From positions 15,528 through 79,527 of the forward strand of contig CALRCE010000001.1 in the NCBI GenBank assembly GCA_943354505.1: DNA of 64,000 nt. The letters are read 5' to 3'. How positions within the stretch are numbered: position 1 is the stretch's first letter; each line of letters begins with the position of its first letter. Made by a program: the position numbers and the translations under genes. Under the pieces are notes generated by a model, which was not told where the DNA came from, searched no databases, and was given only the letters and a program-made list of their open reading frames with translations. This DNA is from Candidatus Peribacteria bacterium. GTDB lineage: Bacteria; Patescibacteriota; Gracilibacteria; UBA1369; 2-02-FULL-48-14. Shown here piece after piece: positions 1 through 64,000 of this stretch.

Positions 1-204
1 AAACTCGCCTACCCTCTTCGTGCCACCGTGCTTGAACTCTGGTACCAAGACAGCACGGGCCGTCACGTACCGGATTCCGCCACTTTAGAACGTTGGGACG
101 AAGCCATCCTCACCTTCGATCCGCGCAAAAAAACCGAGTGGGATCCCTCCAGCAAAAAGATGCGCTTCCTCAGCATGAGCAAAGAAAGGGCGAAGTTGAT
201 TTAG
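1..204 (+). CDS. 3' end of an unidentified protein-coding gene (partial; start lies upstream of the window)
   Basis: Frame 1 is open from base 1 to TAG at 202-204 (67 codons, ...LELWYQDSTGRHVPDSATLERWDEAILTFDPRKKTEWDPSSKKMRF...). It is absent from the ORF track because no start codon lies in the window. The competing 85..267(-) ORF looks like a shadow. Confidence 0.4.
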   Translation, partial: KLAYPLRATVLELWYQDSTGRHVPDSATLERWDEAILTFDPRKKTEWDPSSKKMRFLSMSKERAKLI

Positions 205-208
205 TTTT

Positions 209-445
209 TTACTTCGAAGTTGATTCCTTGAGCAAACCTTGATCAACAGTCCGCTGACGTTCATCACGGATTCGCTGAATAAATGACTCCAAACTTTGAG
301 GCCTAGAAAGCTCTAAAAGCTGATCTTCAGAAACAGCTAGATCAAAGGCCTCAGGGACGGTGACGTTGTCAAAAACATCTCCAAATTCTTCACGGAAGCC
401 AGCCGTGTTTCTATTACGAATGCAATACAAAGTCACATGGGCCAA
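209..445 (-). CDS. hypothetical small protein (78 aa), last gene of the LOG/TrpF-like/GCHII-like operon
   Basis: ATG at 445 overlaps the stop of the upstream gene by 13 nt. The composition is protein-like (acidic/helical). I recognise no motif. Confidence 0.4.
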   Translation of the reverse strand: MAHVTLYCIRNRNTAGFREEFGDVFDNVTVPEAFDLAVSEDQLLELSRPQSLESFIQRIRDERQRTVDQGLLKESTSK

Positions 446-1614
446 AGGAAAAATCTTCCTGCCCCCCTGATTTGATTACGAACAATCTCTAAAAGAGGAA
501 GGAATTGAGCACTTTCATAATCTTTATAAGAACCCTTGAGCAACTTCCAAACATCCTCAGCAATAGCTTTATCAGTTTTATTCCTATGTTCCGAAGCCTT
601 TGTCACCGCTAAAATACCCACATCTTCAAGCAGTTTCACCTTCATCCGGTTATTCGTGATAACGGGCACTTGGCAAATTTTTGAAATCTCATCTAAGCCC
701 AATCCAAGCAAAGCTCTCATGGCAAACTCGTAACGCCTCATGTCCGTCACATCGTGGCCCGTGATTTCACGCATTGCACTGTCGGTGTCATGCCAAGTTT
801 GACCCAAGTATTTTCCTGTGTTTGGATTGTATCCTTCGACCAAGGCATGCGCTCTCGACTTCTCTAAAAGGTCGATACCCCTTCCTTCTTGTTGAAGATA
901 AAGCACCGCTCCAAATTGATTCTTCTCGATCGCTTCCAGCGCTTCATCGTACTGACCGCCACAAGAACAACGGCTTTGAGAAGCTCTTCCATCTCCACAT
1001 TCACAACGAGAGTGGATACGAAGCAAAAAAGATTTACCAGACTCTTCTGCCATACGGAGCAAAATCGCTCTTACATTTTCTGGAGACAAGTCCTCTCCTT
1101 CCTCTAAAGGTTTTGGGAGCCTCAAGTAAAAGTAGTGGGGATGGCCAGGGCCTTCCGTGACACCGCTGGCTGGATCGGCAAAATCAAAGAGAATCTGCAT
1201 CCAAGGACTCTCTGGAAAGCGACTGATTTCGTAAGGAATCGCCACGTCAAAATTCAAAGGTTTTTGAGGATTACGTTCGGCAGATAAAAATGCCTGAACT
1301 TCTTGAATCAAACGGTCACGAATGGGCTTAACGAGTGGCCAAAGCTCAACAGGAACAACTTTTTCTAAACTTCTTCTCTGTGCACACATCGCATCCAAAG
1401 GCCTTCGCGCCTCAATTCCAGGCAAAAAAGAGTCCAGTAGATCTTCTACTATAGCCCTACCTTCACCCACAGAACCAGCAACAGCCTCACGAATTTCAGC
1501 AATTCCACCTAAAAGGATTGCACCCAACCCTCGATGAATATAAAAGGGATCCTGAACGGTTGCCTCCGTACCTTCCGGAAGGGTAAAGCGCTTGTCTACA
1601 TCGAGAACAGTCAT
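433..1614 (-). CDS. GTP cyclohydrolase II (RibA)-like protein with unassigned N-terminal extension
   Basis: 393 aa. RibA-type signatures: zinc-Cys block HSRCECGDGRASQSRCSCGGQ (cf. HSECLTGD...CDCG.Q), YLQQEGRGIDLLEKSRAH (cf. YLRQEGRGIGL.NK..AY) and VITNNRMKVKLLEDVGI (cf. LLTNNP.K...L...GI). The ATG overlaps the upstream stop (ATGA at 1611-1614). Confidence 0.7.
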   Translation of the reverse strand: MTVLDVDKRFTLPEGTEATVQDPFYIHRGLGAILLGGIAEIREAVAGSVGEGRAIVEDLLDSFLPGIEARRPLDAMCAQRRSLEKVVPVELWPLVKPIRDRLIQEVQAFLSAERNPQKPLNFDVAIPYEISRFPESPWMQILFDFADPASGVTEGPGHPHYFYLRLPKPLEEGEDLSPENVRAILLRMAEESGKSFLLRIHSRCECGDGRASQSRCSCGGQYDEALEAIEKNQFGAVLYLQQEGRGIDLLEKSRAHALVEGYNPNTGKYLGQTWHDTDSAMREITGHDVTDMRRYEFAMRALLGLGLDEISKICQVPVITNNRMKVKLLEDVGILAVTKASEHRNKTDKAIAEDVWKLLKGSYKDYESAQFLPLLEIVRNQIRGAGRFFLWPM

Positions 1615-2393
1615 TGAGTTTTTGAAAGATTTAAAGCTTGATAAGCGGCTCCATAAAAACGGAGAGCTGCTTGCGGATCAAGAGAATCTCTTATGCGCAC
1701 AGCGGACTCCGTATCCACACTGATGGGTCGTCCAGGAACAATCGAACTAGCAGTGGCAAAAATGCTTGCCACATTGGCTTCCGACAATCCACCTGCAAGA
1801 GCTAAACCAACTTCGGGCTCCAAAGCAGCAAGGCGGGGCAAAAGATCCTGCAAGGTGCTTTTGTCTAAAACCTCTCCTCTACCCCCCGATAGGTCAACCA
1901 AAACATGAGCAACAAGGCCTCTACAGGCACTTAAAAATTCATCCACCCTTCCTGCTTCCACAAGACCCAAGTGCAAAGGAGCAATCAAACCATATGAAGG
2001 GTTCCACAATTGATCCCGAACAGGTTCTAAATCTTCTGCTCGAACTCCATTGAGCTGCACTGAGTGAATTCGATCAGGCTTTTCAATCCGTTCCATCAAG
2101 TCATAAAGTGCCCCACGAGGGTCTGTGCCACTGGTGGTCATGTCAAAATGCAAAGAAGCCATGGCTGAGGAAGGAACTGCTGCAATCAAACGATTCAAAG
2201 TACCCAGATCTGTGACCTTGCGAGGCGAAGGGGGTACGCGTCCTTCCAAAGTTCCTCGATCCACCGCAAACCCAATCAAAGGAATATGACCTTGAGGATG
2301 AGGCCACTGCAGGTCACCCAAACCCGCACCCACCGTTCGAACTTGGTCTTCAGTTTCGAAGGCACTAACGGCAATGTACGGAGAAGACTTCAT
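1611..2393 (-). CDS. phosphoribosylanthranilate isomerase (TrpF)-like TIM-barrel protein
   Basis: 260 aa. PRAI-like motifs: IHSVQLNG (cf. VQLHG), VLVDLSGGRGEVLD (cf. LLD..GGtGk.fdW), LALAGGLSEANV (cf. LAGGL.peNV), SVDTESAVR (cf. VDvsSGVE). No other trp genes are in the window. Confidence 0.6.
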   Translation of the reverse strand: MKSSPYIAVSAFETEDQVRTVGAGLGDLQWPHPQGHIPLIGFAVDRGTLEGRVPPSPRKVTDLGTLNRLIAAVPSSAMASLHFDMTTSGTDPRGALYDLMERIEKPDRIHSVQLNGVRAEDLEPVRDQLWNPSYGLIAPLHLGLVEAGRVDEFLSACRGLVAHVLVDLSGGRGEVLDKSTLQDLLPRLAALEPEVGLALAGGLSEANVASIFATASSIVPGRPISVDTESAVRIRDSLDPQAALRFYGAAYQALNLSKTQ

Positions 2394-2417
2394 GGTTTGA
2401 CAAAATAAGCTGAAATT

Positions 2418-4646
2418 CTATAACGAAGCAACGGCCTTGGCAAGATAAGGTGGAATTTTAAAACCACTGGTGCGAGAAATCTGTTCACAACTTGCAAAGG
2501 CTGCTTTCACTTTTTCTGGGGCAACTCCAATTCGACGCCAGTACACAGCAGGGTCACGAACGAAATCTTGAATGACCTCTAAGGCGGCGGCAGGACTATC
2601 AACAAAATGAAGACACTCAGAGACCCAGGCAGACTTATCATCCACCGTACCCTCCGCTCTGAATTTTGCAATCTGAACCTTAGTGGGTTCCCAGAAATGT
2701 TCCGCTCTTTTTTGAGCTTGAGGATCTAAAAGAATCACTGGAATAGGCAGCCCATTGAGTACTTTTTTATTGGTGAGGGTATTGAAAAGTTCTTCACCCG
2801 TACCAAAACCCCCCACATTGATGATACGAAAGGCCGCTCGACGCTCCATCAAATCTTGACGACAATTGGCACGGGCTTCTTGAGTGAAAGTGATCCAAGC
2901 ATCTGGACGACGAGATCCATCTTGTTCAACAGCAGCCAAGTCCGTACCAATCCCGATGGTCACAATGCCATTGGCGCGAGCCGTTCTGGAAGCCATTTCC
3001 ATAATGGCGGGTCCATTTCCATCCATTTCCGCCACTCCTTCCCCATAATCGAGCTCTGGCATGGCGGCCAAGCCAGCAAAAAAAGCATCGAACTCTGGCT
3101 CTAGGTGCTCAAAAGTACCGGTAACACTAGACCCGTAAAACACAACGGCCGTATGAGCATTGTCCACTCTTTCTCTCATTTTCGGTTCCACCCAAGTTTC
3201 ATTGTGAAAGACACGAACAGACTGATCCGGAAGGATTAAAAAGAACCGCACCCCTTTTTTTGAAAGAGTACAGAGTTCCACAAAAGCATCTCGATTCACG
3301 TTGAAAGATTCATTGACACCCAAGTGACGGAAAAAGAAAGTCCCCACACCTGACTTCGTGAGACTTCTTAAAACCTCGGGACGGGGCAAAGTGTCCAAGC
3401 TCACAATATTTTTTTGAGCAAGACTTCCACCAACATAAGATACAGCATCCAATACTGATTCGTAAGGATCCAAAGGCACGAGACGATCTTCCACACCACT
3501 AGCTCCATTCAAAAGTTTAGGAGTTTCCTCACAAAGATCGTCGTCGATATAGCCGACTTGCTCAGGATCTGGCCACTTGAACTCAGCCACTCTTCCTGGA
3601 GCAAGCAGGCGAGCATAAATTCCTCCTTCGGTCGGCGTACCACTGACACCATCCATCAACGCTTCAATCAAACGAGGCGATTGCACCTCGAGTACGTCTT
3701 CAATATGGACACCTTCTTCATGAGCCCGATGATCGGGCAAAAGTCGCCTAGCAACACTTCGGGTGATTTCATCAACGGGGTAAAACGCAAGATTCACAGA
3801 GAGACCATGCGGCTCAAGCGCTTGACCGCTGGCATTCAACAATTCCACATGGCGTGGAACACCCAAGCCGCTGGAACGAATCGGATCTAGATAAAAAGGC
3901 GCAAGATGGCGAACGCCACCCTGTCCACTCACCACCGCAGAAACAGCACCCAAAGAAACATGAATATCAGAGATAAGCACCGCCCCAGAAGGGAAAATCG
4001 GTGGAAGCCCTGGGTGACGACGTTGTTCTTGATCCAAACCAAACTTGTGACGACTCAAAATTTCTTCAATACGAGAAGGAGCTCTTAAGACACGGGCCCT
4101 AACAGGATGCGAGGCCTCGTTGATGGGAATACTGACTAGACCATCCTCACCCACAAATGCATTTTTTGGAAGAAGGAACCACTGACCGTTGTGAGTGATC
4201 ACTTCTTGACGAGTCAAAGCTGCTTCGGGGAGCAAAATATGTCTACCTAAAGCAAGAGCTCCTTTGCTCCTACTCACGATGGCTTTGATGACATCCAAAA
4301 CGGGTTCAGATCCAGCTCCCGCTGCAATCAAACGATGAGAAGTTTCTAAAGAGTTCGCCCCAATCACAGTGCTACCATCTGAAATAGGTTCCACCTCAAT
4401 TCCCAAACGGCCCAATACGCTTCGTGCACTCAAGCCAAGCAACCCAGAAATATTTCCTCCAGCATCTGCAATTTGGTCCCCCATAGGCCCGACCAGAGGC
4501 AGAGTCAAAGAAGTTCTGGAACGAAGCTCCAAAAAAGGCCTTCCGCTCAAAACACCACTTTCCTCTGCTAAGTTGCCTTCCTTCAAAACCTCAAACGCCT
4601 CGGCGTCTGAAGAAACAAGTGGGAAAGAAGGTCGAGAAAAATTCAT
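2418..4646 (-). CDS. large fusion protein: unknown ~500-aa N-terminal region + C-terminal LOG/TIGR00730-family (nucleotide 5'-monophosphate N-glycosidase-like) domain
   Basis: The ORF is open to TTG 4703 (761 aa). The first ATG is 4646 (742 aa) and a sigma70-like promoter sits at 4663-4691, so I prefer 4646. The C-terminal ~230 aa have a LOG Rossmann pattern, including INVGGFGTGEELFNTL (PGGxGTxxE motif) and a conserved upstream VVFYGSS block. Confidence 0.6.
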   Translation of the reverse strand: MNFSRPSFPLVSSDAEAFEVLKEGNLAEESGVLSGRPFLELRSRTSLTLPLVGPMGDQIADAGGNISGLLGLSARSVLGRLGIEVEPISDGSTVIGANSLETSHRLIAAGAGSEPVLDVIKAIVSRSKGALALGRHILLPEAALTRQEVITHNGQWFLLPKNAFVGEDGLVSIPINEASHPVRARVLRAPSRIEEILSRHKFGLDQEQRRHPGLPPIFPSGAVLISDIHVSLGAVSAVVSGQGGVRHLAPFYLDPIRSSGLGVPRHVELLNASGQALEPHGLSVNLAFYPVDEITRSVARRLLPDHRAHEEGVHIEDVLEVQSPRLIEALMDGVSGTPTEGGIYARLLAPGRVAEFKWPDPEQVGYIDDDLCEETPKLLNGASGVEDRLVPLDPYESVLDAVSYVGGSLAQKNIVSLDTLPRPEVLRSLTKSGVGTFFFRHLGVNESFNVNRDAFVELCTLSKKGVRFFLILPDQSVRVFHNETWVEPKMRERVDNAHTAVVFYGSSVTGTFEHLEPEFDAFFAGLAAMPELDYGEGVAEMDGNGPAIMEMASRTARANGIVTIGIGTDLAAVEQDGSRRPDAWITFTQEARANCRQDLMERRAAFRIINVGGFGTGEELFNTLTNKKVLNGLPIPVILLDPQAQKRAEHFWEPTKVQIAKFRAEGTVDDKSAWVSECLHFVDSPAAALEVIQDFVRDPAVYWRRIGVAPEKVKAAFASCEQISRTSGFKIPPYLAKAVASL

Positions 4647-4662
4647 AAAACAAGAAGAGAAG

Positions 4663-4691
4663 ACTGTAAAGTGGACAAGAAAAGAAATCAA
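4663..4691 (-). promoter_or_regulatory. candidate sigma70-type promoter of the LOG operon (TTGATT-N17-TACAGT)
   Basis: On the minus strand, -35 TTGATT is at 4691-4686, the spacer is 17 nt and -10 TACAGT is at 4668-4663. This lies about 16 nt upstream of ATG 4646. Confidence 0.35.
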
Positions 4692-4753
4692 GATCTTTGA
4701 CAAAAAAAATAAATGCGCCAGAATAAGAGACTTCAGACACCGAAGCCAACTAA

Positions 4754-5491
4754 ATGACTCCCAACGAATCGACCATAGAAAGTCTTGCGCATTCTGCTAA
4801 AGAAACCTTAGTGACTTTAGCAACAGATCTCTCCACAATCCCCGGCTTTGTGGATGCCTTCGCCACCTACGTGGCAGGAATTTGGGCGACCAGCGATTTT
4901 GCAAAAATGCGCGGAGCTCAAGGGTTAGGAGAAGAAAAAGTAGGATCTGAGTATGCAATGGCAGGCTGCGTTAAGTTTGCGGTAGCGGGTGGCACCAATG
5001 CACTCCTTCGAGGAGATTTCATCAATCTACTCTCTCAAACTCCCTTTCTGTTGGGTAGTTTTGCAGAGTACCTTGAACATCACCCTGAACTTCTAAAAGA
5101 TTCGCGTGTCAAACGTGCCTTCATAATACTGGGTTCTCTACCCGGAGTTCTAGCCACCAGCGCAGCAACAGGAGGTTTAGGCCTAGCCGCAAACATGGCT
5201 TCTGGAGAGTTTGAAGACCACCCCGCAACCTCTTTAGTCAAAGTACTGGGGTTCGGGGTTTCTCAATCGGGCTATGCCTTGAGAGAATCGAAAAACGGAC
5301 TGGCAAAAGGACTCGCGCACACCTTTGGAAACGGCATCATTGCAGTCGTGAGCTTTTTAGAAATTTTATACAAAATTCAAGCAGGATTACCCGTGAATCA
5401 CGCCTCTATATTTTGGGGAGTATCCTCCACAGCAAACACTTGGAACTCAGCAAAAGGTCTCGTCAAAGAAGGTCAGAGATTGATTGGATAA
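4754..5491 (+). CDS. hypothetical protein (245 aa, Gly/Ala-rich hydrophobic segments)
   Basis: Clean ATG ORF divergent from the LOG operon. No recognisable motif. Confidence 0.55.
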   Translation: MTPNESTIESLAHSAKETLVTLATDLSTIPGFVDAFATYVAGIWATSDFAKMRGAQGLGEEKVGSEYAMAGCVKFAVAGGTNALLRGDFINLLSQTPFLLGSFAEYLEHHPELLKDSRVKRAFIILGSLPGVLATSAATGGLGLAANMASGEFEDHPATSLVKVLGFGVSQSGYALRESKNGLAKGLAHTFGNGIIAVVSFLEILYKIQAGLPVNHASIFWGVSSTANTWNSAKGLVKEGQRLIG

Positions 5492-5538
5492 AACGGGTAC
5501 TAAACCGCCGCCGATAATCTTCAGTGAGAACCCCACCA

Positions 5539-5567
5539 TTGCATCTCTCCCCCCTCACCGCTAAAAT
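5539..5567 (+). promoter_or_regulatory. candidate promoter of ftsH (TTGCAT-N17-TAAAAT)
   Basis: -35 at 5539-5544, 17-nt spacer, -10 at 5562-5567, 29 nt upstream of the ftsH ATG. Confidence 0.5.
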
Positions 5568-5596
5568 AGCCGGGCTCTTTCACTCTCCAACAAAGC

Positions 5597-7453
5597 ATGG
5601 CAACTGCTCTACAAAAAAAAGGTCCGAGTCCCATCATCGCAATTCTCATTTTGGGATTACTGATTTCTGCGATCTACACGATTTGGAACCCCATCGGTGA
5701 AAAACCCTGGGAACAAGTGGCCCTCAGCACCTTTGTGCAAGACGTGGAAAGCGGAACCGTGACCGAAGTGGACGTGCTCGACAATCGTGTGAACTACGTG
5801 CTCGCCGACGACACTCAAAAATACGCTTTTAAAGAATACGGCCAGACGGTGGATGAAGTGCTCGCTGCCGTTCCGGATTCCGTGAAAGAAGGTCTGGAAA
5901 TCAACATCACCGATACCTCCAGCGACGGGCTTTGGCTCAACATCGGGCTCTCTATCATTCCGATCATTTTCATCATCGGTTTCCTTTGGTTCATGATGCG
6001 CGGCGCTCAAAGCAGCAACAATCAAGCGCTGTCTTTTGGTAAATCCAGTGCGCGCCTTCACGACAATGAAAAAGAACGCACCACCTTCGACAACGTCGCC
6101 GGACTCAAAGAAGCCAAAGAAGAACTGGTGGAAGTGGTGGACTTTCTCAAAAATCCGAGCAAGTACACCGCCATGGGTGCCAAAATTCCAAAAGGAGTGA
6201 TGCTCGTCGGGTCCCCCGGAAACGGTAAGACCCTCCTCGCCCGTGCCGTGGCCGGAGAAGCCAATGTGCCTTTCTTCAGCATCAGCGGATCCGAATTCGT
6301 CGAAATGTTCGTGGGAGTCGGCGCCAGCCGTGTGCGCGACCTCTTTAAAAAAGCCAAGCGCAACGCACCCTGCATCGTGTTCATGGACGAAATCGACGCG
6401 GTGGGTCGCCAACGTGGAACTGGAGTCGGTGGAGGACACGACGAACGCGAACAAACCCTCAACCAAATCCTCACCGAGATGGACGGTTTTGAAACCAACA
6501 CCGGCGTGATCGTGATGGCCGCCACCAACCGCCCCGATGTGCTGGACCCTGCCCTGCTCCGCCCCGGTCGTTTCGACCGCCGCGTGGTTGTGGACAGCCC
6601 CAGCATGGACGACCGTGAAGCCATCCTCAAAGTCCACTCCAAAAACAAGCCACTGGCCAAAGGCACAGACCTCCGCCACATCGCCAAACAAACACCGGGT
6701 TTCTCGGGAGCCGATCTCGAAAACGTGCTCAACGAAGCCGCCATCATGACCGCACGCCAAGGCAACAAAGAAATCACCGGACACGACATTGAAATGGCCG
6801 TGGAAAAAGTTCAACTCGGTCCAGAACGCAAGTCTCGCGTGCTCACCGACAAAGAAAAAGAAGTCACCGCCTATCACGAGTGTGGCCACGCCATCGTGGG
6901 TCACTTGCTTTCCGAATGCGATCCACTTCGAAAAATCACGATCATTTCCCTCGGAATGTCCCTGGGCTCCACTTGGTTTGTGCCCGAAGACGACAACCAC
7001 ATGTACACCCAAGAAAAATTCGAACACGAAATGGCCTCCCTGCTCGGAGGTTACGTCGCCGAAGAAATGGTATTCGGACAAGTTTCCACCGGCCCTTCCA
7101 ACGACCTGGAACGCGCCACCGGCATGGCTCGCCGCATGGTGACGGAATACGGAATGAGCAGCGTCGTGGGCCCCACCGTCTTCGGTGAAAAGAACCACGA
7201 AGTCTTCCTCGGCCGCGACTTTGGTCATGTGAAAAACTATTCTGAAGAAAAAGCCGCTGTCATCGACAAAGAGGTGCAAAGTTTGGTTGAAAAAGCCTAC
7301 AAAAAAGCCAAAGAAATCCTCACCAAACATCGCAAAGACCTCAGCACCATCGCCAAGACTTTAAAAGAGAAAGAAACCCTCACCCGAGAGGAGTTCATCG
7401 GCCTTTTAGAAGGCACTGTGAAACACAGCGGAGCAGCAAAGAAGAGGGCTTAG
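5597..7453 (+). CDS. ftsH: ATP-dependent zinc metalloprotease FtsH
   Basis: 618 aa. Two N-terminal TM segments, Walker A GSPGNGKT, Walker B IVFMDEID, and the zinc motif HECGHA. Confidence 0.97.
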
Positions 7454-7773
7454 AGAGCAACTGCAGGATAGCCTTGCCTAAATTGTCTAATAATGGAGGC
7501 AACGGCATCAACCTCCTGTCTTGCTTCTTGAACCTTAGCTTGATCTCCAGGTTTCAACCCATTAAGAGCCAATTCTCCCATGCGTTCCTCTTCCTTGTCA
7601 GCACTGACTAAGTACAAGGTCACGAGCGCAACGTCTTTACCGTACTTACGCACCAGTTCAGGACCTTTAGCACGAAGCTGACCTGCAGCTTCACGAGCTC
7701 TGGAAATTTCTTCTTCTTCCTGCCGATGGATAAACTCATCATCAAAACCAACCATAAACAAGAAATTAAACAT
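7450..7773 (-). CDS. hypothetical small helical protein (107 aa)
   Basis: ATG ORF convergent with ftsH (4-nt overlap of the ends). Charged helical composition, no motif. Confidence 0.5.
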   Translation of the reverse strand: MFNFLFMVGFDDEFIHRQEEEEISRAREAAGQLRAKGPELVRKYGKDVALVTLYLVSADKEEERMGELALNGLKPGDQAKVQEARQEVDAVASIIRQFRQGYPAVAL

Positions 7774-7825
7774 TTAAAACTGACCTGATTATAACACAAA
7801 ATAAGAGCTCTGAGAAGCTACCCAT

Positions 7826-7853
7826 TTGCGTTCAAACCAAAGTCAGCTAAAAT
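7826..7853 (+). promoter_or_regulatory. candidate promoter of hsp20 (TTGCGT-N16-TAAAAT)
   Basis: -35 at 7826-7831 and -10 at 7848-7853. The -10 box ends 8 nt before ATG 7862, which implies a (near-)leaderless mRNA. Confidence 0.45.
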
Positions 7854-7861
7854 ACCAACAT

Positions 7862-8320
7862 ATGACTCAAGTCGGCATTGGACAACTCAAACTCGCCAAA
7901 AAAGAAGGTGAAAAACTTCAGGTGCGTTTGAACGCGCGCCCTCATCCCAGTGTCGCCAACAAGAAAAACGAGGAGCAAGAACCCGAAGAAGGGCAGCTTT
8001 CTGTGGACATATTGCACACCGAAAACGAAATGGTGGTGCTCTGCCCCATCGCGGGAGTGGAAAAGACCGACATTCGCGTTTCTCTTCAAGACGACGTGCT
8101 CACCATTCGCGGAGAACGCAAGAAAGTAAGCGGCCTCGACCTGCACAAAACCTTGGTTGCAGAACTCTTTTGGGGCATTTTTTCTCGCTCCATCGTCCTT
8201 CCCGATCACATCGACCGCAAAGGCATTCAAGCTCGCGTGCACGAACACGTGCTCATCATCACGATTCCAAAAACAGAAGACTACAGAACTCGCATCATCC
8301 ACGTGAAAGCCGACGAATAA
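7862..8320 (+). CDS. Hsp20/alpha-crystallin family small heat-shock protein
   Basis: Alpha-crystallin domain: LSVDILHTENEMVVLCPIAGVEKTDIRVSLQDDVLTIRGERK ... ARVHEHVLIITIPK. The track start TTG 7826 coincides with the -35 box, so I prefer ATG 7862. Confidence 0.85.
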   Translation: MTQVGIGQLKLAKKEGEKLQVRLNARPHPSVANKKNEEQEPEEGQLSVDILHTENEMVVLCPIAGVEKTDIRVSLQDDVLTIRGERKKVSGLDLHKTLVAELFWGIFSRSIVLPDHIDRKGIQARVHEHVLIITIPKTEDYRTRIIHVKADE

Positions 8321-8333
8321 CTCCCTTCAAACC

Positions 8334-9206
8334 GTGAAACCGATCAAAAAAGTCGTGATCTTGGCGGCGGGACTCGGAACCCGTTTTTTACCCATGACCA
8401 AGGCCATTCCCAAGGCCATGTTGCCCATATTAGACAAGCCTGTCATCCAATACCTAGTCGAAGAAGCCCTCGACTCCGGAATTCAAGAAATCATCATTGT
8501 GACCGGAATGGGTAAACGCGCCATCGAAGAACACTTCGATCACAGTTACGAACTGGAACACGAACTCCGCTCTCGAGGCAAATTGGAGCTGCTCGAAACC
8601 ATGGAACGCATCGAAAAAAGAGCCCGTTTTGCCTATGTGCGCCAAGAAAACGCTCACGGCGACGGCCATGCCATCCTCTGCGCCAAAGACGTGCTGGGCG
8701 AAGAACCTTTTGCCGTCCTCTTTGGGGATGACATCGTGGATGGAAGCCGCCCCGCCCTACGCCAACTGCTCGACGTCTATGAAAAAACAGGAAATCCGGT
8801 GCTGTGTGTAGAAAAAGTGGCAGCTAAAGATCTCCCTAATTATGGAGTGATCGAAGTCCAGTCTCGAGAAAATCGAGAAATTCAGGTGAAAAGCCTCGTC
8901 GAAAAGCCGACTCCTGAAGCGGCTCCTTCCAATTATGGGATCATCGGCAAGTACATTTGCACCCCAGACGTGCTCAAAAACCTCGCCGAAAGCGAGTCCA
9001 GTCATACCGACGGCGAAATTCGCCTCATCGACGGACTACGTACGCACCTCGAAAATGGGGGTAAAATCGACGCCTGGGAAGTGGAAGGAACCCGTTACGA
9101 CACGGGCAATCCCTGGGGTCTTCTCGAGGCCAACGTGGCCTTTGCCCTCAAAGATCCAGAAACGCGCAGTCATCTGGACCAAATGATACACAAGAATAAT
9201 TCCTAG
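8334..9206 (+). CDS. galU: UTP--glucose-1-phosphate uridylyltransferase
   Basis: 290 aa. N-terminal nucleotidyltransferase motif KKVVILAAGLGTRFLPMTKAIPKAMLPI and GalU-like length and layout. GTG start. Confidence 0.9.
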   Translation: MKPIKKVVILAAGLGTRFLPMTKAIPKAMLPILDKPVIQYLVEEALDSGIQEIIIVTGMGKRAIEEHFDHSYELEHELRSRGKLELLETMERIEKRARFAYVRQENAHGDGHAILCAKDVLGEEPFAVLFGDDIVDGSRPALRQLLDVYEKTGNPVLCVEKVAAKDLPNYGVIEVQSRENREIQVKSLVEKPTPEAAPSNYGIIGKYICTPDVLKNLAESESSHTDGEIRLIDGLRTHLENGGKIDAWEVEGTRYDTGNPWGLLEANVAFALKDPETRSHLDQMIHKNNS

Positions 9207-9216
9207 GAATTGCCAA

Positions 9217-9248
9217 GCTCTCCCTTCTTGTCCAGGAGGCTTTTTTTT
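9217..9248 (+). terminator. possible intrinsic terminator after galU
   Basis: Imperfect hairpin GC(U)CUCC...GGAGGC (9217-9240) followed by T8 (9241-9248). It overlaps the next promoter. Confidence 0.4.
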
Positions 9249-9256
9249 GCTATAAT
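9228..9256 (+). promoter_or_regulatory. candidate promoter of the TPR gene (TTGTCC-N17-TATAAT)
   Basis: -35 at 9228-9233, 17-nt spacer, -10 at 9251-9256. Confidence 0.5.
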
Positions 9257-9284
9257 AACTGGATACATCAAAACAAAAACAAAT

Positions 9285-9875
9285 ATGGTTCTCGACGATC
9301 TTTTAAAGGAAGCGGATGCCCTCAAACTCAAGGGGAAGCATCACGAAGCCATTGCCCTCGCCAACAAGATGATCTTGTCGGACATGGACTATGCCGAAGC
9401 TTTCGAAGAAGTCGGCGACAACTATTTGAGCCTCAGGGAGTACGACAAGGCCATGAAAGCCCTCAAGCACTCCCTTAAGCTCCGCCCTCGAAGCCCCAAC
9501 GCTCTCTATCTTTTAGGATTTTTATACTCTTCGACCGGGGATTTTGAAAAATCCATCGAAACCTTGGAGCTCGCCAATCGAGTTCAACCTCATCATCCCG
9601 AAATTTTACGTTGCCTGGGTTGGTCCATCTTTCACTCCGGAGATCGCAAACGCGGCCTGGTGATCTTAGAAAGAGCCCGAGCCATGGCCCCCAAAGACAC
9701 GCTCATCCTCTGCGACCTCGCCGTCTGCTACCTCAATGACCGTCAATTCGAAGCCACCATCAGCTTGCTCGAAGAAGCCCTCAAACTCGAACCTGAAAAC
9801 GAAAAGGCAAAAGATTGCCTCGAAACCGCCAAATTCTTCCAACGCGAGTTCAAGAAGTTGAAGGAAAGTAAATAA
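9285..9875 (+). CDS. tetratricopeptide-repeat protein
   Basis: Several 34-aa TPR-like repeats (e.g. AEAFEEVGDNYLSLREYDKAMKALKHSLKLRP, NALYLLGFLYSSTGDFEKSIETLELANRVQP). The track start TTG 9210 lies upstream of the predicted promoter, so I prefer ATG 9285. Confidence 0.8.
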   Translation: MVLDDLLKEADALKLKGKHHEAIALANKMILSDMDYAEAFEEVGDNYLSLREYDKAMKALKHSLKLRPRSPNALYLLGFLYSSTGDFEKSIETLELANRVQPHHPEILRCLGWSIFHSGDRKRGLVILERARAMAPKDTLILCDLAVCYLNDRQFEATISLLEEALKLEPENEKAKDCLETAKFFQREFKKLKESK

Positions 9876-9938
9876 AACACTTTGGCCTACTCTTGAAAAG
9901 TAGGTTAAGCTAGAAACAATCCACTAGCCTTTTTCTTT

Positions 9939-11687
9939 ATGGAAGGAATTCTCGTCATCCTAGGACTCGCCTACTTTGCCCTGCCCATCATACTTTTATT
10001 CCTCCACTTTGGCCTTCAAAAAAAAGTGGATTATTTGATTGAGTACATCTCAACCCAGGGCCAACCGGCACAGACCCAACCACAAGTGCAAACTCCCGTA
10101 GCAAGCACTCCAACCGTAGGAACACCCATTGCTCAAGTCAGCAGCCCTGCCAACCAAGCAAACCAAGTCGCTCCAACCGAAAACGATTCTTTGGGCGAAG
10201 CCCTCACCTGGATGAAGACCGATTGGCCCATGAAAGCGGGCGCTTTCTTGGTCTTGCTCGGCTTCGGATGGCTCACCACTTATGCCTTCATGAACAATTG
10301 GATCGGCCCCATGGGTCGTATTCTCTTGGGAATCATCGGCGGAGTACTCATTCTTCTGCTGGGGCAATGGAGGAACCGAAAATCCATTCCTCAAGGAAGC
10401 GTGCTCATCGCCTTGGGCGCAAGCACCGTTCTTCTCACCGTGTTTGCCGCACGAACCGTTTACGATTTTTTCACTCCAAGCCTAGCCTTGCTCTTTATGG
10501 CCCTAGTCGTCGTCTTTGTGGCCTACTCCAGTGTTAAAAATAAAGTTCAATCTTTAGCCGTCTTAGGGCTCATCATGGGTGGCATTGTGCCCATGTTGAC
10601 CGGCTCCACAGAACCCAATTTTGTGGGACTCTTCTCTTACCTATTTGTCCTCTGCGCAGGCACACTCTGGGTGGTTAAGCTCACGGGATGGAGCGGATTG
10701 AACAATCTCGCTCTTGGATTTGTTGCGCTTTACAGCATCATCGTCACCGTGGACACACGCTACCTGCAAAACCACTCGCTTGAGATAGCCAGTGCCTTTG
10801 CCTTCGCTGCGCTTTTCTTTGCCAGTAGCACCGCACGGAGCTTAAAGAACAAACAAATAGAAGACATGGACATCGTCACCAGCAGTGGCAATGCCCTCCT
10901 TCTTTTGTTCTGGATCAACCATAGCGTTCCGGACGAATGGAAGAGTCTCACCACCGCCGCCGCCATGCTTGCCTTCTTCGTGGGGGCTTTCGTCCTTTTT
11001 CAAAAAGCTTCCCTCAAAATGGGGCTCTATGTGTACGGGAGCATCGCCTTCATTTACCTGGTGACCGCAACCCGCTTTGAAGTGATCGACAACGACACCC
11101 TCTTCATGGTGCTCTACACCTTAGAAGCTCTGGCCACCAGTGTTGGCGCTCTGGCGCTCACCAAAGATCCTCGCGTGTTCCAAATCACCTCCGCCCTCTT
11201 CCTGCCCAGCGTCATTGGTGGGGTCGCAAGCATGGGAAGCAACGAATGGTCTCAATCTGTTTTACACGTGCAAGCTCTGCTCCTTTTACTCACAACGCTC
11301 ATCTGTTTGGCACTCGCACACTACGCGTACCAGAAAAAACTCGAGATCGCCCTTCCTTTCTATGTGGTTGGAGTGGGATTCAGCGTGGCCTTTGTGTGGC
11401 TCTGTGCACACGCCCTCGTCTTTAACGCCTCCATGGAAGTCATGATTCCGCTCACGATCTACACACTCACAGGGGTCGGATTCAATTTGGGTGGAAGCGC
11501 ACAGAAAAACAGCGTGATCAAAACCACAGGTGCCATTTTGATCGGCGCCGTGATCCTTCGCCTTCTTGCCGTGGATGTGTGGGAAATGGACATCACAGGC
11601 AAGATTATCACCTTCTTTGTGATCGGTTCTTTACTGATCAGCACCGCCTTCCTCAGCAAGAAAATGGAAAAAATCGCCCATCTTTAA
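9939..11687 (+). CDS. polytopic integral membrane protein (DUF2339-like architecture)
   Basis: 582 aa. An N-terminal TM segment, a Q/P/T-rich linker, then at least 12 hydrophobic helices. The family name is from memory and unverified. Confidence 0.75.
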
Positions 11688-11697
11688 TTTTGACCTC

Positions 11698-12810
11698 ATG
11701 AAAAAACTCACACTGCTCTCCATCGTTCTGATCACCCTTCTAGCCCCCTTGAGCAATGCGTCGAGCGGCGTCCCCAACGACGACCTACTGAAACTCAGCA
11801 GCTTCCAAGAATACAAACTGCTGGACGAGCTGGATCTCACTGTGCCCACCGTAGTGGAACTGCCCTTTGAAGAGAACGAAGACATCGGCTTTGATTGCGC
11901 TGTTCTGAACAATGAGACTCAAGAGTTTTTGCCATGGATCATCAAAACCGTATCCGACTCCGTGGCCGTGACAAGCACCACTCCCGAACTGGTGGACGGC
12001 AGCACAAAAACCTCAGTGGAATACCAAGTCCCCGAGCAAGGTCCGGGCCTCGCAGCATTGAGTTTTTCAAGTGACACGGCCATCACTTCCAGCAGCCTGC
12101 ACTTCACTTTAGACCCCTATGTGGCCTTACCCACAAGCGTCAAACTTTCTGTTCTGAACGACGATGGAAGTGAAAAAATCATCATCTCCACCACTAAAAT
12201 GACGAGCACGAGTCTCAGCTTCCCCTCCACCACCGCAAAGGAATGGAAAGTGGAACTCAGCTACAGCCAATTCTTAAGAATCAACGAAGTGGAACTGGGT
12301 CAAAGCAACACCAAGGTGCAAAAGAGCCTTCGCTTCCTCGCTCAACCCGACAGCAGCTACACCGTTTACTTCAATGCAGATGCCGCAGTATCCATCCTCA
12401 CCTCTGAAGCAGGAGACCTCAATAGCAATAAGGGGGTTCAAACGCTCGAAGCCCTTGCGAGCACAGCCAATCCTTCCTACCAAAAAACCGACAGCGATGA
12501 AGATGGCATCCCCAACGAAAACGACAACTGTGTGAATCTTGCAAATCCCGATCAAACCGACGAAGACGGAAACGGACGTGGGAACGAATGTGACGACTAC
12601 GACCGAGATGGCATCCTGAATGTGAAAGACAACTGCCCCAACGACCCCAATAAAGCCCAAGAAGACACCGATGGCGACCTTATCGGCGACACTTGCGATT
12701 CCGAAGAAAGTCGCCTCACCGAGCAATACCCTTGGCTGCCCTGGCTGGGCTTAGGTGGAGCGGCTCTCATCATTGGAGCTTTGTTTTATTCGACAGCGAG
12801 GAAGAAATAA
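11698..12810 (+). CDS. secreted, C-terminally membrane-anchored protein with thrombospondin type-3 (calcium-binding) repeats
   Basis: Signal peptide [26 protein letters not shown]3-type repeats [71 protein letters not shown]-terminal TM segment [16 protein letters not shown]. Confidence 0.75.
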
Positions 12811-12828
12811 GAGGACGATCCAAGCCCG

Positions 12829-12857
12829 TTGCCAAACGACAGTAGATGACGTACTAT
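12829..12857 (+). promoter_or_regulatory. candidate promoter of rnpB (TTGCCA-N17-TACTAT)
   Basis: -35 at 12829-12834 and -10 at 12852-12857. The predicted TSS at about 12864 coincides with the 5' strand of helix P1. Confidence 0.55.
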
Positions 12858-12863
12858 AACCCT

Positions 12864-13266
12864 TGCTTCCGCGTGATCGCGAAGTTCTGGCCTTGGTCAA
12901 AACTTCGAGGAAAGTCCGAGCAAGATCAGGCAGGAAAGCCGCTAACGGCGGCCGTGCGTTGACCTAAAAAACAGCGCATAGGGAAAGTGCCACAGAGACG
13001 AGTAACGTTAAACGCCCCCTCTGCTAGAGCCCTCGGGTTCGGGCACGGGGAGCCCCTTCGTAAGGAGGACGGCTCGGTAAACCCTTTTCCTTGCAAGGTG
13101 AGATTGGAGAGTTGGAATCGGCGGCCTGTCGCCCCAATTCGCTCACCGCCACGAGCGCTTCAGCAATGAAACGCCCAGAGAGATGATCACGACCGAAGGG
13201 GAGTGACCCGAGCGTAAGCGAGGGATCACCACCATTCGGTACAGAACTCGGCTTATAGGAAGCACC
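12864..13266 (+). ncRNA. rnpB: RNase P RNA, bacterial type A
   Basis: P4 strands GAGGAAAGUCCGAGC (12907-12921) and ACAGAACUCGGCUUAU (13241-13256). Conserved modules GGGAAAGUGCCACAGAGA and GGUAAACCC are present. P1 UGCUUCC/GGAAGCA pairs 12864-12870 with 13258-13264, P2 is GUGAUC/GAUCAC, and the P3 hairpin is GAAGUU...AACUUC. End positions are accurate to a few nt. Confidence 0.9.
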
Positions 13267-13275
13267 ATCAAAGAG

Positions 13276-13299
13276 ACCTCCTCAACGGGAGGTTTTTTT
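13276..13299 (+). terminator. intrinsic terminator of rnpB
   Basis: Stem ACCUCC/GGAGGU (13276-13281 / 13288-13293), 6-nt loop, T7 run 13293-13299. Confidence 0.8.
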
Positions 13300-13313
13300 G
13301 TTAACATGGCGAC

Positions 13314-14756
13314 ATGAAACGTTCCGAAATCGCTTTCGCGCTGCTCCGCATTCCCCTGGATTTTGCCATGACCGTGGCCGGAATCTTGGTGGGTTACCGT
13401 TTACGCGTCGAAGGAGACTTCATTCCGGGAGTGAATTTTGTAATCACCAATGCCAACCTGCTCCCCATCGAAGATTATTTTCAGATCAGTCTCTTGTTTG
13501 GGGCGCTCCTGGTCTTAGTCTTTGCCTTCTTTGGGCTCTACGACATGAAGAACACCGAGGGTCCCCTGCGTGAATCCCGCCGAGTCGCCAAACATTCTGT
13601 GGTTTGGTTTTTGGTGGTGATGACCTACTTCTTTTTGACACGAAAAATCTTTTTCTCGCGCTTAGTGCTCATCTACGGGTTCCTCTTCACGCTGGTTTTT
13701 GTGATTTTAGCGCGCCTCATTCTGCGCCAGATCGAACGTTCCTTCTTAAAACACGACATCGGACGACGAAACATCCTGCTCATCGGTTCCAATAAAATCG
13801 CCAGTCGCCTCTCAAGCGCCCTGCGAAAGGACCCACACTACAACGTAAAAGGTTATCTTTCCGAACGCAGTCGTGAGATCGAAGGACTTAAAAAACTGGG
13901 CTCCCTCAAAGACCTGCATCGCATCGTGAAAAACAAAGCCATAGACTCGGTGATCCTGACCGACCAAAATCTCACCGAAGTTCAAGATCAGCAAATCCTG
14001 CGATTCTGCCAAGAAAACCACATTGAATACCGCTTTGTGCCCGAAATTTTGGAAGTGGAGCGCTCCAACATCGACATCGAACCCATCGCCGGTTTCCCCG
14101 TGATCCACCTCAAACCCACGCCCTTGGACGGCTGGGGCCGCATCAGCAAACGGAGTTTCGACATAGTCATCAGCAGCCTCGCCTTGCTCGCCCTCTCCCC
14201 CGTCTTTGCCGTGATCGCCTTGGGCATCAAACGCGACTCAAAAGGACCCGTGTTCTTCAGCAAATTGGAAGATAAAAGCCCTGCCGAACGGGTGGGACAA
14301 AATGGCAAACCCTTCACGTTCTACAAGTTCCGAACCATGCAACACAACACCCATCATTTGCGCTTCACCGAACTCGCAGACAAGAGCCATAGAAAAGGCC
14401 CTCTGCTCAAAATCAAAAACGACCCTCGCATCACCCCTTTTGGCAAATTCCTGCGCAGAACCAGCCTCGACGAACTCCCCAATTTGTGGAACGTATTTAA
14501 AGGAGATATGAGCCTCGTGGGTCCTCGTCCTCACCTACCAGAAGAAGTGGAAAAATACGAAGATCCCGCTCGCTTCTTGCTCACCATCAAACCCGGAATC
14601 ACCGGGCTCAGCCAAATTTCTGGCCGCAGCGACCTCGACTTCGAAGAAGAAGTACGCCTCGACAGCTACTACATCAAACACTGGTCCCTGTGGATAGACC
14701 TTAAAATTCTCATCAAAACCGTGTTTGTAGTTTTCGGTGGGAAAGCCGCCGATTGA
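13314..14756 (+). CDS. polyprenyl-phosphate sugar-1-phosphate transferase (WbaP/EpsB-type priming glycosyltransferase)
   Basis: 480 aa. N-terminal TM helices and a C-terminal bacterial sugar transferase domain: [65 protein letters not shown]. Confidence 0.9.
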
Positions 14757-14778
14757 TTTGTAAGAAAAAACATATCAT

Positions 14779-15792
14779 ATGCAAAAAACCCTCAACCTAG
14801 TCTTTCTCGGAGCTGTAATACTGAGCAGTTGTCAAACAAGCCCAGACACAATCTACATACAGCCCGATGAAGTACTTTCAGATGAAGAAAAAACTCTCTC
14901 CGAAAGCAACGTACTCTTCACCCTCAACACTCAAGAATTCATTTCCAGCGAAGAAAGCATCGAGACCGTGAACCGCGTGATCGATATTCATGAGAAGTAC
15001 AAGGTACCGGTAGACATTTACTTAGACGGAACCATCCTCCAAACCTATCTAGACGAAGCACCCGAGCTCATTGAACGACTCAAAAGCTCTTCAGTCGTCA
15101 GTGTCTCCTACCACGCTCGTCCTCCCATGCCCTACTACAACGACTACGAGTGGATGGATTTTGACGCCATGAGCGATGCAGAAATTGAAGCAGTGGTTGA
15201 GAAATACGGCACTCACGAAATCGACCCAGAAACAGGTGAAACCACAGATCAAGCGGGTGGATTCACTTACTTTGAAGAAGTGTTTGGCTACGCCCCTCCC
15301 GCCGCAGCGACCCCCACCAATGGAACCACCGGCCCTTTTGTTAAAAGTTACTTCGCCGAAAACGGTGCCAGCTTCCTCGTGGAAAACGACAGAGACTACA
15401 GCTGGGGCAGCACAAAAGACGGAATACCCGTGCGCCCTGAAGATGTTGAAGTAAAACTGTTTGAGCGAACAGACGAAACTCCAGAAGAAATTTTCGCAGA
15501 GCTAGATGCGCTCTCAGACAGCGGGCCCTACTTTATGAACATCAAAGTTCACGACAATGACTTCATAACCGATGAATCCGCTTGGGTCAGCATTTACGTG
15601 GCAAACAAAAAAGCAAACCATAAGCAACTCACTCCACCTTTTGATCTCAGCAAAGGGGAAGACAGGGCACTGCTCAGCACAACCGAATCCGAAGAACTAT
15701 GGTCAGCCTACGAAGCCTGCGTAAAATACGCCAGTGAAAACACAGACCAGTACACACTGTGGAACATGAAAGAGTTGGCCGAAGAGCTCTAA
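14779..15792 (+). CDS. hypothetical lipoprotein
   Basis: Lipobox LSSC (Cys18) after a hydrophobic signal. Acidic mature protein, fold not recognised. Confidence 0.7.
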   Translation: MQKTLNLVFLGAVILSSCQTSPDTIYIQPDEVLSDEEKTLSESNVLFTLNTQEFISSEESIETVNRVIDIHEKYKVPVDIYLDGTILQTYLDEAPELIERLKSSSVVSVSYHARPPMPYYNDYEWMDFDAMSDAEIEAVVEKYGTHEIDPETGETTDQAGGFTYFEEVFGYAPPAAATPTNGTTGPFVKSYFAENGASFLVENDRDYSWGSTKDGIPVRPEDVEVKLFERTDETPEEIFAELDALSDSGPYFMNIKVHDNDFITDESAWVSIYVANKKANHKQLTPPFDLSKGEDRALLSTTESEELWSAYEACVKYASENTDQYTLWNMKELAEEL

Positions 15793-15806
15793 ATAATCTT
15801 TTCACT

Positions 15807-16892
15807 TTAGAACCTGTCCACTAAACGGGCCACGGTGAGGAGTGAATTCTTATTTTCAGCGGTAATATAGCTGGTGGAATATTCTTGAGGTTTGCAGCCA
15901 TTCGGTCCTGCATAAGCACCTGCGATAGCTTGATACGCTCCGCTATGCTTTAGTGAGAATTCTCGCATAACAGCCGCTGGATCAGATCCTAGTTGACGAT
16001 CTGCAATTCCCTTAAGGGATTCACTTACTTGAATCCCACTGTTTAAAAATTTTGCCGCACGACAGTCCGTTTCAGGGAATTGAACGCTCACTTTGAGCGT
16101 AGTGGCCCCATTTAAATCGATATCAGCAACCCAGGAGACAGCTATGCTGGGAGAAAGCGCGCCAGTAGATACTTTTTTGCGAATTCCCAACCCTCCGGCA
16201 ACGATATAATCCGTAAGGAAATCGCCGTCATCAACATGAGCAGCAAAGACCCAATTGTCTCTTAAATATTTTGAGTTATCCCTCCCACCACTGATAGTGA
16301 CCGAGTAAGGGCTCCAAGCCTCGTAAGTCAATCTCATCCCCACTGCTTCTTTTGGTTGAACTGGAAAGCCAATCGGAGCACTTAGGTCCCGCCAAACCAA
16401 AAAAGTTTTACCGCGCCCTTTTTCATGAGTGCTTGGCCCTGTCCATTGTCCATCGTATTTTGGATCTAATATCTGCAGAAAATCTTCATCCAGAAAACGG
16501 GTTACTCCCAATGGCAGACCTGGTCCACCAGACTCATTGAGCACTTCTGCAGCTATTTGAGCAAAGGCAAGGGTCAGTGCAGTAGGTTCCGACGGAACAG
16601 AGTCTGTGGGTTCTGAAGTAGAATACATAGCCAAAGGGCCCTCTCCCGCTTGACCACGAACAAACATGGCATCACCACCACTCAATGCGGAAGAGTTGTA
16701 TTGGTTCAAACTCTCCAACAAATCTAGTAACCTCCATCTTTCTCCGATATCACCAATGTCAAACCATTCTAGAGCCAAACCCGCTTTCGAAAGTTCACGC
16801 GAAACACGCAGGGTTTCTGGCTTTGCCGCCACATCATTTGCCAGTGTGGCTAGAAGGGCGACGGTCCCTAAGGTGGCAATGGGTGCTTTCAT
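15807..16892 (-). CDS. hypothetical secreted protein
   Basis: 361 aa. Signal peptide MKAPIATLGTVALLATLANDVAA/KPE. No motif recognised. Confidence 0.7.
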   Translation of the reverse strand: MKAPIATLGTVALLATLANDVAAKPETLRVSRELSKAGLALEWFDIGDIGERWRLLDLLESLNQYNSSALSGGDAMFVRGQAGEGPLAMYSTSEPTDSVPSEPTALTLAFAQIAAEVLNESGGPGLPLGVTRFLDEDFLQILDPKYDGQWTGPSTHEKGRGKTFLVWRDLSAPIGFPVQPKEAVGMRLTYEAWSPYSVTISGGRDNSKYLRDNWVFAAHVDDGDFLTDYIVAGGLGIRKKVSTGALSPSIAVSWVADIDLNGATTLKVSVQFPETDCRAAKFLNSGIQVSESLKGIADRQLGSDPAAVMREFSLKHSGAYQAIAGAYAGPNGCKPQEYSTSYITAENKNSLLTVARLVDRF

Positions 16893-17025
16893 TTTTAACG
16901 AGTGAGAATCAAAAGTCCCCGGCGGCTTCCTTGTTAGGAAACCTCCAGGTTGGAGAGAAGGGGCTTATCCCTTTTACCCCTTTTTAGACAGGTGGGGCAC
17001 GTGTCCTGTGAACCGAGCGGAATAC
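16893..17025 (-). promoter_or_regulatory. structured ~130-nt 5' leader (or independent small RNA) with three hairpins, the last terminator-like
   Basis: Minus-strand RNA predicted from the promoter at 17032-17059. Hairpins: ACAGG..CCUGU (17009-16988), AAGGGG..CCCCUU (16982-16958), and a 13-bp helix CCUGG(A)GGUUUCCU-AACA-AGGAAGCC(G)CCGGG (16949-16918) followed by ACUUUU, 18 nt before the ATG. G-U pairs make the helices valid only on the minus-strand transcript. Confidence 0.4.
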
Positions 17026-17031
17026 GAAAAG

Positions 17032-17059
17032 ATTATAGCAATATATTCTGCTTCGTCAA
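17032..17059 (-). promoter_or_regulatory. candidate strong promoter (TTGACG-N16-TATAAT) reading toward 15807..16892
   Basis: On the minus strand, -35 is at 17059-17054 and -10 at 17037-17032. Confidence 0.55.
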
Positions 17060-17155
17060 TAAAATTGTTTTACCACAATAAAACGCCACAGGCACAAAGC
17101 AAATCCCCAAGACACAAACCACTCTGCGTGCTAAACTGCGCCCACACGTAAAATT

Positions 17156-19900
17156 ATGCTTAAAAAATTCATCACTGCCCTCATCGGAGACCCCGAACAA
17201 AAGACCATCAAGCGCATGCGCAAGGTCGTGGAAGAAATCAATAAAATTGAGGAAAAATACCAGCTTGAACTCACCGACGAACAAGTCCCTCTCAAAACCC
17301 AAGAATTCCGCGATCGCATTGCTGCGGGTGAAAGTTTAGACGCCCTCCTGCCTGAAGCCTTTGCCTTGGTTAAGAACGCCGCTCGTCGCCTCGTGGGCAA
17401 ATCCTGGATGGTGCGTGGCATCGAGCAAAAATGGGACATGATCCATTACGATGTGCAGCTCATCGGAGGAATGGTGCTTCACGAAGGGAAGATCGCCGAA
17501 ATGCGAACGGGAGAAGGAAAAACCCTCGTTTGTTCCCTCTCGGTATACCTCAACGCCCTCGCAGGGAAAGGAGTGCATGTCATCACGGTCAACGACTACC
17601 TCGCTCAACGTGACGCCGAATGGATCGGAGGCCTCTACAAATTCCTGGGCATGAGCATTGGGGTCGTGGTTCACGACCAACCCCGCGATGAAAAAAAAGC
17701 CGCCTACGCTGCCGACATCACCTACGGAACCAACAACGAATACGGCTTCGACTACTTGCGGGACAACATGGCTCCCAACAAAGAGTCCCTCGTCCAACGC
17801 GACCTTCACTACGCCATTGTGGACGAAGTGGACAGCATTCTCGTGGACGAAGCCCGCACCCCGCTCATCATTTCTGCTCCCGCCGAAGAATCCACCGAAA
17901 AATACATCAGCTACTCCAAAATGGTGAAGCTGCTCGAAGCCAACACCCACTACAATGTGGATGAGAAACAACGCGTCGCCACCCTCACCGAAGAAGGCAT
18001 TCGAAAGATGGAAGAGATGCTCGGCGTTGAAAACATTTACACCGAAAAAGGCTTCGAAGAAGTACATCACATCGAACAAGCGCTGCGCGCCAACGCCGTC
18101 TACAAAAAAGACGTGGATTACATGATTCGCAACGACGAAATCATCATCGTGGACGAGTTCACAGGCCGTCTCATGACCGGCCGCCGTTACGGACAAGGTT
18201 TGCACCAAGCCATCGAAGCCAAAGAAGGCATGCCCATCAAACGCGAAAGCAAAACATTGGCCACCATCACCTTCCAAAACTATTTCCGCATGTTCCAAAA
18301 ACTCGCGGGAATGACGGGGACCGCCAAGACCGAAGAAGAAGAATTCGGAGCGATTTATGGACTCGAAGTGGTGCAAATCCCCACCAACAAACCCATCCAA
18401 CGTGTGGATAAATCGGATGCGATTTACAAATCCGAGAAAGGCAAATTCAAAGCCATTGCCACTCGCGTCAACGAGCTACATGAAAAGGGCCAACCTGTTT
18501 TGATTGGAACTATCTCCGTAGAAAAATCCGAAAAGCTCTCCAAAGTTTTACAAGAAGAGGGCATCTCCCACAGCGTGCTCAACGCCAAATACCATGAAAA
18601 GGAAGCGGAAATCGTCGCCAACGCCGGACAACGCGGATCCGTGACCATCGCCACGAACATGGCCGGTCGTGGAACCGACATCAAGCTGGGTGAAGGCGTA
18701 GCCGACCTCGGTGGACTCGTGATCATCGGGAGCGAGCGTCACGAATCTCGCCGTATCGACAATCAGCTTCGTGGACGTGCCGGACGTCAAGGCGATCCTG
18801 GAATGAGCCAGTTCTATGTGTCCATGGAAGACGACCTCATGCGCATTTTCGGCGGAGACCGAATGAAGAGTTTGATGGAACGCATGGGCCTCCCCGAAGA
18901 CATGCCCATCGAAAACAAAATCATCAGCCGTTCGCTCGAAAGCGCTCAAAGCAAAGTGGAAGGCCACAACTTCGACATCCGCAAACACCTCGTGGAATAC
19001 GACACCGTGATGAACACTCACCGCGACATCATCTATAAAAAACGCCGCGCCATTTTAGAAAGCGAAAGCCTCAAAAACGAAGCGCTGCTACTCATGGAAA
19101 CCGAAGTCGAAAAAATCGTGCTTTCTCATCCCGACAATGTGAAAGAAATCTGGGAAACAGTGAATGCCTTGCACCGCAGCCCCGTGAAGCCGACTGCACT
19201 CGAAACGCTCGCACCGATGACACAGGAAGAACGCATCGATACTCTCAAAAAATACTTGGAAGCCGAGTATTTAGAGAAAGAAAAAAACCTTCCCGATCCC
19301 AGCATTTTGCGTCGCGCCGAACGCGCGATTTTCCTTCGCACCGTGGACATGCTCTGGATGCGTCACATCGACGAACTCAAAGACCTGCGCGAAGCCGTTT
19401 CCCTCAGCGGTTACGGACAGCGCGATCCACTCGTCGAATACAAGAATCAATCCTTTGGTCTCTTTGAAGAACTCATGGAAAAGATCGATCGCACGACTCT
19501 CACCAGCCTCTTCCATGTGAAGATCAACGTGCAGCTCGTGAACAAGCCTGCCGCCCCTGCGGTGAACGCCGAAGGAGAACCGGTCAAAATCAGAACCAAC
19601 GAAGAACAAATCGAACGGAACTTAGAAGAACCTTCTCTCGAAAAGCCGGAAGCACAAATGCCTCAACACGGCGTGGGAGAACCTCATAGGGTGATGCCCG
19701 TCCAGCGAACAGCCATCGAAATGCCCGTGAGCGAACCCAGCGTTCGAGTGATCTCGGCCAAAACGGGTCAACCCGTCGTCTCCGACTCCGACCTCATCGC
19801 TCCCACCAGCAGCCTAGCCGCCAAGTTCCCGGATGCAGGCCGCAACGACCCTTGCCCTTGTGGGAGTGGGAAAAAGTTTAAGAAATGTCACGGAGCTTAG
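17156..19900 (+). CDS. secA: preprotein translocase ATPase SecA
   Basis: 914 aa. MRTGEGKTL (Walker A), DEVDSILVDEARTPLIIS, TNMAGRGTDI, and the C-terminal zinc finger CPCGSGKKFKKCHG. Confidence 0.97.
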   Translation: MLKKFITALIGDPEQKTIKRMRKVVEEINKIEEKYQLELTDEQVPLKTQEFRDRIAAGESLDALLPEAFALVKNAARRLVGKSWMVRGIEQKWDMIHYDVQLIGGMVLHEGKIAEMRTGEGKTLVCSLSVYLNALAGKGVHVITVNDYLAQRDAEWIGGLYKFLGMSIGVVVHDQPRDEKKAAYAADITYGTNNEYGFDYLRDNMAPNKESLVQRDLHYAIVDEVDSILVDEARTPLIISAPAEESTEKYISYSKMVKLLEANTHYNVDEKQRVATLTEEGIRKMEEMLGVENIYTEKGFEEVHHIEQALRANAVYKKDVDYMIRNDEIIIVDEFTGRLMTGRRYGQGLHQAIEAKEGMPIKRESKTLATITFQNYFRMFQKLAGMTGTAKTEEEEFGAIYGLEVVQIPTNKPIQRVDKSDAIYKSEKGKFKAIATRVNELHEKGQPVLIGTISVEKSEKLSKVLQEEGISHSVLNAKYHEKEAEIVANAGQRGSVTIATNMAGRGTDIKLGEGVADLGGLVIIGSERHESRRIDNQLRGRAGRQGDPGMSQFYVSMEDDLMRIFGGDRMKSLMERMGLPEDMPIENKIISRSLESAQSKVEGHNFDIRKHLVEYDTVMNTHRDIIYKKRRAILESESLKNEALLLMETEVEKIVLSHPDNVKEIWETVNALHRSPVKPTALETLAPMTQEERIDTLKKYLEAEYLEKEKNLPDPSILRRAERAIFLRTVDMLWMRHIDELKDLREAVSLSGYGQRDPLVEYKNQSFGLFEELMEKIDRTTLTSLFHVKINVQLVNKPAAPAVNAEGEPVKIRTNEEQIERNLEEPSLEKPEAQMPQHGVGEPHRVMPVQRTAIEMPVSEPSVRVISAKTGQPVVSDSDLIAPTSSLAAKFPDAGRNDPCPCGSGKKFKKCHGA

Positions 19901-19905
19901 CTCTC

Positions 19906-19934
19906 TTGCTTCAAACGAGATTAGACGCTAAACT
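19906..19934 (+). promoter_or_regulatory. candidate promoter (TTGCTT-N17-TAAACT) just downstream of secA
   Basis: -35 at 19906-19911 and -10 at 19929-19934. The -10 box ends 9 nt before ATG 19944. Confidence 0.4.
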
Positions 19935-19943
19935 CAAAGCACT

Positions 19944-20009
19944 ATGTTGAACTTCAACCTCACTGTCAGCAGTAAGAAGCGCACCTCCTTAAGGAAGAAG
20001 GTGATTTAG
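19944..20009 (+). CDS. candidate leaderless 21-codon leader peptide MLNFNLTVSSKKRTSLRKKVI
   Basis: ATG 19944 to TAG 20007-20009. Lys codons (AAG AAG) sit at positions 11-12 and 18-19. The ORF overlaps segments that can pair alternatively with the downstream terminator. Confidence 0.3.
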   Translation: MLNFNLTVSSKKRTSLRKKVI

Positions 20010-20032
20010 TGAAGTTCTGTTCTACCCCTCAC

Positions 20033-20057
20033 CTCCTTCCTCTGAAGGAGTTTTTTT
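20033..20057 (+). terminator. intrinsic terminator (secA terminator and/or attenuator of the ask-like/lysA operon)
   Basis: Stem CUCCUUC/GAAGGAG (20033-20039 / 20044-20050), loop CUCU, T7 run 20051-20057. It lies 19 nt upstream of ATG 20076. Confidence 0.75.
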
Positions 20058-20075
20058 AAAACCTAGCAATGAACA

Positions 20076-21938
20076 ATGACTTATCAAGAACGAACCACTG
20101 ACAAAGCCGACCTCGGTCACCTCGCCCTCGCCCGAACAGAAGTCCTCGCCACCAAAATCGGTGGAGAGAATGCGATGGAGTTCCAAACCAATCTTGCCCG
20201 GGCAAAGGACCGCAAAACGGCGGGCAAAGCCCAAATCATTGTGGTGTCGGCACTACGAACACCTCGCGGAAGTCCAGACCCTTTCAACACCACCGATGAG
20301 CTTCTAAAGCTTAAGGATGCTTTGCGTGCAAAAAATAAAAATTCGGTTCAAGCTCTATTGGAAGGAATTCGCAGCTTTCACGTCAAAGCCATTCGAGAAA
20401 AAGTCGATGATGAAGCTCAAGAAAAACTGCTCAGTGTTTTAGATCAAGAGCTGAGTCGCTTTACAACCTGCATTGAGCCCTTACAAGAAGGAAACGATGA
20501 AGAACTCAGCAAGCTCCAAGGGCTTGGCGAAGATTGGGTCTATTCTTCCCAGGGTTTTCACCAATCCATCACCGGTTTTGGAGAAGAGCTCTGCCGTGCC
20601 CTTTACGCTGCTTATTTTCAGCATCACGGATTGCAAACGAATGACCTGCAAAAAAATGCCCTCACAGAACTGGTCTATGGTGACGATCCTGCTGAGGCCT
20701 TAAGAAATCGCGCTCAACGAGAAACACTAAGGAAAAGCTACGCTCATCAAATAAGAACCACTCTAACAGACGACAGCAGCGCCATCATACTAGAAGGAGG
20801 CCACGCTCCCCTCTTGGGCACTCTGAGAGGATACACCGAGGCCACCACCGCAGAAGCCGCACGTGCCGCAGACCAAGGAGAAGAACTCGTTTTGAATGTG
20901 GAGAAAAAAACGACCATCCAAACAGGAAACGGCGTGAAAGGAGCAACGAGAGTAGAGGTCATGAGCCCCGCATTGATGACCGAATTCATTGGAGCTCGAG
21001 GAGCCGACGCCGGCGTCGTGCAGTCCCAAGTGCCAGGCATTATTCATGGAACCCACATCAGCATCGTGGTTCACGATCCAGACAGACCAGAGATGGGTAG
21101 CACCTACATTCCCTGGAACGCGGGACCAGAAGTGGACGTACAAGAAATTGTCCAACCCAAAAAAGCGAAAACCGTGCTCGAAATTTCTGGAGACATGGCT
21201 GAGAAAAAAGGCGTACTGGCTTTGATCACACACTTTTTAAAGGACTCCAACATCGATCAAACCTTCAGCACCAGAAACACCGTCACCCTAACGTTGGATC
21301 AGGATGTGAGTGAAGCAAAGAAAGCAGCTCTTGAGTTGGCTCTAAGTGAAAAATTTGGAAGCGAATTCAAGGCTCTCAAAAAACCAGCGATGGGCATGAT
21401 CTTCGCTTTGGGCGGAATCAACCGAGAAAAACGACGCTCGGAACAAGGAAAAATCCAAATGGAAAATCGCATTGCCCAGCCTCCTTTTGCCGCTCAGTTA
21501 ATAGAAGGGGGAGAAGAAGGAGAAGCACTCCCATATGCACTCACCATCGATGGACCCATGAGCGATTCACCGGGCGTGTTAGCCGTGATCACGGACGTGC
21601 TGCAAGACTACAACATCGATCAAACCTTCAGCACCGAAACCACATGGACCGTGACTTTGGATCGTCCTTTGAGCGCAGCAAATTCAGCCAGACTTTACGA
21701 TGCACTGAGAGAAAACTTCGGAAACGGTTGGAATTTGACCGATCGTCGTGATTTGAGACTGATGACAAAAACAGAAGATTTCACAGACCACCCTGTTTGG
21801 ACTTTGCTGAACGAACGTGGCATCTCCGTCCACTACATGCATGCAATTCCAGAAAGAGGTGTTACAGTGCTTATGGTCCCTCAAGACCGCATGAAAGAGT
21901 CCGAACAAATCCTTCACGACTTCTACTATGCAGCCTAA
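20076..21938 (+). CDS. divergent aspartate kinase-like protein (amino-acid kinase fold + duplicated ACT-domain pairs)
   Basis: 620 aa. N-terminal KIGGEN...IIVVSAL...TDELL resembles the aspartokinase KFGGTS...VVVSA...TD.L pattern. LRGYTEATTA stands in place of the canonical LGRGGSD.TA. There is a tandem internal repeat GVLALITHFLKDSNIDQTFSTRNTVTLTLDQD / GVLAVITDVLQDYNIDQTFSTETTWTVTLDRP (ACT-like). Confidence 0.55.
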   Translation: MTYQERTTDKADLGHLALARTEVLATKIGGENAMEFQTNLARAKDRKTAGKAQIIVVSALRTPRGSPDPFNTTDELLKLKDALRAKNKNSVQALLEGIRSFHVKAIREKVDDEAQEKLLSVLDQELSRFTTCIEPLQEGNDEELSKLQGLGEDWVYSSQGFHQSITGFGEELCRALYAAYFQHHGLQTNDLQKNALTELVYGDDPAEALRNRAQRETLRKSYAHQIRTTLTDDSSAIILEGGHAPLLGTLRGYTEATTAEAARAADQGEELVLNVEKKTTIQTGNGVKGATRVEVMSPALMTEFIGARGADAGVVQSQVPGIIHGTHISIVVHDPDRPEMGSTYIPWNAGPEVDVQEIVQPKKAKTVLEISGDMAEKKGVLALITHFLKDSNIDQTFSTRNTVTLTLDQDVSEAKKAALELALSEKFGSEFKALKKPAMGMIFALGGINREKRRSEQGKIQMENRIAQPPFAAQLIEGGEEGEALPYALTIDGPMSDSPGVLAVITDVLQDYNIDQTFSTETTWTVTLDRPLSAANSARLYDALRENFGNGWNLTDRRDLRLMTKTEDFTDHPVWTLLNERGISVHYMHAIPERGVTVLMVPQDRMKESEQILHDFYYAA

Positions 21939-23166
21939 CTATTTTTCCATCGCCGAGACATTCGGAACGCCCCTCTATGTTTATGACGAGGCAAAGCTTC
22001 GCGAATTTGCACAAAACACATTGGCATTCAAAGCTCCATTCGGACTCACCGTTCGCTACGCCATGAAAGCAAATCCAAACCAAAGTATTCTGCGCCTCTT
22101 CAACGCGATGGGCATTCAAATCGATGCCAGTTCTGCCTACGAAGCACTGCGCGCTATTTCTGCAGGAATCCCCGGCTCCCAAATTTTATTCACCACTCAA
22201 GAACCACCCAAACCAGAAGTGCTAAAACAATTGATAGCCCAAGGCATGGAATTCAACGCCTGTTCCCTCCATCAGTTGGAACTGTATGGTTCGCTCTTTC
22301 CAAACAGTCAAGTGAGCCTGCGCATCAACCCCGGTGAAGGCTCCGGAGAGTTTGCAAAAACCAACGTGGGAGGAAAGAATTCCAGCTTTGGAATTTGGCA
22401 CGAACGTATTCCAGAAGCAAAAGCTTTGTTGAAAAAATACACACTGAGCGTAAAACGCATTCACACACACATTGGAGTCGGGACGGATCCAGAAGCGTGG
22501 CTCAAAGTACTGGAATTCACGCTCCCCCTCTTACTCGAATTCCCAGAAGTTCAGATCCTCAACATGGGGGGTGGATTCAAAGTCGCCCGCATCCCAACCG
22601 AAAAAACAGCGGACCTTCAGGCCATCAGTGCACGAGTGGCTCTAGCCTTGGAAAAATTCGCCCAAGAAACGGGGCGCAAAATCCATTTGGAGATAGAACC
22701 GGGAACTTACTTAGTTGCCAACACATGCAATTTGCTCGGCACTATCGTCGACAAAGTGGACACAGGAAAAGACGGATATGAATTCCTAAAACTCGACTGC
22801 GGTATGACCGAAATCCTACGTCCCTCCTACTATGGAGCTCAGCACACTATGCAGGTAATTTCAAAAAGTCCAAGCACCGCAAAAAAATCGTACGTCGTAG
22901 TCGGTCATTGTTGCGAAAGCGGCGACCTTCTGACTCCTCAACCCGGAAAAGGCGATGAATTGGGCCCTCGTGAACTCGCAGAGGCAAGCATCGGCGACTT
23001 GTTTCTCATCGAAGGCTGCGGTGCCTACTGCGCAGGTATGAGCGCCCTTCACTACAATTCCTATCCAGAAGCAGCCGAACTACTCGTCAAAGAAAATGGC
23101 GAGATCAAACTCATCCGAAAACGAGAGACTTTGAGCGAAGTGAGTCGGAATGAAGTAAGGGACTAG
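21928..23166 (+). CDS. lysA: diaminopimelate decarboxylase (PLP, Orn/DAP/Arg decarboxylase family 2)
   Basis: 412 aa. FGTPLYVYDE, VRYAMKANPN (PLP-Lys), HTHIGVG, NMGGGF, EPGTYLVA, VVGHCCESGDLL. It overlaps the upstream gene by 11 nt. Confidence 0.85.
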   Translation: MQPNYFSIAETFGTPLYVYDEAKLREFAQNTLAFKAPFGLTVRYAMKANPNQSILRLFNAMGIQIDASSAYEALRAISAGIPGSQILFTTQEPPKPEVLKQLIAQGMEFNACSLHQLELYGSLFPNSQVSLRINPGEGSGEFAKTNVGGKNSSFGIWHERIPEAKALLKKYTLSVKRIHTHIGVGTDPEAWLKVLEFTLPLLLEFPEVQILNMGGGFKVARIPTEKTADLQAISARVALALEKFAQETGRKIHLEIEPGTYLVANTCNLLGTIVDKVDTGKDGYEFLKLDCGMTEILRPSYYGAQHTMQVISKSPSTAKKSYVVVGHCCESGDLLTPQPGKGDELGPRELAEASIGDLFLIEGCGAYCAGMSALHYNSYPEAAELLVKENGEIKLIRKRETLSEVSRNEVRD

Positions 23167-23987
23167 CTCTCTTGCTTCAACTTTTCAAGACACGCCAGAA
23201 AAGCAGGTTTTTGTCGCACCCAATCCGATCCATAACGCCCCGCACGAACAGAAGCTTCCACTTCCAAAAAAGCAATCTTATGAAGCTCGCACCATTCTTT
23301 AAAAGTGCCCGTCTGCTCCAAAGCCACCCATTCTTCATTCGAAACAAAAGAGAAACCACTCTGCTTCGAAAAGATTTTAGCCAGCTTTTGTGCGCGTGCA
23401 TCCAAAGACGGCATCACGTCCTCACCCACATTGTGAAGCATGAACAGCACTTCAATTTTTTGTTCCAAGGCAAACTGAGTGAGGGCCTTGGTCTCGGGCT
23501 CACTGCCCCCCTGCTCCCCACAAAAAACCGGCGTTCGTTCTCGATAATTTTTGCCGTGATTCCAATGAGATTCCTTCTTGAAACTAGACACGGGAAAGTT
23601 GCGGTTCAAGTCCACGCCCTTGCCATTGAAGCGCCCTTTTCGTCCACCATGCGCATAGTCGGGATGAGCCAGCGCCTGCGCAAAACCATCGGGGTTGAGA
23701 CAGGGCACAAACCAAAAAGTGAAATCTATAAACTCCTCCGAGTGATCCTTGATCCAAGCGTAGAGGTGAACCAAAGTACGACGCGTCCCCACTTCATTCC
23801 CGTGAATGGCCGCCACAAACAAAACCTTCTTGGCACCCGAGTTGATTCGATACGCCCCAATCCGTCTACCTTCGTGGGAAGTGCCCAAACGCAGGGTCTC
23901 TTCCGCCAAAAGCTCTGGGATAGGCTCCCACTGATCCTTCAAATAACCACGAGCAATTCGATTAAAAGTTTTGAGAAGATTTTTCAT
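23163..23987 (-). CDS. M14-family zinc carboxypeptidase (MpaA / gamma-D-Glu-meso-DAP peptidase-like)
   Basis: 274 aa. Zinc motif AAIHGNEVGT (HxxE), GVDLNRNFP, and LHN as the third ligand region. No signal peptide. Its stop overlaps the lysA stop by 4 nt (CTAG). Confidence 0.8.
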   Translation of the reverse strand: MKNLLKTFNRIARGYLKDQWEPIPELLAEETLRLGTSHEGRRIGAYRINSGAKKVLFVAAIHGNEVGTRRTLVHLYAWIKDHSEEFIDFTFWFVPCLNPDGFAQALAHPDYAHGGRKGRFNGKGVDLNRNFPVSSFKKESHWNHGKNYRERTPVFCGEQGGSEPETKALTQFALEQKIEVLFMLHNVGEDVMPSLDARAQKLAKIFSKQSGFSFVSNEEWVALEQTGTFKEWCELHKIAFLEVEASVRAGRYGSDWVRQKPAFLACLEKLKQES

Positions 23988-23997
23988 AGAAAAAGTG

Positions 23998-24294
23998 TTA
24001 TTTTTTCAAAATTTTCACCTCATTTTCTAAACGCTCATTTAAAAAATCCTTCTGCACTTCCAAATCGTAGTGACTCTGCGCATTCATCCAAAACTGCGGA
24101 CTCATCCCAAAGTATTTCGCAAGCCTCAAGGCCGTATCAGCAGAAACAGCTCTCTTCCCTAGCACGATCTCATTGATGCGCCTTGGGGGAACACTGATGT
24201 CTTTGGCCAACCGGTATTGGCTGAGCCCCAAAGGTTCAAGAAATTCTTCAAGCAAGAGTTCACCAGGATGGATGGGAGGGATGGTTTTCTTCAT
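23998..24294 (-). CDS. higA: HigA-family antitoxin (XRE helix-turn-helix)
   Basis: 98 aa. IHPGELLLEEFLEPLGLSQYRLAKDISVPPRRINEIVLGKRAVSADTALRLAKYFGMSPQFWMNAQ is the classic HigA/VapI pattern. No HigB ORF is present upstream. Confidence 0.85.
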   Translation of the reverse strand: MKKTIPPIHPGELLLEEFLEPLGLSQYRLAKDISVPPRRINEIVLGKRAVSADTALRLAKYFGMSPQFWMNAQSHYDLEVQKDFLNERLENEVKILKK

Positions 24295-24296
24295 AA

Positions 24297-24334
24297 GGAT
24301 CAGTGATCCCAGGAATCATAACGTATAGCGTTAT
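24297..24334 (-). promoter_or_regulatory. two palindromes upstream of higA (candidate operators)
   Basis: GGATCA-G-TGATCC at 24297-24309 (2 nt from the ATG) and ATAACG-N5-CGTTAT at 24318-24334. Confidence 0.3.
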
Positions 24335-24399
24335 TATTGGTCAAGGTACGTGGAAACACACACCATAGCTAGCTGGTCGTACTGAATTTCACACGAAGC

Positions 24400-24428
24400 T
24401 TGCAATTTTCACAAGCACTACATAAAAT
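24400..24428 (+). promoter_or_regulatory. candidate promoter TTGCAA-N17-TAAAAT inside the toxin-antitoxin spacer, opposite strand
   Basis: -35 at 24400-24405, 17-nt spacer, -10 at 24423-24428. Confidence 0.5.
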
Positions 24429-24434
24429 ACAAAC

Positions 24435-24486
24435 ACAATGGCCATCGGCCAACTGAGGAGCCTCTGAAAAGGGGCTCCGTTTTTTT
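24435..24486 (+). ncRNA. candidate ~50-nt small transcript (contains 9-codon ORF MAIGQLRSL) ending at an intrinsic terminator
   Basis: The predicted TSS is about 24435. The terminator stem GGAGCCUC/GGGGCUCC spans 24457-24478, followed by a GT7 tail to 24486 that overlaps the stop codon of the convergent toxin gene. The micro-ORF is 24438-24467, and its stop lies inside the hairpin. Confidence 0.35.
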
Positions 24487-24877
24487 AATTCAAAACAAGA
24501 CCAATGATTTTATCTTGAACTCTTGCATACTCATCCAAGCTGATCTTTCTAACATACCTAAGAAATCGCTTAACACTCACTAATCGCAGTTGTGAAAGAA
24601 TAAGCACAGACCTTTTATTGTCGTAAGAAAGTGTATGATAATACTTTCCCTCCTTCAGATGACTCGTCATAGGTAAAACCCAAGCAAGCTTTTCATTGAA
24701 TTTTTTAAAAACTAAGACTGGCCTTTCAAAAAACCAGTTCTTGCCACTTTGTTCTTGGCCTAAGTTTTGCCCCAAGCTACACCACCAAATTTCACGTTCG
24801 TGAAAAGGCAAGGTCTCACAACCGTACTCTTCAAGATACTTCTTTCGCCGATTCCAACCATCAAAATCTTTTTGCAT
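24485..24877 (-). CDS. PemK/MazF-family toxin (long N-terminal variant), no cognate MazE-like ORF upstream
   Basis: 130 aa. DGWNRRKKYL...EREIWWCSLGQNLGQEQSGKNWFFERPVLVFKKF...LPMTS...SVLILSQLRLVSVKRF matches the MazF/PemK pattern (G.iww...G.E..G....RPvLV...P.TS...Q.R..s..R). Confidence 0.75.
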   Translation of the reverse strand: MQKDFDGWNRRKKYLEEYGCETLPFHEREIWWCSLGQNLGQEQSGKNWFFERPVLVFKKFNEKLAWVLPMTSHLKEGKYYHTLSYDNKRSVLILSQLRLVSVKRFLRYVRKISLDEYARVQDKIIGLVLN

Positions 24878-24972
24878 AATCCTTATTGTACGCAGAAAGA
24901 CCTGAATCGCAGATTCATGCAGACGGGCACCATCGAAGATGGTCGTGCTGACATTTCTCTGAAATATTTCAG

Positions 24973-27219
24973 CTACTCCTCCCTCACATAAACCTCTCTC
25001 GGTTTACTGCCCTGGGCAGGACCGATGTAGCCGGCTTCTTCGAGCATGTCGATGATGCGGGCGGCGCGCGAGTAACCGATGCGCAGATAGCGTTGCAAAG
25101 ACGAAGTAGAAGCTGCCTTGCGGTTCTTCTTTAAACAGTCGAGCGCCGCCTCCATGAGTTCTTCATCGGACTTGGCTTCGTCGGGTGCATTGGGCACGCC
25201 TTGCACCGGCTGTCTAGCCACTTCCTTGGACGTGATGTCGTGAGAAAAGTCAGGACCTTCACTCGTGAGTTTGAGACGATTCGTCACGCGTTCAATTTCT
25301 TTGGATGAGACATAAATTCCTTGGATACGAATCGGCTTACCCATGGTTCCAGACAAGTAAAGCATGTCTCCATTCCCCAATAAATCTTCAGCCCCAATGC
25401 CATCCAAAATCGTGCGAGAGTCCACATTCGAAGCCACCGTGAACGCGATGCGCGCCGGAATATTCGCCTTAATGAGCCCCGTAATAACGTCGACCGAAGG
25501 CCGCTGAGTGGCGACAATCAAATGCATTCCCACGGCGCGCGCCATTTGGGCAATACGACAAATCGACGCCTCGACTTCCTTCTGCGCGGTCATCATCAAA
25601 TCCGCCAACTCATCGATCACCACCACGATCTTCGGCATTTTTTCGGCGGTCTTTTTATCGGCGTTGTAGTCGGCAATGTTCCGGTGCCCGGCGTCCGCAC
25701 AGACTTTGTAACGACGATTCATTTCCGCCACCGCCCAACGAAGTGCCGTCGCTGCTTTTTCAGGATCCGTGATCACCGGTGTGAGCAAATGAGGCAAGCC
25801 ATTGTAGGTCGAAAGTTCGACTTGCTTGGGATCAATCATGATGAATTTGAGTTCGCGAGGAGAGTTGTTGTAGAGCAAAGACAAAAGGAAGCTATTGAGT
25901 CCCACGGACTTTCCAGACCCGGTCGCTCCGGCGATCAAAAGGTGCGGCATTTTGGCCAAATCCGCCACCATGGACTTTCCAGAAACATCCCGACCGAGCG
26001 CAATTTTCAACTTCGATTTTTCAGAAATAAAATCTTGAGTCTCCATCATTTCACGCAAGTGCACCGTAGAGCGGGTGGAACTTGGAATCTCAATTCCCAC
26101 CAAAGATTTGCCTGGGATCGGAGCTTCAATACGAACCGCCGGAGCCGCAAGCGCCAAAGCAATGTCGTTCTTGAGCGACATGATTTTAGACAGCTTCACT
26201 CCATCGGCGGGCTTGAGTGTGTATTGAATAACAGTGGGCCCCACGTGCACTTCTTGCATGCTCACTGCAATACCAAACTGTTCCAACTTCGCTTTGATGA
26301 GATCCGCTTTCCGCTTCAAATCAACTTGATTCACGGTAGCCGCTTCCTTACTGGCTTCGAGCAAATCCATGGAAGGATAAGCCCACTCTCCAGTCTCTTC
26401 TTCCTCCGTCACCGCTTGATCCACCATCACAATTTCCCCATCGGGAACTTCTTGTTTTTTAGCTTTGGGATGAACCACTTTCGCTTCTTCAAGGTCCTCG
26501 TCTTCGTCCTCTTTGGCCAAACGCGCTTCCACTTCTTTGATGTTCATTTCTCTCAAAGTCAGGGCCTGACTTTCATCACGAGTGGGCTCATCCAGCTTCA
26601 CAATCTTGATCTCGTCTTCTTCACCGGTTCTGTCGATGGTTACAAATTCCGGTGTCGCCACTTCAATCACTTTCTTCATCATTTTTCTGGAAGGCACAAA
26701 GGCACGCACAATGTCGGCCAAACTCACTTGAACCGTGAGCAAAAGTCCCACCAAAAAAGTAGCAGCCAAAAGCACGTGAGCTCCCACCCTGCCAAACGCC
26801 GCAGTCAAAATAAAACTCGAAACAAATCCAATGTAACCTCCCGCTTCCCCACGCTGAGCCGCCTCCAAAAGCTCCGTTTCAGGAACACCCATGTGCACAA
26901 AACCCAAAATCGCAGAAGCCAAAAGAAAGACCCCCGTCATGCGAGCCAAGCCCCATTCAATTTTTTTGGAAAGAAACACCGAAGCACCCATGAAGAGCAG
27001 CACAAAGGGAACCGTGGACATGCCCACTCCAAAGACCGGCTTTAAAAAGGACACCCACAGGTCTCCCAAAAAGCCCAACTGTTGATTGAGCGAGAGCCAA
27101 GTTAAAGCTGCAAAAGAAAGGTAAACCACCGCCCAAATTTCACGAACGATGTGGGTTTCCACCTCAAACTTGAGCTTGGAATCCTTTTTGCGATACTGAC
27201 GTTTGCGACGTTTAACCAT
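24973..27219 (-). CDS. ftsK: DNA translocase FtsK/SpoIIIE
   Basis: N-terminal TM helices, Walker A IAGATGSGKS, Walker B VVVIDELADL, and the C-terminal gamma winged helix SLQRYLRIGYSRAARIIDMLEEAGYIG. The track start at 27282 would overlap the divergent gene, so I prefer ATG 27219 (MVKRRKRQYRKK...). Confidence 0.95.
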   Translation of the reverse strand: MVKRRKRQYRKKDSKLKFEVETHIVREIWAVVYLSFAALTWLSLNQQLGFLGDLWVSFLKPVFGVGMSTVPFVLLFMGASVFLSKKIEWGLARMTGVFLLASAILGFVHMGVPETELLEAAQRGEAGGYIGFVSSFILTAAFGRVGAHVLLAATFLVGLLLTVQVSLADIVRAFVPSRKMMKKVIEVATPEFVTIDRTGEEDEIKIVKLDEPTRDESQALTLREMNIKEVEARLAKEDEDEDLEEAKVVHPKAKKQEVPDGEIVMVDQAVTEEEETGEWAYPSMDLLEASKEAATVNQVDLKRKADLIKAKLEQFGIAVSMQEVHVGPTVIQYTLKPADGVKLSKIMSLKNDIALALAAPAVRIEAPIPGKSLVGIEIPSSTRSTVHLREMMETQDFISEKSKLKIALGRDVSGKSMVADLAKMPHLLIAGATGSGKSVGLNSFLLSLLYNNSPRELKFIMIDPKQVELSTYNGLPHLLTPVITDPEKAATALRWAVAEMNRRYKVCADAGHRNIADYNADKKTAEKMPKIVVVIDELADLMMTAQKEVEASICRIAQMARAVGMHLIVATQRPSVDVITGLIKANIPARIAFTVASNVDSRTILDGIGAEDLLGNGDMLYLSGTMGKPIRIQGIYVSSKEIERVTNRLKLTSEGPDFSHDITSKEVARQPVQGVPNAPDEAKSDEELMEAALDCLKKNRKAASTSSLQRYLRIGYSRAARIIDMLEEAGYIGPAQGSKPREVYVREE

Positions 27220-27272
27220 AGAAAAGTAGACAAAGGGTAGCAGAAAAACGAGCCCTTCGCTAGACTCAAAAC

Positions 27273-28187
27273 ATGAAAGCAAAAACGCCTCTTTGGCCTC
27301 GCCTCTTCCTGGCCACCGCCTTCCTCATCCAAAGCTTTGTGGCCTTGGGGGGATTGTATTGGTTTTTCGAGCTGTTCACGCACTACGCTCCTTACTACGT
27401 GCTCATCGCCTTTGTATTCGCCGGCTACCACTTGTTCAAAAAACAATGGCTCTGGTCTCTGTGCTGGATCTGTTTGATGGTCGTGAACCTCATCTCTCTC
27501 TATCCTTACCTCACCACTCAAGCCCCCTCCAACGAAAAAGACCCCATGCTCACCGTGCTGGCTCAAAATGTGTATTACTTGAACACGGACACCTCCGAAT
27601 TTTATAGAAAAGTAGACACCCTTAAACCTGACGTTTTTGTCGTGAACGAAGCCAATGCCATCTGGGGAACGACCCAAAGTGAAGTGCTCCGCGACTATCC
27701 CAACACCGCTCTCACCGAAAAAACGGGCATTCACGGAATCTTCATGGGAAGCCGTATCCCTGGAACTTTCACCGAAATCCCGCTCGGCAATCAAGTGGGC
27801 CTGGAATTCATTCCCGAAGACGGCTCCTATCGCGTGCTCGGCGTTCACCCCGAAGCCCCACTCACGTCCGCCTGGGCCCTAGCTCGCAACGAGCAGTTCG
27901 CCGACCTTGTCGCCTACGCCAATTCCAGCGACTTACCCACCGTCATCATCGGAGACTTCAACTGCACTCCATGGTCTCCTTATTTTAAAAACATGCTCAG
28001 TCAGAGCAATCTGAACGATGCCCGCCTCGGCTTCGGCTTCACCTCAACCTGGAAGGCAAACAGCCTTCTCTTCTGGCTCCCCATCGATCACGCCCTTGTG
28101 AGTCCCAACTGGGACGTCGTGAACTTCGAAGCACTGGCCACTGAAAATTCCGATCACAAAGCAATTGAGGTGCAGCTGAGCTTTTGA
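27273..28187 (+). CDS. membrane-anchored endonuclease/exonuclease/phosphatase (EEP) family protein
   Basis: 304 aa. Three N-terminal TM helices. EEP motifs VVNEAN, VIIGDFNCTPWSPYF, IDHALVS, SDHKAIEVQLSF. Confidence 0.85.
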   Translation: MKAKTPLWPRLFLATAFLIQSFVALGGLYWFFELFTHYAPYYVLIAFVFAGYHLFKKQWLWSLCWICLMVVNLISLYPYLTTQAPSNEKDPMLTVLAQNVYYLNTDTSEFYRKVDTLKPDVFVVNEANAIWGTTQSEVLRDYPNTALTEKTGIHGIFMGSRIPGTFTEIPLGNQVGLEFIPEDGSYRVLGVHPEAPLTSAWALARNEQFADLVAYANSSDLPTVIIGDFNCTPWSPYFKNMLSQSNLNDARLGFGFTSTWKANSLLFWLPIDHALVSPNWDVVNFEALATENSDHKAIEVQLSF

Positions 28188-28206
28188 CGACACTGCATTT
28201 TCCTGC

Positions 28207-28236
28207 TTCACTGAGCACAATTAGAACATTTAAAAT
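28207..28236 (+). promoter_or_regulatory. weak candidate promoter of gltX (TTCACT-N18-TAAAAT)
   Basis: The -10 box at 28231-28236 ends 9 nt before ATG 28246. The -35 box is poor. Confidence 0.3.
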
Positions 28237-28245
28237 CGTCTCTCA

Positions 28246-29694
28246 ATGACCGTCGTCACTCGTTTCGCCCCTTCCCCCACCGGCTACCTACACGTGGGTG
28301 GTCTCCGCACCGCGCTCTACGCCTATCTTTTTGCCCGTCAAAACAAGGGCAAATTCATTTTGCGCATCGAGGACACGGATCAAAAACGTTACGTAGAAGG
28401 CGCCGTCGAAAGCTTGCAAAACGCCCTCAAATTCTTCGATCTCAACTGGGACGAAGGCCCCATTTTTCAATCGCATCGCACCGCGATTTACCAAAAATAC
28501 GCTCAGCAACTTTTAGAATCCGGTAAAGCCTACCGCTGTTTCTGCACCTCCGAAGAACTCGATGCCATGCGTGAACAACAAGCCAAACTCAAAATTGCTC
28601 CCAAATACGACCGCCGCTGCCTAGAGCTCGCTCCTGAAAAAACCGCAGAAAAGCTCGCCGCTGGAATCCCCTTCGTGATCCGCCAACTCATTCCTTACAA
28701 AGACATCGATTTCTTGGACACCATTCGTGGCGACATGCATTTTCACGGCAAAGACATCGACGACCAAGTCCTCATCAAATCCGACGGCCTGCCCACCTAT
28801 CACCTCGCCAACGTCGTGGACGACCACGAAATGGAAGTGACGCACGTGATCCGTGGCGAAGAATGGCTGCCTTCGACTCCCAAACATTTGTGGCTCTACG
28901 AAGCCTTTGGATGGACTCCTCCCATTTTCGCTCACCTCCCTCTGCTCCTCAATCCCGATCGCAGCAAACTCAGCAAACGCCAAGGCGACGTGGCCGCCGA
29001 AGATTTTGTGGCCAAAGGCTACCTCAAAGAAGCCATGATCAACTTCATCGCCTTCCTCGGATGGAACCCCGGCACCGAAGAAGAAATCTTCAGCCTCGAA
29101 GACCTGGTAAAGCGCTTCAGTCTAGACCGCGTCCAAAAGGCCGGTGCTGTTTTCAACCTCGAAAAATTGGATTGGCTGAATGCGCATTACCTCCGTGCAA
29201 AAACCACAAAAGAACTCACCGATCTCATTTTACCGCTCCTCCAAAAGGAATCCTGGTATTCAGACGCTCTCCCACAGAAATTTAGCGAGGCACAAAAAGA
29301 GAAAATCCTAAGCTCCGTTCAACTTCGCATGAAAACCCTGCTCGATGGACCTACGATGCTCCGCCCCTTCCTCCTCGACACCCTCGACTACAAACGCGAG
29401 CTCTTCTTCAGTGAGAAGATGAAAGTGGACGAAGCTACGGTCAAACTGGCCCTCGAAAATGCCATCCCCGCTCTCGAAGCCCTCGACAACTACGACGAAG
29501 AAGAAACCATCAAGGCTGCCCTAGTTGCCGTGATCGAAAAACTCGGCCTCAAGAATGGACAAGTCCTCTGGCCCCTTCGAGTCGCCCTCACCAACGAAGA
29601 GTATTCACCAGGTGTTTTTGAACTCTGCCGATTGATGGGAAAAGAGCTCACTCTGAAGCGCCTAAAAGCCACCCTGGAATTCTTTGCAGTTTAG
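28246..29694 (+). CDS. gltX: glutamate--tRNA ligase
   Basis: 482 aa. RFAPSPTGYLHVGGLRTAL (HIGH region), KLSKRQG (KMSKS), and a class I GluRS layout. Confidence 0.95.
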   Translation: MTVVTRFAPSPTGYLHVGGLRTALYAYLFARQNKGKFILRIEDTDQKRYVEGAVESLQNALKFFDLNWDEGPIFQSHRTAIYQKYAQQLLESGKAYRCFCTSEELDAMREQQAKLKIAPKYDRRCLELAPEKTAEKLAAGIPFVIRQLIPYKDIDFLDTIRGDMHFHGKDIDDQVLIKSDGLPTYHLANVVDDHEMEVTHVIRGEEWLPSTPKHLWLYEAFGWTPPIFAHLPLLLNPDRSKLSKRQGDVAAEDFVAKGYLKEAMINFIAFLGWNPGTEEEIFSLEDLVKRFSLDRVQKAGAVFNLEKLDWLNAHYLRAKTTKELTDLILPLLQKESWYSDALPQKFSEAQKEKILSSVQLRMKTLLDGPTMLRPFLLDTLDYKRELFFSEKMKVDEATVKLALENAIPALEALDNYDEEETIKAALVAVIEKLGLKNGQVLWPLRVALTNEEYSPGVFELCRLMGKELTLKRLKATLEFFAV

Positions 29695-29706
29695 TTACGG
29701 GTTAGG

Positions 29707-29730
29707 AATCCTCCCCGGGGAGGATTTTAC
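29707..29730 (+). terminator. intrinsic terminator after gltX
   Basis: 20-nt perfect palindrome AATCCTCCCCGGGGAGGATT (29707-29726) running into TTTT. Confidence 0.6.
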
Positions 29731-29739
29731 AGGTTCAAA

Positions 29740-29767
29740 TTGACAAATTTTGCGAAGAGGGTATACT
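29740..29767 (+). promoter_or_regulatory. candidate promoter TTGACA-N16-TATACT
   Basis: -35 at 29740-29745 and -10 at 29762-29767, 25 nt upstream of ATG 29793. Confidence 0.5.
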
Positions 29768-29792
29768 AAATACAGGTTTAACCCAAAGCTCA

Positions 29793-30572
29793 ATGACACA
29801 CGCAACAGGTCATGACGGAGATGAAGAAACGCCAAAACCTCAAACAGACGTAGAAAAAGGGGCCGCTTTGACAAAAGAAGCATTAGCAAACCCTGAAGTC
29901 CAAGGAAAGGTAAAGATGGTCTTGGTTGAAGGTGGACTTGCGCTTAAAAAACGCGCCGAGACTCCTGGAACAAGACAGGCTTTGGCAAAGAAGCTTCTCG
30001 ACGCAATGACCGCAGAAGAACAAACAAAATTCATTGAAAACACACACACCTGGACTCATAACGCCAAAGAATTCATGCTGGACCGCCTCACAGTGGGAAT
30101 TCGCCCTCTATGGAAATTAGCCGCACCCAGCATCCTACCTGAAGAGTGGGCAACCATTGAAAGCTTTAAAGAAGAAGAAATCAAAGGGTATATCGCTCTC
30201 GGAGCTATGGACGTAGAAGAAAGTGTCGCCAAACTGGTGGACACGGATCTGAAAGATAAAGCAAAAATGCTAAAAGTGATAGGATGGCTCTGCAATCTGA
30301 TTCCAGAGATTGGAGTAGAGCTTGCCGAAATCATTGGAACCATCGCTCACCTTGCTGAAGCTCCCGCTGCCTTCCTCGAAAAAGTACTTCCCGAAGTGCG
30401 TGAAGCGGTACGAAACGGTGGAATTGTAGGCGAAACAATCACAGCAGAAAGGGGGGAAATAAATGCAACCGTCCCACCCAGCCTAAAATTGATCAATACA
30501 CCTCCAGAGACGAAAGCGCCCAAACCAGTTGTGGGTCCAAGCACAGCTGCTGCGATCAAAAAAGCAGCCTAA
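29793..30572 (+). CDS. hypothetical protein (259 aa)
   Basis: ATG ORF behind a good promoter. Helical, Lys/Glu/Ala-rich, no motif recognised. Confidence 0.6.
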   Translation: MTHATGHDGDEETPKPQTDVEKGAALTKEALANPEVQGKVKMVLVEGGLALKKRAETPGTRQALAKKLLDAMTAEEQTKFIENTHTWTHNAKEFMLDRLTVGIRPLWKLAAPSILPEEWATIESFKEEEIKGYIALGAMDVEESVAKLVDTDLKDKAKMLKVIGWLCNLIPEIGVELAEIIGTIAHLAEAPAAFLEKVLPEVREAVRNGGIVGETITAERGEINATVPPSLKLINTPPETKAPKPVVGPSTAAAIKKAA

Positions 30573-30649
30573 ACGGCTCAGTTTTAAAGAAAGACTGGAA
30601 ACAATTCCCCTTTTATCCTAAAATGAGGTCACTCTAAAAGAGAAACTGA

Positions 30650-30985
30650 ATGAATTTTCATGACCTTCGCATCATCGTCAGTCAGATCAAAAAGACTTTA
30701 AAGTGCCCCAAATGCACCGGCAAGTACATTGATGAAGACATCGAACTGATCGGAAGCCTGGGCGACGAACAGATTTTTTTCCACGCTTGGTGCTCTGAAT
30801 GCGAGACTCAATCCGTCATCAACGTACAAGTGGACCCTCAAATGTTCTACGGTCCCCTGCCAAAGCTCGGAAGTGCCCCCCGCATGGGTCATGTGAGCGC
30901 CAATGAAGTTTTGGACATGCACAACTTCCTCAAGAGCTTCAACGGAGACTTCGACAAAATGTTCGATCAAGAGTCCAAATCTTAA
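30650..30985 (+). CDS. hypothetical zinc-ribbon protein (111 aa)
   Basis: CPKCTG ...(33 aa)... CSECE forms a four-Cys pair arrangement. Confidence 0.55.
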   Translation: MNFHDLRIIVSQIKKTLKCPKCTGKYIDEDIELIGSLGDEQIFFHAWCSECETQSVINVQVDPQMFYGPLPKLGSAPRMGHVSANEVLDMHNFLKSFNGDFDKMFDQESKS

Positions 30986-31000
30986 AAGTTTCACCACGCC

Positions 31001-31258
31001 ATGAAAACTTTCCTCCTCGCCACGCTCCTTCTGCTCGCTCTTTCAGGTTGCGACAAGTTTGAAACCGTCAAAAAAGAAACCACGGAGGCAGTAGATAACC
31101 TGCAAAATGAAGCCAGCGAGCTCAAAGAAGGCGTGGATGAAAAAGTGGAGCAAGTGAATGGAGCCGTAGAATCGGTGAACAATGCCATGGAATCCGTCAA
31201 CAACGCGGTGGAGGACGTGAACAACGCCGTCCAAAACGTGAAGTCGATAACCAATTAA
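31001..31258 (+). CDS. small lipoprotein with heptad repeats
   Basis: Lipobox LSGC. Repeats VESVNNA/MESVNNA/VEDVNNA/VQNV. Confidence 0.6.
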   Translation: MKTFLLATLLLLALSGCDKFETVKKETTEAVDNLQNEASELKEGVDEKVEQVNGAVESVNNAMESVNNAVEDVNNAVQNVKSITN

Positions 31259-31259
31259 G

Positions 31260-32192
31260 ATGGATTTCTTAAGTCCCCTCTACGAACGCGCTCGGCAAAA
31301 CCCCAAGCGCATCGTGTTTGCCGAAGGCACCGAACCACGAGTTTTGGAGGCCGCAGCCGAACTCAAAAAACAAGGGCTCTGCACCCCGATCTTGCTAGAA
31401 AATCCAGAAGCTCATCCAAAGTTTCAAGCCCACATTCAGCGTTTCCAAGAACTGCGTGGCAGCACAGTAGAAGAAGCCACCGAGAAAATGAAAAATCCGC
31501 ACTATTTTGCCACCATGCTGCTGCACGAAGGCGAAGCGGACGGAATGATCGCCGGCCCCACCGCCCCTTCCAAAGAACGCATCTTGCCGGCTCTTGAACT
31601 GATCAAAACCAAGATCGAACACCACCGCGTGTCCGGAGCCATGATCATGATTCTGCCCGAAACTGTGGACCCGGATGCCGCCAATGGAGGAGTCCTACTT
31701 TTTGCCGATTGTGCCGTGAACATTGAACCCACGGTGGAAGTGCTCGCCCAAATTGCCAGCGACACGGCAGACACGGCTTCACACCTGGGGTTGGATCCAA
31801 AAATCGCCCTCCTCTCCTTTTCAACCGCCGGCTCAACCGAGCATCCCCTGACTAAAAAAATGCGCGACGCCGCAGACTTGATCAAACACCAGCGCCCCGA
31901 TCTTGCGGTGGAAGGAGAAATGCAAGTGGACACCGCACTCATGGACGAAGTCGCCGCCCTCAAAGACCCCGGCTCGCCCATTGCCGGTCACGCCAATGTT
32001 TTAATTTTCCCCGACTTGGAAGCCGGCAACATCGGCTACAAACTCGTGGAACGGCTCGCCGGTGCCACCGTGATCGGCCCCATTTTGCAAGGACTCAAAA
32101 AACCCATGAACGAAGTCTCGCGCGGAAGCACGAGCCAAGACATTTTCAACCTCGCAGTTTTCACCTGTATCCAAGCCCAACTACCAGCGTAG
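31260..32192 (+). CDS. pta: phosphate acetyltransferase (short PTA_PTB form)
   Basis: 310 aa. RIVFAEGTEPRVLEAAAELKKQGLCTPILL, ADCAVN, PDLEAGNIGYKL. Confidence 0.9.
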   Translation: MDFLSPLYERARQNPKRIVFAEGTEPRVLEAAAELKKQGLCTPILLENPEAHPKFQAHIQRFQELRGSTVEEATEKMKNPHYFATMLLHEGEADGMIAGPTAPSKERILPALELIKTKIEHHRVSGAMIMILPETVDPDAANGGVLLFADCAVNIEPTVEVLAQIASDTADTASHLGLDPKIALLSFSTAGSTEHPLTKKMRDAADLIKHQRPDLAVEGEMQVDTALMDEVAALKDPGSPIAGHANVLIFPDLEAGNIGYKLVERLAGATVIGPILQGLKKPMNEVSRGSTSQDIFNLAVFTCIQAQLPA

Positions 32193-34547
32193 CACCTTCA
32201 CCTCTTCGGGATCGTCCCCGACTTCGCAAATGTACTTTTGATGGTCGGCGATTTTCTGAGTGAGCATCTTGATGAGAGCATCCTTCTTTTTCGCGACGGC
32301 TTTGTTGGTCTTGGAAGCTTGGCGAATCATGTCCATGGACAAGTGATAAAAGTCCACTTCATTGGTGACCTTCAAATCAAAAGGCGTGGTGGTGGAACCG
32401 CGTTCTTGGTAGCCGTGAATGCTGATGCGCTTGGAACTGGCGAAGGGCCACAAGATTTGCTCCATGTCGTTGGTGTAGCCATGATAGTTGATCACCACCG
32501 GTTTATCGTCCGTGAAGAATTCGGTGACCGTCTCCTGACTCATTTCCGCATGATGCGTGGAACAGAAATCGCCCATACAAAGCCCTGTGACTTCCGAAAT
32601 ATTCACGTAACGCACCTTCATTTCAGGAACCAATTCCTTACACAATTTCACGGCGTGCAAAGCTTCTTGAGTCATATAGTCTCCCGCTGAAGCCAAGACC
32701 ACATCTGGATTCTTCGTCCCTTCTTTGCCACCCACCCATTCCCAAATTCCAATCCCCCGCTTGGCTTGCTCACGAGCCTCCGCCAAGGTGAGCCACTGAG
32801 GTACTTCGCGCTTATCCGCGACCAAAACATTGATGGTGTTGGGACGCGTATAAGCCTGTTCCAAAGCCACTAAAAAGCTGTTCGCATCGGCAGGATAGTA
32901 TACACGGCAGAACTCTCCATGCTTTTGCAAAACGTTGCTCACGAAGCTGGGGTTCTGATGCGAGTAACCGTTGTGTTCCTGCCTCCAACCCACGCTCGCA
33001 AGGTGGTAAACAAGAGGTGGAACCGGCTTGCGCCACTCAATTTTGAAACTCTGCTTGAGGAACTTCGCATACTGATCCACCATGCTCGCAATGATGATGA
33101 GAAAGGCTTCGTAACTGGAAAAGAATCCATAACGCCCCGTGAGGGTGTAGCCCATCATCCACGCTTGAAGTGTGTGCTCCGAAAGCATTTCCAAAATCCG
33201 CCCATCCGCCTGCATGTTTTCGTCATTCTTATTGAGCGGCCATTGATAGCCACGTCCCGTCACTTCAAAAGGAGCCTTGATCATATTGGAAATGAGTTCG
33301 TCGGGACAGAAAATACGGAAGGTTTTGGGATTGAGTTTGATCACATCACGCAAAAATTCTCCACCCACGGGCGTGCTTCCCGATTGAATGGCTCCACGTT
33401 TTTTGACCTTCAAGGCAAACTTGCTGAGCGCCGGCATTTTGAGGGGCTGCATCATGTTTCCGCCAATGGCGTGCTTGCACATTCCAATGCGTTTGGAGCC
33501 AGTCGGCACAAATTCCAAGAGCTCCGGTTTTGGACGACCTTGAGCGTCCACCAATTCTTTAATCTTGTACATTTTGAGCCACGATTCAATGGCCTTTCGA
33601 GCCACAGGATCGGTTTTAGGGTGATCCACAGGCACTCCATGCGCGTGGAAAGAACCTTCCACATGATGCCCTTTAAAATTCTTAAGCCCCTTCCAACCCT
33701 TGGGGGAACGGAGCAAAATCACCGGCCACTTGGGTTTCAAATAGGGTTTCTTTGAAGCGCGCGCTTTCTTTTGAATCGCACGGATTTTTTGGTAGGCCTT
33801 CTCCATGGTTTCCATCATTTTCTTCTCCAAATTCGGCGCCTCCACAATCATGGGTTCATAACCATAACCTGTGAACAAAGCCTTGAGCTCCGCATCGTCC
33901 ATGCGGCCAAACAAAGTGGGATTCGAAATCTTGTATCCATTGATGTGCACAATGGGCAGCACCGCACCCGAAACACGCGGATTCAAAAACTTATTGCTAT
34001 GCCACGCCGCCGCAATCGGACCCGTCTCCGCTTCTCCATCCCCCACAATCGCCACGGCAATCAAATTCGGATTGTCCATCACCGCTCCGTACGCCGTCGC
34101 CAAACTATAACCCAATTCCCCTCCTTCCAAAATGGACCCCGGAACACCCGGTGTCACGTGGCTCGGAAACTTTGTGTGAGGCCAAGAAAAATCATGGATG
34201 AGTTGTCCCATTCCTTGCGCATTGCGAGGATAAGCAGGGTAGACATCTCCCATGGTTTTTTCGGCAAACAAGTTCGCCAAAATCGCAGGCGCTCCGTGAC
34301 CAGGTCCCGTCACGATGAGCATTTCACAGGCGTGCTTCCAGACCAAATAATTGAGGTTCGCATAAATAAAATTAATGCCCGGCACGGTTCCCCAGTGACC
34401 CAGAATTCGGATCTTGATGTCGTCGGGTTCCAACTTTTTTTCGAGAAAATAATTGTCCTTCAAATAAAGCTGTGCCGCTCCAAGGTAGTCGACGAAGCGC
34501 AAGTATTTTGAAAGCCACTTGAGGGCTTTTTGATCCGTTTTGGTCAT
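32181..34547 (-). CDS. xfp: xylulose-5-phosphate/fructose-6-phosphate phosphoketolase
   Basis: XFP signatures: YLRFVDYLGAAQLYLKDN, GHWGTVPG, GPGHGAPA, GDGEAETGP. The track start GTG 34580 is less likely than ATG 34547. The 3' end overlaps pta by 12 nt (convergent). Confidence 0.95.
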   Translation of the reverse strand: MTKTDQKALKWLSKYLRFVDYLGAAQLYLKDNYFLEKKLEPDDIKIRILGHWGTVPGINFIYANLNYLVWKHACEMLIVTGPGHGAPAILANLFAEKTMGDVYPAYPRNAQGMGQLIHDFSWPHTKFPSHVTPGVPGSILEGGELGYSLATAYGAVMDNPNLIAVAIVGDGEAETGPIAAAWHSNKFLNPRVSGAVLPIVHINGYKISNPTLFGRMDDAELKALFTGYGYEPMIVEAPNLEKKMMETMEKAYQKIRAIQKKARASKKPYLKPKWPVILLRSPKGWKGLKNFKGHHVEGSFHAHGVPVDHPKTDPVARKAIESWLKMYKIKELVDAQGRPKPELLEFVPTGSKRIGMCKHAIGGNMMQPLKMPALSKFALKVKKRGAIQSGSTPVGGEFLRDVIKLNPKTFRIFCPDELISNMIKAPFEVTGRGYQWPLNKNDENMQADGRILEMLSEHTLQAWMMGYTLTGRYGFFSSYEAFLIIIASMVDQYAKFLKQSFKIEWRKPVPPLVYHLASVGWRQEHNGYSHQNPSFVSNVLQKHGEFCRVYYPADANSFLVALEQAYTRPNTINVLVADKREVPQWLTLAEAREQAKRGIGIWEWVGGKEGTKNPDVVLASAGDYMTQEALHAVKLCKELVPEMKVRYVNISEVTGLCMGDFCSTHHAEMSQETVTEFFTDDKPVVINYHGYTNDMEQILWPFASSKRISIHGYQERGSTTTPFDLKVTNEVDFYHLSMDMIRQASKTNKAVAKKKDALIKMLTQKIADHQKYICEVGDDPEEVKVLRW

Positions 34548-34585
34548 GGCGTGTGACGTGAAAGAGTGGAACAGATTCACTTTAT

Positions 34586-34604
34586 CTCAAAGATAATCTT
34601 TGAG
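34586..34604. promoter_or_regulatory. 19-nt perfect palindrome CTCAAAGAT-A-ATCTTTGAG in the xfp/ackA divergent intergenic region (candidate operator)
   Basis: Read directly from the sequence. It is centred between the two start codons (34547 and 34659). Confidence 0.35.
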
Positions 34605-34658
34605 CAAAAGAATATGATTTTGCAAACCCTCTTCCGATTTCCCAACAAAACTCTTACA

Positions 34659-35825
34659 ATGAATTCACAAACCACGCTAATGTCCATTCTCGTTCTCAAT
34701 GCCGGATCTTCATCGTTGCGCTTTTGCGTGTTCAATAAAAATTTAGAAAAAATCTACAAAGGACACATCGACGCCATCGGACAAAAGCACTGTCTCTACC
34801 GCCACTACCTCCCCACCGGCGAAGAACAAATTCAGATCAAAGCAAGGAACCACAAAGCTGCCATCCACTATGTGCTCAAAGCGCTGACAAAACATGGCAT
34901 CGTCAAAGACTTGAGTTCCATAAAAAAAGTCGGCCATCGTGTGGTGCACGGCGGAGAAAAATTCACCCAACCTTTGCTCATCAACGCAAAAAATCTCAAA
35001 GAACTCAGTGCCCTCGCCCCGCTCGCGCCGCTGCACAATCCCGCCAACATCGAAACGCTCAAGGCCTGCCTCAAAGCTCTGCCCAAAGCAAAACACGTGG
35101 CCGTCTTCGACACGGCTTTTCACAGCACTCTGCCATCCAAAGCCTTCCTCTACGGCCTGCCCTACGAGCTCTACGAAAAGGAGCACCTCAGACGCTACGG
35201 CTTTCACGGAACCAGTCACAAATACGTGAGCGGAGTCGCCACCAAGCTGCTCAAAAAACCTTCAGCCAAACTCCTCACTTGCCACATTGGGAACGGAGTC
35301 AGTATCGCCGCCATCCAAAAAGGAATCTGTCTAGACACCACCATGGGCTACACCCCCTTGGAAGGACCTCTCATGGGCACGCGCAGCGGCACCGTGGATC
35401 CGGGCCTCGTTCTCGAACTCGTCAAAAAAAGAGGCCTCAAAAAAACAGAGCAGCTGCTCCAAAAAGAATCCGGATTCAAAGGACTCTCTGGACTCGGCTC
35501 CGACGTTCGTACCTTATGGGCTCAGCCCAAACATCCCGGAACGCTGCGCACCTTCGAAGTCTTCAGCTATCAAATGGCTAAACTCCTGTGCAGCAACTTT
35601 GCAACGCTGAGCGGCCTTCCCGACGCCATTGTCTTCACCGCGGGCATTGGAGAAAACGCCTACTACCTCCGCAAGCAAATCCTAGACTACTTAAAACCTT
35701 TTGGCTTCGTGCTCGACGAGAAAGCCAACAAAGCAAACAAACTCGTGATTTCAAGTACCAAATCAAAAATCAAAGCCTTCGTCATTCCCACTGAAGAAGA
35801 ACTCCAAATCGCAAGAGAACTTTAG
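34659..35825 (+). CDS. ackA: acetate kinase
   Basis: LVLNAGSSSLRF, RYGFHGTSHKY, TCHIGNGVSIAA, FTAGIGENA. The track start GTG 34566 adds 31 non-conserved residues. I prefer ATG 34659, with ATG 34680 also possible. Confidence 0.93.
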   Translation: MNSQTTLMSILVLNAGSSSLRFCVFNKNLEKIYKGHIDAIGQKHCLYRHYLPTGEEQIQIKARNHKAAIHYVLKALTKHGIVKDLSSIKKVGHRVVHGGEKFTQPLLINAKNLKELSALAPLAPLHNPANIETLKACLKALPKAKHVAVFDTAFHSTLPSKAFLYGLPYELYEKEHLRRYGFHGTSHKYVSGVATKLLKKPSAKLLTCHIGNGVSIAAIQKGICLDTTMGYTPLEGPLMGTRSGTVDPGLVLELVKKRGLKKTEQLLQKESGFKGLSGLGSDVRTLWAQPKHPGTLRTFEVFSYQMAKLLCSNFATLSGLPDAIVFTAGIGENAYYLRKQILDYLKPFGFVLDEKANKANKLVISSTKSKIKAFVIPTEEELQIAREL

Positions 35826-35827
35826 TC

Positions 35828-37816
35828 CTACTCAGTAAACGTAATTTCGTAGAGCGCTGTTTCTGTCGTCAACATCAAAACATTCCGAGTTTGATCGATG
35901 TAAATGTCCGTGATGTCCCCTTTCAAGGTGTCAAAGACATACTGAGAAGAGTAAGTCAGATCGTTGGTCTTGGTGCTCTTGTCGTAGACCAAGACACGCT
36001 TGGCCTTGGCATCCAAAACGTAGAGGCGCGTCGTGGACAAATCCGTGAGCACACGCACGCCACTTTCCATCTCAGTCAAAGGAGCTTTTTTGATGGTGTA
36101 GGTCACAGGATCTCCGGCAAAATATTGCAACAAGGTTCCATCGCTCTTCAGGATCCAAACCTTTCCGTCCACTGCAATCGAAGTGGCTCCGGTGAGGTCT
36201 TGACCTTCAGGCAAGTAAGCCTGTGCCCCACCGTAACCCGTGTTTCCTTTTTGATACTTCCACACTTGGTTGCTGGCAGGATCGAGAATGTAGATTTTGT
36301 TGGAGTACGTGGCCACATCCACTCCAGACTTCCACTGCACATCGGAAGTGTCTGCAAACTGACTGTTGCCTTCCGTGTATTCTAAAAGTTTTCCGCCAAA
36401 AGTCAGAAGCACCACGGCGTTGTAATCGGAGAAGGACCGAGCGGCAATCACCTTTTCACCACTTTCCAAAGTGTCAGGGTCTTGCACCTGATCGGTTAAA
36501 ACTTGAAAAGCCTGAGAGTCCGTGAAGACCACGAGTTTGTCGTTGTGATTTTCAACTCCAATAATTTGGGTACCAGAGCTCATTTTTGCACTAAAGTCAG
36601 CGACCAAAGTGAGCTCGTCATCCACATGAAACACGTTGTCGAGGAAGTCTCTTTGCTCATCAATATCGTCTAAAACCTGGCTGGCGTCGGACCCCAAGTA
36701 ACCAGAATCCAAAACCTCCACCGCCAAGGTCTGAGCTCCATCCAAAAGAACCGCCGCTTCTGCCTTATCGAAGGTGCCTTTTGTCGAAGCTAAAGTTACA
36801 TTTTCTTCCGCTTGATCCAACTTCGCCTGCAAATCATTGATCTTTTTTTGTTCTCCCAAAGTCTGCTGCAAGATCAAAGTGCCTGCGACGACCACCACAA
36901 ACAAAACGAGAATCGCACTGAGCAGTTTTCGCTTCTCCCAAGCACGAACCTTACCAAGAGCGGCAAAGCGATCTTGCCTCAAAGCAAAGCCACGCAACCG
37001 TTCAATCGCTTGAGCCAAATGTTCTTTCGCCTTTTTTTTGGAAGAAAGAACCGGCACATCGTCTTCTTCGAGATCCATCTTGGCATGAGAAGCCATTTGG
37101 TCCTCTTCTTCCTCATCACCCATCTTTTGGGTCGCCACGGCCGGACGAAGTTCTTCGGTTTTCTCTAAAACTTCAAGACTGAGCATCGCCATTTGATCTT
37201 CGACATCATGACGCAGGAGGTGCTCCAATTCTTTAGTCGCCTCGTCCAAAGTTTGTTCGGAGAAGATTTTCGCCAAATCCGTAGGAGTCACGTATTGCAC
37301 GAGAGGTCCGGTCACAAACACAACGTTGTCCCCCACTTCCAAAACTCCACTCGCAATATTCTGAAAAAGGTCTTCTTTGTTCTTTTCGTCAAACAATCCT
37401 TCGGTGATGGAGCTCACATGGCGCTTGCGAAGCAAGTAACCATGCGCTTCTCCACGTTGAGAAATGAACAAGTAATCTTTCTGTACCACTCCAATCAGCA
37501 CGTGCACATTGGGCATGAACTTCACGTCCAGCTCTTTTTCTTTTTCGAGCGCCATGTGGTTGATTTCACGCAAGGCGTTTTCAAAACGTTCGTAAGGGTC
37601 GCCCGCCAAATCATCCAAAAAGTGATCTTGAAGGAGTTGAAAGGCCTCTTTAGCCAATTCCGCAGAAGGCACTTGAGTGCTGGCCACCGAAATCAAAAGG
37701 AAGAGGGCAATCTTTTCTTTACCGAGCCCGTCGTCCCATTCGGTGTAGTAATGCTCAGTGAAGCCGAGAGGTCGTCGTCCCAACAAGAGAGACTGTTGTT
37801 GTAGTTGTAGAAACAT
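35828..37816 (-). CDS. hypothetical single-pass membrane protein (cytoplasmic ~290 aa, TM, beta-rich ~330-aa outer domain)
   Basis: 662 aa. TM segment LLSAILVLFVVVVAGTLIL. The C-terminal half is rich in short beta-strand repeats. No catalytic motif recognised. Confidence 0.65.
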   Translation of the reverse strand: MFLQLQQQSLLLGRRPLGFTEHYYTEWDDGLGKEKIALFLLISVASTQVPSAELAKEAFQLLQDHFLDDLAGDPYERFENALREINHMALEKEKELDVKFMPNVHVLIGVVQKDYLFISQRGEAHGYLLRKRHVSSITEGLFDEKNKEDLFQNIASGVLEVGDNVVFVTGPLVQYVTPTDLAKIFSEQTLDEATKELEHLLRHDVEDQMAMLSLEVLEKTEELRPAVATQKMGDEEEEDQMASHAKMDLEEDDVPVLSSKKKAKEHLAQAIERLRGFALRQDRFAALGKVRAWEKRKLLSAILVLFVVVVAGTLILQQTLGEQKKINDLQAKLDQAEENVTLASTKGTFDKAEAAVLLDGAQTLAVEVLDSGYLGSDASQVLDDIDEQRDFLDNVFHVDDELTLVADFSAKMSSGTQIIGVENHNDKLVVFTDSQAFQVLTDQVQDPDTLESGEKVIAARSFSDYNAVVLLTFGGKLLEYTEGNSQFADTSDVQWKSGVDVATYSNKIYILDPASNQVWKYQKGNTGYGGAQAYLPEGQDLTGATSIAVDGKVWILKSDGTLLQYFAGDPVTYTIKKAPLTEMESGVRVLTDLSTTRLYVLDAKAKRVLVYDKSTKTNDLTYSSQYVFDTLKGDITDIYIDQTRNVLMLTTETALYEITFTE

Positions 37817-37843
37817 AGTGAGAGTACCGTTTGATTGTGCTGT

Positions 37844-37872
37844 ATATTACCTAGAATGAATCTGTAAGGCAA
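37844..37872 (-). promoter_or_regulatory. candidate promoter TTGCCT-N17-TAATAT for 35828..37816
   Basis: On the minus strand, -35 is at 37872-37867 and -10 at 37849-37844. Confidence 0.45.
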
Positions 37873-37877
37873 GCAAC

Positions 37878-37906
37878 TTGAAAAAACGGGGACTTTCGCC
37901 TAAAGT
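37878..37906 (+). promoter_or_regulatory. candidate promoter TTGAAA-N17-TAAAGT for 37934..38989
   Basis: -35 at 37878-37883 and -10 at 37901-37906. It sits back-to-back with the minus-strand promoter. Confidence 0.45.
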
Positions 37907-37933
37907 GGCATCTTAATTCCAACACACGAAAAG

Positions 37934-38989
37934 ATGGTTGCACGACTCAACACCTTACAAGACATAGTGGACAGCAGTGAAGGCGCCTGGACCGTGGAAA
38001 CCAACGCCCCAGACTTACAGCTGCCCATCGATCAAATACGATTGTTGATCTACGCGCCACACGCCGCTCCAGAAAATATTGATGAAGTCGACCCTGCTGA
38101 AGTGGCCAGCCAACTGCCCTCCGAAGGCTATGAGCGCCTCCAAGAATTTTTAAGAAACGATCCGGCTGCACAAGAGTTCCTTCGTTATGGTTGGTACCGA
38201 GCGGACGGTGGAGTCCGAGAAATAACCGCTGAAACTTTAACCAAAGCGGACGCAGAGGGTGACTCTGGAGTGGTGCTCAGACCTCGCTGGTTTGGACGTG
38301 GAGTCCTAGAACTCAATCGAGACGCAGAAGTTGCCATTGGGGATGGGTATTTTAAAGTGCCAGGTGCCCTACAAAGCCCACTTCAACGCATTCATCGGAA
38401 TTCAACGGGCGCTCTCTGGGCTCTGACAGATCAACTCTTCGCAGGAGACAACCTGAAAGGCGTCTTCCAACCGCACACCATGAGCTCTGGGAATCCTACC
38501 GATGAAGAAATGGCAGAGATAGCCAGACTCGTCAGAGAACTCCCAGAGTTTGCAGGGACGGAGGCAGCTTTATTCAAAGATCCCGAAAAAACAACCGCAC
38601 TGCTGGCCTACTGGAGAGTGGTCTACAACGCAATGAACGGCAGAAGGGATCGCACAAACGTAGACGTCATCCTCAATCAAAAAGAAGAGGGCAAACCAGA
38701 TGTCTGCCGCGGAGACTCAAGAGTGGCCAACCGCTTCTTAGCTTCTATTCGTGACCATGGCATCCCTGCGGAGTTCGACGATCCCTTTAGCCACAACCCA
38801 AAGACACCAGGCACTCAACTATCGATGCGTGCCGTCGCAGCAGAAATACCTGAATTGATTTTTGACGCCCCTCGACACGAGCTTTTAACAGACAGCACCA
38901 GCACTTATCCGCTCACAGGCTTCAAAGCCAATCCTGGCCGAATCCAGGTCTTTGCGTCCACAGCCTTAAGCTCACTTTTGGATCGCTAG
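37934..38989 (+). CDS. hypothetical protein (351 aa)
   Basis: ATG ORF with no signal peptide and no motif recognised. Confidence 0.6.
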   Translation: MVARLNTLQDIVDSSEGAWTVETNAPDLQLPIDQIRLLIYAPHAAPENIDEVDPAEVASQLPSEGYERLQEFLRNDPAAQEFLRYGWYRADGGVREITAETLTKADAEGDSGVVLRPRWFGRGVLELNRDAEVAIGDGYFKVPGALQSPLQRIHRNSTGALWALTDQLFAGDNLKGVFQPHTMSSGNPTDEEMAEIARLVRELPEFAGTEAALFKDPEKTTALLAYWRVVYNAMNGRRDRTNVDVILNQKEEGKPDVCRGDSRVANRFLASIRDHGIPAEFDDPFSHNPKTPGTQLSMRAVAAEIPELIFDAPRHELLTDSTSTYPLTGFKANPGRIQVFASTALSSLLDR

Positions 38990-38999
38990 TCAAATTTTA

Positions 39000-39028
39000 T
39001 TGACTTTCCTCACCCATCCCCCTAAAAT
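39000..39028 (+). promoter_or_regulatory. candidate promoter of rpmH-rnpA-yidC-jag (TTGACT-N17-TAAAAT)
   Basis: -35 at 39000-39005, 17-nt spacer, -10 at 39023-39028. Confidence 0.55.
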
Positions 39029-39060
39029 CACCCCACTAAGTGTCTAAGCACTCATAAACT

Positions 39061-39213
39061 ATGTTAGGAAAACTCAAAAGACTCAAACGCGCTCGAACTC
39101 ATGGCTTCCTTCAGCGCATGTCCACTCGTAACGGGCAAAAAGTGATCAATCGCCGACGCGCAAAAGGTCGTCATCAGCTCACTGTCAACGTGCGCCGTGT
39201 TAAAACGAAGTAA
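39061..39213 (+). CDS. rpmH: 50S ribosomal protein L34
   Basis: 50 aa, below the ORF-track cutoff: [42 protein letters not shown]... matches the L34 pattern (..R.HGF..RM.T..G..V...RR.KGR..LTV). Confidence 0.9.
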
Positions 39214-39553
39214 GCGAATTCACGGACGTCCAGTCTTAACACGTATCCTAGATGAAGGAAGCTCCAAATCGGGGCCTTTTCTAAACGTGATCACCCTAGA
39301 AAACACCGTAGGGCACACCCGTTATGCAGCGCTGGTCGGCAAAAAACTCGCTCCCTCCGCCGTGGTTCGCAATCGCAAACGACGCCAAGTCTACGAGATC
39401 GTCCACATCCTCGAAAAAAACAAAGTTATACGCGAAGACAAAAACCTTGATATAGTGCTCATGGTCCGAAGACCCGCCATGACCAGCAGTTTCTCAGAAT
39501 TGCTCGCCGGTATTCAAACTCAACTCGCCTTCCTCCAAGCCGAAACTCTATGA
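39197..39553 (+). CDS. rnpA: ribonuclease P protein component
   Basis: 118 aa. The GTG start overlaps the rpmH end. [21 protein letters not shown] matches the RnpA RNR motif (K.AV.RNR.KR). It sits in the canonical position before yidC. Confidence 0.85.
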
Positions 39554-40809
39554 AAAAATTCAATATCGTTCCTTATCTTGTTGTCTTTCTCAGCACCTTT
39601 TTGATTTTGCAGTGGTTCCAAGGCTCAAAACAAGAAGACCCCGCTCTGACCAATGTGGACATCGGACTGAAAACCGTAAAAGAGGATTACATCATCGGTG
39701 GAGATGTGCGCGTGGAGCTTCAAAACAACACCGACGAAACGCTCACCATCCCTTCTCGTTGCCCCGATGCTTTACTCGATGTCTACCTCTTTACGGGAGA
39801 AGGCTACGAAAAAGTGAACACCGTTCAAGAACGCGACTGCAGCCAAGTCGGGAGCATCGTGGTTGAACCCGGACAGAAAGGCCTGATTTCGCTCTTAGAC
39901 TACAGTTACACCCTTTTTGGGAAGGAAGGCACTTATAAAGTCAGCCTCACCATAGCCACTCCCACAGAAGAAGATCCAGCAGCCGTGAGCACCTACAGCA
40001 CTCCTGAGTTCCAGATTGAGCAGCCCGGGCTCTTCCGTTCCCTTTATAGAACTTTTATTTACAAGCCCATGCTCAACGCCTTGGTGGCGATTTTGATCTA
40101 CACACCAGGACATTACCTAGGCTGGGCCGTAATCATCCTCACGCTCATCATTCGAACCTTGCTCCTCATCCCATCTCAACGTGGAATGCGAGCTCAACGC
40201 CGCATGCAAGAGATCCAACCTAAACTAGAAGAACTCAAAAAGAAGCACGCCGACGATCAAACTCGTCTGGCTCAAGAAACCATGCTGCTCTGGAAGACTC
40301 ACAAAGTCAGCCCCTTTTCCAGTTGCTTGCCTTTGCTGATTCAAATGCCCATCTTGATCGCGCTCTTTCACTCGATCAATGGGGGTCTCTCTCCAGATAA
40401 GAGTGGCCTGCTCTACTCCTTCTTGCCCGACTTCTCCTTGAATTTGATCAATGCTCAATTCTTGGGCATGGACCTCCTCGGTCACAGCTTAGTGATTTTG
40501 CCCGTGATCGTCGCCGCCCTGCAGTTCTCACAAATCCAATTGATGAGTGCCCGCAGCAAAGGCAAGAACGCCAGCAAACTGCCCGCTGAAGTCGAAACCG
40601 CCAACAAAATGATGAAGTACGTCATGCCCGTGATGATCGCTGTCTTCACCGCTCAATTGCCTTCTGCCGTCGGTTTATACTGGGGAGTCAGCACTTTCTA
40701 TGGCATCCTCCAACAACTTGTGGTAAATAAAGAGCAACCAAAAGCCGCGTCTAAAGAAGAAGACGTGCAAATTCGTGTCATTAACCGTCACCATGGAAAA
40801 ACAAATTAA
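39550..40809 (+). CDS. yidC: membrane protein insertase YidC
   Basis: 419 aa. The YidC/Oxa1 core is WAVIILTLIIRTLLLIPSQRGMRAQRRMQEIQPKLEELKKKH...LPLLIQMPILIALF. ATGA overlap with rnpA. Confidence 0.92.
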   Translation: MKKFNIVPYLVVFLSTFLILQWFQGSKQEDPALTNVDIGLKTVKEDYIIGGDVRVELQNNTDETLTIPSRCPDALLDVYLFTGEGYEKVNTVQERDCSQVGSIVVEPGQKGLISLLDYSYTLFGKEGTYKVSLTIATPTEEDPAAVSTYSTPEFQIEQPGLFRSLYRTFIYKPMLNALVAILIYTPGHYLGWAVIILTLIIRTLLLIPSQRGMRAQRRMQEIQPKLEELKKKHADDQTRLAQETMLLWKTHKVSPFSSCLPLLIQMPILIALFHSINGGLSPDKSGLLYSFLPDFSLNLINAQFLGMDLLGHSLVILPVIVAALQFSQIQLMSARSKGKNASKLPAEVETANKMMKYVMPVMIAVFTAQLPSAVGLYWGVSTFYGILQQLVVNKEQPKAASKEEDVQIRVINRHHGKTN

Positions 40810-41248
40810 GAAACTCGTCTCGGAATTCCTCGTCAATCTCAGCATCGATTTTACAGATGTAGAAGTCGAAGAAGTCAGTGAAAAGGAATACCGCGTGAAC
40901 GTTATTTCCGAAGAACCCAATTTGATGATTGGACACCACGGAGAGAACCTCCTCGCCATGCAAAAGATCCTCACGGTGATCTTCCACAAAATGCTGGGCG
41001 AAGATGTGCTCATCACCTTTGATGTGGACAGCTACCGCAAACGCCAAGAAGAAAACGTGCTCACCATCGCTAAGCAAAAGATCAACGAAGTCCGCACGTC
41101 TCGCATTCAATCCGCTCTTCCCCCCATGTCGCCTTACTTCAGACGACTGGTTCACTTATACATTAAAGACAGTGGGTTTTCAGACATCACGACCGAGTCC
41201 ATCGGTGAAGGCAATTACCGCCAAGTGATGATCAAACCCCTTGTATGA
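40793..41248 (+). CDS. jag: Jag/KhpB-type RNA-binding protein (KH + R3H domains)
   Basis: KH-like LMIGHHGENLLAMQKIL and the R3H region PMSPYFRRLVHLYIKD. I prefer ATG 40793 over the track GTG 40775. Confidence 0.85.
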   Translation: MEKQIKKLVSEFLVNLSIDFTDVEVEEVSEKEYRVNVISEEPNLMIGHHGENLLAMQKILTVIFHKMLGEDVLITFDVDSYRKRQEENVLTIAKQKINEVRTSRIQSALPPMSPYFRRLVHLYIKDSGFSDITTESIGEGNYRQVMIKPLV

Positions 41249-42156
41249 AGTCCCGATTCCCCCTTTTCAGCCTGATCCTCGCACTGGTGTTCCCACCCGC
41301 TCTGCTCTCTCATGCCGAAGAAAATTGGTATGACGACGTTGCTGAGAACCAAGAGTATTACACCGCGATTGTCGCCATGACCGAAGCCGGCGTGGTTTCG
41401 GGCTACGAGGATGGCAGCTTTCAGCCCCTCAAAGAAGTGAGCCGTGTGGAAGCCTTGAAGATGATTTTAGAAGCGACAGGCCACGATAAAGACGATGCGG
41501 GAACCGACAACGCCCCTTTTGACGACATGGACCTCGATGCTTGGTACGCCCCTTACGTGGACTACGCTTACCAAGAAGAAATCCTCACCGGAGACGACGA
41601 AGGCACTTTGAGGCCCGATGCCTCGGTCAATCGGGTGGAAGCCCTAAAAATGCTCATTTTGGCCGCCGACAAAACGTCTGAGTTGCCCGGCGTGTCCAAC
41701 GACATGTGGTACATCTCTTATCTGGAATACGCCGTGGAGAACGCGCTCTTGGTGCCGGATTCCAGCGGAGACTATCAACCGGAAGCGCTGCTCAGCCGCG
41801 GAGAACTCTGTGAACTACTCTACCGCTTTCAAAGTCACCCTTACACCGGAGAAGTTGAGTTTGGAGACGCCACCTATTACGGCTACGGCTCCAACGGCAG
41901 CAACACCGCTTCGGGAACCACTCTGGATGCTTACGGCTACATGGCCGCCCACAAAACGCTGCCTTTCGGAACCCGCGTGCGAGTGACCAACGTGAACAAC
42001 AATCAATCCGTGGTCGTGACCATTGTAGATCGTGGACCTTACGGAGAAGGCCGCATCGTGGATCTGACGCCCGCTGCCTTTGAAGAATTGGGCTCTCTGT
42101 CCACAGGAGTCTTGGATGTCCGCTTGGAAGTTTTAGCAGATGAGTCTACACTGTAA
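41245..42156 (+). CDS. secreted SLH-domain protein fused to an RlpA-like double-psi beta-barrel (lytic transglycosylase-like) domain
   Basis: Signal peptide. SLH-like repeats (YYTAIVAMTEAGVVSGYEDGSFQPLKEVSRVEALKMIL and two more). DPBB region ATYYGYGSNGSNTASGTTLD...FGTRVRVTNVNNNQSVVVTIVDRGPYGEGRIVDLTPAAFEEL. Confidence 0.8.
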   Translation: MKSRFPLFSLILALVFPPALLSHAEENWYDDVAENQEYYTAIVAMTEAGVVSGYEDGSFQPLKEVSRVEALKMILEATGHDKDDAGTDNAPFDDMDLDAWYAPYVDYAYQEEILTGDDEGTLRPDASVNRVEALKMLILAADKTSELPGVSNDMWYISYLEYAVENALLVPDSSGDYQPEALLSRGELCELLYRFQSHPYTGEVEFGDATYYGYGSNGSNTASGTTLDAYGYMAAHKTLPFGTRVRVTNVNNNQSVVVTIVDRGPYGEGRIVDLTPAAFEELGSLSTGVLDVRLEVLADESTL

Positions 42157-42159
42157 GCC

Positions 42160-42552
42160 ATGATGGACCCCCTAACCCGCGCCGTTAAGCCCCTCGAACA
42201 TCGCCGACTTCGAAAGCCTCTTTCGGAGGAGATTAAGAATGCGTATAAAACTTTGGTGATCACACTCACGGTCTTGGGAGTCGGAACCCTCGGTTCTTAC
42301 CTCTACATGAACAGCCTTAAACCGGCCAAAGGCTACGAACTCGAAAAACTTCAGTCCGAATACGAAGATCTGCAAGCAGAACTGCGCAAACTCAATCAAA
42401 AAGTCATCGAAGCCCAATCCTTTGAACAAATCGACGACAGCGATCTCATTCAAAACATGAACGACATCAACGATCAACCCACTTCTTATGTCGACGAATC
42501 CAACCTCGCTCAAAACCAGTCAGATTTTGGAACTGGTGAAGCGACTCAATAA
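42160..42552 (+). CDS. hypothetical bitopic membrane protein with coiled coil (FtsL/DivIC-like topology)
   Basis: 130 aa. TM segment LVITLTVLGVGTLGSYLYM followed by LEKLQSEYEDLQAELRKLNQKVIEA. Confidence 0.55.
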   Translation: MMDPLTRAVKPLEHRRLRKPLSEEIKNAYKTLVITLTVLGVGTLGSYLYMNSLKPAKGYELEKLQSEYEDLQAELRKLNQKVIEAQSFEQIDDSDLIQNMNDINDQPTSYVDESNLAQNQSDFGTGEATQ

Positions 42553-43144
42553 AGAGTTCCCCGATCCTCAGGCTCCTCTCACCCACCGAAACGCGTTTGA
42601 GCTGCTTTTAGCCGTGATCCTCTCTGCGCAGTGCACCGATGCCCGAGTGAACACCATCACCCCTCTGCTTTTTCCTAAAGACAGGCCCTGCACCCCTGAA
42701 GACATCTTGGCTTTGGGCGAAGAAACCGTTCGGAAGATCATCTTCCCCACAGGCTATTTCAACAGCAAAACCAAGGCCATCCTAGGCTGCGCTCAGCGCA
42801 TCCTGGAGCTCGGCCAAGTCCCCGATAGCTTCGAAGAACTCATCAAACTCCCCGGCGTCGGGGGCAAAACCGCGCAAGTCGTCCTAGCTCAATGGTTCAA
42901 GCAAGACACCTTCCCCGTGGACACCCACATCCATCGTGTGGCGAATCGACTTGGCCTCGCCAACTCCGGCAAGAACCGAGATAAAACCGAACGCCAAGTC
43001 AAAGCCAGCGTGCCTAAAGAACACTGGAGCGCTCTCCACCTTCAATTGGTTTTTCATGGACGAAAAACCTGCACCGCGGCTAAACCGAAGTGCAGGTCTT
43101 GTCCTTTAAACGATTTATGTCTCTGGCCAGAGAAAAATCTCTAG
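42488..43144 (+). CDS. nth: endonuclease III (DNA glycosylase/AP lyase)
   Basis: LLAVILSAQCTDARVN, HhH LPGVGGKTAQVVL, and the 4Fe-4S ladder C-x6-C-x2-C-x5-C (CTAAKPKCRSCPLNDLC). ATG 42488 overlaps the upstream gene by 65 nt; TTG 42527 or GTG 42536 are alternative starts. Confidence 0.9.
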   Translation: MSTNPTSLKTSQILELVKRLNKEFPDPQAPLTHRNAFELLLAVILSAQCTDARVNTITPLLFPKDRPCTPEDILALGEETVRKIIFPTGYFNSKTKAILGCAQRILELGQVPDSFEELIKLPGVGGKTAQVVLAQWFKQDTFPVDTHIHRVANRLGLANSGKNRDKTERQVKASVPKEHWSALHLQLVFHGRKTCTAAKPKCRSCPLNDLCLWPEKNL

Positions 43145-43151
43145 CCAATCT

Positions 43152-44066
43152 TTACTTGCGAACAGCTTTGCGGTTTCGGCGGAGCCATCGTCGCACGGCC
43201 CAAGCCACAACAAGCAATGGCCATCCAAAAATCACAAGATAGATGAGACCATCCACTCCCCCTTGCAAGAAGACGATCCAATCTGAAGCCGCTTCACGAA
43301 GCGTACTGAGTGGCTTCCAAGTTTCAGAGACAGCAGAAACACTTTCATCTTCACCCAAATAGAGGGTGATGGTGGAACGGTCGATTTGGCTGTCATAAGA
43401 ATTGATCTGTCCTTGTAAGCTCTCGATTTCGTAACGCACATTCGAGAGGTATTGCGTCACCGAAAGAATGTCCGTGACCGTTTCCGCCTTTTTAAGAATT
43501 TCTAAATACTGGGTTTCTTCAGCCTGTTTGTTGCTGAGACGCGTTTCCAAATCCGTATAGTACTCCGTCACATCCGAAGCATTGGTGTATTCACTTTCCA
43601 CATACACCGCCTGTTCCTTAAAAGCCGTCATACTGGCATCAAACTGATCCGAAGGAACACGCACCGTCATGTTTGCACTATAAGAGTTGTAGCCACGAGT
43701 GATGTTGGAGCTGTCCACGTTTCCACCCGCATCTTCCACAAGCTTCGTGATCACCGGCATGGCCTCTTGAACGGACTCCACATGCAAATTGAGAGAACCG
43801 GTCTTGATGATCTTGCGATCTTCAGTGACCGTTGTAGAAGTGGATGGAGCGGCAAGATCATAAGTCGAATCGGCCATGTACTTGTCACCTCCCATCATCC
43901 CTTCACTTTCAGGATAATATCCGGAAGAGGTACTTTCATAGTCGTCGTAATCATACGAACTGCCCGACATGGAGCGGAACGGCGAACAAGCACTGAGCAA
44001 AAGTGTGCTCAAAACCAAACTGGTGAATAAAAACCGTTTCATAGGCATGGAGTTAGGATGAGGCAA
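43152..44066 (-). CDS. DUF4349-like lipoprotein with C-terminal TM helices
   Basis: Lipobox LLSAC. The core DRKIIKTGSLNLHVESVQEAMPVITKLVEDAGG and the coiled middle are typical of DUF4349 (from memory). Two C-terminal TM helices. ATG 44042 (MKRFLF...) is an alternative start. Confidence 0.7.
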   Translation of the reverse strand: MPHPNSMPMKRFLFTSLVLSTLLLSACSPFRSMSGSSYDYDDYESTSSGYYPESEGMMGGDKYMADSTYDLAAPSTSTTVTEDRKIIKTGSLNLHVESVQEAMPVITKLVEDAGGNVDSSNITRGYNSYSANMTVRVPSDQFDASMTAFKEQAVYVESEYTNASDVTEYYTDLETRLSNKQAEETQYLEILKKAETVTDILSVTQYLSNVRYEIESLQGQINSYDSQIDRSTITLYLGEDESVSAVSETWKPLSTLREAASDWIVFLQGGVDGLIYLVIFGWPLLVVAWAVRRWLRRNRKAVRK

Positions 44067-44089
44067 TCCTACTCCTCACATAAAAAACT

Positions 44090-45322
44090 TTAAAGTTTTC
44101 CTGTTTGATGCAACCTCAACAAAAAGTTCGGATACGCAAAATCGATCACAAAAAGAGGAGCTGTCACGCTTGCTTTCCAGCGACCCGTATGGGTGTGCAT
44201 GGATCTTGGCATAAGGATAGGAGCTGAACCTCGAATCAAACTTTCATACTCAGGAGCAACGACCAACTCTCCAGTAAAACCCAGCTCTTTAAGCAAAACC
44301 GTCCATCCTCTCTCATGTTGACGGCGAGCCCCTCCCTCAGCAGGGATCATCAAACGAAGTGCTCCTTCTTGATTTCCAAGGGCAACCGCCTCACGGACAC
44401 GACTCAAAGAAAGTTGCGCCACATTCGGAGTTTCAGGGACAGGTGACTCCACAGGAAGGTCTTCTTTAACAGAAGGTCTTCTCGACCCAGGAACAGAAGG
44501 AGTTTGCCGCACGGCTTCTGGTCGCACTGTCTCGGATTGAATTGAACTTGGGCTAGGAAGAACTCCAGAAGAAGTTTTGGGCTCCACTTCATCAATACGA
44601 GCTTTCAATCGACCCAACTTAGATTTACAGCGAGCAATCATCGCCAGTTTTCTTTCCAGTCGTTCCAACTCCATCAAAATAGGTCCAATTTCAGCAAAAA
44701 TACGTTGAAAATTTTGGATATTTCTTTCTGAAACTATTCTCAAATCGGCCTCACTCCTGAAGCGTTTCTTGGGCAAAAGACCCCTAAGTTCAGGAGGCAA
44801 CAGGGGCTCGACTAAAATAAGTTCTAAGGCATCTTCCAATCTATCCATTTCTCGAGTAATCTCTTCAACTCTTTTCCCACGACGCTCTTGAGCACGATCC
44901 AAGGTCCGCCGCCGTTTATCCAATTCACTTTCAGAAGCAACCAGTCTTAACAATTCAGCATACTGGGCACGGCTTACCTCCAAAACATGTTCCTTGGGGG
45001 CTCTCATCACACGTCCATGCTTTTCTCGAAGAACAGCAATGGGTTTAGGCTGTCCAAAAAGAAAGAGTTGGTTCAAGAGCCGAGATCCAAAGTCCTCACT
45101 AAGAGCCGCGAGTAAGTCCTCTTCATCAGGAAACTCCGTCTGCGCCAAGGCAACACCTTGGCTCGCACGAGACCACAGCAGTATCACAGGAGAGAGCTCT
45201 GTCTTCCCCCTTTCCCGAAGTTCGAGCAAGTCAGGGACAAAAGATTTGGCCACAATAAAACGATTACGATATGAAATCTTAACACGAAAGCTAGATTTGT
45301 AAAGATGCTCATGCCCTAACAA
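44090..45322 (-). CDS. hypothetical protein (410 aa, Arg/Glu/Leu-rich coiled-coil centre)
   Basis: The only long ORF here. TTG start with no in-frame ATG nearby. No motif recognised. Confidence 0.55.
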   Translation of the reverse strand: MLGHEHLYKSSFRVKISYRNRFIVAKSFVPDLLELRERGKTELSPVILLWSRASQGVALAQTEFPDEEDLLAALSEDFGSRLLNQLFLFGQPKPIAVLREKHGRVMRAPKEHVLEVSRAQYAELLRLVASESELDKRRRTLDRAQERRGKRVEEITREMDRLEDALELILVEPLLPPELRGLLPKKRFRSEADLRIVSERNIQNFQRIFAEIGPILMELERLERKLAMIARCKSKLGRLKARIDEVEPKTSSGVLPSPSSIQSETVRPEAVRQTPSVPGSRRPSVKEDLPVESPVPETPNVAQLSLSRVREAVALGNQEGALRLMIPAEGGARRQHERGWTVLLKELGFTGELVVAPEYESLIRGSAPILMPRSMHTHTGRWKASVTAPLFVIDFAYPNFLLRLHQTGKL

Positions 45323-45335
45323 GACATTTAACCTG

Positions 45336-45356
45336 AAAAACCCTCCCTAGGGAGGC
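45336..45356 (-). terminator. possible terminator of the tRNA-Glu transcription unit
   Basis: The minus-strand RNA is GCCUCC-CUAG-GGAGGG followed by UUUUU. It derives from the 14-nt perfect palindrome CCTCCCTAGGGAGG at 45342-45355. Confidence 0.35.
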
Positions 45357-45376
45357 ATTCTTTGTAGAATAATATT

Positions 45377-45396
45377 TTTGGTGATCCCACGGAGAA
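45377..45396 (-). repeat. 20-nt direct duplicate of the tRNA-Glu 3' end (att-like scar)
   Basis: TTTGGTGATCCCACGGAGAA at 45377-45396 is identical to 45508-45527 (T-stem 3' strand + acceptor + CCA + 2 nt). Confidence 0.8.
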
Positions 45397-45509
45397 GACG
45401 CTCGCTTCGCTCTCTAAACGGTCGCAAGCTCCCTCACGAACTCTGGAGTTCGATTGTTTTCTTCGAAAACCACAAATTAAAAACCACCCACGAGGGGTGC
45501 TTTCCAATT

Positions 45510-45584
45510 TGGTGATCCCACGGAGAATCGAACTCCGATTTACAGGATGAAAACCTGTTGTCCTAACCGTTAGACGATGGGACC
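45510..45584 (-). tRNA. tRNA-Glu (anticodon UUC), CCA encoded
   Basis: 75-nt cloverleaf read by hand: acceptor GGUCCCA/UGGGAUC (one G-U), D stem GUCU/GGAC, anticodon stem ACAGG/CCUGU with loop UU-UUC-AU, T arm CGGAG-UUCGAUU-CUCCG, discriminator A, CCA. Confidence 0.92.
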
Positions 45585-45624
45585 TCGTACTGCAAAGGGG
45601 TAAACCCTTCGCGAGGGCAAGGAA

Positions 45625-45652
45625 ATTATACGAATAAGCAAGCTGAAGTCAA
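45625..45652 (-). promoter_or_regulatory. candidate promoter of tRNA-Glu (TTGACT-N16-TATAAT)
   Basis: On the minus strand, -35 is at 45652-45647 and -10 at 45630-45625, about 40 nt upstream of the mature 5' end. Confidence 0.55.
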
Positions 45653-45860
45653 TCTTTTAAGAGGAAATGCCTTAGGCCCAATCTCTCTAACCTGTCGAAA
45701 TAGATAAAGCCACACTAAAAAAACACAAAAAGGAAGGCTAAAATTACAGATCGTGTAACCTGAAAAGCAACATTGAAATCCAATTCGGCAAGGGTTTCAG
45801 CTTCCCAACCTGATAACGGAGAGTATAATCGGCCTAGATTTACCCCTAACCCATTGCCCT

Positions 45861-46058
45861 ATGGCATACTCAGTTACCAACAGCAAGGGACAAGCCTACA
45901 TCCTTCACGGGAAGATGGTTACCCTCCGCGGTGGACGCAAGCAACAGATTTACTACTTTGCTCGCAAAGAAAAGGCAGATGCTCTCGGAGCTCTTCCAGA
46001 TGGATACAAGGTGACGGAAAACAAACGCACCGGTCTCCCAATGCTCAAGAAAGCGTAA
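45861..46058 (+). CDS. conserved-looking small basic protein (65 aa)
   Basis: MAYSVTNSKGQAYILHGKMVTLRGGRKQQIYYFARKEKADALGALPDGYKVTENKRTGLPMLKKA. I prefer it over the overlapping 109-aa frame because the composition is protein-like and the terminator sits directly downstream. Confidence 0.55.
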   Translation: MAYSVTNSKGQAYILHGKMVTLRGGRKQQIYYFARKEKADALGALPDGYKVTENKRTGLPMLKKA

Positions 46059-46075
46059 TACCTTTCACAGCAAAC

Positions 46076-46100
46076 AAAAAGCCCCTCACGGGGCTTTTTT
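46076..46100. terminator. bidirectional intrinsic terminator between convergent genes
   Basis: A5-GCCCC-UCAC-GGGGC-T6 (46076-46100). Confidence 0.8.
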
Positions 46101-46117
46101 AGTGTCTATTGATTGGC

Positions 46118-46603
46118 TCACTGAGCAGGAAATTCCGTAGTCACTTCGGTATCTGCCCCAGCTTCAGTCCCAGCGTCCACAGTGGATTCTGTGGCAAAGT
46201 CCATGCTTGAACTCGTGTCTTCAAAACTCTGCACAGGCACCTCCGCAGGTTTTTCAAATTCCACAAACAAAGCGCCCATAAAAACCATGAGCACCACCAT
46301 CCACATCAAGGTGCACAGCAAAATGCGAAGGGACGTCATGTGACTCTTTTGGTCTTGCGCGTAATACATGGGGAAGCCGAAAAGGATCAGAGCTTGCGTG
46401 GCACAAAGGAAGATGAAAATGAAAGCGGTGAAGAAAAAGTCGAGCTGCATCACTCCATTCATGTTCATCCACAGGCCAAACATGGGGAGCAAAATCACAC
46501 TCACTCCCAAACTCACCATCGAAAACACGGCCAGCACAAAGCCTAACGTGAGGAGTTCTTTGTTCGTGAACTTTTTGCTTTTAAAGATTTGGAAGAAAGG
46601 CAT
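46118..46603 (-). CDS. hypothetical integral membrane protein (4 TM)
   Basis: 161 aa with four hydrophobic helices and an acidic Thr/Glu-rich C-terminal tail. Confidence 0.7.
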   Translation of the reverse strand: MPFFQIFKSKKFTNKELLTLGFVLAVFSMVSLGVSVILLPMFGLWMNMNGVMQLDFFFTAFIFIFLCATQALILFGFPMYYAQDQKSHMTSLRILLCTLMWMVVLMVFMGALFVEFEKPAEVPVQSFEDTSSSMDFATESTVDAGTEAGADTEVTTEFPAQ

Positions 46604-46698
46604 GTGTGGAGGAGGTCAAGGAGATAAGGGTATCCAACGAGGAGCAGAACCAAAAAAAGTAAATAGCTCATAGTTGGAGTTTACTGTACTCTACCCTC

Positions 46699-47283
46699 AT
46701 GCACCCATGGCTATCAACAGCAGAATGGCTCATAGCCATCTTGATCCTCATTCCCACTCTTTACGCGATGCTGAGAGGAGCACCTTTCGTGCCCACTCCC
46801 ATGGAAGAAGTGCGACGCATGCTCAAGGCCGCCGAACTCAAACCCGGCGACGTGATTTACGATTTAGGCAGCGGCGACGGGCGCCTCGTGCACACCGCTT
46901 CACGGCTCTACAAAGCCAAAGCAATCGGCTACGAACTCTCCCCTCTCGTGTGGGCTTGGTCCATTTTTTTAAGTCTGTTTTGGCGCAGCAAAGCTCAGCT
47001 GAAATTTGGGAATTTTTGGAACAAAGACGTGAGCGATGCAAAAGTCATCGTCTGCTATTTGCTCCCTCCGGCCATGGAGAATTTAAAACAAAACATCCTG
47101 CCTCAACTCAAACCGGGAACTCTTTTGGTGTCTCATGCCTTTCAAATTCAAGGATGGATTCCTTATAAAGAACTGGAACGGGATCGCGAAAAAAAGCTCG
47201 CCCCAGTATGGGTTTATAAAATCGGAGCAGAAAAATCAGCTCCAAAAAGTAAGCCAAAAAAAGCCCGTTCAAAGAAAGGCTGA
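46699..47283 (+). CDS. class I SAM-dependent methyltransferase with N-terminal TM helix
   Basis: 194 aa. Motif I is GDVIYDLGSGDGRLV. Lys-rich tail. Confidence 0.8.
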   Translation: MHPWLSTAEWLIAILILIPTLYAMLRGAPFVPTPMEEVRRMLKAAELKPGDVIYDLGSGDGRLVHTASRLYKAKAIGYELSPLVWAWSIFLSLFWRSKAQLKFGNFWNKDVSDAKVIVCYLLPPAMENLKQNILPQLKPGTLLVSHAFQIQGWIPYKELERDREKKLAPVWVYKIGAEKSAPKSKPKKARSKKG

Positions 47284-48577
47284 TCGACAGTGAAGCTCCA
47301 GGGATTTGTGCTCCTAGCAAGGCGACTTTTTCGATGCCCGCCAAAAACACCCAAGCGGGCGCCATGAACCACGAAACAAAAAAAGCGAAGAACGACGTGA
47401 GCATCGCGAGCGGAATCAGAGGCGCCACAAAGACGTTCACAAAAGGGGTGATCCACGAGGTTTGTCCAAAGCAATACAGCATGAGCGGCAAGGTCGTAAT
47501 CTGCGCCGCCACGGTGAGCAGAAAGGCTTCTTTAAACGAAGCCGCCCACGAGGGCAAGTACTCCAAGAAGTGGAGCTTCTTTTGCAGCACAGGAACGAAG
47601 GCCAGCAAACCAAAAGTGGAGAGCACCGACAGTTGAAAACCAACATCAAACAAGAAAAGGTAAGGATTCCAAAAAACCAAGAGCACGATGCTCCACAACA
47701 AGCCAAACAAAGCCATGCTCCGCCGCCCGGTGTAAAGGCCCGTGAGCGTGAGCACGCCCATCACCGCGGCGCGAATGACCGTGGACGTGGCCCCCACCAA
47801 GAGAACAAAAATCGCCAAAATCCCAACGCTGATGAAAACACGCAGCCGCAGTGGCAAAAACGAAAGCATCATAAAAACCGTAGCGATGACCAAGCTGATG
47901 TTAGAGCCCGAAATAGCGACAATGTGCAAAAGGCCCACGGTTCGAAAAGCAAGCGTCAGCTCTTCGGACATGCCTTTGCGACTGCCAAGCAACAAACCCG
48001 CTGCAAAACTGGACTCCGGCTCCGGGAGTAAAACTTGAAGTCGCTTTTCGAGAAAAGACTTGAAGGCATAGAGGCCTTTTCTAAAACTCCGTGAGCCTTC
48101 GATTCGACTTTTCACACTCGCCTCCGGCATCAAAGCCACCACGCCTTGCCTGCTCAAATAATTTCGGTACGAAGCGTCTTCCTCCTCAAGATCGGTGCGC
48201 AGTTCCAAGTCTCCTTGTAAGGTGAGTTCGTCGCCAAAATGGAGGCCCTTATACAAAGAGACCTTCGCCAGCACCTTTCCCTCATCTGTGAGGAGAGAAA
48301 CATTTTGATAGCCATCGCGCTTATCCAACTCATCCACAATCACGCCTTCGACCGTTTGAAAACCAGACTCCAGCTGCGTCTCTAACCCTTTCTCATAAGC
48401 CTGGGTTCTCAAAACACCCACGAGTACAAAACACAGAAAAAAGAGCGCTCTGCTCCGACTGCAACACGCAAAGAAAAGCAGCGTCAAAAAAACGCCAAAA
48501 TGCAAAGAATATTCGGTGACACTTTTGAAAGCCACTCCCCCTAAGAACCCGCAGACGTAAGCCAATGTTAAAAGCAT
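47108..48577 (-). CDS. comEC: ComEC/Rec2-family DNA internalisation channel (no metallo-beta-lactamase domain)
   Basis: 489 aa. Polytopic, with the competence-domain motif FRTVGLLHIVAISGSNISLV. The last 176 nt overlap the convergent methyltransferase gene. Confidence 0.85.
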   Translation of the reverse strand: MLLTLAYVCGFLGGVAFKSVTEYSLHFGVFLTLLFFACCSRSRALFFLCFVLVGVLRTQAYEKGLETQLESGFQTVEGVIVDELDKRDGYQNVSLLTDEGKVLAKVSLYKGLHFGDELTLQGDLELRTDLEEEDASYRNYLSRQGVVALMPEASVKSRIEGSRSFRKGLYAFKSFLEKRLQVLLPEPESSFAAGLLLGSRKGMSEELTLAFRTVGLLHIVAISGSNISLVIATVFMMLSFLPLRLRVFISVGILAIFVLLVGATSTVIRAAVMGVLTLTGLYTGRRSMALFGLLWSIVLLVFWNPYLFLFDVGFQLSVLSTFGLLAFVPVLQKKLHFLEYLPSWAASFKEAFLLTVAAQITTLPLMLYCFGQTSWITPFVNVFVAPLIPLAMLTSFFAFFVSWFMAPAWVFLAGIEKVALLGAQIPGASLSISLSLNGLFLAYFLELIFLLRFYKPILGRAFFRDPVPVLYKESILEFERHETPKEFPV

Positions 48578-48600
48578 AAAAGAAGACTAGCAAAAAACAC

Positions 48601-48628
48601 CTGACATTTCCCTGAAATTGCGTAAAAT
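48601..48628 (+). promoter_or_regulatory. candidate promoter CTGACA-N16-TAAAAT of the LCP gene
   Basis: The -10 box at 48623-48628 ends 7 nt before ATG 48636, which implies a leaderless mRNA and a start at 48636. Confidence 0.4.
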
Positions 48629-50090
48629 GACAAGGATGAACGCATTCCAAAAACATCCCATTCAGAGCTTCAAAAAAAAAGCCAATCTGGAAAAGAAAAT
48701 CATTAAAGCCGAAGGATGGATCCACAGCCATTGGATTCTAAGCTTGGTGGCTCTTGTTTTGGGTCTGTTGACCCTCAAAGGAGTCTACGGGAACGTCCAA
48801 TCCGGCCATCCCATTTCAGTGAAACAAATCTTCATGCAAGCCGTGGGGAATGGATTGGAGACGGACGGCATGGGCCACACCAACATCCTTCTACTAGGAG
48901 TGGGCGGTGAAGGACACGACGGCGAAAATCTCACCGACACGATGATCGTGGCCACCATCGACGACAGCCAAAACACCGTGACCATGGTTTCACTCCCTCG
49001 AGACCTGTACGTCGAAAACGAGCGCGTGGGCTGGGGCGGACGGCTCAACGGAATTTACGAAGACATCTATGACCAAGAAGAAGACCCCGTGGATGCCGAG
49101 GCTGTGTTAGAAGAGCAGATCGAAGAAATAATGGGCATCGACATTCAATACTACGCCAAAATCGACTTCACCGGTTTCAAAGAAATCGTGGATGCCGTGG
49201 GCGGCGTGACCGTCGAGGTGACGGAAGTCATTTCCGACGACTTCTATCCCGCCGATCCAGACTCCGGCGTCACCTACGATCCTTTTTATCTTTCCGTCGG
49301 CACTCACACCTTTGATGGCGAAACCGCTCTTAAGTACGTTCGCAGCCGTCACAACACCTCCGATTTTAGCCGCGCACTTCGCCAACAAGAAGTGATTCAG
49401 GCCCTCAAAGACCAGGCTCTAAGCTTAGGGGTTTTAACCAGCCCCAGCAAAATCAAAGATGTGTACTACGCCGTCTCAAATAATTTTGAAACAAACCTGA
49501 GCCTGAGCGAGTTGCTCTCTTTAGCCGACGTGGCCACAAACCTTGAAGCAGACTCCATTCAAAGCGCCGTGATCAGCGACGCGGCCTACGAAACCGGCGG
49601 GTTTCTGTACACCCCTGAACGCGAAGAAGGCGACCCTTACTACCTCGTTCCTTTCGCGGGAGATTTCAGTGAATTCGCCCAGTTCGCTCAACTCTTTTTG
49701 TACCACCCCGAAATTTCAAAAGACGCGGTGCCGATTCGCATCTTGAACGGAACCAAAACTGAAAGTTTAGCCGGGCTCACCAAAATGATGCTCGTGCGTT
49801 ACGGATTCAACGTCTCCACTCACTACGGAAATGCCGACTCCAACGACCTCGAAAAAACTCAAATCTATGTGCGTCAACAAAGCAGCAACACCGAAGCCAG
49901 CAAGGCAGATCAGGCCAAGACAGACAACACCGCTAAGCTTCTTCCGCTGCTCATCGATGGTGAAATCAGTGCCGACCTCCCTCCCAGCCTTGCAGCGGAG
50001 TCGGACGAAGAAATCGTGATCGTGCTGGGGGCCGACTTTGCCGAATACTACAAAGAGCACAGCGAACTCTTTTACATTGGCTTTTACTGA
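48618..50090 (+). CDS. LCP (LytR-CpsA-Psr) family cell-envelope phosphotransferase
   Basis: N-terminal TM segment. NILLLGVGGEGHDGENLTDTMIVATID...MVSLPRDLYV plus a LytR_C-like tail. The start is ambiguous: TTG 48618, ATG 48627 or ATG 48636. Confidence 0.88.
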   Translation: MRKMTRMNAFQKHPIQSFKKKANLEKKIIKAEGWIHSHWILSLVALVLGLLTLKGVYGNVQSGHPISVKQIFMQAVGNGLETDGMGHTNILLLGVGGEGHDGENLTDTMIVATIDDSQNTVTMVSLPRDLYVENERVGWGGRLNGIYEDIYDQEEDPVDAEAVLEEQIEEIMGIDIQYYAKIDFTGFKEIVDAVGGVTVEVTEVISDDFYPADPDSGVTYDPFYLSVGTHTFDGETALKYVRSRHNTSDFSRALRQQEVIQALKDQALSLGVLTSPSKIKDVYYAVSNNFETNLSLSELLSLADVATNLEADSIQSAVISDAAYETGGFLYTPEREEGDPYYLVPFAGDFSEFAQFAQLFLYHPEISKDAVPIRILNGTKTESLAGLTKMMLVRYGFNVSTHYGNADSNDLEKTQIYVRQQSSNTEASKADQAKTDNTAKLLPLLIDGEISADLPPSLAAESDEEIVIVLGADFAEYYKEHSELFYIGFY

Positions 50091-50105
50091 AGCTAAACTA
50101 CATCC

Positions 50106-50978
50106 ATGTTTCAAAGCCTGATTTCTCTTCTGCTGGCCAGTGCCTTGAGTTTCTCTTCCGTTCACGCTGAACCAGAGCTCAGCTTCAATGCAAAAAGCCT
50201 CTTGAGCGTTTCCCCCCTCCCCGTACAAAGAGAAGACATGGTTTCCCCAGGAGAGCTCTATGCCAAAAGCGCCCTGGCCATCGACTTAGAAACCCAAAGT
50301 TTTTTGTATGAAAAAAACAGTTACGAACGCAGGCCCATCGCCAGTCTCACCAAACTGATGACGGCTTACATCGTCTTGAAAGAAAACGACCCCAGCAGCA
50401 TCGTGACGGTGAGCGAGCATGCCGCCGGAACCGAAGGGTCTCGAATGGGACTGCACACCGGCGAACGCATCAGCGTTCGCAACCTATTGTACGGACTCCT
50501 GATAGAATCCGGGAACGACGCCGCCACCGCGCTTGCGGAATTCAACGCCGGCGACGAAACCACCTTCATCCAAAAAATGAACGACGAGGCGAAAAACTTA
50601 GGCCTTGAAAACACGCACTACGCCAACACCACGGGCCTCGACAATTCCAACGCCTACTCCACGGCTCACGATCTTTTGGTGCTCAGTTCCCACCTATTAG
50701 AAGACGACGGGGTGCGTGAAATTGTGAAAAATTCCAGCTATGAAGTGAGCGGCGAAGACGGGGAAGTCCACAAACTCACCAACACCAACATTTTGCTCGG
50801 ACAACTCGGAATCGAGGGGATGAAAACCGGCACCACAAAAAGTGCAGGCGAGTGTTTGGTCGCTCTCGCAAAAAATCCCGACGGACACGAAATCTTAACG
50901 GTTGTACTCGGCAGCTCCGACCGTTTCATCGACACCAAGATGTTGGTGGATTGGATTTATAGAGCTTACATTTGGTGA
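50106..50978 (+). CDS. D-alanyl-D-alanine carboxypeptidase (S11, PBP5-like)
   Basis: Signal peptide. SxxK (ASLTKLMT), SxN (ESGND), KTG (MKTGTT). Confidence 0.9.
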   Translation: MFQSLISLLLASALSFSSVHAEPELSFNAKSLLSVSPLPVQREDMVSPGELYAKSALAIDLETQSFLYEKNSYERRPIASLTKLMTAYIVLKENDPSSIVTVSEHAAGTEGSRMGLHTGERISVRNLLYGLLIESGNDAATALAEFNAGDETTFIQKMNDEAKNLGLENTHYANTTGLDNSNAYSTAHDLLVLSSHLLEDDGVREIVKNSSYEVSGEDGEVHKLTNTNILLGQLGIEGMKTGTTKSAGECLVALAKNPDGHEILTVVLGSSDRFIDTKMLVDWIYRAYIW

Positions 50979-50988
50979 TCCCTCCCCT

Positions 50989-52047
50989 ATGTTTCCCATC
51001 ACAGATACGGTCAGACACCTCATCCTGATCATCGGTTCCGGACTCCTCGCCTTTGTGACGGCCTTTCTCATGGCAGAACCGTTCATCGGCTGGCTGGTTA
51101 AAAATAAACTGGGCAAAAACATACGCACCGTGACCAGCGACGGAAAAAGTGCGGACCTCTTCCACGCACTCCACAGCAAAAAAGCCGGCACACCCACCAT
51201 GGGAGGCATCCTCATTTGGGGCAGCACTCTCGTCGTCGTCTTTCTATCTAGAGCCCTCTCCTACCTCGGCTTGTTTGAGCACTCCCTTTTGAATCGCCGT
51301 GAAACTTATCTCGCCTTGGGCACCCTCGTTTCGGTGGCACTCCTCGGAGTGATCGACGACCTCTACAACATCCGCGGCTGGGGCAAAAGTCACGGACTCA
51401 ACATCAAACCCAAAATGATTTGGCTGCTGCTCTTTGCCCTCGTCGGAGCTTTGTGGTTTTATTTCAAGCTCGGCTTCAATGAGATCCACGTGCCGGGCAT
51501 CGGCGACTTCGGCTTGGGCTGGCTCTACATTCCTTTGTTCATTTTCATCATCGTGGGAAGCTCCAACGCCATGAACTTCACCGATGGCCTCGACGGACTC
51601 GCCGGCGGCCTTTCTGTCATCGCTTTTGGCGCCTACAGCGCACTGGCCTACGCTCACGGCATGCTCATCCTTTCGGCCTTTTGCGCCGTGGTAGCGGGCG
51701 CCAGTCTTGCCTTTTTATGGTTCAACATTCCTCCCGCCCGTTTTTACATGGGAGACACCGGTTCCATCGCCCTCGGAGCAACCTTGGGGGTCATCGCCAT
51801 GCTCACGGACACGGTCTTCATCCTTCCCTTCCTCGCTTTTATCCCCGTGATCGAAACCTTGAGTGTGATTCTGCAGCTCACTTCAAAAAAACTCTTCGGC
51901 AAAAAAATCTTCCGCATCGCACCGCTGCACCATCACTTCGAACAAGTCGGCTGGCCCGAATCTCAAGTGGTCATGCGTTTTTGGATCGTGGGCGCACTGG
52001 TGGCAACCCTCGGCCTCGTGCTGGGTTTCGTGGGGATGGGAAACTAG
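50989..52047 (+). CDS. mraY: phospho-N-acetylmuramoyl-pentapeptide transferase
   Basis: GTPTMGGILIW, NAMNFTDGLDGLAGG, MGDTGSIALGA, APLHHHFE. I prefer ATG 50989, just after the upstream stop, over the track start 50902. Confidence 0.95.
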   Translation: MFPITDTVRHLILIIGSGLLAFVTAFLMAEPFIGWLVKNKLGKNIRTVTSDGKSADLFHALHSKKAGTPTMGGILIWGSTLVVVFLSRALSYLGLFEHSLLNRRETYLALGTLVSVALLGVIDDLYNIRGWGKSHGLNIKPKMIWLLLFALVGALWFYFKLGFNEIHVPGIGDFGLGWLYIPLFIFIIVGSSNAMNFTDGLDGLAGGLSVIAFGAYSALAYAHGMLILSAFCAVVAGASLAFLWFNIPPARFYMGDTGSIALGATLGVIAMLTDTVFILPFLAFIPVIETLSVILQLTSKKLFGKKIFRIAPLHHHFEQVGWPESQVVMRFWIVGALVATLGLVLGFVGMGN

Positions 52048-52050
52048 AAG

Positions 52051-53778
52051 CTATTCTTGAAAACGAGGATCCACGGGAGTTTCTACAACAACTGGGGTTT
52101 CTTCCACCGCTTGAATATCAATCACCACGGTGTCCACAGGCGTTTGGATCTGTTCTTGCACCGCATCAAATTGTTCGGACAACTCAGACGTCATCGGAGC
52201 ATCGTCTTTAAGATGCTCATACAAATCCTCTTGAGTGGAAAGGTTTTCCTCATTCATGTCGAAGTAGCTCGTCAAATCTCCCAACTCTTTCTCGCGCAAG
52301 CTCAGGGCCATCACGCTCAGTTCTTTGAGAACCGTGCTATTGAGATCCATGCTGTCCGAAAGTTCTGGCAAAGCCGCAATGACTTTCAACAATTGAAGGT
52401 CTGCTAGTTTTTGATCCAAAAGATCGGAAACCATCGCTTCTCTCTCCTCCATGCTCACCGTTTCCAGTTCAGCCAACAACGAAAGCGAAGATTCTTCATA
52501 CGCCTTCAAAGCCGCAACGGCCTGATCGTAGTTCCCTTCGGCAATTAAGTCGGGAACCAGCTGCAAAGGAGTGTCCATGTCCAAATGATCTTGCACCGTG
52601 AGGGCTTCTTTTTGAGCCTCATCTTCCAAGACGAGCAATTCATCAGAAACCGAGGTGGCCTGAACTTGATCCACCGTTTCTTGATAAACCTGCAAAACGG
52701 CAGCAGCAGATTCTTCATCCCCTTGAGCCAAAAGAACTTGGGCTTCGTTCAAACGAGACTCCGCTTGCTGAATCAAAAGATCTTGTTTAGCGGCATCGGT
52801 GAACGCAAAAGAAACCTGCAAATCTTCTCTAAACGTTTTTAAGACATAGAAGGGATTGCCCGGCAGAATCAAGGCATGACTGACGTTCTCTTGTTGGTAA
52901 CTTTCATCCAAGGTACGTGCATACGATTTTCCGTAGGCCAAATTGAAGGTCCACCACACATCTTTCTGTTCTTCCTCAGATACTTCCTTGCTCAGGATTT
53001 CATCAGACACCGTAAGTTCGGCACCCTGCCCTAGAATTCCCGTGTAGGCGTTCTCTCCAGCAGTCACTTCCAAATCCACCAAATTGCGTGCCACCTCCAC
53101 GGTCGATTCTTCTTCAGAAACCTGAACATCAAAACTGGACCGCTGACTCACCCAAACCTTTCCTTGAGGGAAATTGACGGTGAAACTGGCGTCATCCGTT
53201 AGGTTCACCACTTGAGACCAGGACCGTCCCCACTCTTGAGTGAGCTCCACTCGGCTGTTGCTGCGGTTGGAAGGATCGATCCATGCGTCCACAATGTCTA
53301 CTTTGGAGGAAGGCCCCAGCGTCAAACGGCTGTCGTCCACAAAGCTCAAATGCGCCATGGATCCTTCGCCTGTTTCAACGGTGTCCCCCACTTGCAGGGT
53401 TGCCATGTCAGTGACGCGGACTCCATTCACGTAGACATCCCCTTCCACCAATTCGAGCGTATTTTGCGAAGAAGCGGACGCACTAGGAGTCAAATCCATG
53501 AGGGGAACAAAAAGGGTCCCCATGAGGAGCCCCAGCGTACCAAAAGAAACCAATCGTGCAGGAAAGAAACCCTGCTGAGAGGGCTCACGTTCAGGAAGCA
53601 GGTCCAAAAGACGTTCCTTGGCTTGCACTTTCTTAAGCTGCGAAGGTTTAAGGTCGTTCACCCCAAAACGCAAAGCCGAAAAAACAGGGAAAAATCGAGG
53701 ATTTCCACGTTCAGGCAGTTTCGCTTCCAGACTCTTCCAGATGCGTTTCTTCGCGAGTTCGATGTTGGGTTCTTTCAT
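52051..53778 (-). CDS. anti-sigma-factor-like membrane protein (FecR-like + DUF5667-like helical domain)
   Basis: 575 aa immediately downstream of the ECF sigma gene. One TM segment (LVSFGTLGLLMGTLFVPL). FecR-like region GDVYVNGVRVTDMATLQVGDTVETGEGSMAHLSFVDDSRLTLGPSSKV. Long helical C-terminus NPFYVLKTFREDLQVSF... (domain name from memory). Confidence 0.55.
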   Translation of the reverse strand: MKEPNIELAKKRIWKSLEAKLPERGNPRFFPVFSALRFGVNDLKPSQLKKVQAKERLLDLLPEREPSQQGFFPARLVSFGTLGLLMGTLFVPLMDLTPSASASSQNTLELVEGDVYVNGVRVTDMATLQVGDTVETGEGSMAHLSFVDDSRLTLGPSSKVDIVDAWIDPSNRSNSRVELTQEWGRSWSQVVNLTDDASFTVNFPQGKVWVSQRSSFDVQVSEEESTVEVARNLVDLEVTAGENAYTGILGQGAELTVSDEILSKEVSEEEQKDVWWTFNLAYGKSYARTLDESYQQENVSHALILPGNPFYVLKTFREDLQVSFAFTDAAKQDLLIQQAESRLNEAQVLLAQGDEESAAAVLQVYQETVDQVQATSVSDELLVLEDEAQKEALTVQDHLDMDTPLQLVPDLIAEGNYDQAVAALKAYEESSLSLLAELETVSMEEREAMVSDLLDQKLADLQLLKVIAALPELSDSMDLNSTVLKELSVMALSLREKELGDLTSYFDMNEENLSTQEDLYEHLKDDAPMTSELSEQFDAVQEQIQTPVDTVVIDIQAVEETPVVVETPVDPRFQE

Positions 53779-53811
53779 AGCACTGTATAAAACGAAAAAA
53801 TCGTCGGTTTA

Positions 53812-54384
53812 TTACAAAAACTCTTTTTCTAAGCCCTTTTCTGCCAAAATCGTCTTGAGCTCCTTGAGCGCCCTGAATTGAAGCACACGGATATTGCCCT
53901 CCCTTTCTCCTAAAATTTCTGCAATTTCTGGGTTCGACAGTCCAATCAGAAATTTAAGAGTAACTACCTGTTTGTAGGGTTCCTTGAGTTGGTCCACAGC
54001 GGCGCGCACTTCCTTGCTCATCATGTTCTTTTCAGTAGTGGCCTTAGGGGCATTGTTTTCGGACTTGTCCTCCAAACGCTCATCCATCGAAGCCAGGCTG
54101 CGATGTTGGCGGCGGAAATCGATGATCGCGTTATGCGCAATTCTAAAGAGCCAGGCCGAAAATTGAACGTCGCGTTTTTCATACTTCTCCAAATTCATCC
54201 ACGCTTTAATGAAAACCAACTCGCACAAATCGTCCGCTTCAGAAGCGGGCACACGAAAAAAGATGTACTTATAAATGGATTCAAAGTACAAATCGTAGAG
54301 TTTACCGAAGGCTTCTTTGTCCCCTTCCTGGGCGGCAAAAACCAAGGCATCAACATCAAAAGGATTTGGTGTGCTTGCGGACAT
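53812..54384 (-). CDS. ECF-type RNA polymerase sigma factor
   Basis: 190 aa. Region 2 is FGKLYDLYFESIYKYIFFRV...FSAWLFRIAHNAIIDFRR. Region 4 HTH is LSNPEIAEILGEREGNIRVLQFRALKELK. Confidence 0.9.
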   Translation of the reverse strand: MSASTPNPFDVDALVFAAQEGDKEAFGKLYDLYFESIYKYIFFRVPASEADDLCELVFIKAWMNLEKYEKRDVQFSAWLFRIAHNAIIDFRRQHRSLASMDERLEDKSENNAPKATTEKNMMSKEVRAAVDQLKEPYKQVVTLKFLIGLSNPEIAEILGEREGNIRVLQFRALKELKTILAEKGLEKEFL

Positions 54385-54424
54385 GGAGTGGATTTAGCGT
54401 GACACTCCCTCAGGAGCAGTCCAA

Positions 54425-55327
54425 CTATAGCACAGCCGCGCAAACTTTTTCCACTTCTTCCTTGACGCCCAAATAGACCGGCGTCTTTTGTGTCAGCGAT
54501 GAGATTTGAAGGTCGAGGATGGAGCTTTTCCCATTGCTGCTAGCGCCTCCCGCCTGTTCCATCAAAAACGCCATGGGCCCACATTCGTACATCAATCGAA
54601 GCTTCCCATCGGGAGCACTGGGCATGCCCGGATACATAAAAATCCCACTGCCTTTTTTGAAAATATGATTGATGTCCGGGACCATCCCTCCCGAGTAGCG
54701 AAGGGTGTATTTTTCTTTAATGAAGCTCGCCACCAAGTTGAAGTAGTCCTCGCGCTCCGCGGTGGCACGCAAGTTTCCGGGTGCAAAATATTTTTTGCCC
54801 GCAGTCACTGCCACCTCTTCGGTCACGAGCACCCAGCCTTCTTCGGTGAGCAAAAACTCCTGCACCCCTTTGCCAACCGAAAGCATCACCGTGGTGCGAG
54901 GTCCATAGACCGCGTAGAGCGCCGCCACTTGTTCGCGAGGCGTGTGCCCAAGCACATCCGCTACCGGATAAATTCCAACGATCGTTCCCACCGAAAAGTT
55001 CACATCAAACAAACTGGATCCGTCGAGCGGATCGTGAAAGACGCTGAACTGGCCGTCGATCGACGCCGGCTGCAGTCCATCTTGTTCTTCACTGCAATAC
55101 GTCACCACATAAGGGTTCGTACTGAGCGTGCGGTTCATGATTTCATCCGCCTTCACATCCATCGCAATTTGCTCTTCCCCATAGGCATTCTTGCTGCCGG
55201 CTTTTAGCGTGCTCGCACCAAGGATGGACTTGGAAATTTCTTCAATCGCCCGCCCAAGCTCCACGAGCAGTTCAGCGAGGGCTGGACTGGAGCCTTTTTG
55301 GATGAGAAAGTCGTAGATCATGAGCAC
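54425..55327 (-). CDS. fbp: fructose-1,6-bisphosphatase class 1
   Basis: DPLDGSS metal site and GKLRLMYECGPMAFLMEQAGG. GTG 55327 lies 12 nt after an AGGAGG; ATG 55321 is an alternative start. Confidence 0.9.
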   Translation of the reverse strand: MLMIYDFLIQKGSSPALAELLVELGRAIEEISKSILGASTLKAGSKNAYGEEQIAMDVKADEIMNRTLSTNPYVVTYCSEEQDGLQPASIDGQFSVFHDPLDGSSLFDVNFSVGTIVGIYPVADVLGHTPREQVAALYAVYGPRTTVMLSVGKGVQEFLLTEEGWVLVTEEVAVTAGKKYFAPGNLRATAEREDYFNLVASFIKEKYTLRYSGGMVPDINHIFKKGSGIFMYPGMPSAPDGKLRLMYECGPMAFLMEQAGGASSNGKSSILDLQISSLTQKTPVYLGVKEEVEKVCAAVL

Positions 55328-55363
55328 AGAATAACGCCGCCTCCTGTGAAACGCAAACGACCA

Positions 55364-56221
55364 CTAAGTCGGCCTATAGAGAGCAACGAACTGATCAATG
55401 AAGCGCTTGTCCGTCGTCATATCCGCCTCACTACGTAAAGTCCAGTCACTGGGACTCGCCTCTTCGTTTTCAATCAGACTCAAATGAGCCAGTCGTTCAT
55501 GCTCCGTACAAAGTCCATGCAGCCTCGCAGGGTCGTGTACTTTTTCGAGCCCCCAACGTTGCGTATGATGAAGCGAAGTCGCCACTTTCACACAGCCAGG
55601 GTAGGCACACAGTCCACCTGAACGTGAGCGAACCTGGCGCTGAATGTGAAGAGGAATGTGACGAGACGAAGTTTTCACCACCTCAGGAAGATCAGTAGGT
55701 TTTTCTGAAACCCCAGCAAGCAGTTTTTCCATGAGCTCTTCCCAAGTGCCAGCTCCTTTGAGTCGTTTCAACTTTTCAACCATCGCCGGTGACAAATCGA
55801 TGGTGAGTTTTACAGATTGAGTTTCCGTACTAGTACGGGATTCCAACCTATAGTTTTTCACATAAGTCTCTAAAGTATTCTTAGACATGGACTTGGCCTT
55901 TTCCGCCCAAAAATCTTGGGTTTCGAGAGTGACAACTCCTAGAACAGGTCTGACTCGATTAACGCCAGCAACTTCGATCACCGCTTCCAACGCCGGAAAA
56001 GTTTCCACCTTTTTCATAATACGAAGGCCATCTTCCACCGTAGACCGACTCATCCCTACCAACTTAGCCGCATATTCGAAAATACTACCGAAACCCTTTT
56101 TATGCCAAATTTCCCGACGTTCGATCTCAGGCAAAAGCAGCACACATTTGCGCATCCACTCTCGGGCATTTTGGCCATACTCAGAAAACTGCTGATGAAG
56201 TTGTTGGTCTTTTTGATCCAT
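55364..56221 (-). CDS. HNH endonuclease domain protein
   Basis: 285 aa. The C-terminal HNH module is IPLHIQRQVRSRSGGLCAYPGCVKVATSLHHTQRW...HDPARLHGLCTEHERLAH. Helical N-terminal region. Confidence 0.85.
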   Translation of the reverse strand: MDQKDQQLHQQFSEYGQNAREWMRKCVLLLPEIERREIWHKKGFGSIFEYAAKLVGMSRSTVEDGLRIMKKVETFPALEAVIEVAGVNRVRPVLGVVTLETQDFWAEKAKSMSKNTLETYVKNYRLESRTSTETQSVKLTIDLSPAMVEKLKRLKGAGTWEELMEKLLAGVSEKPTDLPEVVKTSSRHIPLHIQRQVRSRSGGLCAYPGCVKVATSLHHTQRWGLEKVHDPARLHGLCTEHERLAHLSLIENEEASPSDWTLRSEADMTTDKRFIDQFVALYRPT

Positions 56222-56237
56222 GTCCGCACTCTACCAT

Positions 56238-56263
56238 AAAAGGTGAGCATATGCTCACCTTTT
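56238..56263 (-). terminator. intrinsic (bidirectional) terminator after fba
   Basis: 26-nt perfect palindrome AAAAGGTGAGCAT/ATGCTCACCTTTT, giving a 7-bp GC-containing stem, an AUAU loop, and A4/T4 flanks. Confidence 0.65.
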
Positions 56264-56294
56264 GACTGGACTCGATCTCAAAAAATTGCAGAAT

Positions 56295-57317
56295 TTAAGC
56301 CTGCGCCTCCGCATCGGGGCTCCACTTCCCTTCCGAAGCCAGCCCATTCATGTGTGCACGGTGCACGAGCACTTTTTGAGCCGCTTCAAAAGCCGAGCGA
56401 TCCTTCGCCCACATTTCCAATGCAGGCTGTTGAATGCCGCGCCCGTACGAGAAACTCAGTGGCCAAGGCAAGGCAAGGCCCAACTGATGCATCAAATTCA
56501 AATGCACTGTAGATTTGGCGTCGCTTTGTCCACCGGACAAAAACACCACTCCCGCGATGTTGGCAGGAACATTTTCTTTCAAACACTTCACCGTTTGTTC
56601 CGTCACAGTCTTCTCGTCGGATTGAACGACCGCACCCTTCCCAGCGAGCACCATGCTCACTTTCAAGATCGCGCCCTCTAAGGCCACTCCCTGCTCAGCA
56701 AGTTCGGCAAACAAAGCTTTCAAAACCTCAGCCGTCACCTCGTAACAACGCTCAATCAAATGCGTGCCCTCCATGATCATTTCAGGTTCCACCATCGGCA
56801 CGATGTCCGCTTCTTGGCAAAGAGCGGCATAACGCGCCAACGCATGCGCATTCGCCCGGACGCAGCCCATCGAAGGCAGAGTATCTGAAATGTTGATCAC
56901 CGCACGCCACTTCGCAAAAGTCGCTCCAAGCCCACGGTACTCAGTCAAACGCTCACGCAAGCCGTCGAGTCCTTCCGTGACCTGCTCACCGACATGCAGA
57001 GCCAAATCTTTAGCGCCGGTGTCCACTTTGATGCCGGGCTGAATGCCTTTTTGCTTGAGCACATCGACGAATTTTCGCCCATCGCGCGTCGACTGTCGCA
57101 AAGTTTCATCAAACAAAATCATACCTCCCAAGTATTGCTCGCTGCCCGGTGCCGTCACCAAAAGTTCGCGGTATTCACGACGAGTGTCTTCGGTGCACTC
57201 CACGCCCAACGCTTCAAAACGCTTTTTACAGGTGGAATGACTTTCATCGATGGCTAAAACTCCCTTGCCAGCAGCAACCATGGCTTTGGCAGTGGCTTGA
57301 AGAAGAGAAAGATTCAT
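56295..57317 (-). CDS. fba: fructose-bisphosphate aldolase, class I
   Basis: 340 aa. GKGVLAIDESHSTCKKRFEALG, GGMILFDETL, GIKVDTG, and the Schiff-base Lys region AILKVSMV. Confidence 0.92.
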   Translation of the reverse strand: MNLSLLQATAKAMVAAGKGVLAIDESHSTCKKRFEALGVECTEDTRREYRELLVTAPGSEQYLGGMILFDETLRQSTRDGRKFVDVLKQKGIQPGIKVDTGAKDLALHVGEQVTEGLDGLRERLTEYRGLGATFAKWRAVINISDTLPSMGCVRANAHALARYAALCQEADIVPMVEPEMIMEGTHLIERCYEVTAEVLKALFAELAEQGVALEGAILKVSMVLAGKGAVVQSDEKTVTEQTVKCLKENVPANIAGVVFLSGGQSDAKSTVHLNLMHQLGLALPWPLSFSYGRGIQQPALEMWAKDRSAFEAAQKVLVHRAHMNGLASEGKWSPDAEAQA

Positions 57318-57393
57318 AAGAGATGATTAATTTCGTGGCGTCACTATAGCATTAAGGCTAAAATAAATTTAAGTTAAAATTCACCCTTCCTCC

Positions 57394-57816
57394 ATGAACA
57401 CCCAAGTCTTCATCAACCTTTGCGTCTCCGACCTTCCAAAATCCATGGAGTTTTTCAAAGCTCTCGGATTCACGTTCAACCCACAATTCACCAACGACGA
57501 AGCCGCCTGTTTGCAGATCTCAGACACCATCTTCGCCATGCTCATCACTCCCGCTCGCTTCAAAGACTTCACAAAAAAGGAGATCGTGGACGCTAAAAAA
57601 TCCACCGAAGTGCTCCTCGCCCTCTCCTTTGAAAGCAAAGACCGCGTAAATGAGATGGCAGACAAAGCCCTCGCTGCAGGTGCAACAATCGCCCGCGAAC
57701 CTGAAGACCACGGTTTCATGTTCGCCCGGGCCATCCAAGACCTCGACGGACACATCTGGGAATTCTTCTGGATGGATCCGAATCATGTGCAGCTCACTTC
57801 AAAACCAACGACCTAA
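57394..57816 (+). CDS. VOC/glyoxalase-bleomycin-resistance family protein
   Basis: 140 aa. FINLCVSDLPKSMEFFKALGF...DLDGHIWEFFWMDP is the typical VOC beta-alpha-beta-beta-beta pattern. Confidence 0.85.
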   Translation: MNTQVFINLCVSDLPKSMEFFKALGFTFNPQFTNDEAACLQISDTIFAMLITPARFKDFTKKEIVDAKKSTEVLLALSFESKDRVNEMADKALAAGATIAREPEDHGFMFARAIQDLDGHIWEFFWMDPNHVQLTSKPTT

Positions 57817-59562
57817 AACAGGCCTCACGCCAATAGGATATTCCCCTCTCCAACCTGGAGCAGAGGAATCCATTGGAGACTTTAAACAAAACCGACCAAG
57901 GCTTCTATCGTGGGGCAGATAGTTGGTAATGACCTGAACACGGTCAGAAGCTAAGGTACCTGTATCTTGGGAAGTAAATCCACGTGTCTCCTTGGGTCTT
58001 GTCAGAGTGACTTCGCAATCTTCATTGTATCTTTCTCTCTTAACGGTAGTGAGAAGGCCATTGCGCTCAAAGAATGACCTCACGTGACTCAAACAATCCC
58101 TGTGCATTACGTCGATTTCTTGAAGAGTGTGAAACCCTTTAGCTACAGGTAATTTCCTAAGTTGTTCCATCCCCGCATTGGGATCTCTCAGCATCGTCGC
58201 GCCCAGAGCTTGGAGGGCTGCATTTGAACACTGAGCACTCTCAGCAGGAGAAAGGAAGCCCGCTTTGAATAAAAAATCCCGCAGCTCTCTGGCCTGCACC
58301 ACCACATTTTGTTCACGAGTGGAAGGAAGGTGACCCGGCATAGACATAAGCCAGTGAGATTCCTCACCCATGCTCGGGTTTGCAGGGAGGTAAATTAAAT
58401 TGGCACCCAACTTAACTCCTCTTTCTATTTCTTGAGGGTTCGGAAAGGTTTTAGGAAGCACTGGATCCACACCCTCTTTCATAAGTAAACCCAGTTCAAA
58501 GGGTCCTACAAATCTTTCTCCAAAGGCTTTATGAGCGGCTTCCCATCCATGGCTTTTAGCGTACAAAAGTCCAGCCTCCATTCTTTTTGCCTTGACCCGT
58601 TCAGGCATTGAAGGCGAAGCGGTGTCTAAGTCTGCAAAAAATCCATCGACAAAGGTTTCCTCTTCAGTCATCCACTCCAAACGATTCTTAGGAGTTCCTT
58701 TCTCGGGAAAAGGCACGGGGATAGAAAGCCACTCATTGGCCGCCAGAAGAGGCGTTAAGGTCGGCAAGCGACGCATAGAGTCAAACTCCCCTAAGAACAC
58801 TCTAAGAACAGCAATTCTTCTTCGCATCTCCTCCAAGTCCAAAGTACCACCTTTGAGGGAGTCTAAAGCATGGAGGAACGAAAGGAAAAGAATAGCTCCT
58901 TTCTGATAACCATTTTGTTCGTCACGACTGCGATGAGAGACTGTACCTCTCGCCTCTGAATGATCCGCCCTTCGCTGAGCATCCAAACTAAAACGTCCCC
59001 ACGGATTCTCGTGAAGGTGTGCAGCTGCTTGGACTAAATCGACGAAAGTGGTGTAGTCATGAGAAGGACCTCTCCTAGCCACTTCTTTTAAAAGGGCCAA
59101 CCGATAGGTCTCCAATTCAGCAGTCTGGGATTCTACTTCCACAGACTTTGAAACCTCTGAGACAGTAACAGAAGTTGCTCTCTGTTTAGTACTATCGCTA
59201 AGCTTCCCGACTTCTGCAGGCAATCCAGTAGACCCAACAACCTCCACAAGACGATCACCAGTCTTGATGTGCACACGCATTTCCCGAGCCGCATCATCTG
59301 CATAGTAGTAGGACCAACCTTCCTTTCCATCGGCATACACAGCTAAACGCCCATTAACGGTAATAGGAACATCACGAAAAAAATAATGGGCCCGAAACCA
59401 GAGGTATGTATAGAGAGGATGATCTTGATCTAAAACAAAACGTCCATCAGTTAAACAGTGAGCCCTTAAAAAAGCTCTACCCCCAGCAGTATCAGCAGTG
59501 CCCTTCAAAGAGCTGGGAGTAATATCTTCGAAAGACTGTGGGGTTAATGGAATGGGCCTCAA
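57799..59562 (-). CDS. hypothetical protein (587 aa), translationally coupled to the GT-kinase gene
   Basis: The TTG start overlaps the upstream TGA (TTGA at 59562-59559). No signal peptide or TM segment, no motif recognised. Confidence 0.6.
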   Translation of the reverse strand: MRPIPLTPQSFEDITPSSLKGTADTAGGRAFLRAHCLTDGRFVLDQDHPLYTYLWFRAHYFFRDVPITVNGRLAVYADGKEGWSYYYADDAAREMRVHIKTGDRLVEVVGSTGLPAEVGKLSDSTKQRATSVTVSEVSKSVEVESQTAELETYRLALLKEVARRGPSHDYTTFVDLVQAAAHLHENPWGRFSLDAQRRADHSEARGTVSHRSRDEQNGYQKGAILFLSFLHALDSLKGGTLDLEEMRRRIAVLRVFLGEFDSMRRLPTLTPLLAANEWLSIPVPFPEKGTPKNRLEWMTEEETFVDGFFADLDTASPSMPERVKAKRMEAGLLYAKSHGWEAAHKAFGERFVGPFELGLLMKEGVDPVLPKTFPNPQEIERGVKLGANLIYLPANPSMGEESHWLMSMPGHLPSTREQNVVVQARELRDFLFKAGFLSPAESAQCSNAALQALGATMLRDPNAGMEQLRKLPVAKGFHTLQEIDVMHRDCLSHVRSFFERNGLLTTVKRERYNEDCEVTLTRPKETRGFTSQDTGTLASDRVQVITNYLPHDRSLGRFCLKSPMDSSAPGWRGEYPIGVRPVLGRWF

Positions 59563-62120
59563 GATGAAAGGTTATTATAAGCTTTTAACAAGTCCTCAAG
59601 CATATCCGCCATATTCCGATATCTACTAGAGATTATCGGATTTATACCCTTTTTTAAAATTTTTCTAACTGAAGGAGCTACGCCACTAGGCATTTCAAAG
59701 TTACCTGTAGTATGGAGTTGAGCTAACTTCAAATTCCTTTGACTAGCTTCAATATCCGCAACTTGCGAAAAATACGGAGACTGGCCGGTTAACAGAAAGT
59801 AAAAAGTACAACAAAGCTCATACGTATCTACTGATGTATCAAGGGTAACGCCTTCTCTCCCCAATTCAGGAGGTGAAACATGACGGTTCATACCTTCAAA
59901 ACCACGCACAAACGACCCTTCATTAGATATAGAGACATCATCCAAATCTCCTACGATTACATCTCCATTAAATCCGACTAAAACATTATGTGGAGAAATA
60001 TCAGCATGCAAAACTCCTTCATCATTTAAATCCCTAATCGTAGAAGCAATTCTTATAACCACTTCCAAAGCTTTTTTCGTATTCAGAGGACCATGCCTTT
60101 CGACTACTTTTTCTAAATCTGTAGAAGCAAGTGTATGAACCTGAATCAATTGACCGTCAACCGGGTCCGTTACTAACAAAGGAACATCTAAATGAGGGTC
60201 AGAAATACCTTTCTTTTGAGCATAATCAAAAATATTTTGAACCCCGCTAGGATACTTATTTGCACGTGCAACAAAAGCTCTTTCCTCAGCAGAAAGGATT
60301 TTCATAGCTACAAGTTCATTTGTACGAGAGTTGTATCCATAGTAAACAGACCGCGTAGAAGCGCCTAAGAACCTATCCTTACACATTACGTAGTCTTCGT
60401 TAACATGTATCTTCTCATGGCTTGCTTGTAGATCTGCGAGCGTATATCTAGGAACAGTTGACCTGAACACAGGCTGTGAATGAGCATAGTTGAATGCCCC
60501 CAAAGCTCGATCCAATCTCCTGTTTCTTCTCCTTTCAGTATCTTTTCTACGTTTTTCTCTAAGGTCCTTCAGTTCTTTGGCTGCAGCTGCATCACCAGAC
60601 TTGGCTTTCTGGATCAAGGGTCCTTCAACTTGGTAAACCTTAAGCCCATTCACCAAACGATCCATATTTGTAACCACTACCTTCTCCTTGCCACCAAGCT
60701 TCTCAACTTTGTACTCAATACCAAGCAAACCAATACATTTCCGGTACATCTTGCTTCCCTTGCCCAACCGGTCTCCAGATTCGTAAACGTCAACTGTCCT
60801 GTTGAGTACATTCTCAAGGTCCACTTTAAACTTCGCCACAACAGTTGGATCCTCATAATTGATTTTCTCTCCTGGTTTGAGTTCATAGGTTCTTACTGAA
60901 TCAAAAGCACCAAAACCAGCAACCCATTGTTCAACAGGAGACACTCCTTTTGCCACAGCTGCTTCAGAACGGCGTGCAGAAGAAAAGTTTCTCGTAGATG
61001 AAGAAGCTCCATGGGCAAGAGCATCTTTCGTTCCACGCGCTGAAACTATCATTTGTCCTATTAAAACATCTTCACCTCCACCCATCCGGGCATGTCCTCC
61101 AACGGCAGAGTAAATACTAGAACGATAAGCAAAATTAGCACCGCTGGAAGTCATTCCACCGGAACGAGATCTGCCATAAATACCTAAGTATTGGAAAAGA
61201 CGCGTTCCAATATGCACCATTGGATTGTTGGCATACGCCTCAAGATCCCAATCCAGTTCACCACGGATTGCATCTACATTTGGTTTCGCTGCAAAATCTT
61301 TAAGCATAGATCCAACATATTCCGGTGAAACACCTTTCATGTCGGCGTCATTACTCACCAAGATAAGATCTTTCGCTCCTTCTCCTCTTGCATGATGGCG
61401 GTACATAGCCACATCGTTAGCAAGCTTACGGATCGTACCTATTTTAGCTTCTGCAAGGGGAAAGACTTTGTAGATCACCCTAATGCGCATATCTGGATTA
61501 TCTTTTTGGAAACGCGCAATTTCATTCATGGTTTGATCGGGCTTCACCGCTCTTCCAGAAGGATCGACGTCCGGATGATTCACCATGAGTACAACTTCAA
61601 ACTTTTCCTTAGGAGCAGTTTGGTTTTTAAATCCCTCAAGAGTTCTATAGATATTTGCTCCTTCTTGGTGTCCAGCAACTGGAATACAAACTGAAAGTTC
61701 ACAGTTCGGGTCCATCTCGCCAGCCTCTTTGGAGAACCTCTCAACCTCTTTCATATAACCCTTTTCTTGTCTAGAAAAATAACCATCAATCTCCCTATAA
61801 TGATCCAGTTTCGCTTTCGGATCCCGCTTTAATGTCTCTGAACCTCTTCGTTTAAGAGCTGTCTTAGCATCTTCTGGAAGAGTTCCAATTTCATCAACCG
61901 AATCTTCGCCTTCTTCACCTTCGTATTTCTCTACATCAACCCGATCCACATCAATACCTCGAGCTCTCTGAGCAAAAGATTGAACGAATCCAACTACTGG
62001 GAAACCCGCTTGATCAAAAGAATCTGAAGGCGGTCCTTGCAGTGGGACATTCCTAGGGACAACAGGAGCGGCATCCAAACCCGTACGCTGACCATCATCT
62101 TGATGTTCATCCTCGTTCAT
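59559..62120 (-). CDS. fusion protein: GT-A (family-2-like) glycosyltransferase domain + C-terminal Hanks-type Ser/Thr protein-kinase-like domain
   Basis: 853 aa. GT-A features: LSVCIPVAGHQEGANIYRTLEGFKNQT...FEVVLMVNHPD, DxD LVSNDADMKG, GGGEDV. Kinase-like features: FLGASTRSVYYG (Gly-loop-like), VAMKIL (VAIK), HADISPHNVLV (HRDxKxxN variant, Asp and Asn kept), VGDLDDV (DFG-like), HVSPPE (APE-like). No signal peptide. Confidence 0.7.
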   Translation of the reverse strand: MNEDEHQDDGQRTGLDAAPVVPRNVPLQGPPSDSFDQAGFPVVGFVQSFAQRARGIDVDRVDVEKYEGEEGEDSVDEIGTLPEDAKTALKRRGSETLKRDPKAKLDHYREIDGYFSRQEKGYMKEVERFSKEAGEMDPNCELSVCIPVAGHQEGANIYRTLEGFKNQTAPKEKFEVVLMVNHPDVDPSGRAVKPDQTMNEIARFQKDNPDMRIRVIYKVFPLAEAKIGTIRKLANDVAMYRHHARGEGAKDLILVSNDADMKGVSPEYVGSMLKDFAAKPNVDAIRGELDWDLEAYANNPMVHIGTRLFQYLGIYGRSRSGGMTSSGANFAYRSSIYSAVGGHARMGGGEDVLIGQMIVSARGTKDALAHGASSSTRNFSSARRSEAAVAKGVSPVEQWVAGFGAFDSVRTYELKPGEKINYEDPTVVAKFKVDLENVLNRTVDVYESGDRLGKGSKMYRKCIGLLGIEYKVEKLGGKEKVVVTNMDRLVNGLKVYQVEGPLIQKAKSGDAAAAKELKDLREKRRKDTERRRNRRLDRALGAFNYAHSQPVFRSTVPRYTLADLQASHEKIHVNEDYVMCKDRFLGASTRSVYYGYNSRTNELVAMKILSAEERAFVARANKYPSGVQNIFDYAQKKGISDPHLDVPLLVTDPVDGQLIQVHTLASTDLEKVVERHGPLNTKKALEVVIRIASTIRDLNDEGVLHADISPHNVLVGFNGDVIVGDLDDVSISNEGSFVRGFEGMNRHVSPPELGREGVTLDTSVDTYELCCTFYFLLTGQSPYFSQVADIEASQRNLKLAQLHTTGNFEMPSGVAPSVRKILKKGINPIISSRYRNMADMLEDLLKAYNNLSS
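60538..61850 (-). repeat. copy A of a ~1.3-kb tandem paralogous duplication (GT-A module)
   Basis: It aligns without indels to 62182-63494 (constant offset 1644). It includes a 383-nt perfect-identity tract, 61441-61823 = 63085-63467, and a ~97 percent tract at 60542-60678. One hand-aligned flanking stretch gave about 83 percent (50/60). Confidence 0.9.
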
Positions 62121-62174
62121 ATCTATGAAAAGTAAAATGAAGTAAGACTAAACACACATGTAACTTAGGCCACT

Positions 62175-64000
62175 TTAAGTCGTACCTTTTCTACGTTTTT
62201 CTCTAAGGTCCTTCAGTTCTTTGGCTGCAGCTGCATCACCAGACTTAGCCTTCTGGATCAAGGGTCCTTCAACTTGGTAAACCTTAAGCCCATTCACCAA
62301 ACGGTCCATATTCGTAACCACAATGGTCTCCTTTCCACCAACAACATCCACTTTGTACTGAATACCAAGCAGTCCAAGACATTTACGGTACATTTCAGCT
62401 CCCTTGCCTTGTTTCTCTCCTCTTTCATACTCATCAATTGTCCTGTTCACAACATTCTCAAGGTCCCCTTTAAACTTGGCTAAAGTAGCCGGATCATCAT
62501 AGTTGATTTTTTCTCCAGGCTTAATTTCGTAAGTCCTTACTGAATCAAAAGCACCAAAACCAGCAACCCATTGTTCAACAGGAGATACTCCCTTTGCCAC
62601 AGCTGCTTCAGCGCGTCGGGCAGAAGAAAAGTTTCTCGTAGACGAAGATGCTCCATGAGCAAGCGCATCTTTTGTACCTCTCGCTCCAACAATCATTTGA
62701 CCTATTAAAACATCTTCGCCTCCACCCATCCGGGCATGTCCTCCAACGGCAGAGTAAATACTAGAACGATAAGCAAAGTTACCTCCACTGGAAGTCATTC
62801 CACCGGAACGAGATCTGCCATAAATACCCAAGTATTGGAAAAGACGAGTTCCAATGTGGACCATTGGATTACTAGCATAAGATTCTAAGTCCCAGTCTAG
62901 TTCACCCCTAATCGCATCCACATTGGGCTTAGCATCGAAAGACTCAATCATAGCCTCAATATATTTTGGTGAGATACCTTTCATGTCGGCATCATTACTC
63001 ACCAAGATAAGATCTTTTGCTCCTTCACCTCTCGCATGATGACGGTACATAGCCACATCATTTGCAAGTTTACGAATGGTTCCAATTTTAGCTTCTGCAA
63101 GGGGAAAGACTTTGTAGATCACCCTAATGCGCATATCTGGATTATCTTTTTGGAAACGCGCAATTTCATTCATGGTTTGATCGGGCTTCACCGCTCTTCC
63201 AGAAGGATCGACGTCCGGATGATTCACCATGAGTACAACTTCAAACTTTTCCTTAGGAGCAGTTTGGTTTTTAAATCCCTCAAGAGTTCTATAGATATTT
63301 GCTCCTTCTTGGTGTCCAGCAACTGGAATACAAACTGAAAGTTCACAGTTCGGGTCCATCTCGCCAGCCTCTTTGGAGAACCTCTCAACCTCTTTCATAT
63401 AACCCTTTTCTTGTCTAGAAAAATAACCATCAATCTCCCTATAATGATCCAGTTTCGCTTTCGGATCTTTTTTCAAAGTTTCAGACCCTTGACGTCTAAA
63501 CATCCTCATTGCATCTCGATCTGATCCACCAGAAAGGTAAACGCTATTAGAGCGCTTCTGAACACCTCCCCACGCTCTCAAACCAAGCACAACTCCTGCG
63601 TCGTGAGCCCAACTTCTCCAAGTTTCAGGTTCTTCCATGGCTTCAGCTTGAGTCTTACTGATCAAACCGGGATACCTACCAAAAGGTGTATCCTTTTCAG
63701 TAGCAAGCCACTGTTGAGCTTCACCCACTTTATGCATGGCAATCACTTCGGCAGTGATTTCAGCAGCACTTGCACCCGCTTGACCAGCAGTAAAGCTAAG
63801 GCGTCCCAGAGGGACAGTGGGTCCCATTTGAGAAAGGGCAGCATTCGCGTCTCCAATACTACGACTCACTCTTCCCAATTGATCAATAGGATTGAGTTTA
63901 GACAAAGCAGGTCCTCCTTTGGCCGCAAGAGCGGCACGTTGAGCACCCACCGTTTCTCCACGTAAGAATTGTTGAGTCTTACCAAGGGCATACAAAGTCA
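62175..64000 (-). CDS. GT-A glycosyltransferase-like paralog without kinase domain (5' end probably beyond the window)
   Basis: The frame is open to the window edge (the track start TTG 63995 is probably not the real start). The central region is near-identical in protein sequence to the neighbouring gene (DPKAKLDHYREIDGYF...LVSNDADMKG...). It ends KRRKGTT* exactly where the neighbour continues into the kinase module. Confidence 0.7.
   Translation of the reverse strand, partial: TLYALGKTQQFLRGETVGAQRAALAAKGGPALSKLNPIDQLGRVSRSIGDANAALSQMGPTVPLGRLSFTAGQAGASAAEITAEVIAMHKVGEAQQWLATEKDTPFGRYPGLISKTQAEAMEEPETWRSWAHDAGVVLGLRAWGGVQKRSNSVYLSGGSDRDAMRMFRRQGSETLKKDPKAKLDHYREIDGYFSRQEKGYMKEVERFSKEAGEMDPNCELSVCIPVAGHQEGANIYRTLEGFKNQTAPKEKFEVVLMVNHPDVDPSGRAVKPDQTMNEIARFQKDNPDMRIRVIYKVFPLAEAKIGTIRKLANDVAMYRHHARGEGAKDLILVSNDADMKGISPKYIEAMIESFDAKPNVDAIRGELDWDLESYASNPMVHIGTRLFQYLGIYGRSRSGGMTSSGGNFAYRSSIYSAVGGHARMGGGEDVLIGQMIVGARGTKDALAHGASSSTRNFSSARRAEAAVAKGVSPVEQWVAGFGAFDSVRTYEIKPGEKINYDDPATLAKFKGDLENVVNRTIDEYERGEKQGKGAEMYRKCLGLLGIQYKVDVVGGKETIVVTNMDRLVNGLKVYQVEGPLIQKAKSGDAAAAKELKDLREKRRKGTT
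62182..63494 (-). repeat. copy B of the tandem GT-A duplication
   Basis: See copy A. The offset is 1644 nt, and 63085-63467 is identical to 61441-61823. Confidence 0.9.

Follow-up and report, generated by a model that had tools for sequence, protein, structure and literature searches.

Gene content and boundaries of the operon

The operon lies in a 64,000-nt stretch of Candidatus Peribacteria bacterium DNA (GCA_943354505.1, contig CALRCE010000001.1, 15,528-79,527 of the forward strand), the whole of which we call the window and number from its first letter. Four minus-strand genes follow one another in the order 1-2-3-4: 24 nt separate genes 1 and 2, genes 2 and 3 overlap by 4 nt and genes 3 and 4 by 13 nt. 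These coordinates and spacings bear out a preliminary description of the locus.

1..204, plus strand: 3' end of a convergent PP-loop ATPase (ATP_bind_3, TilS-like); operon boundary
209..445, minus strand: gene 4, a 78-aa ORF
433..1614, minus strand: gene 3, a divergent GTP cyclohydrolase II (GCHII), 393 aa
580-1239, minus strand: GCHII core of gene 3, about residues 126-345
1240-1614, minus strand: N-terminal extension of gene 3, ~125 aa, lineage-specific
1611..2393, minus strand: gene 2, TrpF-like, 260 aa
2418..4703, minus strand: gene 1, a LOG fusion, 761 aa from the TTG at 4703
2418..3188, minus strand: LOG (phosphoribohydrolase) domain of gene 1; the Pfam match spans 2577-3002
3189..4646, minus strand: N-terminal module of gene 1, residues 20-505
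4754..5491, plus strand: divergent 245-aa ORF of unknown function, then ftsH; operon boundary

The convergent PP-loop ATPase is of the same family as neighbours annotated PF01171 in a second assembly (L001) and in a syntenic relative (L002). The divergent ORF matched nothing in Pfam, NCBIfam or PADLOC, and a 255-aa ORF at the equivalent position in L002 shares no BLAST similarity with it. The operon stands between housekeeping genes (tilS-like, ftsH) in two genomes and, judged by the gene 1 relatives in Peregrinibacteria and Peribacteria, is lineage-specific in this CPR bacterium. Rfam placed no riboswitch or other RNA near the operon, its only matches, RNase P RNA and a single tRNA, lying elsewhere, and promoter and terminator scans at the operon gave signals not above shuffled background. 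PADLOC anti-phage models had no match at E<=1 for the four operon proteins and the divergent neighbour; with PADLOC empty, we rejected a defence-system identity for the operon.

No rib, trp or fol family member was detected among the 29 window ORFs scanned, and neighbours of the ribD/ribH/ribE/ribB or trpA-E type were found neither in that set nor in L002. The preliminary statement that the window holds no other riboflavin or tryptophan genes stands for these 29 ORFs, a partial coverage of the window. A phosphoketolase module (pta-xfp-ackA) is present at 31260-35825, 27 kb from the operon and behind unrelated housekeeping genes. The genes in between include those for SecA, FtsK and GltX.

Gene 1 belongs to an undescribed family of large LOG-domain proteins

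The most probable start of gene 1 is the ATG at 4646 (742 aa) and not the TTG at 4703, because its database record (P0037) uses the ATG and residues 5-21 of the longer form have a pLDDT <50. Its C-terminal part matches Pfam PF03641 (E=3e-10, 40.8 bits vs a gathering score of 27, residues 568-709) and carries the motif GGFGTGEE at 631-638, in agreement with the LOG domain described previously. A sequence search of the PDB matched 9us2 (E=9e-8). Foldseek paired this domain with 9us2, 1wek, 5wq3, 7w2i, 3sbx and PpnN (6gfl), with target-normalised TM values of 0.7-0.8 against stand-alone LOG structures; for 9us2, 7w2i, 3sbx and 5zbk, E fell to 4e-10 and TM was 0.73-0.81, also target-normalised. 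The C-terminal domain is thus predicted to adopt the LOG Rossmann-like fold. Across 45 family members R615, Q616, G634, T635 and E638 are invariant and G631/G632 near-invariant, and the domain retains the catalytic Arg/Glu pair (R615 and E638). In contrast to established LOG families, gene 1 scores 25.9 bits against NCBIfam TIGR00730, far under the curated cut-off of 96.35, and the PGGxGTxxE motif reads V-GGFGTGEE at 630-638, its Pro being replaced by Val, Ile or Asn across the family.

Like PpnN (YgdH), gene 1 combines the LOG fold, GGxGTxxE and the Arg/Glu pair in a core embedded in a much larger protein. Unlike PpnN, it has a ~500-aa N-terminal module without counterpart in PpnN or any solved structure: neither Pfam on the N-terminal 500 aa nor Foldseek of the N-terminal model revealed PpnN-type flanking domains, and Foldseek alignments to PpnN (6gfl and 9hs1-3) cover only about 250-300 columns, at a target-normalised TM of about 0.33. 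The AF2 models have pLDDT values of 90.1 for the full-length protein and 93.2 for this module. The earlier view of the region as unknown holds insofar as none of the 45 members scanned has a Pfam family in its N-terminal ~500 aa; structure prediction adds a remote resemblance. Foldseek against the PDB returned nothing at E<=1e-3, the weak matches being dUTPases and CDA-fold deaminases, and against BFVD it returned herpesvirus dUTPase-related proteins, dUTPases and dCMP deaminases. The family conserves S95, G153, G188, G252, R276, R284, E287 and G331; no Cys or His is conserved among the members aligned. From these models we are confident that the module represents a new multi-domain fold, remotely dUTPase-/cytidine-deaminase-like and without the conserved catalytic motifs of either.

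A word-indexed protein search found one 66%-identical relative of gene 1, and the same kind of search with the 45-sequence profile found no others; an exhaustive HMMER search yielded about 100 full-length relatives at 20-28% identity. PF03641 is matched in 36 of the 45 members, and both modules are present in 104 of 149 family representatives. Gene 1 is a member of an undescribed ~750-aa family of about 100 clusters with a fixed N-terminal module and a LOG domain, a new, unnamed protein group recovered mostly from Peribacteria MAGs. The members are putative housekeeping enzymes, large LOG-domain nucleoside-5'-monophosphate N-glycosidases.

Gene 2 represents a TIM-barrel-like family with marginal similarity to TrpF

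Gene 2 had been described as a TrpF-like barrel. Its similarity to TrpF is confined to β6-β8: a 16-sequence family profile reached a best E=0.0012 against TrpF structures, the best PDB matches being 4aaj, 1lbm and 5lhe, over these strands only. Against Pfam PRAI (PF00697) gene 2 scores 22.2 bits, below the cut-off of 22.7 and over residues 161-232 only, and hhalign of the family to the E. coli PRAI domain aligned 46 columns in a local β6-β7 match with a probability of 4.9%. Members from phages and from L038, a phage-like contig, have no Pfam match. On sequence grounds the TrpF-like assignment is marginal.

Sixteen aligned sequences share invariant Y6, H82, H110, Q113, L114, N115, D167, S169, G171, G173, G201-L203, D227 and E229. 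Of these, D167, S169, G171, G173 and G201-G202-L203 align with the 'LLD..G.GK ... AGGL' segment of 4aaj, and gene 2 keeps the β6 general-acid Asp and the GGxG and AGGL phosphate-binding loops of TrpF. The general base in β1 is a Cys in TrpF (Cys7 of T. maritima) and an Asp in HisA; in the gene 2 family all 16 sequences have PY[IV][AG]V[ST][AG]F as β1, which contains neither Cys nor Asp.

Gene 2 appears to define a new TIM-barrel-like family that occurs in large phage contigs and metagenomic contigs, an unnamed group common to phage and cellular DNA. Three viral contigs of large size (485, 163 and 138 kb) encode relatives, surrounded by nucleotide- and replication-related genes: Nuc_deoxyri_tr2, Macro, Metallophos, DnaB and one with weak similarity to dATP/dGTP pyrophosphohydrolases. 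Among GenBank phages only LR745208.1 carries one, and any GCHII is found in only three records; plasmids yielded no gene 2 relative. A first metagenome scan, with patterns drawn from only two CPR gene 2 sequences, gave no matches.

Gene 3 is a GCHII without the canonical Tyr105, and gene 4 is probably its tail

Gene 3 matches Pfam PF00925 (GTP_cyclohydro2; E=9e-18, 64.8 bits vs a gathering score of 23.3) and the RibA structures 2bz0 and 4rl4, and the zinc Cys triad and QEGRG confirm the RibA signatures noted before. It falls below the NCBIfam ribA cut-offs (TIGR00505, 77 bits vs 205.85; NF001591, 76 bits vs 148). Besides the triad it keeps R49, E92, R94, K101, D113, D126, R128, N151 and K154, with the substitutions Y105 to His, N118 to Met and P152 to Arg. 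Canonical RibBA proteins have Tyr105 in 33/33, Asn118 in 33/34 and Pro152 in 34/34 sequences, whereas position 105 is His in gene 3, Leu in its L002 orthologue and Met in the L038 GCHII, and all three also lack Asn118 and Pro152; the zinc ligands Cys54, Cys65 and Cys67 and Arg128 are kept in all three. Gene 3 thus looks like a zinc- and Arg128-competent GCHII in which, because Tyr105 is missing, canonical RibA chemistry cannot be assumed. Catalytic residues, whose retention the preliminary description had treated as decisive, are kept in the LOG domain (Arg/Glu) and in gene 3 (Cys triad, Arg128), with the β1 Cys of gene 2 and Tyr105 of gene 3 lost.

Between the window and L002, protein identity is 36% for gene 3, compared with 66% and 62% for genes 1 and 2. 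A word-indexed search with gene 3 returned only itself and distant RibBA proteins, and the L038 GCHII is no close relative. The N-terminal extension, ~120 aa in the preliminary description and singled out there for closer analysis, had no similarity to RibB by hmmsearch or hhalign, and we rejected a decayed RibB domain of a RibBA fusion as its origin.

Gene 4, listed before as a separate 78-aa unknown, is probably not an independent gene and would instead be the detached C-terminal tail of gene 3: in L002, which has no separate gene 4 ORF, the gene 3 orthologue is 424 aa long, and its residues 384-423 are matched by gene 4 in a weak but collinear alignment (E=0.066). Homopolymer runs (G6 and T5, at 449-467) mark the junction of the two frames, and the split is also present in the second assembly, L001.

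The GCHII paralogue SCO6655 of Streptomyces coelicolor, a RibA homologue with Met for the catalytic Tyr, is reported, in work by Spoonamore et al. and by Spoonamore and Bandarian from 2006 and 2008, to stop at the formylamino product AFRPP. The L038 GCHII likewise has Met at this site. The GCHII reaction runs via AFRPP followed by deformylation, AFRPP being documented as a discrete intermediate, and in bacteria with the BrbF formamidase the AFRPP-forming enzyme is still missing (PMC9478397). The Tyr105-less GCHIIs form a new, unnamed subtype and are a candidate for that missing bacterial cyclohydrolase. In their proposed product, AFRPP, they would resemble archaeal GTP cyclohydrolase III (ArfA). 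Unlike ArfA with ArfB/BrbF, they have no creatininase-type formamidase nearby and are partnered by a TIM-barrel-like protein, and the gene 2-linked enzymes have Asn118 and Pro152 changed too.

Outside one lineage, the gene 2-GCHII pair recurs and the trio does not

Most of the gene 1-family genomic loci recovered come from Peribacteria/Peregrinibacteria MAGs. Beyond the window the trio of genes 1-2-3 was found only in the syntenic L002; 21 non-syntenic loci with gene 1 relatives contained no gene 2 or gene 3 homologue, contrary to the co-occurrence in related genomes on which the preliminary description had staked its three-gene pathway. Of the 15 full-length loci, 10 have a CTP synthase after the gene 1 relative, and an H+-pyrophosphatase often precedes it; in Opitutaceae shorter relatives are followed by purD. 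The trio is no conserved unit, and the partnership of gene 1 is confined to one lineage.

What neighbourhood comparison did support is a smaller association. In three places a GCHII gene comes directly after gene 2 in the same orientation, all but touching it: in the window itself, in L002, where 8 nt separate the two, and in L038, where the gap is about 28 nt. L038, an unrelated phage-like contig, is one independent recurrence; none of the other loci retrieved contains a further GCHII gene. About 13 other distinct gene 2 loci have no LOG-like ORF and no GCHII within 6-8 kb, and two phage-type loci have Nuc_deoxyri_tr2, an NMP-glycosidase-type family, upstream of gene 2. Next to the L038 pair lie genes for DHFR, thymidylate synthase, dCTP and dCMP deaminases and a RimK-type ATP-grasp ligase, surroundings that form a folate-dependent dTMP module, and L038 has the make-up of a phage-style dNTP module. 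An ORF just upstream of that pair resembles deaminases (Pfam E=6e-4; PDB cytidine deaminase, E about 1.5), matches too weak to assign it as a RibD, Cdd or dCMP deaminase. folB, folK, folP and queD were not seen near any locus examined. The recurrence of the pair hints at a GTP-derived, possibly pterin-forming, uncharacterised pathway.

A tentative GTP-derived pathway and its alternatives

We propose that the gene 3/gene 2 pair is the functional core of the operon. In our best but tentative reading, which we consider possible and no firmer, gene 3 would open GTP to a phosphoribosylamino-pyrimidine, gene 2 would process the product and gene 1 would be a co-transcribed nucleotide N-glycosidase. 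Gene 3 would open the imidazole ring of GTP by hydrolysis, with loss of pyrophosphate, giving a 6-(5-phosphoribosylamino)pyrimidinone, probably the 5-formylamino form AFRPP and not deformylated DARoPP because Tyr105 is missing. Gene 2, as a phosphate-binding barrel with the β6 Asp and a His/His/Asn/Asp/Glu set of its own, may bind this phosphoribosylamine and perform ribosyl ring opening and an Amadori-type isomerisation, leading, alone or after deformylation, to a dihydroneopterin-phosphate-like pterin.

Such chemistry, called plausible in the preliminary description for a TrpF-type enzyme acting on a GCHII product, has a proven precedent: Chlamydia RibA and TrpF convert GTP to 7,8-dihydroneopterin monophosphate (H2NMP) in vitro, bypassing FolE and FolQ (Adams et al. 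2014, PMC4161248). There too a GCHII-type enzyme is paired with a TrpF-type barrel, TrpF(CtL2), that acts on a GTP-derived phosphoribosylamino-pyrimidine; the interest in that barrel concerned a function other than tryptophan synthesis, and gene 2 relatives too seem to have one. The chlamydial enzymes, however, are ordinary and unlinked, and that TrpF keeps PRA isomerase activity; here genes 2 and 3 are adjacent, gene 2 is of a separate family with a sub-threshold PRAI match and no β1 Cys, and gene 3 lacks Tyr105. Against the proposed pathway, the gene 2-GCHII pair recurs in two independent lineages only, and gene 2, under the Pfam threshold, lacks the general base of either TrpF (Cys7) or HisA (Asp). 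Moreover, if gene 3 halts at AFRPP, the N5-formyl group would block pterin ring closure unless something else removes it.

In the proposed pathway the dUTPase-like and deaminase-like N-terminal modules of gene 1 are probably nucleotide-sensing, and the protein, co-transcribed here, may govern how much guanine nucleotide is available. Another possible role is to remove, by hydrolysis, reactive ribosylamino-pyrimidine monophosphates that are in excess, by analogy with COG3236, an N-glycosidase that cleaves GCHII-derived ribosylamino-pyrimidine phosphates to ribose-5-phosphate and pyrimidine (Frelin et al. 2015, as cited in bioRxiv 10.1101/2020.02.26.966523). COG3236 is a precedent in activity, but the fold of gene 1 is unrelated and its family does not normally sit beside GCHII genes.

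That gene 1 relatives sit beside CTP synthase (10/15), H+-PPase or purD without genes 2 or 3, and that every gene 2 locus elsewhere lacks a LOG-like ORF, would also be expected if there were no joint function, gene 1 being a housekeeping nucleotide N-glycosidase that genes 2 and 3 simply happen to follow, in a compact CPR genome in which close packing and overlap of unrelated genes are routine; the pair may or may not cooperate. The much faster evolution of gene 3 between the two syntenic genomes points the same way. We nonetheless think this unlikely, since the genes are tightly packed on one strand (24-nt gap, 4-nt overlap) and remain so in L002 although the proteins are only 36-66% identical, GCHII products and LOG substrates belong to one class, the N-riboside 5'-monophosphates, and two phage-type gene 2 loci have the glycosidase-type Nuc_deoxyri_tr2 upstream. 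These same upstream glycosidases, with the intact LOG catalytic pair, the predicted sugar-phosphate site of gene 2 and the frequent occurrence of gene 2 relatives alone, as expected for an enzyme of a common metabolite, fit a pentose salvage route in which the LOG domain frees ribose-5-phosphate from guanine or other nucleotides, gene 2 is a sugar-phosphate aldose-ketose isomerase and the carbon feeds phosphoketolase. The preliminary description had suggested that feed, and pta-xfp-ackA is indeed within the window; at 27 kb, behind SecA, FtsK, GltX and others, a link is unsupported. Such a route also leaves no role for GCHII, the sole recurring gene 2 partner, and it is not obvious why large phages that carry gene 2 beside DnaB helicases would require a pentose isomerase, so that we regard it as quite improbable.

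Two further readings, both long shots in our estimation, start from the GCHII and from the phages. The loss of Tyr105 with the zinc site and Arg128 kept would suit a variant of early riboflavin synthesis in which gene 3 is a bacterial GTP-cyclohydrolase-III-type AFRPP maker, the missing 'BrbG' of BrbF-bearing bacteria (PMC9478397), and gene 2 is the formamidase or a later step; the CDA-fold deaminase-like ORF just upstream in L038 is positioned as RibD chemistry would lead one to expect, but its match is very weak. Moreover, ribD, ribH, ribE, ribB and a creatininase-type formamidase are absent near all loci, known AFRPP formamidases are not TIM barrels, and a complete canonical riboflavin pathway is reported for Peribacteria (PMC4736985). 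The nucleotide and replication neighbourhoods of gene 2 in three large viral contigs and the phage-style dNTP module of L038 would instead favour synthesis of a modified base or nucleotide, such as a DNA-modification precursor of the deazapurine or pyrimidine kind, or of some other specialised metabolite, by a phage-derived module captured by a CPR lineage. Against that, DpdA, QueC/D/E and other known modification genes were not seen, PADLOC gave no matches, and the CPR operon sits between housekeeping genes in two genomes.

A broader version of the pathway proposed here, which is speculative and in our judgement rather unlikely, would make gene 2 relatives dedicated isomerase/cyclases that, with a Tyr-less GCHII or the host RibA as second enzyme, yield dihydroneopterin phosphate independently of FolE in CPR bacteria and large phages, the route being gated or cleaned by gene 1 as a new class of multi-domain nucleotide-sensing LOG N-glycosidases. 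Should the pair indeed produce a pterin, the patchwork by which Chlamydia circumvents GTP cyclohydrolase I would here be hard-wired in the genes, and the pair could help explain the supply of folate or pterin precursors in some candidate-phylum bacteria and large phages without recognisable folE. In line with the proposed pathway, published work on Peribacteria reports THF-dependent enzymes and an absence of recognisable genes for folate biosynthesis (PMC4736985).

Operon structure and the status of gene 4

The operon comprises four open reading frames near the start of the window.

2418-4703, minus strand, gene 1 (LOG-domain fusion), ORF of 761 aa from TTG
1611-2393, minus strand, gene 2 (TrpF-like), ORF of 260 aa
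433-1614, minus strand, gene 3 (GTP cyclohydrolase II, GCHII), ORF of 393 aa
209-445, minus strand, gene 4, ORF of 78 aa

These coordinates confirm the tight packing noted in the preliminary description: genes 1 and 2 are 24 nt apart, genes 2 and 3 overlap by 4 nt, and genes 3 and 4 by 13 nt; the sequence features at the operon are real. The likely start of gene 1 is the ATG at 4646, where its recorded form (P0037) begins; the additional residues of the longer form are disordered in the structural model. Genes 1, 2 and 3 all miss NCBIfam equivalog cut-offs widely, PADLOC returned no match for the operon proteins, and two of the proteins encoded by genes 1-3 are members of undescribed families.

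The locus has only one close relative, the 32-kb Logan contig L002, which keeps genes 1, 2 and 3 (gaps of 21 nt and 8 nt) and shares the genes flanking the operon (to one side ftsH, HSP20 and an NTP-transferase; to the other a PP-loop ATPase). Between gene 1 and ftsH, both genomes also carry an ORF of 245-255 aa (window 4754-5491, plus strand; L002 7731-8498, minus strand); similarity between the two ORFs is undetectable, and neither matches any family.

Gene 4 had been described as a 78-aa unknown. The ORF exists, but it is probably not an independent gene: residues 31-67 align weakly (E = 0.066) yet collinearly with residues 384-423 of the L002 gene 3 protein, which has 424 aa, and no such ORF is called in L002. 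Directly after a G6 run (462-467) and a T5 run (449-453) come the stop of gene 3 and the start of gene 4, and the two frames meet at 449-467, where a single-base indel or slip at the runs would join them into a product resembling the 424-aa orthologue. The split is repeated in L001, a second assembly. Gene 4 is probably the detached C-terminal tail of gene 3, with no family of its own.

Gene 1 belongs to a family of LOG-domain fusions

Residues 568-709 of gene 1 match the Pfam LOG family (PF03641, E = 3e-10) above the gathering score, which bears out the domain first assigned to it. Across the family R615, Q616, G634, T635 and E638 are invariant and G631 and G632 almost invariant, so that the catalytic Arg/Glu pair of LOG enzymes is preserved. 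A word-indexed search with gene 1 found only the L002 orthologue (66% identity), and an exhaustive HMMER search gave at least 150 matches. Among the matches listed, approximately 100 are full-length relatives of 740-830 aa with 20-28% identity, and in 104 of the 149 relatives listed local HMMs detect the LOG domain together with the N-terminal module.

The full-length model (pLDDT 90.1) matches LOG structures only, namely Neisseria YgdH (9us2), 1wek, the type-II LOG 5wq3, Rv1205 and PpnN. The N-terminal region of about 500 aa, initially left unassigned, also yields a confident model (residues 20-505 alone, pLDDT 93.2), which matches nothing in the PDB at E ≤ 1e-3 and shows recurrent weak matches to dUTPases and cytidine-deaminase-fold enzymes; in BFVD, the matches are herpesvirus dUTPase-related proteins, dUTPases and dCMP deaminases. 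Neither a Cys/His zinc motif nor a dUTPase motif is conserved across the family alignment. We infer that this module most likely binds nucleotides and is not itself catalytic.

We then fetched the loci of 15 full-length relatives (14 Peribacteria/Peregrinibacteria MAGs and one unclassified MAG), together with one additional Peribacteria locus that matches gene 1 at its C-terminus only. In ten of the 15 (L004, L005, L008, L010-L013, L015, L017 and L024, from Peribacteria MAGs), the gene 1 relative is followed by CTP synthase, after which pyrD or an ABC transporter of the branched-chain type often comes; five of these ten have an H+-pyrophosphatase upstream. Opitutaceae relatives are shorter (637-649 aa) and are followed by purD. 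Searches of 21 non-syntenic gene 1-relative loci by tblastn and purpose-built HMMs found no homologue of gene 2 or gene 3, so that the trio is not supported as a conserved unit.

Gene 3 lacks the catalytic tyrosine of canonical GCHII

Gene 3 matches GTP_cyclohydro2 (PF00925, E = 9e-18), and its alignment to E. coli RibA, verified against the printed 2bz0 alignment over residues 40-166, recovers the zinc-Cys signature initially reported (Cys54/65/67) as well as R49, E92, R94, K101, D113, D126, R128, N151 and K154 (E. coli numbering). Three GCHII proteins are linked to gene 2: gene 3, its L002 orthologue and the enzyme of metagenomic contig L038. In these, Tyr105 is replaced by His, Leu and Met, Asn118 by Met, Met and Leu, and Pro152 by Arg, Ala and Gln; in the recovered RibBA comparison set (n = 34) the three residues are retained in 33/33, 33/34 and 34/34 proteins, respectively. 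The L038 enzyme, whose best BLAST matches are canonical RibBA proteins, and gene 3 each sit on a long separate branch and are not close relatives. Between the window and L002, gene 3 is 36% identical, compared with 66% for gene 1 and 62% for gene 2. A decayed RibB domain was ruled out as the source of the N-terminal extension of gene 3 (~125 residues).

Gene 2 and its neighbourhoods

The description of gene 2 as TrpF-like is marginal, with similarity confined to strands β6-β8. Pfam PRAI matches residues 161-232 only, and its score of 22.2 bits falls below the cut-off of 22.7; in the β1 strand (PYIGITGF), Cys and Asp are both missing from the general-base site of TrpF/HisA. Gene 2 is a singleton at 90% identity. 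Using tblastn, we detected an ORF with 27% identity in LR745208.1, an uncultured phage of 485 kb; a three-sequence alignment recovered 16 metagenomic loci with relatives, and a phage-type alignment two more viral contigs (138 and 163 kb). Invariant in the family are Y6, G41, P57, H82, H110, Q113-L114-N115, D167, S169, G171, G173, G201-G202-L203, D227 and E229. The strings VLLD.SGG.G, AGGL and IDAEG.LR are counterparts of TrpF β6-β8, and the best profile matches to solved structures are TrpF proteins (4aaj, E = 0.0012; 1lbm/1nsj, 5lhe/5lhf and 1dl3), confined to the same third of the protein; hhalign with the E. coli PRAI domain is likewise only local. TrpF is thus the closest known family, of which gene 2 is at most a candidate member.

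Neighbourhoods of gene 2 relatives are mostly mutually unrelated (MurC-like ligase, ketoacyl synthase, EgtD-like methyltransferase, NTP-transferase, DnaB helicases, reverse transcriptase). Two patterns recur, one an N-glycosidase-type neighbour and the other a GCHII neighbour. As to the first, a Nuc_deoxyri_tr2-type protein lies upstream in both LR745208.1 and contig L040, which also has a weak dATP/dGTP pyrophosphohydrolase match. In the phage locus (L026, 4158-12661), that protein (405 aa) and the gene 2 relative belong to a run of same-strand genes that also encodes a Macro-domain protein, a calcineurin-like phosphoesterase (Metallophos), a YggL-like protein and several ORFs without a family, a cluster that looks like a ribose-phosphate or ADP-ribose theme. 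On L038 (Ga0105164_10006266, 1-7032), the GTP_cyclohydro2 protein (E = 1.6e-23) begins ~28 nt downstream of the gene 2 relative, and upstream of that relative are a RimK-type ATP-grasp protein and an ORF weakly resembling CDA-fold deaminases. This 7-kb contig, which also has DHFR, dCTP deaminase, a TPR protein, thymidylate synthase and dCMP deaminase, is a phage-style nucleotide module. A GCHII HMM found no further GCHII in any fetched locus.

A possible route from GTP towards a pterin

In Streptomyces coelicolor, a RibA paralogue that carries Met in place of the Tyr reportedly stops at AFRPP, the 5-formylamino product of GTP opening, and a swap of this residue is reported to interconvert the two activities (Spoonamore et al. 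2006; Spoonamore & Bandarian 2008). GCHII forms AFRPP by ring opening with release of PPi, and a second step, deformylation, converts AFRPP to DARoPP (PMC9478397). In Chlamydia, RibA and a TrpF convert GTP to dihydroneopterin monophosphate (PMC4161248). The pairing of gene 2 with a Tyr-less GCHII is a modestly supported lead that, judged by sequence, resembles this bypass.

In the most economical model, which we advance tentatively, gene 3 would make a phosphoribosylamino-pyrimidine, gene 2 would isomerise it towards a pterin, and gene 1 would act as an NMP N-glycosidase, co-transcribed with the pair, with a possible part in regulating supply or overflow. COG3236, an N-glycosidase unrelated to gene 1, hydrolyses GCHII products (cited in bioRxiv 10.1101/2020.02.26.966523). 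The gene 2/3 pterin model fits the DHFR/ThyA context of L038 and the reported lack of recognisable folate biosynthesis genes in Peribacteria (PMC4736985). Its weak points are that the gene 2-GCHII pair has only two independent occurrences, the missing general base of gene 2, the fate of the formyl group along such a route, and the absence of downstream folate genes from every locus seen.

That the operon genes have no joint function is rather unlikely; the gene 1 relatives that occur apart from genes 2 and 3 would suit it, and the retention of all three in L002 speaks against it. We give little credence to a riboflavin-type AFRPP route, with which the Tyr105 replacements would agree and the lack of other rib genes near the loci would not, or to a phage-derived base-modification or specialised-metabolite module, for which the viral gene 2 relatives argue and the position of the operon among housekeeping genes in two genomes does not. 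Pentose salvage, suggested by the LOG domain and the phosphoketolase module of the window, is similarly improbable.

31260-32192, pta, strong Pfam match
32181-34580, minus strand, xfp (phosphoketolase), strong Pfam match
34566-35825, ackA, strong Pfam match

This compact module (31260-35825) is indeed present in the window, but it stands physically apart from the operon, with ftsH, a sugar transferase, secA, ftsK, gltX and others in between.

Other features of the window

At Rfam gathering scores, the 64 kb contain only a bacterial class A RNase P RNA (12864-13268, plus strand; 145 bits) and one tRNA (45513-45584, minus strand). All 2-kb bins have a negative GC skew (-0.05 to -0.21), which never changes sign over 1-64000, placing the window on one replichore arm; GC content drops from ~50% to 43-45% beyond ~58 kb. 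Two surface proteins are predicted, one with thrombospondin type 3 repeats (11698-12810) and one with an SLH domain and a DPBB lytic-transglycosylase domain (41245-42156).

Follow-up and report, generated by a model that had tools for sequence, protein, structure and literature searches.

A portable glycosyltransferase module, with and without a fused kinase, at a strain-variable locus of a Candidatus Peribacteria bacterium

Large proteins of otherwise unrelated make-up can carry the same enzymatic module at their end. Here we describe such a case in a Candidatus Peribacteria bacterium, where a glycosyltransferase (GT) module occurs twice in tandem, once at the end of a giant carrier protein (gene B) and once fused to a kinase (gene A), next to a gene for a 587-aa protein. 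Domain identities, modular architecture and presence or absence among relatives were established for this trio, and comparison with relatives indicates that it is a strain-specific, recombining locus. Because the portable GT module, with or without the kinase, sits on differing large carriers, it looks, from its sequence, like part of an interaction or effector protein rather than of a housekeeping one. Our preferred but tentative reading, to which we assign a probability of about 0.4, is a hypervariable, accessory, polymorphic effector-like locus.

Layout of the locus and its close relatives

The three open reading frames, co-directional and all on the minus strand, fill positions 57799 to 64000 of the 64-kb stretch of DNA that was analysed (the window), and ORF calling confirmed them as the initial annotation had listed them. 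The features are as follows.

57791-57799, no strand: synteny breakpoint, where nucleotide similarity to the relatives L076 and L079 stops at the 3′ end of a glyoxalase gene (blastn, gene tables)
57799-59562, minus: 587-aa gene, an ORF with a TTG start; a recurrent N-terminal domain of ~100 aa, then a lineage-specific, mostly helical rest
59233-59532, minus: N-terminal domain of the 587-aa protein, residues ~11-110, pattern T.EGR..LR...G.F.L...PLY...HHL(F/Y)R....VNG..A.Y..G.EG.(T/S)YYY..D...RV...TGD
59559-59562, minus: TTGA overlap of the gene A stop and the 587-aa gene start (cTTGAgg)
59559-62120, minus: gene A, an ORF of 853 aa; acidic N-terminal 87 aa, GT module, basic linker, Hanks-type kinase
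59562-60443, minus: kinase domain of gene A, residues ~560-853; VAMK, HADISPHN, DLD and PPE; lowest G+C stretch of the window
60535-61850, no strand: repeat copy 1, in gene A; partner at 62179-63494 in gene B (offset +1644)
60537-61859, minus: GT module of gene A, residues ~88-528, from the AF2 model
62175-64000, minus: 3′ part of gene B, its frame still open at base 64000, the window end
62178-63503, minus: GT module of gene B, from the A/B alignment and fold; IPVAGHQE, SNDAD, SSG(G/A)NFAYR, GGEDV, SARR and EQW motifs
63504-64000, minus: carrier-region tail of gene B, including the junction motif EPETWRSWAHDAGVVLGLRAWGG, beyond which relatives diverge

The N-terminus of gene B and everything upstream of it lie outside the window; the complete product is expected to be a giant carrier protein of ~1600 aa with a C-terminal GT module. 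Gene A is a short form with no carrier region at all, that is, a carrier-less GT-kinase cassette downstream of gene B. The gene B product ends (RRKGTT, then the stop) at the exact point where gene A reads on into the kinase. Kyte-Doolittle analysis found no transmembrane (TM)-like segment in the gene A protein or the 587-aa protein, in agreement with the initial annotation.

In close relatives the flanking block is conserved, with 78-83% nucleotide identity. At the syntenic site they have no GT, no kinase and no gene for the 587-aa protein or its N-terminal domain, and encode a giant orphan protein instead, whose conserved N-terminal part runs on into the first 150 residues of gene B. Over its residues 1-152, gene B is homologous to parts of the 1573-aa protein of L079 (aa 995-1129; 39%, E 2e-15) and the 1410-aa protein of L076 (aa 1008-1152). 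After the shared junction motif the C-termini differ. Since the relatives' protein shares the carrier part and has different C-termini, gene B is best described as a carrier with a swapped-in GT module. The carrier tail of gene B had no homologues in a search of 5.8 billion proteins and none among the N-termini of the GT family. The relatives' variable C-termini are charged coiled-coil or low-complexity repeats with no obvious toxins; a structural or surface protein could have such ends as well.

The check for presence/absence polymorphism thus found the trio missing despite conserved flanking synteny. With a GT family that is itself sporadic (65 loci among 185,579 species representatives), this is no conserved core operon of known envelope role, and the earlier view of the cluster as something other than housekeeping holds in that respect.

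The GT module, its duplication and its family

The AF2 model of the gene A GT module (pLDDT 89.5, pTM 0.88) has a GT-A fold. Its best Foldseek matches in the PDB are GT2 enzymes, led by 6yv7 (E 8e-10) and followed by HAS, TarS, TarP, K4CP, BcsA and RmlT, with PcManGT also among the matches. The NDAD motif is invariant throughout the family. Neither module matches Pfam, and that of gene B weakly matches TIGR03472 (HpnI); some relatives exceed the gathering threshold of Pfam Glyco_tranf_2_3. Motifs and predicted structure together identify the shared module of ~430 aa as a divergent GT2-type GT-A glycosyltransferase. No large clostridial toxin, Legionella Lgt/SetA/LtpM or NleB/SseK structure stands among the best 50 matches listed, which makes the module GT2-like rather than GT44-, GT88- or GT8-like. 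That its closest structures build or decorate glycopolymers, with known glycosylating toxins not the nearest, counts against the effector reading.

The two tandem GT-A paralogs of the initial annotation are borne out by 89% amino acid identity over 456 aa without gaps (A73-528 / B150-605), the fold, the DxD motif and GT2 profile matches in relatives. At the DNA level the 1.3-kb repeat is 87% identical and contains a perfectly identical run of 383 nt (61441-61823 = 63085-63467), which indicates gene conversion; conversion between the two modules maintains their similarity. A separate ENA assembly breaks within this tract. Between A and B, dS is 0.43, or ~0.6 when the converted tract is left out, which argues against a very recent duplication. 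All catalytic motifs are intact in the two copies, which are under purifying selection (dN/dS 0.125).

More than 120 clusters are homologous to the GT module. They are nearly confined to Patescibacteria MAGs and are sporadic over many CPR classes. The module usually forms the C-terminal end of TM-less proteins of ~1300 aa, encoded directly after a small DUF5663 gene, and 98 of 103 long members have a canonical N-terminal region of ~850 aa. This carrier is unrelated to the L076/L079-type carrier of gene B; carrier-less short forms also exist (gene A, P0003, P0021/22). The add-on C-terminal to the module may be a kinase, a second GT, an APH-like domain or nothing. About 75% of the family ends where the GT module ends, which accounts for the position of the gene B stop. 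The fusion in gene A had been taken for a recent event, a view that the family does not support: GT-then-kinase order occurs at 16-17 of the 65 species-level loci and in several protein clusters, reversed (kinase-GT) and GT-GT architectures exist as well, and with about a quarter of members so built the fusion is old.

These observations bear on two alternatives. In the first, the proteins serve the producer's own envelope chemistry in the cytoplasm: the GT would, like TarS, TarP or RmlT, decorate a wall glycopolymer, whether lipid-linked or polymeric, the kinase would be a WaaP-like sugar kinase and the N-terminal regions scaffolds. The top Foldseek matches, GT2 enzymes acting on teichoic acids and polysaccharides, fit this, as do weak Kdo/WaaP and APH matches in relatives and a kinase loop, H-x-D-x-(S/A/T)-P-x-N without the protein-kinase Lys, that resembles a Brenner-type loop; yet the kinase keeps an APE-like motif and a C-lobe of the protein-kinase type. 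Genes for MraY, an S11 carboxypeptidase and an LCP ligase are found at a distance of 5-9 kb, but close relatives keep these envelope genes without the trio. Across the 65 loci of this rare and patchy family no flippase, ABC exporter, NDP-sugar synthesis gene or other GT is a conserved neighbour, DUF5663 alone being conserved. We judge the envelope alternative unlikely.

The second alternative, intracellular signalling, has a Hanks kinase and a protein glycosyltransferase acting on the cell's own proteins in O-GlcNAc-like crosstalk, with the 587-aa protein as substrate or regulator. Fusion of GT and kinase in both orders implies a shared substrate, Kyte-Doolittle analysis gives no export signals, and translational coupling to the 587-aa gene is plausible. 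Strain-level presence/absence, C-terminal swapping on giant carriers and occurrence at type IV secretion system (T4SS) loci would be unusual for housekeeping regulators, and the 587-aa partner accompanies no other GT-kinase gene; regulation of this kind therefore seems to us distinctly improbable.

The kinase, the 587-aa protein and base composition

The Hanks-kinase module proposed for gene A proved genuine. Residues 591-834 score 56 bits with Pfam Pkinase (cut-off 31.7, E=4.6e-15), the matches to PknB/StkP structures have E~1e-12, and the beta3 Lys, catalytic Asp, Asn and metal-binding Asp are in place in the motif alignment and conserved family-wide. Like all of its family, the gene A kinase lacks the catalytic-loop Lys; its Gly-rich loop is degenerate and its alphaC Glu uncertain, so that the enzyme could be weak or atypical.

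The kinase also raises the question of anti-phage defence, in the form of kinase-based abortive infection like PD-T4-6, MADS MAD6 or Stk2. It matches the PD-T4-6 and mad6 models of PADLOC (E 5e-22 to 5e-13) as well as a PHROG family of Ser/Thr kinases; the variability and low GC3 of the locus point the same way. The PADLOC matches, however, span the generic kinase core only, and PADLOC has no match for either the GT module or the 587-aa protein. No other defence genes adjoin, no family member occurs in IMG/VR viral contigs, and the conserved partners of the family are DUF5663 or T4SS genes, with restriction and abortive-infection genes not among them. A defence role is accordingly very improbable, and this part of the earlier proposal of an effector, toxin or defence module finds no specific backing.

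The overlap of the gene A stop with the 587-aa gene start is real. From an in-frame TAA (59572-59574) up to the conserved domain, whose first residue is at about 13, the TTG is the sole canonical start codon. Since the genome has almost no Shine-Dalgarno motifs, termination-reinitiation at TTGA is a plausible start route. A word-indexed search with the 587-aa protein matched only itself; an exhaustive HMMER search found 15 proteins, with the common part limited to residues ~5-125. The N-terminal domain (AF2 pLDDT 92-97) occurs in four tandem copies in one protein (P0131), and elsewhere precedes YkuD L,D-transpeptidase or methyltransferase-like domains in proteins that have no signal peptide. 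YkuD enzymes are a class that serves elsewhere as antibacterial effectors (T6SS Tlde1). The 587-aa protein is not conserved beside any other GT-kinase gene. The label of orphans given to the three proteins thus fits most of the 587-aa protein and, in general databases, the visible N-terminus of gene B; it does not fit the GT module or the first 110 residues of the 587-aa protein.

G+C in 400-nt windows is 0.39 over the kinase-coding stretch (59400-60400), 0.42-0.45 over the GT parts, 0.47-0.49 over the 587-aa gene and 0.50-0.56 in adjoining housekeeping genes. The minimum of the whole 64 kb is the 900-nt window at 59500 (0.39; mean 0.493, sd 0.030). GC3 is 0.317 in gene A and 0.334 in gene B, the two lowest among 41 ORFs (others: mean 0.548, sd 0.09); by part it is 0.29 for the kinase, 0.35 for the GT and 0.40 for the 587-aa gene, and in the relatives' orthologous giant gene it is also low (0.34-0.38). 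The compositional dip described earlier for the kinase is therefore real, but low GC3 spans the entire cluster and does not single out the kinase.

Under the preferred, effector-like reading, gene B would encode a carrier of ~1600 aa without a Sec signal, its N-terminal ~1140 aa common to relatives and its C-terminal module strain-variable. The 1.3-kb tract would let A and B recombine or convert, so that the kinase could reach the carrier or the GT modules be homogenised. The GT would bind an NDP-sugar through its NDAD/metal site and glycosylate a target macromolecule, and the fused kinase would act on the GT target or product. The 587-aa protein, translated by reinitiation at TTGA, may contribute an adaptor-like domain of ~100 aa, which elsewhere precedes other enzymatic cargo. 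The proteins would act apart from the producer's normal metabolism, most probably on or inside a partner or host cell, after export by a non-Sec route, for which the Patescibacteria T4SS is a candidate in other lineages of the family. Effector or toxin thus stays a conditional label: the analysis turned up neither a secretion signal nor an immunity gene or target, and at the locus it found no trafficking domain of a recognised type (LXG, PAAR, Rhs and the like) and nothing resembling a small immunity gene.

Comparison with known systems

With TarS, TarP, RmlT, PcManGT and the catalytic domains of hyaluronan and cellulose synthase, the GT module shares the GT-A fold, the DxD (NDAD) and a GED-type motif after the acceptor loop (Foldseek E 8e-10 to 1e-5), at just 10-16% sequence identity. 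It differs in its first-strand motif (IPVAGHQE for the usual IP.YN), in an N-terminal helical arm of ~55 aa and a C-terminal alpha/beta subdomain of ~100 aa of its own, in having no membrane or trimerisation domains, and in its place at the end of giant TM-less proteins. The kinase aligns with PknB and StkP above the profile cut-off in the beta3 Lys, catalytic Asp, Asn, metal-binding Asp, APE-like PPE and C-lobe, but has HAD for HRD, DLD for DFG, Ser at the catalytic-loop Lys position (S/A/T across the family) and a degenerate Gly-rich loop; it has no TM segment or PASTA sensor and is fused to a glycosyltransferase.

Large clostridial toxins, Legionella Lgt1-3, SetA, LtpM and NleB/SseK are soluble DxD GT-A enzymes delivered into another cell, often as part of multidomain proteins. 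The GT module has the soluble DxD GT-A fold and the multidomain setting in common with them. The Legionella enzymes among them are substrates of a T4SS (PMC8961657, PMC6393602). The T4SSs of Patescibacteria have no relaxases and are presumed to have been co-opted for other roles, with substrates that are not known (PMC12102498, whose text contains neither "glycosyl" nor "kinase"). Several GT-family genes lie between or beside pilin arrays, VirB4 and VirD4/TraD-like genes in MPF-FATA-like loci with VirB2-like pilin arrays. At L010 the family gene stands between such an array and a VirB4 ATPase (NCBIfam score 361, cut-off 325), and at L022, L046 and L053 a TraD/VirD4-like gene directly follows it. 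Such proximity to T4SS genes speaks for the effector reading; its limitation to 9 of the 65 loci (raw count) counts against it, as does the lack of any T4SS, DUF5663 or other secretion gene within the 64-kb window.

Under our preferred reading, Rhs, CdiA-CT and LXG loci offer a parallel in organisation. Unlike these, our locus has no recognised trafficking domain or demarcation motif and no small immunity gene, and the relatives' variable modules are coiled-coil or low-complexity rather than enzymatic; a toxin role is here putative. As in those systems, a large conserved N-terminal carrier is followed, after a conserved junction, by a strain-variable C-terminal module, Sec signals are absent, the locus varies between close relatives, and a recombination tract is common to the main gene and a carrier-less gene downstream, which resembles an orphan cassette.

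Three co-directional genes at a strain-variable locus

The final 6.2 kb of the window consist of three co-directional minus-strand open reading frames (ORFs):

57799-59562, minus strand, gene for a 587-aa protein, TTG start
59559-62120, minus strand, gene A, 853 aa
62175 to window end, minus strand, gene B, reading frame still open at base 64000

The products of A and B are 89% identical across 456 residues without a gap. At the DNA level the repeat covers 60535-61850, with its partner copy 1644 nt further on (87% identity), and contains a 383-nt run of perfect identity at 61441-61823. The ENA and Logan assemblies both break within A's repeat, the ENA assembly (same sample, independent assembly) inside the identical run; a genuine repeat in two copies would be expected to behave in this way. 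The TGA of A overlaps the TTG of the 587-aa ORF in the sequence cTTGAgg. The initial annotation, which described paralogs and a start/stop overlap in a three-gene cluster at 57799-64000, is thus confirmed by the ORFs, the alignment and the overlap itself. With a dS of 0.43 and a dN/dS of 0.125 between them, A and B are both under purifying selection.

No canonical start other than this TTG lies between the in-frame TAA ahead of it and the conserved domain, whose first residues are near position 13 of the 587-aa ORF. A Shine-Dalgarno-like motif is found within 25 nt upstream of almost none of the 40 large ORFs of the window, and translation initiation in this organism seems to be independent of such motifs. 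Because they are nearly absent there, the missing motif at the 587-aa ORF is uninformative, and its translation by reinitiation at the overlap with A may reasonably be inferred. We rejected the possibility that A and the 587-aa ORF are a frameshifted fusion: A ends at a normal kinase C-terminus when aligned to PknB, and an identical 587-aa product is called in both the ENA and the Logan assemblies. A promoter and terminator scan gave counts not above those of shuffled sequence.

The aldolase encoded beside the cluster has relatives of at least 90% identity on other contigs. The block ComEC-LytR-S11 peptidase-MraY-FecR/DUF5667-sigma-FBPase-aldolase-glyoxalase is kept on five of these contigs (one of them, L080, is cut within LytR), with 78-83% nucleotide identity to the window where measured (contigs L076 and L079). 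Similarity breaks off precisely with the 3′ end of the glyoxalase gene, at about 57791. In the relatives whose contigs reach beyond this point the next gene is clpB, accompanied in L079 and L080 by a gene for an SLH protein, and after that comes a convergent giant orphan gene in L076 (1410 aa), L077 and L079 (1573 aa). The glycosyltransferase-like (GT) module shared by A and B, the kinase and the gene carrying the N-terminal domain of the 587-aa protein (N-domain) are all absent from the 10-21 kb fetched per relative.

The giant proteins of L076 and L079 share residues 1-1140 at 40% identity and end in mutually unrelated C-termini made of charged coiled-coil or low-complexity repeats. Over its visible residues 1-152, B can be aligned with the L079 protein at residues 995-1129 (39%, E 2e-15) and with the L076 protein at 1008-1152. 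The similarity reaches as far as a junction motif common to all three, EPE.W.SWAHDAGV.L.LR..G, beyond which they diverge into C-termini that are unrelated to one another. These homologues came to light through synteny alone: a search of 5.8 billion proteins with the visible N-terminal 170 aa of B returned no match, B itself included, and none was found among the N-termini of the GT family. B does not turn up in a search with its own sequence, and the contig of the source assembly therefore probably ends within it. Synteny and these alignments make B the orthologue, by position and by its N-terminal part, of a giant protein that varies between strains. The variable C-terminal slot of this protein is filled in this genome by the GT module, and A and the 587-aa gene are extra downstream genes specific to this genome. 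The absence of the trio from close relatives and the variability of the locus among strains support the earlier view that these are not housekeeping genes.

A segment of about 1 kb between the FBPase and aldolase genes (55325-56320) holds a minus-strand ORF at 55364-56221 (285 aa) with weak similarity to HNH endonucleases (PHROG/PADLOC, E~1e-3). The two flanking genes are adjacent in L076 and L079 with no counterpart of the segment, which is therefore a strain-specific insertion.

Nowhere in the window is G+C lower than in the kinase-coding stretch of A, at 0.39 vs a mean of 0.493 (sd 0.03, 900-nt windows). At the codon level the anomaly spans the whole cluster and is not confined to the kinase, A and B having the two lowest GC3 values among 41 ORFs.

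GC3 of the cluster and neighbouring genes
Gene A: 0.317
Gene B: 0.334
Kinase part of A: 0.29
GT part of A: 0.35
587-aa gene: 0.40
Neighbouring aldolase and FBPase genes: 0.58-0.63

The giant orthologous gene of the related genomes is also low in GC3 (0.34-0.38), so that low GC3 is a long-standing property of the locus and not proof of very recent import. The compositional dip proposed for the kinase part is confirmed by a window calculation; at the codon level the shift is cluster-wide.

Across the window GC3 is bimodal, with values of 0.37-0.41 for ORFs at 433-5491, 15807-16892, 29793-30572 and 44090-45322 (a mix with and without Pfam matches) vs about 0.6 for most housekeeping genes. The second-lowest G+C patch (0.41, 900-nt windows) is at 23800-24900, between an ORF ending at 23987 and an FtsK ORF starting at 24973. 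A bacterial class A RNase P RNA (12864-13268, 145 bits) and a single tRNA gene (45513-45584) were detected, and no further Rfam family reached threshold in the window.

The GT module and its family

AlphaFold2 (AF2) on an alignment of 22 diverse GT modules gave a Rossmann-like alpha/beta/alpha GT-A fold (pLDDT 89.5, pTM 0.88). With this model Foldseek returned 100 PDB matches at E<=1e-3, the best 50 of which are GT2 enzymes only, led by PcManGT (E 8e-10) and followed by hyaluronan synthases, TarS, TarP, K4CP, BcsA and RmlT. Invariant across the 22 modules are the motifs IPVAGHQE, SNDAD, SSGAN, GED, SARR and EQW, of which S-N-D-A-D, present in A and B alike, is the predicted DxD motif for metal and NDP-sugar binding. 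The fold check agrees with the GT-A call of the initial annotation, and identifies the module common to A and B as a GT-A glycosyltransferase of the GT2 type with predicted sugar transfer activity.

The GT modules of A and B have no match in a Pfam search; B has a weak TIGR03472 match, a relative (P0048) matches PF13641 (Glyco_tranf_2_3) with 32.9 bits vs a cut-off of 27, and PF13632 (Glyco_trans_2_3) gives weak matches in 18 of 36 long members. A PDB sequence search with the GT profile yielded a single marginal GT2 entry (E 0.08).

Residues ~80-510 of A are shared by about 120 clusters at 30-50% identity in the search of 5.8 billion proteins, so the module does not belong to an orphan family as had been supposed. 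In about 100 clusters it forms the extreme C-terminus of proteins of 1250-1450 aa that contain no hydrophobic transmembrane segments. Their N-terminal region of about 850 aa, the canonical carrier, is conserved (98 of 103 in one similarity component) and has no match in Pfam or in the PDB, the latter also when searched with a profile of the whole long family. The carrier of the L076/L079 type likewise has no Pfam, NCBIfam or PDB match, including with an L079-carrier profile against the PDB, and hhalign found no relationship between the L076-type and canonical carriers.

A scan of 185,579 species, one genome per species, identified 65 loci. Most have titles from Patescibacteria (Paceibacteria, Saccharibacteria, Microgenomates groups, Uhr-, Magasanik- and Buchananbacteria, Doudna- and Berkelbacteria), and some bear other 'uncultured' labels. 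The module is followed by a kinase in 16-17 of the 65 loci, and GT-GT, kinase-GT and GT-APH-like forms also occur. In a weakly resolved neighbour-joining tree A and B are sisters within a clade rich in GT-kinase proteins. B ends (in RRKGTT) at the exact point where A continues reading, which had been taken as the trace of a recent domain fusion or loss. The recurrence of GT-kinase proteins across loci shows instead that their architecture is old and recurrent, and B stops at the usual end of the module in the family.

Two loci show other arrangements. L003 (1483-7112) has tandem genes of opposite order, GT-kinase (939 aa) then kinase-GT (927 aa), adjoining a sortase gene. L073 (5889-18333) has a carrier-less GT-kinase (722 aa) amid four large co-directional orphan genes (1367, 898, 141 and 968 aa), a block bordered at one end by the gene for the A subunit of a V/A-type ATPase and at the opposite end by those for its F, AC39, C and I subunits.

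Of the 65 species-level loci, 41 were found to contain a DUF5663 gene, encoding a helical protein of about 100 aa that ends in F(R/K)xxYLG. In nearly all listed cases the large GT gene lies downstream of it at a distance of 1-40 nt (DUF5663 examples: L009 7042-7347 and L010 3855-4253). This partnership is conserved and undescribed; our literature search on DUF5663 and on Patescibacteria GT-kinase effectors found nothing specific.

The kinase of A and the 587-aa protein

Residues 591-834 of A match Pfam Pkinase with 56.2 bits vs a cut-off of 31.7 (E 4.6e-15), and the match to PknB/StkP structures (E~1e-12) extends through the end of the C-lobe. We aligned this kinase with 22 others fused to the GT family and with PknB. 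The beta3 Lys (VAMK), the catalytic Asp (HAD), the Asn and the metal-binding Asp (DLD for DFG) are kept in all 23 family kinases, and an APE-like PPE motif is conserved across them. The catalytic-loop Lys of HRDxKxxN is absent family-wide, replaced by S, A or T (HADISPHN, with Ser, in A). In A only, the Gly-rich loop is degenerate (LGASTRS, not GxGxxG) and the position of the alphaC Glu is uncertain. By sequence, A carries a real Hanks-type kinase, as first proposed. It is atypical, though probably active, and might have a glycan or small molecule as its substrate.

The WaaP-like catalytic loop of the kinase, together with TarS, TarP and RmlT as structural neighbours of the GT module, would fit a self-directed decoration of an envelope glycopolymer. 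We consider this explanation, the main rival to the interaction-directed function that we favour, to be unlikely; if true, it would reveal an unusual glycosylation or phosphorylation step in CPR cell-wall polymers. The two domains could also form an intracellular regulatory pair, which ranks after the envelope explanation and which we judge distinctly unlikely. A sugar-1-phosphate salvage pair of an anomeric kinase and a nucleotidyltransferase was also weighed and judged unlikely, since the module matches GT2 transferases in fold and the C-lobe of the kinase has features of protein kinases.

PADLOC and PHROGs match the generic kinase core only, the NF047741 model scores 40 bits vs a cut-off of 460, and PADLOC found no partner defence genes. 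An anti-phage role, raised initially and ranked likewise after the envelope explanation, is for these reasons very improbable. The GT module has no relatives in IMG/VR viral contigs.

A word-indexed search with the 587-aa protein recovered only itself. When 1.84 billion representatives were searched exhaustively with HMMER, 15 proteins were recovered, which have only residues ~5-125 in common with it. This N-domain occurs four times in tandem in one protein (P0131), stands alone in proteins of 131-137 aa, and is also N-terminal to YkuD L,D-transpeptidase domains or to methyltransferase-like regions; none of the N-domain proteins has a signal peptide. AF2 models the N-domain confidently (residues 11-110, pLDDT 92-97) as two helices and a small sheet, and the other ~470 residues as helical with low confidence. 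The 587-aa protein has no Pfam, NCBIfam or PDB match, and Foldseek with the AF2 model gave nothing meaningful. The original description of the large proteins of the cluster as orphans holds for most of this protein and, in general databases, for the visible N-terminus of B; it is not supported for the GT module.

The N-domain is absent from all other GT-family loci, and its pairing with A is therefore specific to this genome. A metagenome scan for the domain found nothing beyond one contig already known. Another N-domain protein (P0132) is from the same ENA sample as the window; on a different contig of that sample (L082, 7512-8447) the domain is fused to a methyltransferase-like region, and this protein and the 587-aa one may be paralogues within one genome. 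A protein of unusual length (742-761 aa) ending in a Lysine_decarbox (LOG-like) domain is encoded at 2418-4703 of the window and at 3836-6064 of the metagenome contig L070, where it adjoins an N-domain-YkuD gene. This shared long protein hints that the two organisms are related.

Possible function and comparison with known systems

Type IV secretion system (T4SS) genes lie within 10 kb in 9 of the 65 family loci, some directly adjacent. VirB2-like pilin arrays are upstream of the DUF5663-GT operon in four loci (L007, L010, L034 and L037), L023 has pilin-like genes on both sides of its GT gene, and a TraD/VirD4-like ATPase gene directly follows the GT gene in L022 (4842-7598), L046 (4307-10645) and L053 (3023-8110). 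In L010 (3-16042) a 2290-aa GT-kinase gene has the pilin array on one side and, on the other, the gene for a VirB4 ATPase of the NCBIfam CD1110 family (361 bits vs a cut-off of 325). DUF5663, pilin, T4CP and VirB4 genes are all absent from the 64-kb window. The T4SS of Patescibacteria are widespread, lack relaxases and are associated with VirB2 arrays; their cargo is unknown and no protein substrates are known (PMC12102498).

A conserved carrier with a swappable C-terminus, the same module on unrelated carriers, a carrier-less cassette with a recombination tract, strain variability and the absence of Sec signals make up the anatomy of polymorphic effector loci. Because of this anatomy we favour, with a probability of roughly 0.4, an accessory, interaction-directed function. 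The glycosyltransferase would move a sugar from an NDP-sugar onto a target macromolecule, and the kinase would act on the same target or on the glycosyltransferase product. The effector reading is weakened by the lack of a trafficking domain, an immunity gene or a T4SS gene in the window and by the non-enzymatic nature of the relatives' variable modules.

A more specific and doubtful version takes the GT module, alone or joined to the kinase, as the enzymatic warhead of a hitherto unrecognised family of recombination-shuffled Patescibacteria effectors. These would be exported via the relaxase-less T4SS or another non-Sec route and would act in episymbiosis by glycosylating and phosphorylating constituents of the host bacterium. 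DUF5663 would then serve the canonical carrier as a dedicated chaperone or adaptor, and the N-domain would be a second cargo-adaptor. If this were true, these proteins would be the first concrete candidate substrates for CPR T4SS.

To our knowledge, how ultrasmall Patescibacteria manipulate host cells is largely unknown. The locus points to a well-delimited, uncharacterised family characterized by a portable GT2-like module, frequent kinase fusion, a DUF5663 partner, occasional T4SS embedding and strain-level module swapping, which offers concrete and testable candidates for interaction effectors. It also adds domains absent from Pfam: the family-specific arms of the GT module, the ~850-aa canonical carrier, the L076-type carrier and the ~100-aa N-domain. 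The domains are of known kinds; in the literature searched there is no description of the family, of its modular behaviour or of the combination of GT and kinase.

Among known systems, the large clostridial and Legionella (GT44/GT88-type) and the NleB-type toxin glycosyltransferases are not found among the best 50 Foldseek matches of the GT module. A matches the anti-phage kinases PD-T4-6 and MADS MAD6 in the kinase core only, not over full length, and has no defence gene context. Polymorphic toxin and effector systems differ from the locus in their trafficking domains, none of which is recognised here, and in their adjacent immunity genes; a search for a small ORF that follows the module and is conserved with it found none. 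The locus resembles these systems in the conserved N-terminal carrier of B, with its variable C-terminal module among close relatives, and in the downstream orphan cassette A, which shares with B a 1.3-kb recombination tract that includes the 383-nt identical run.
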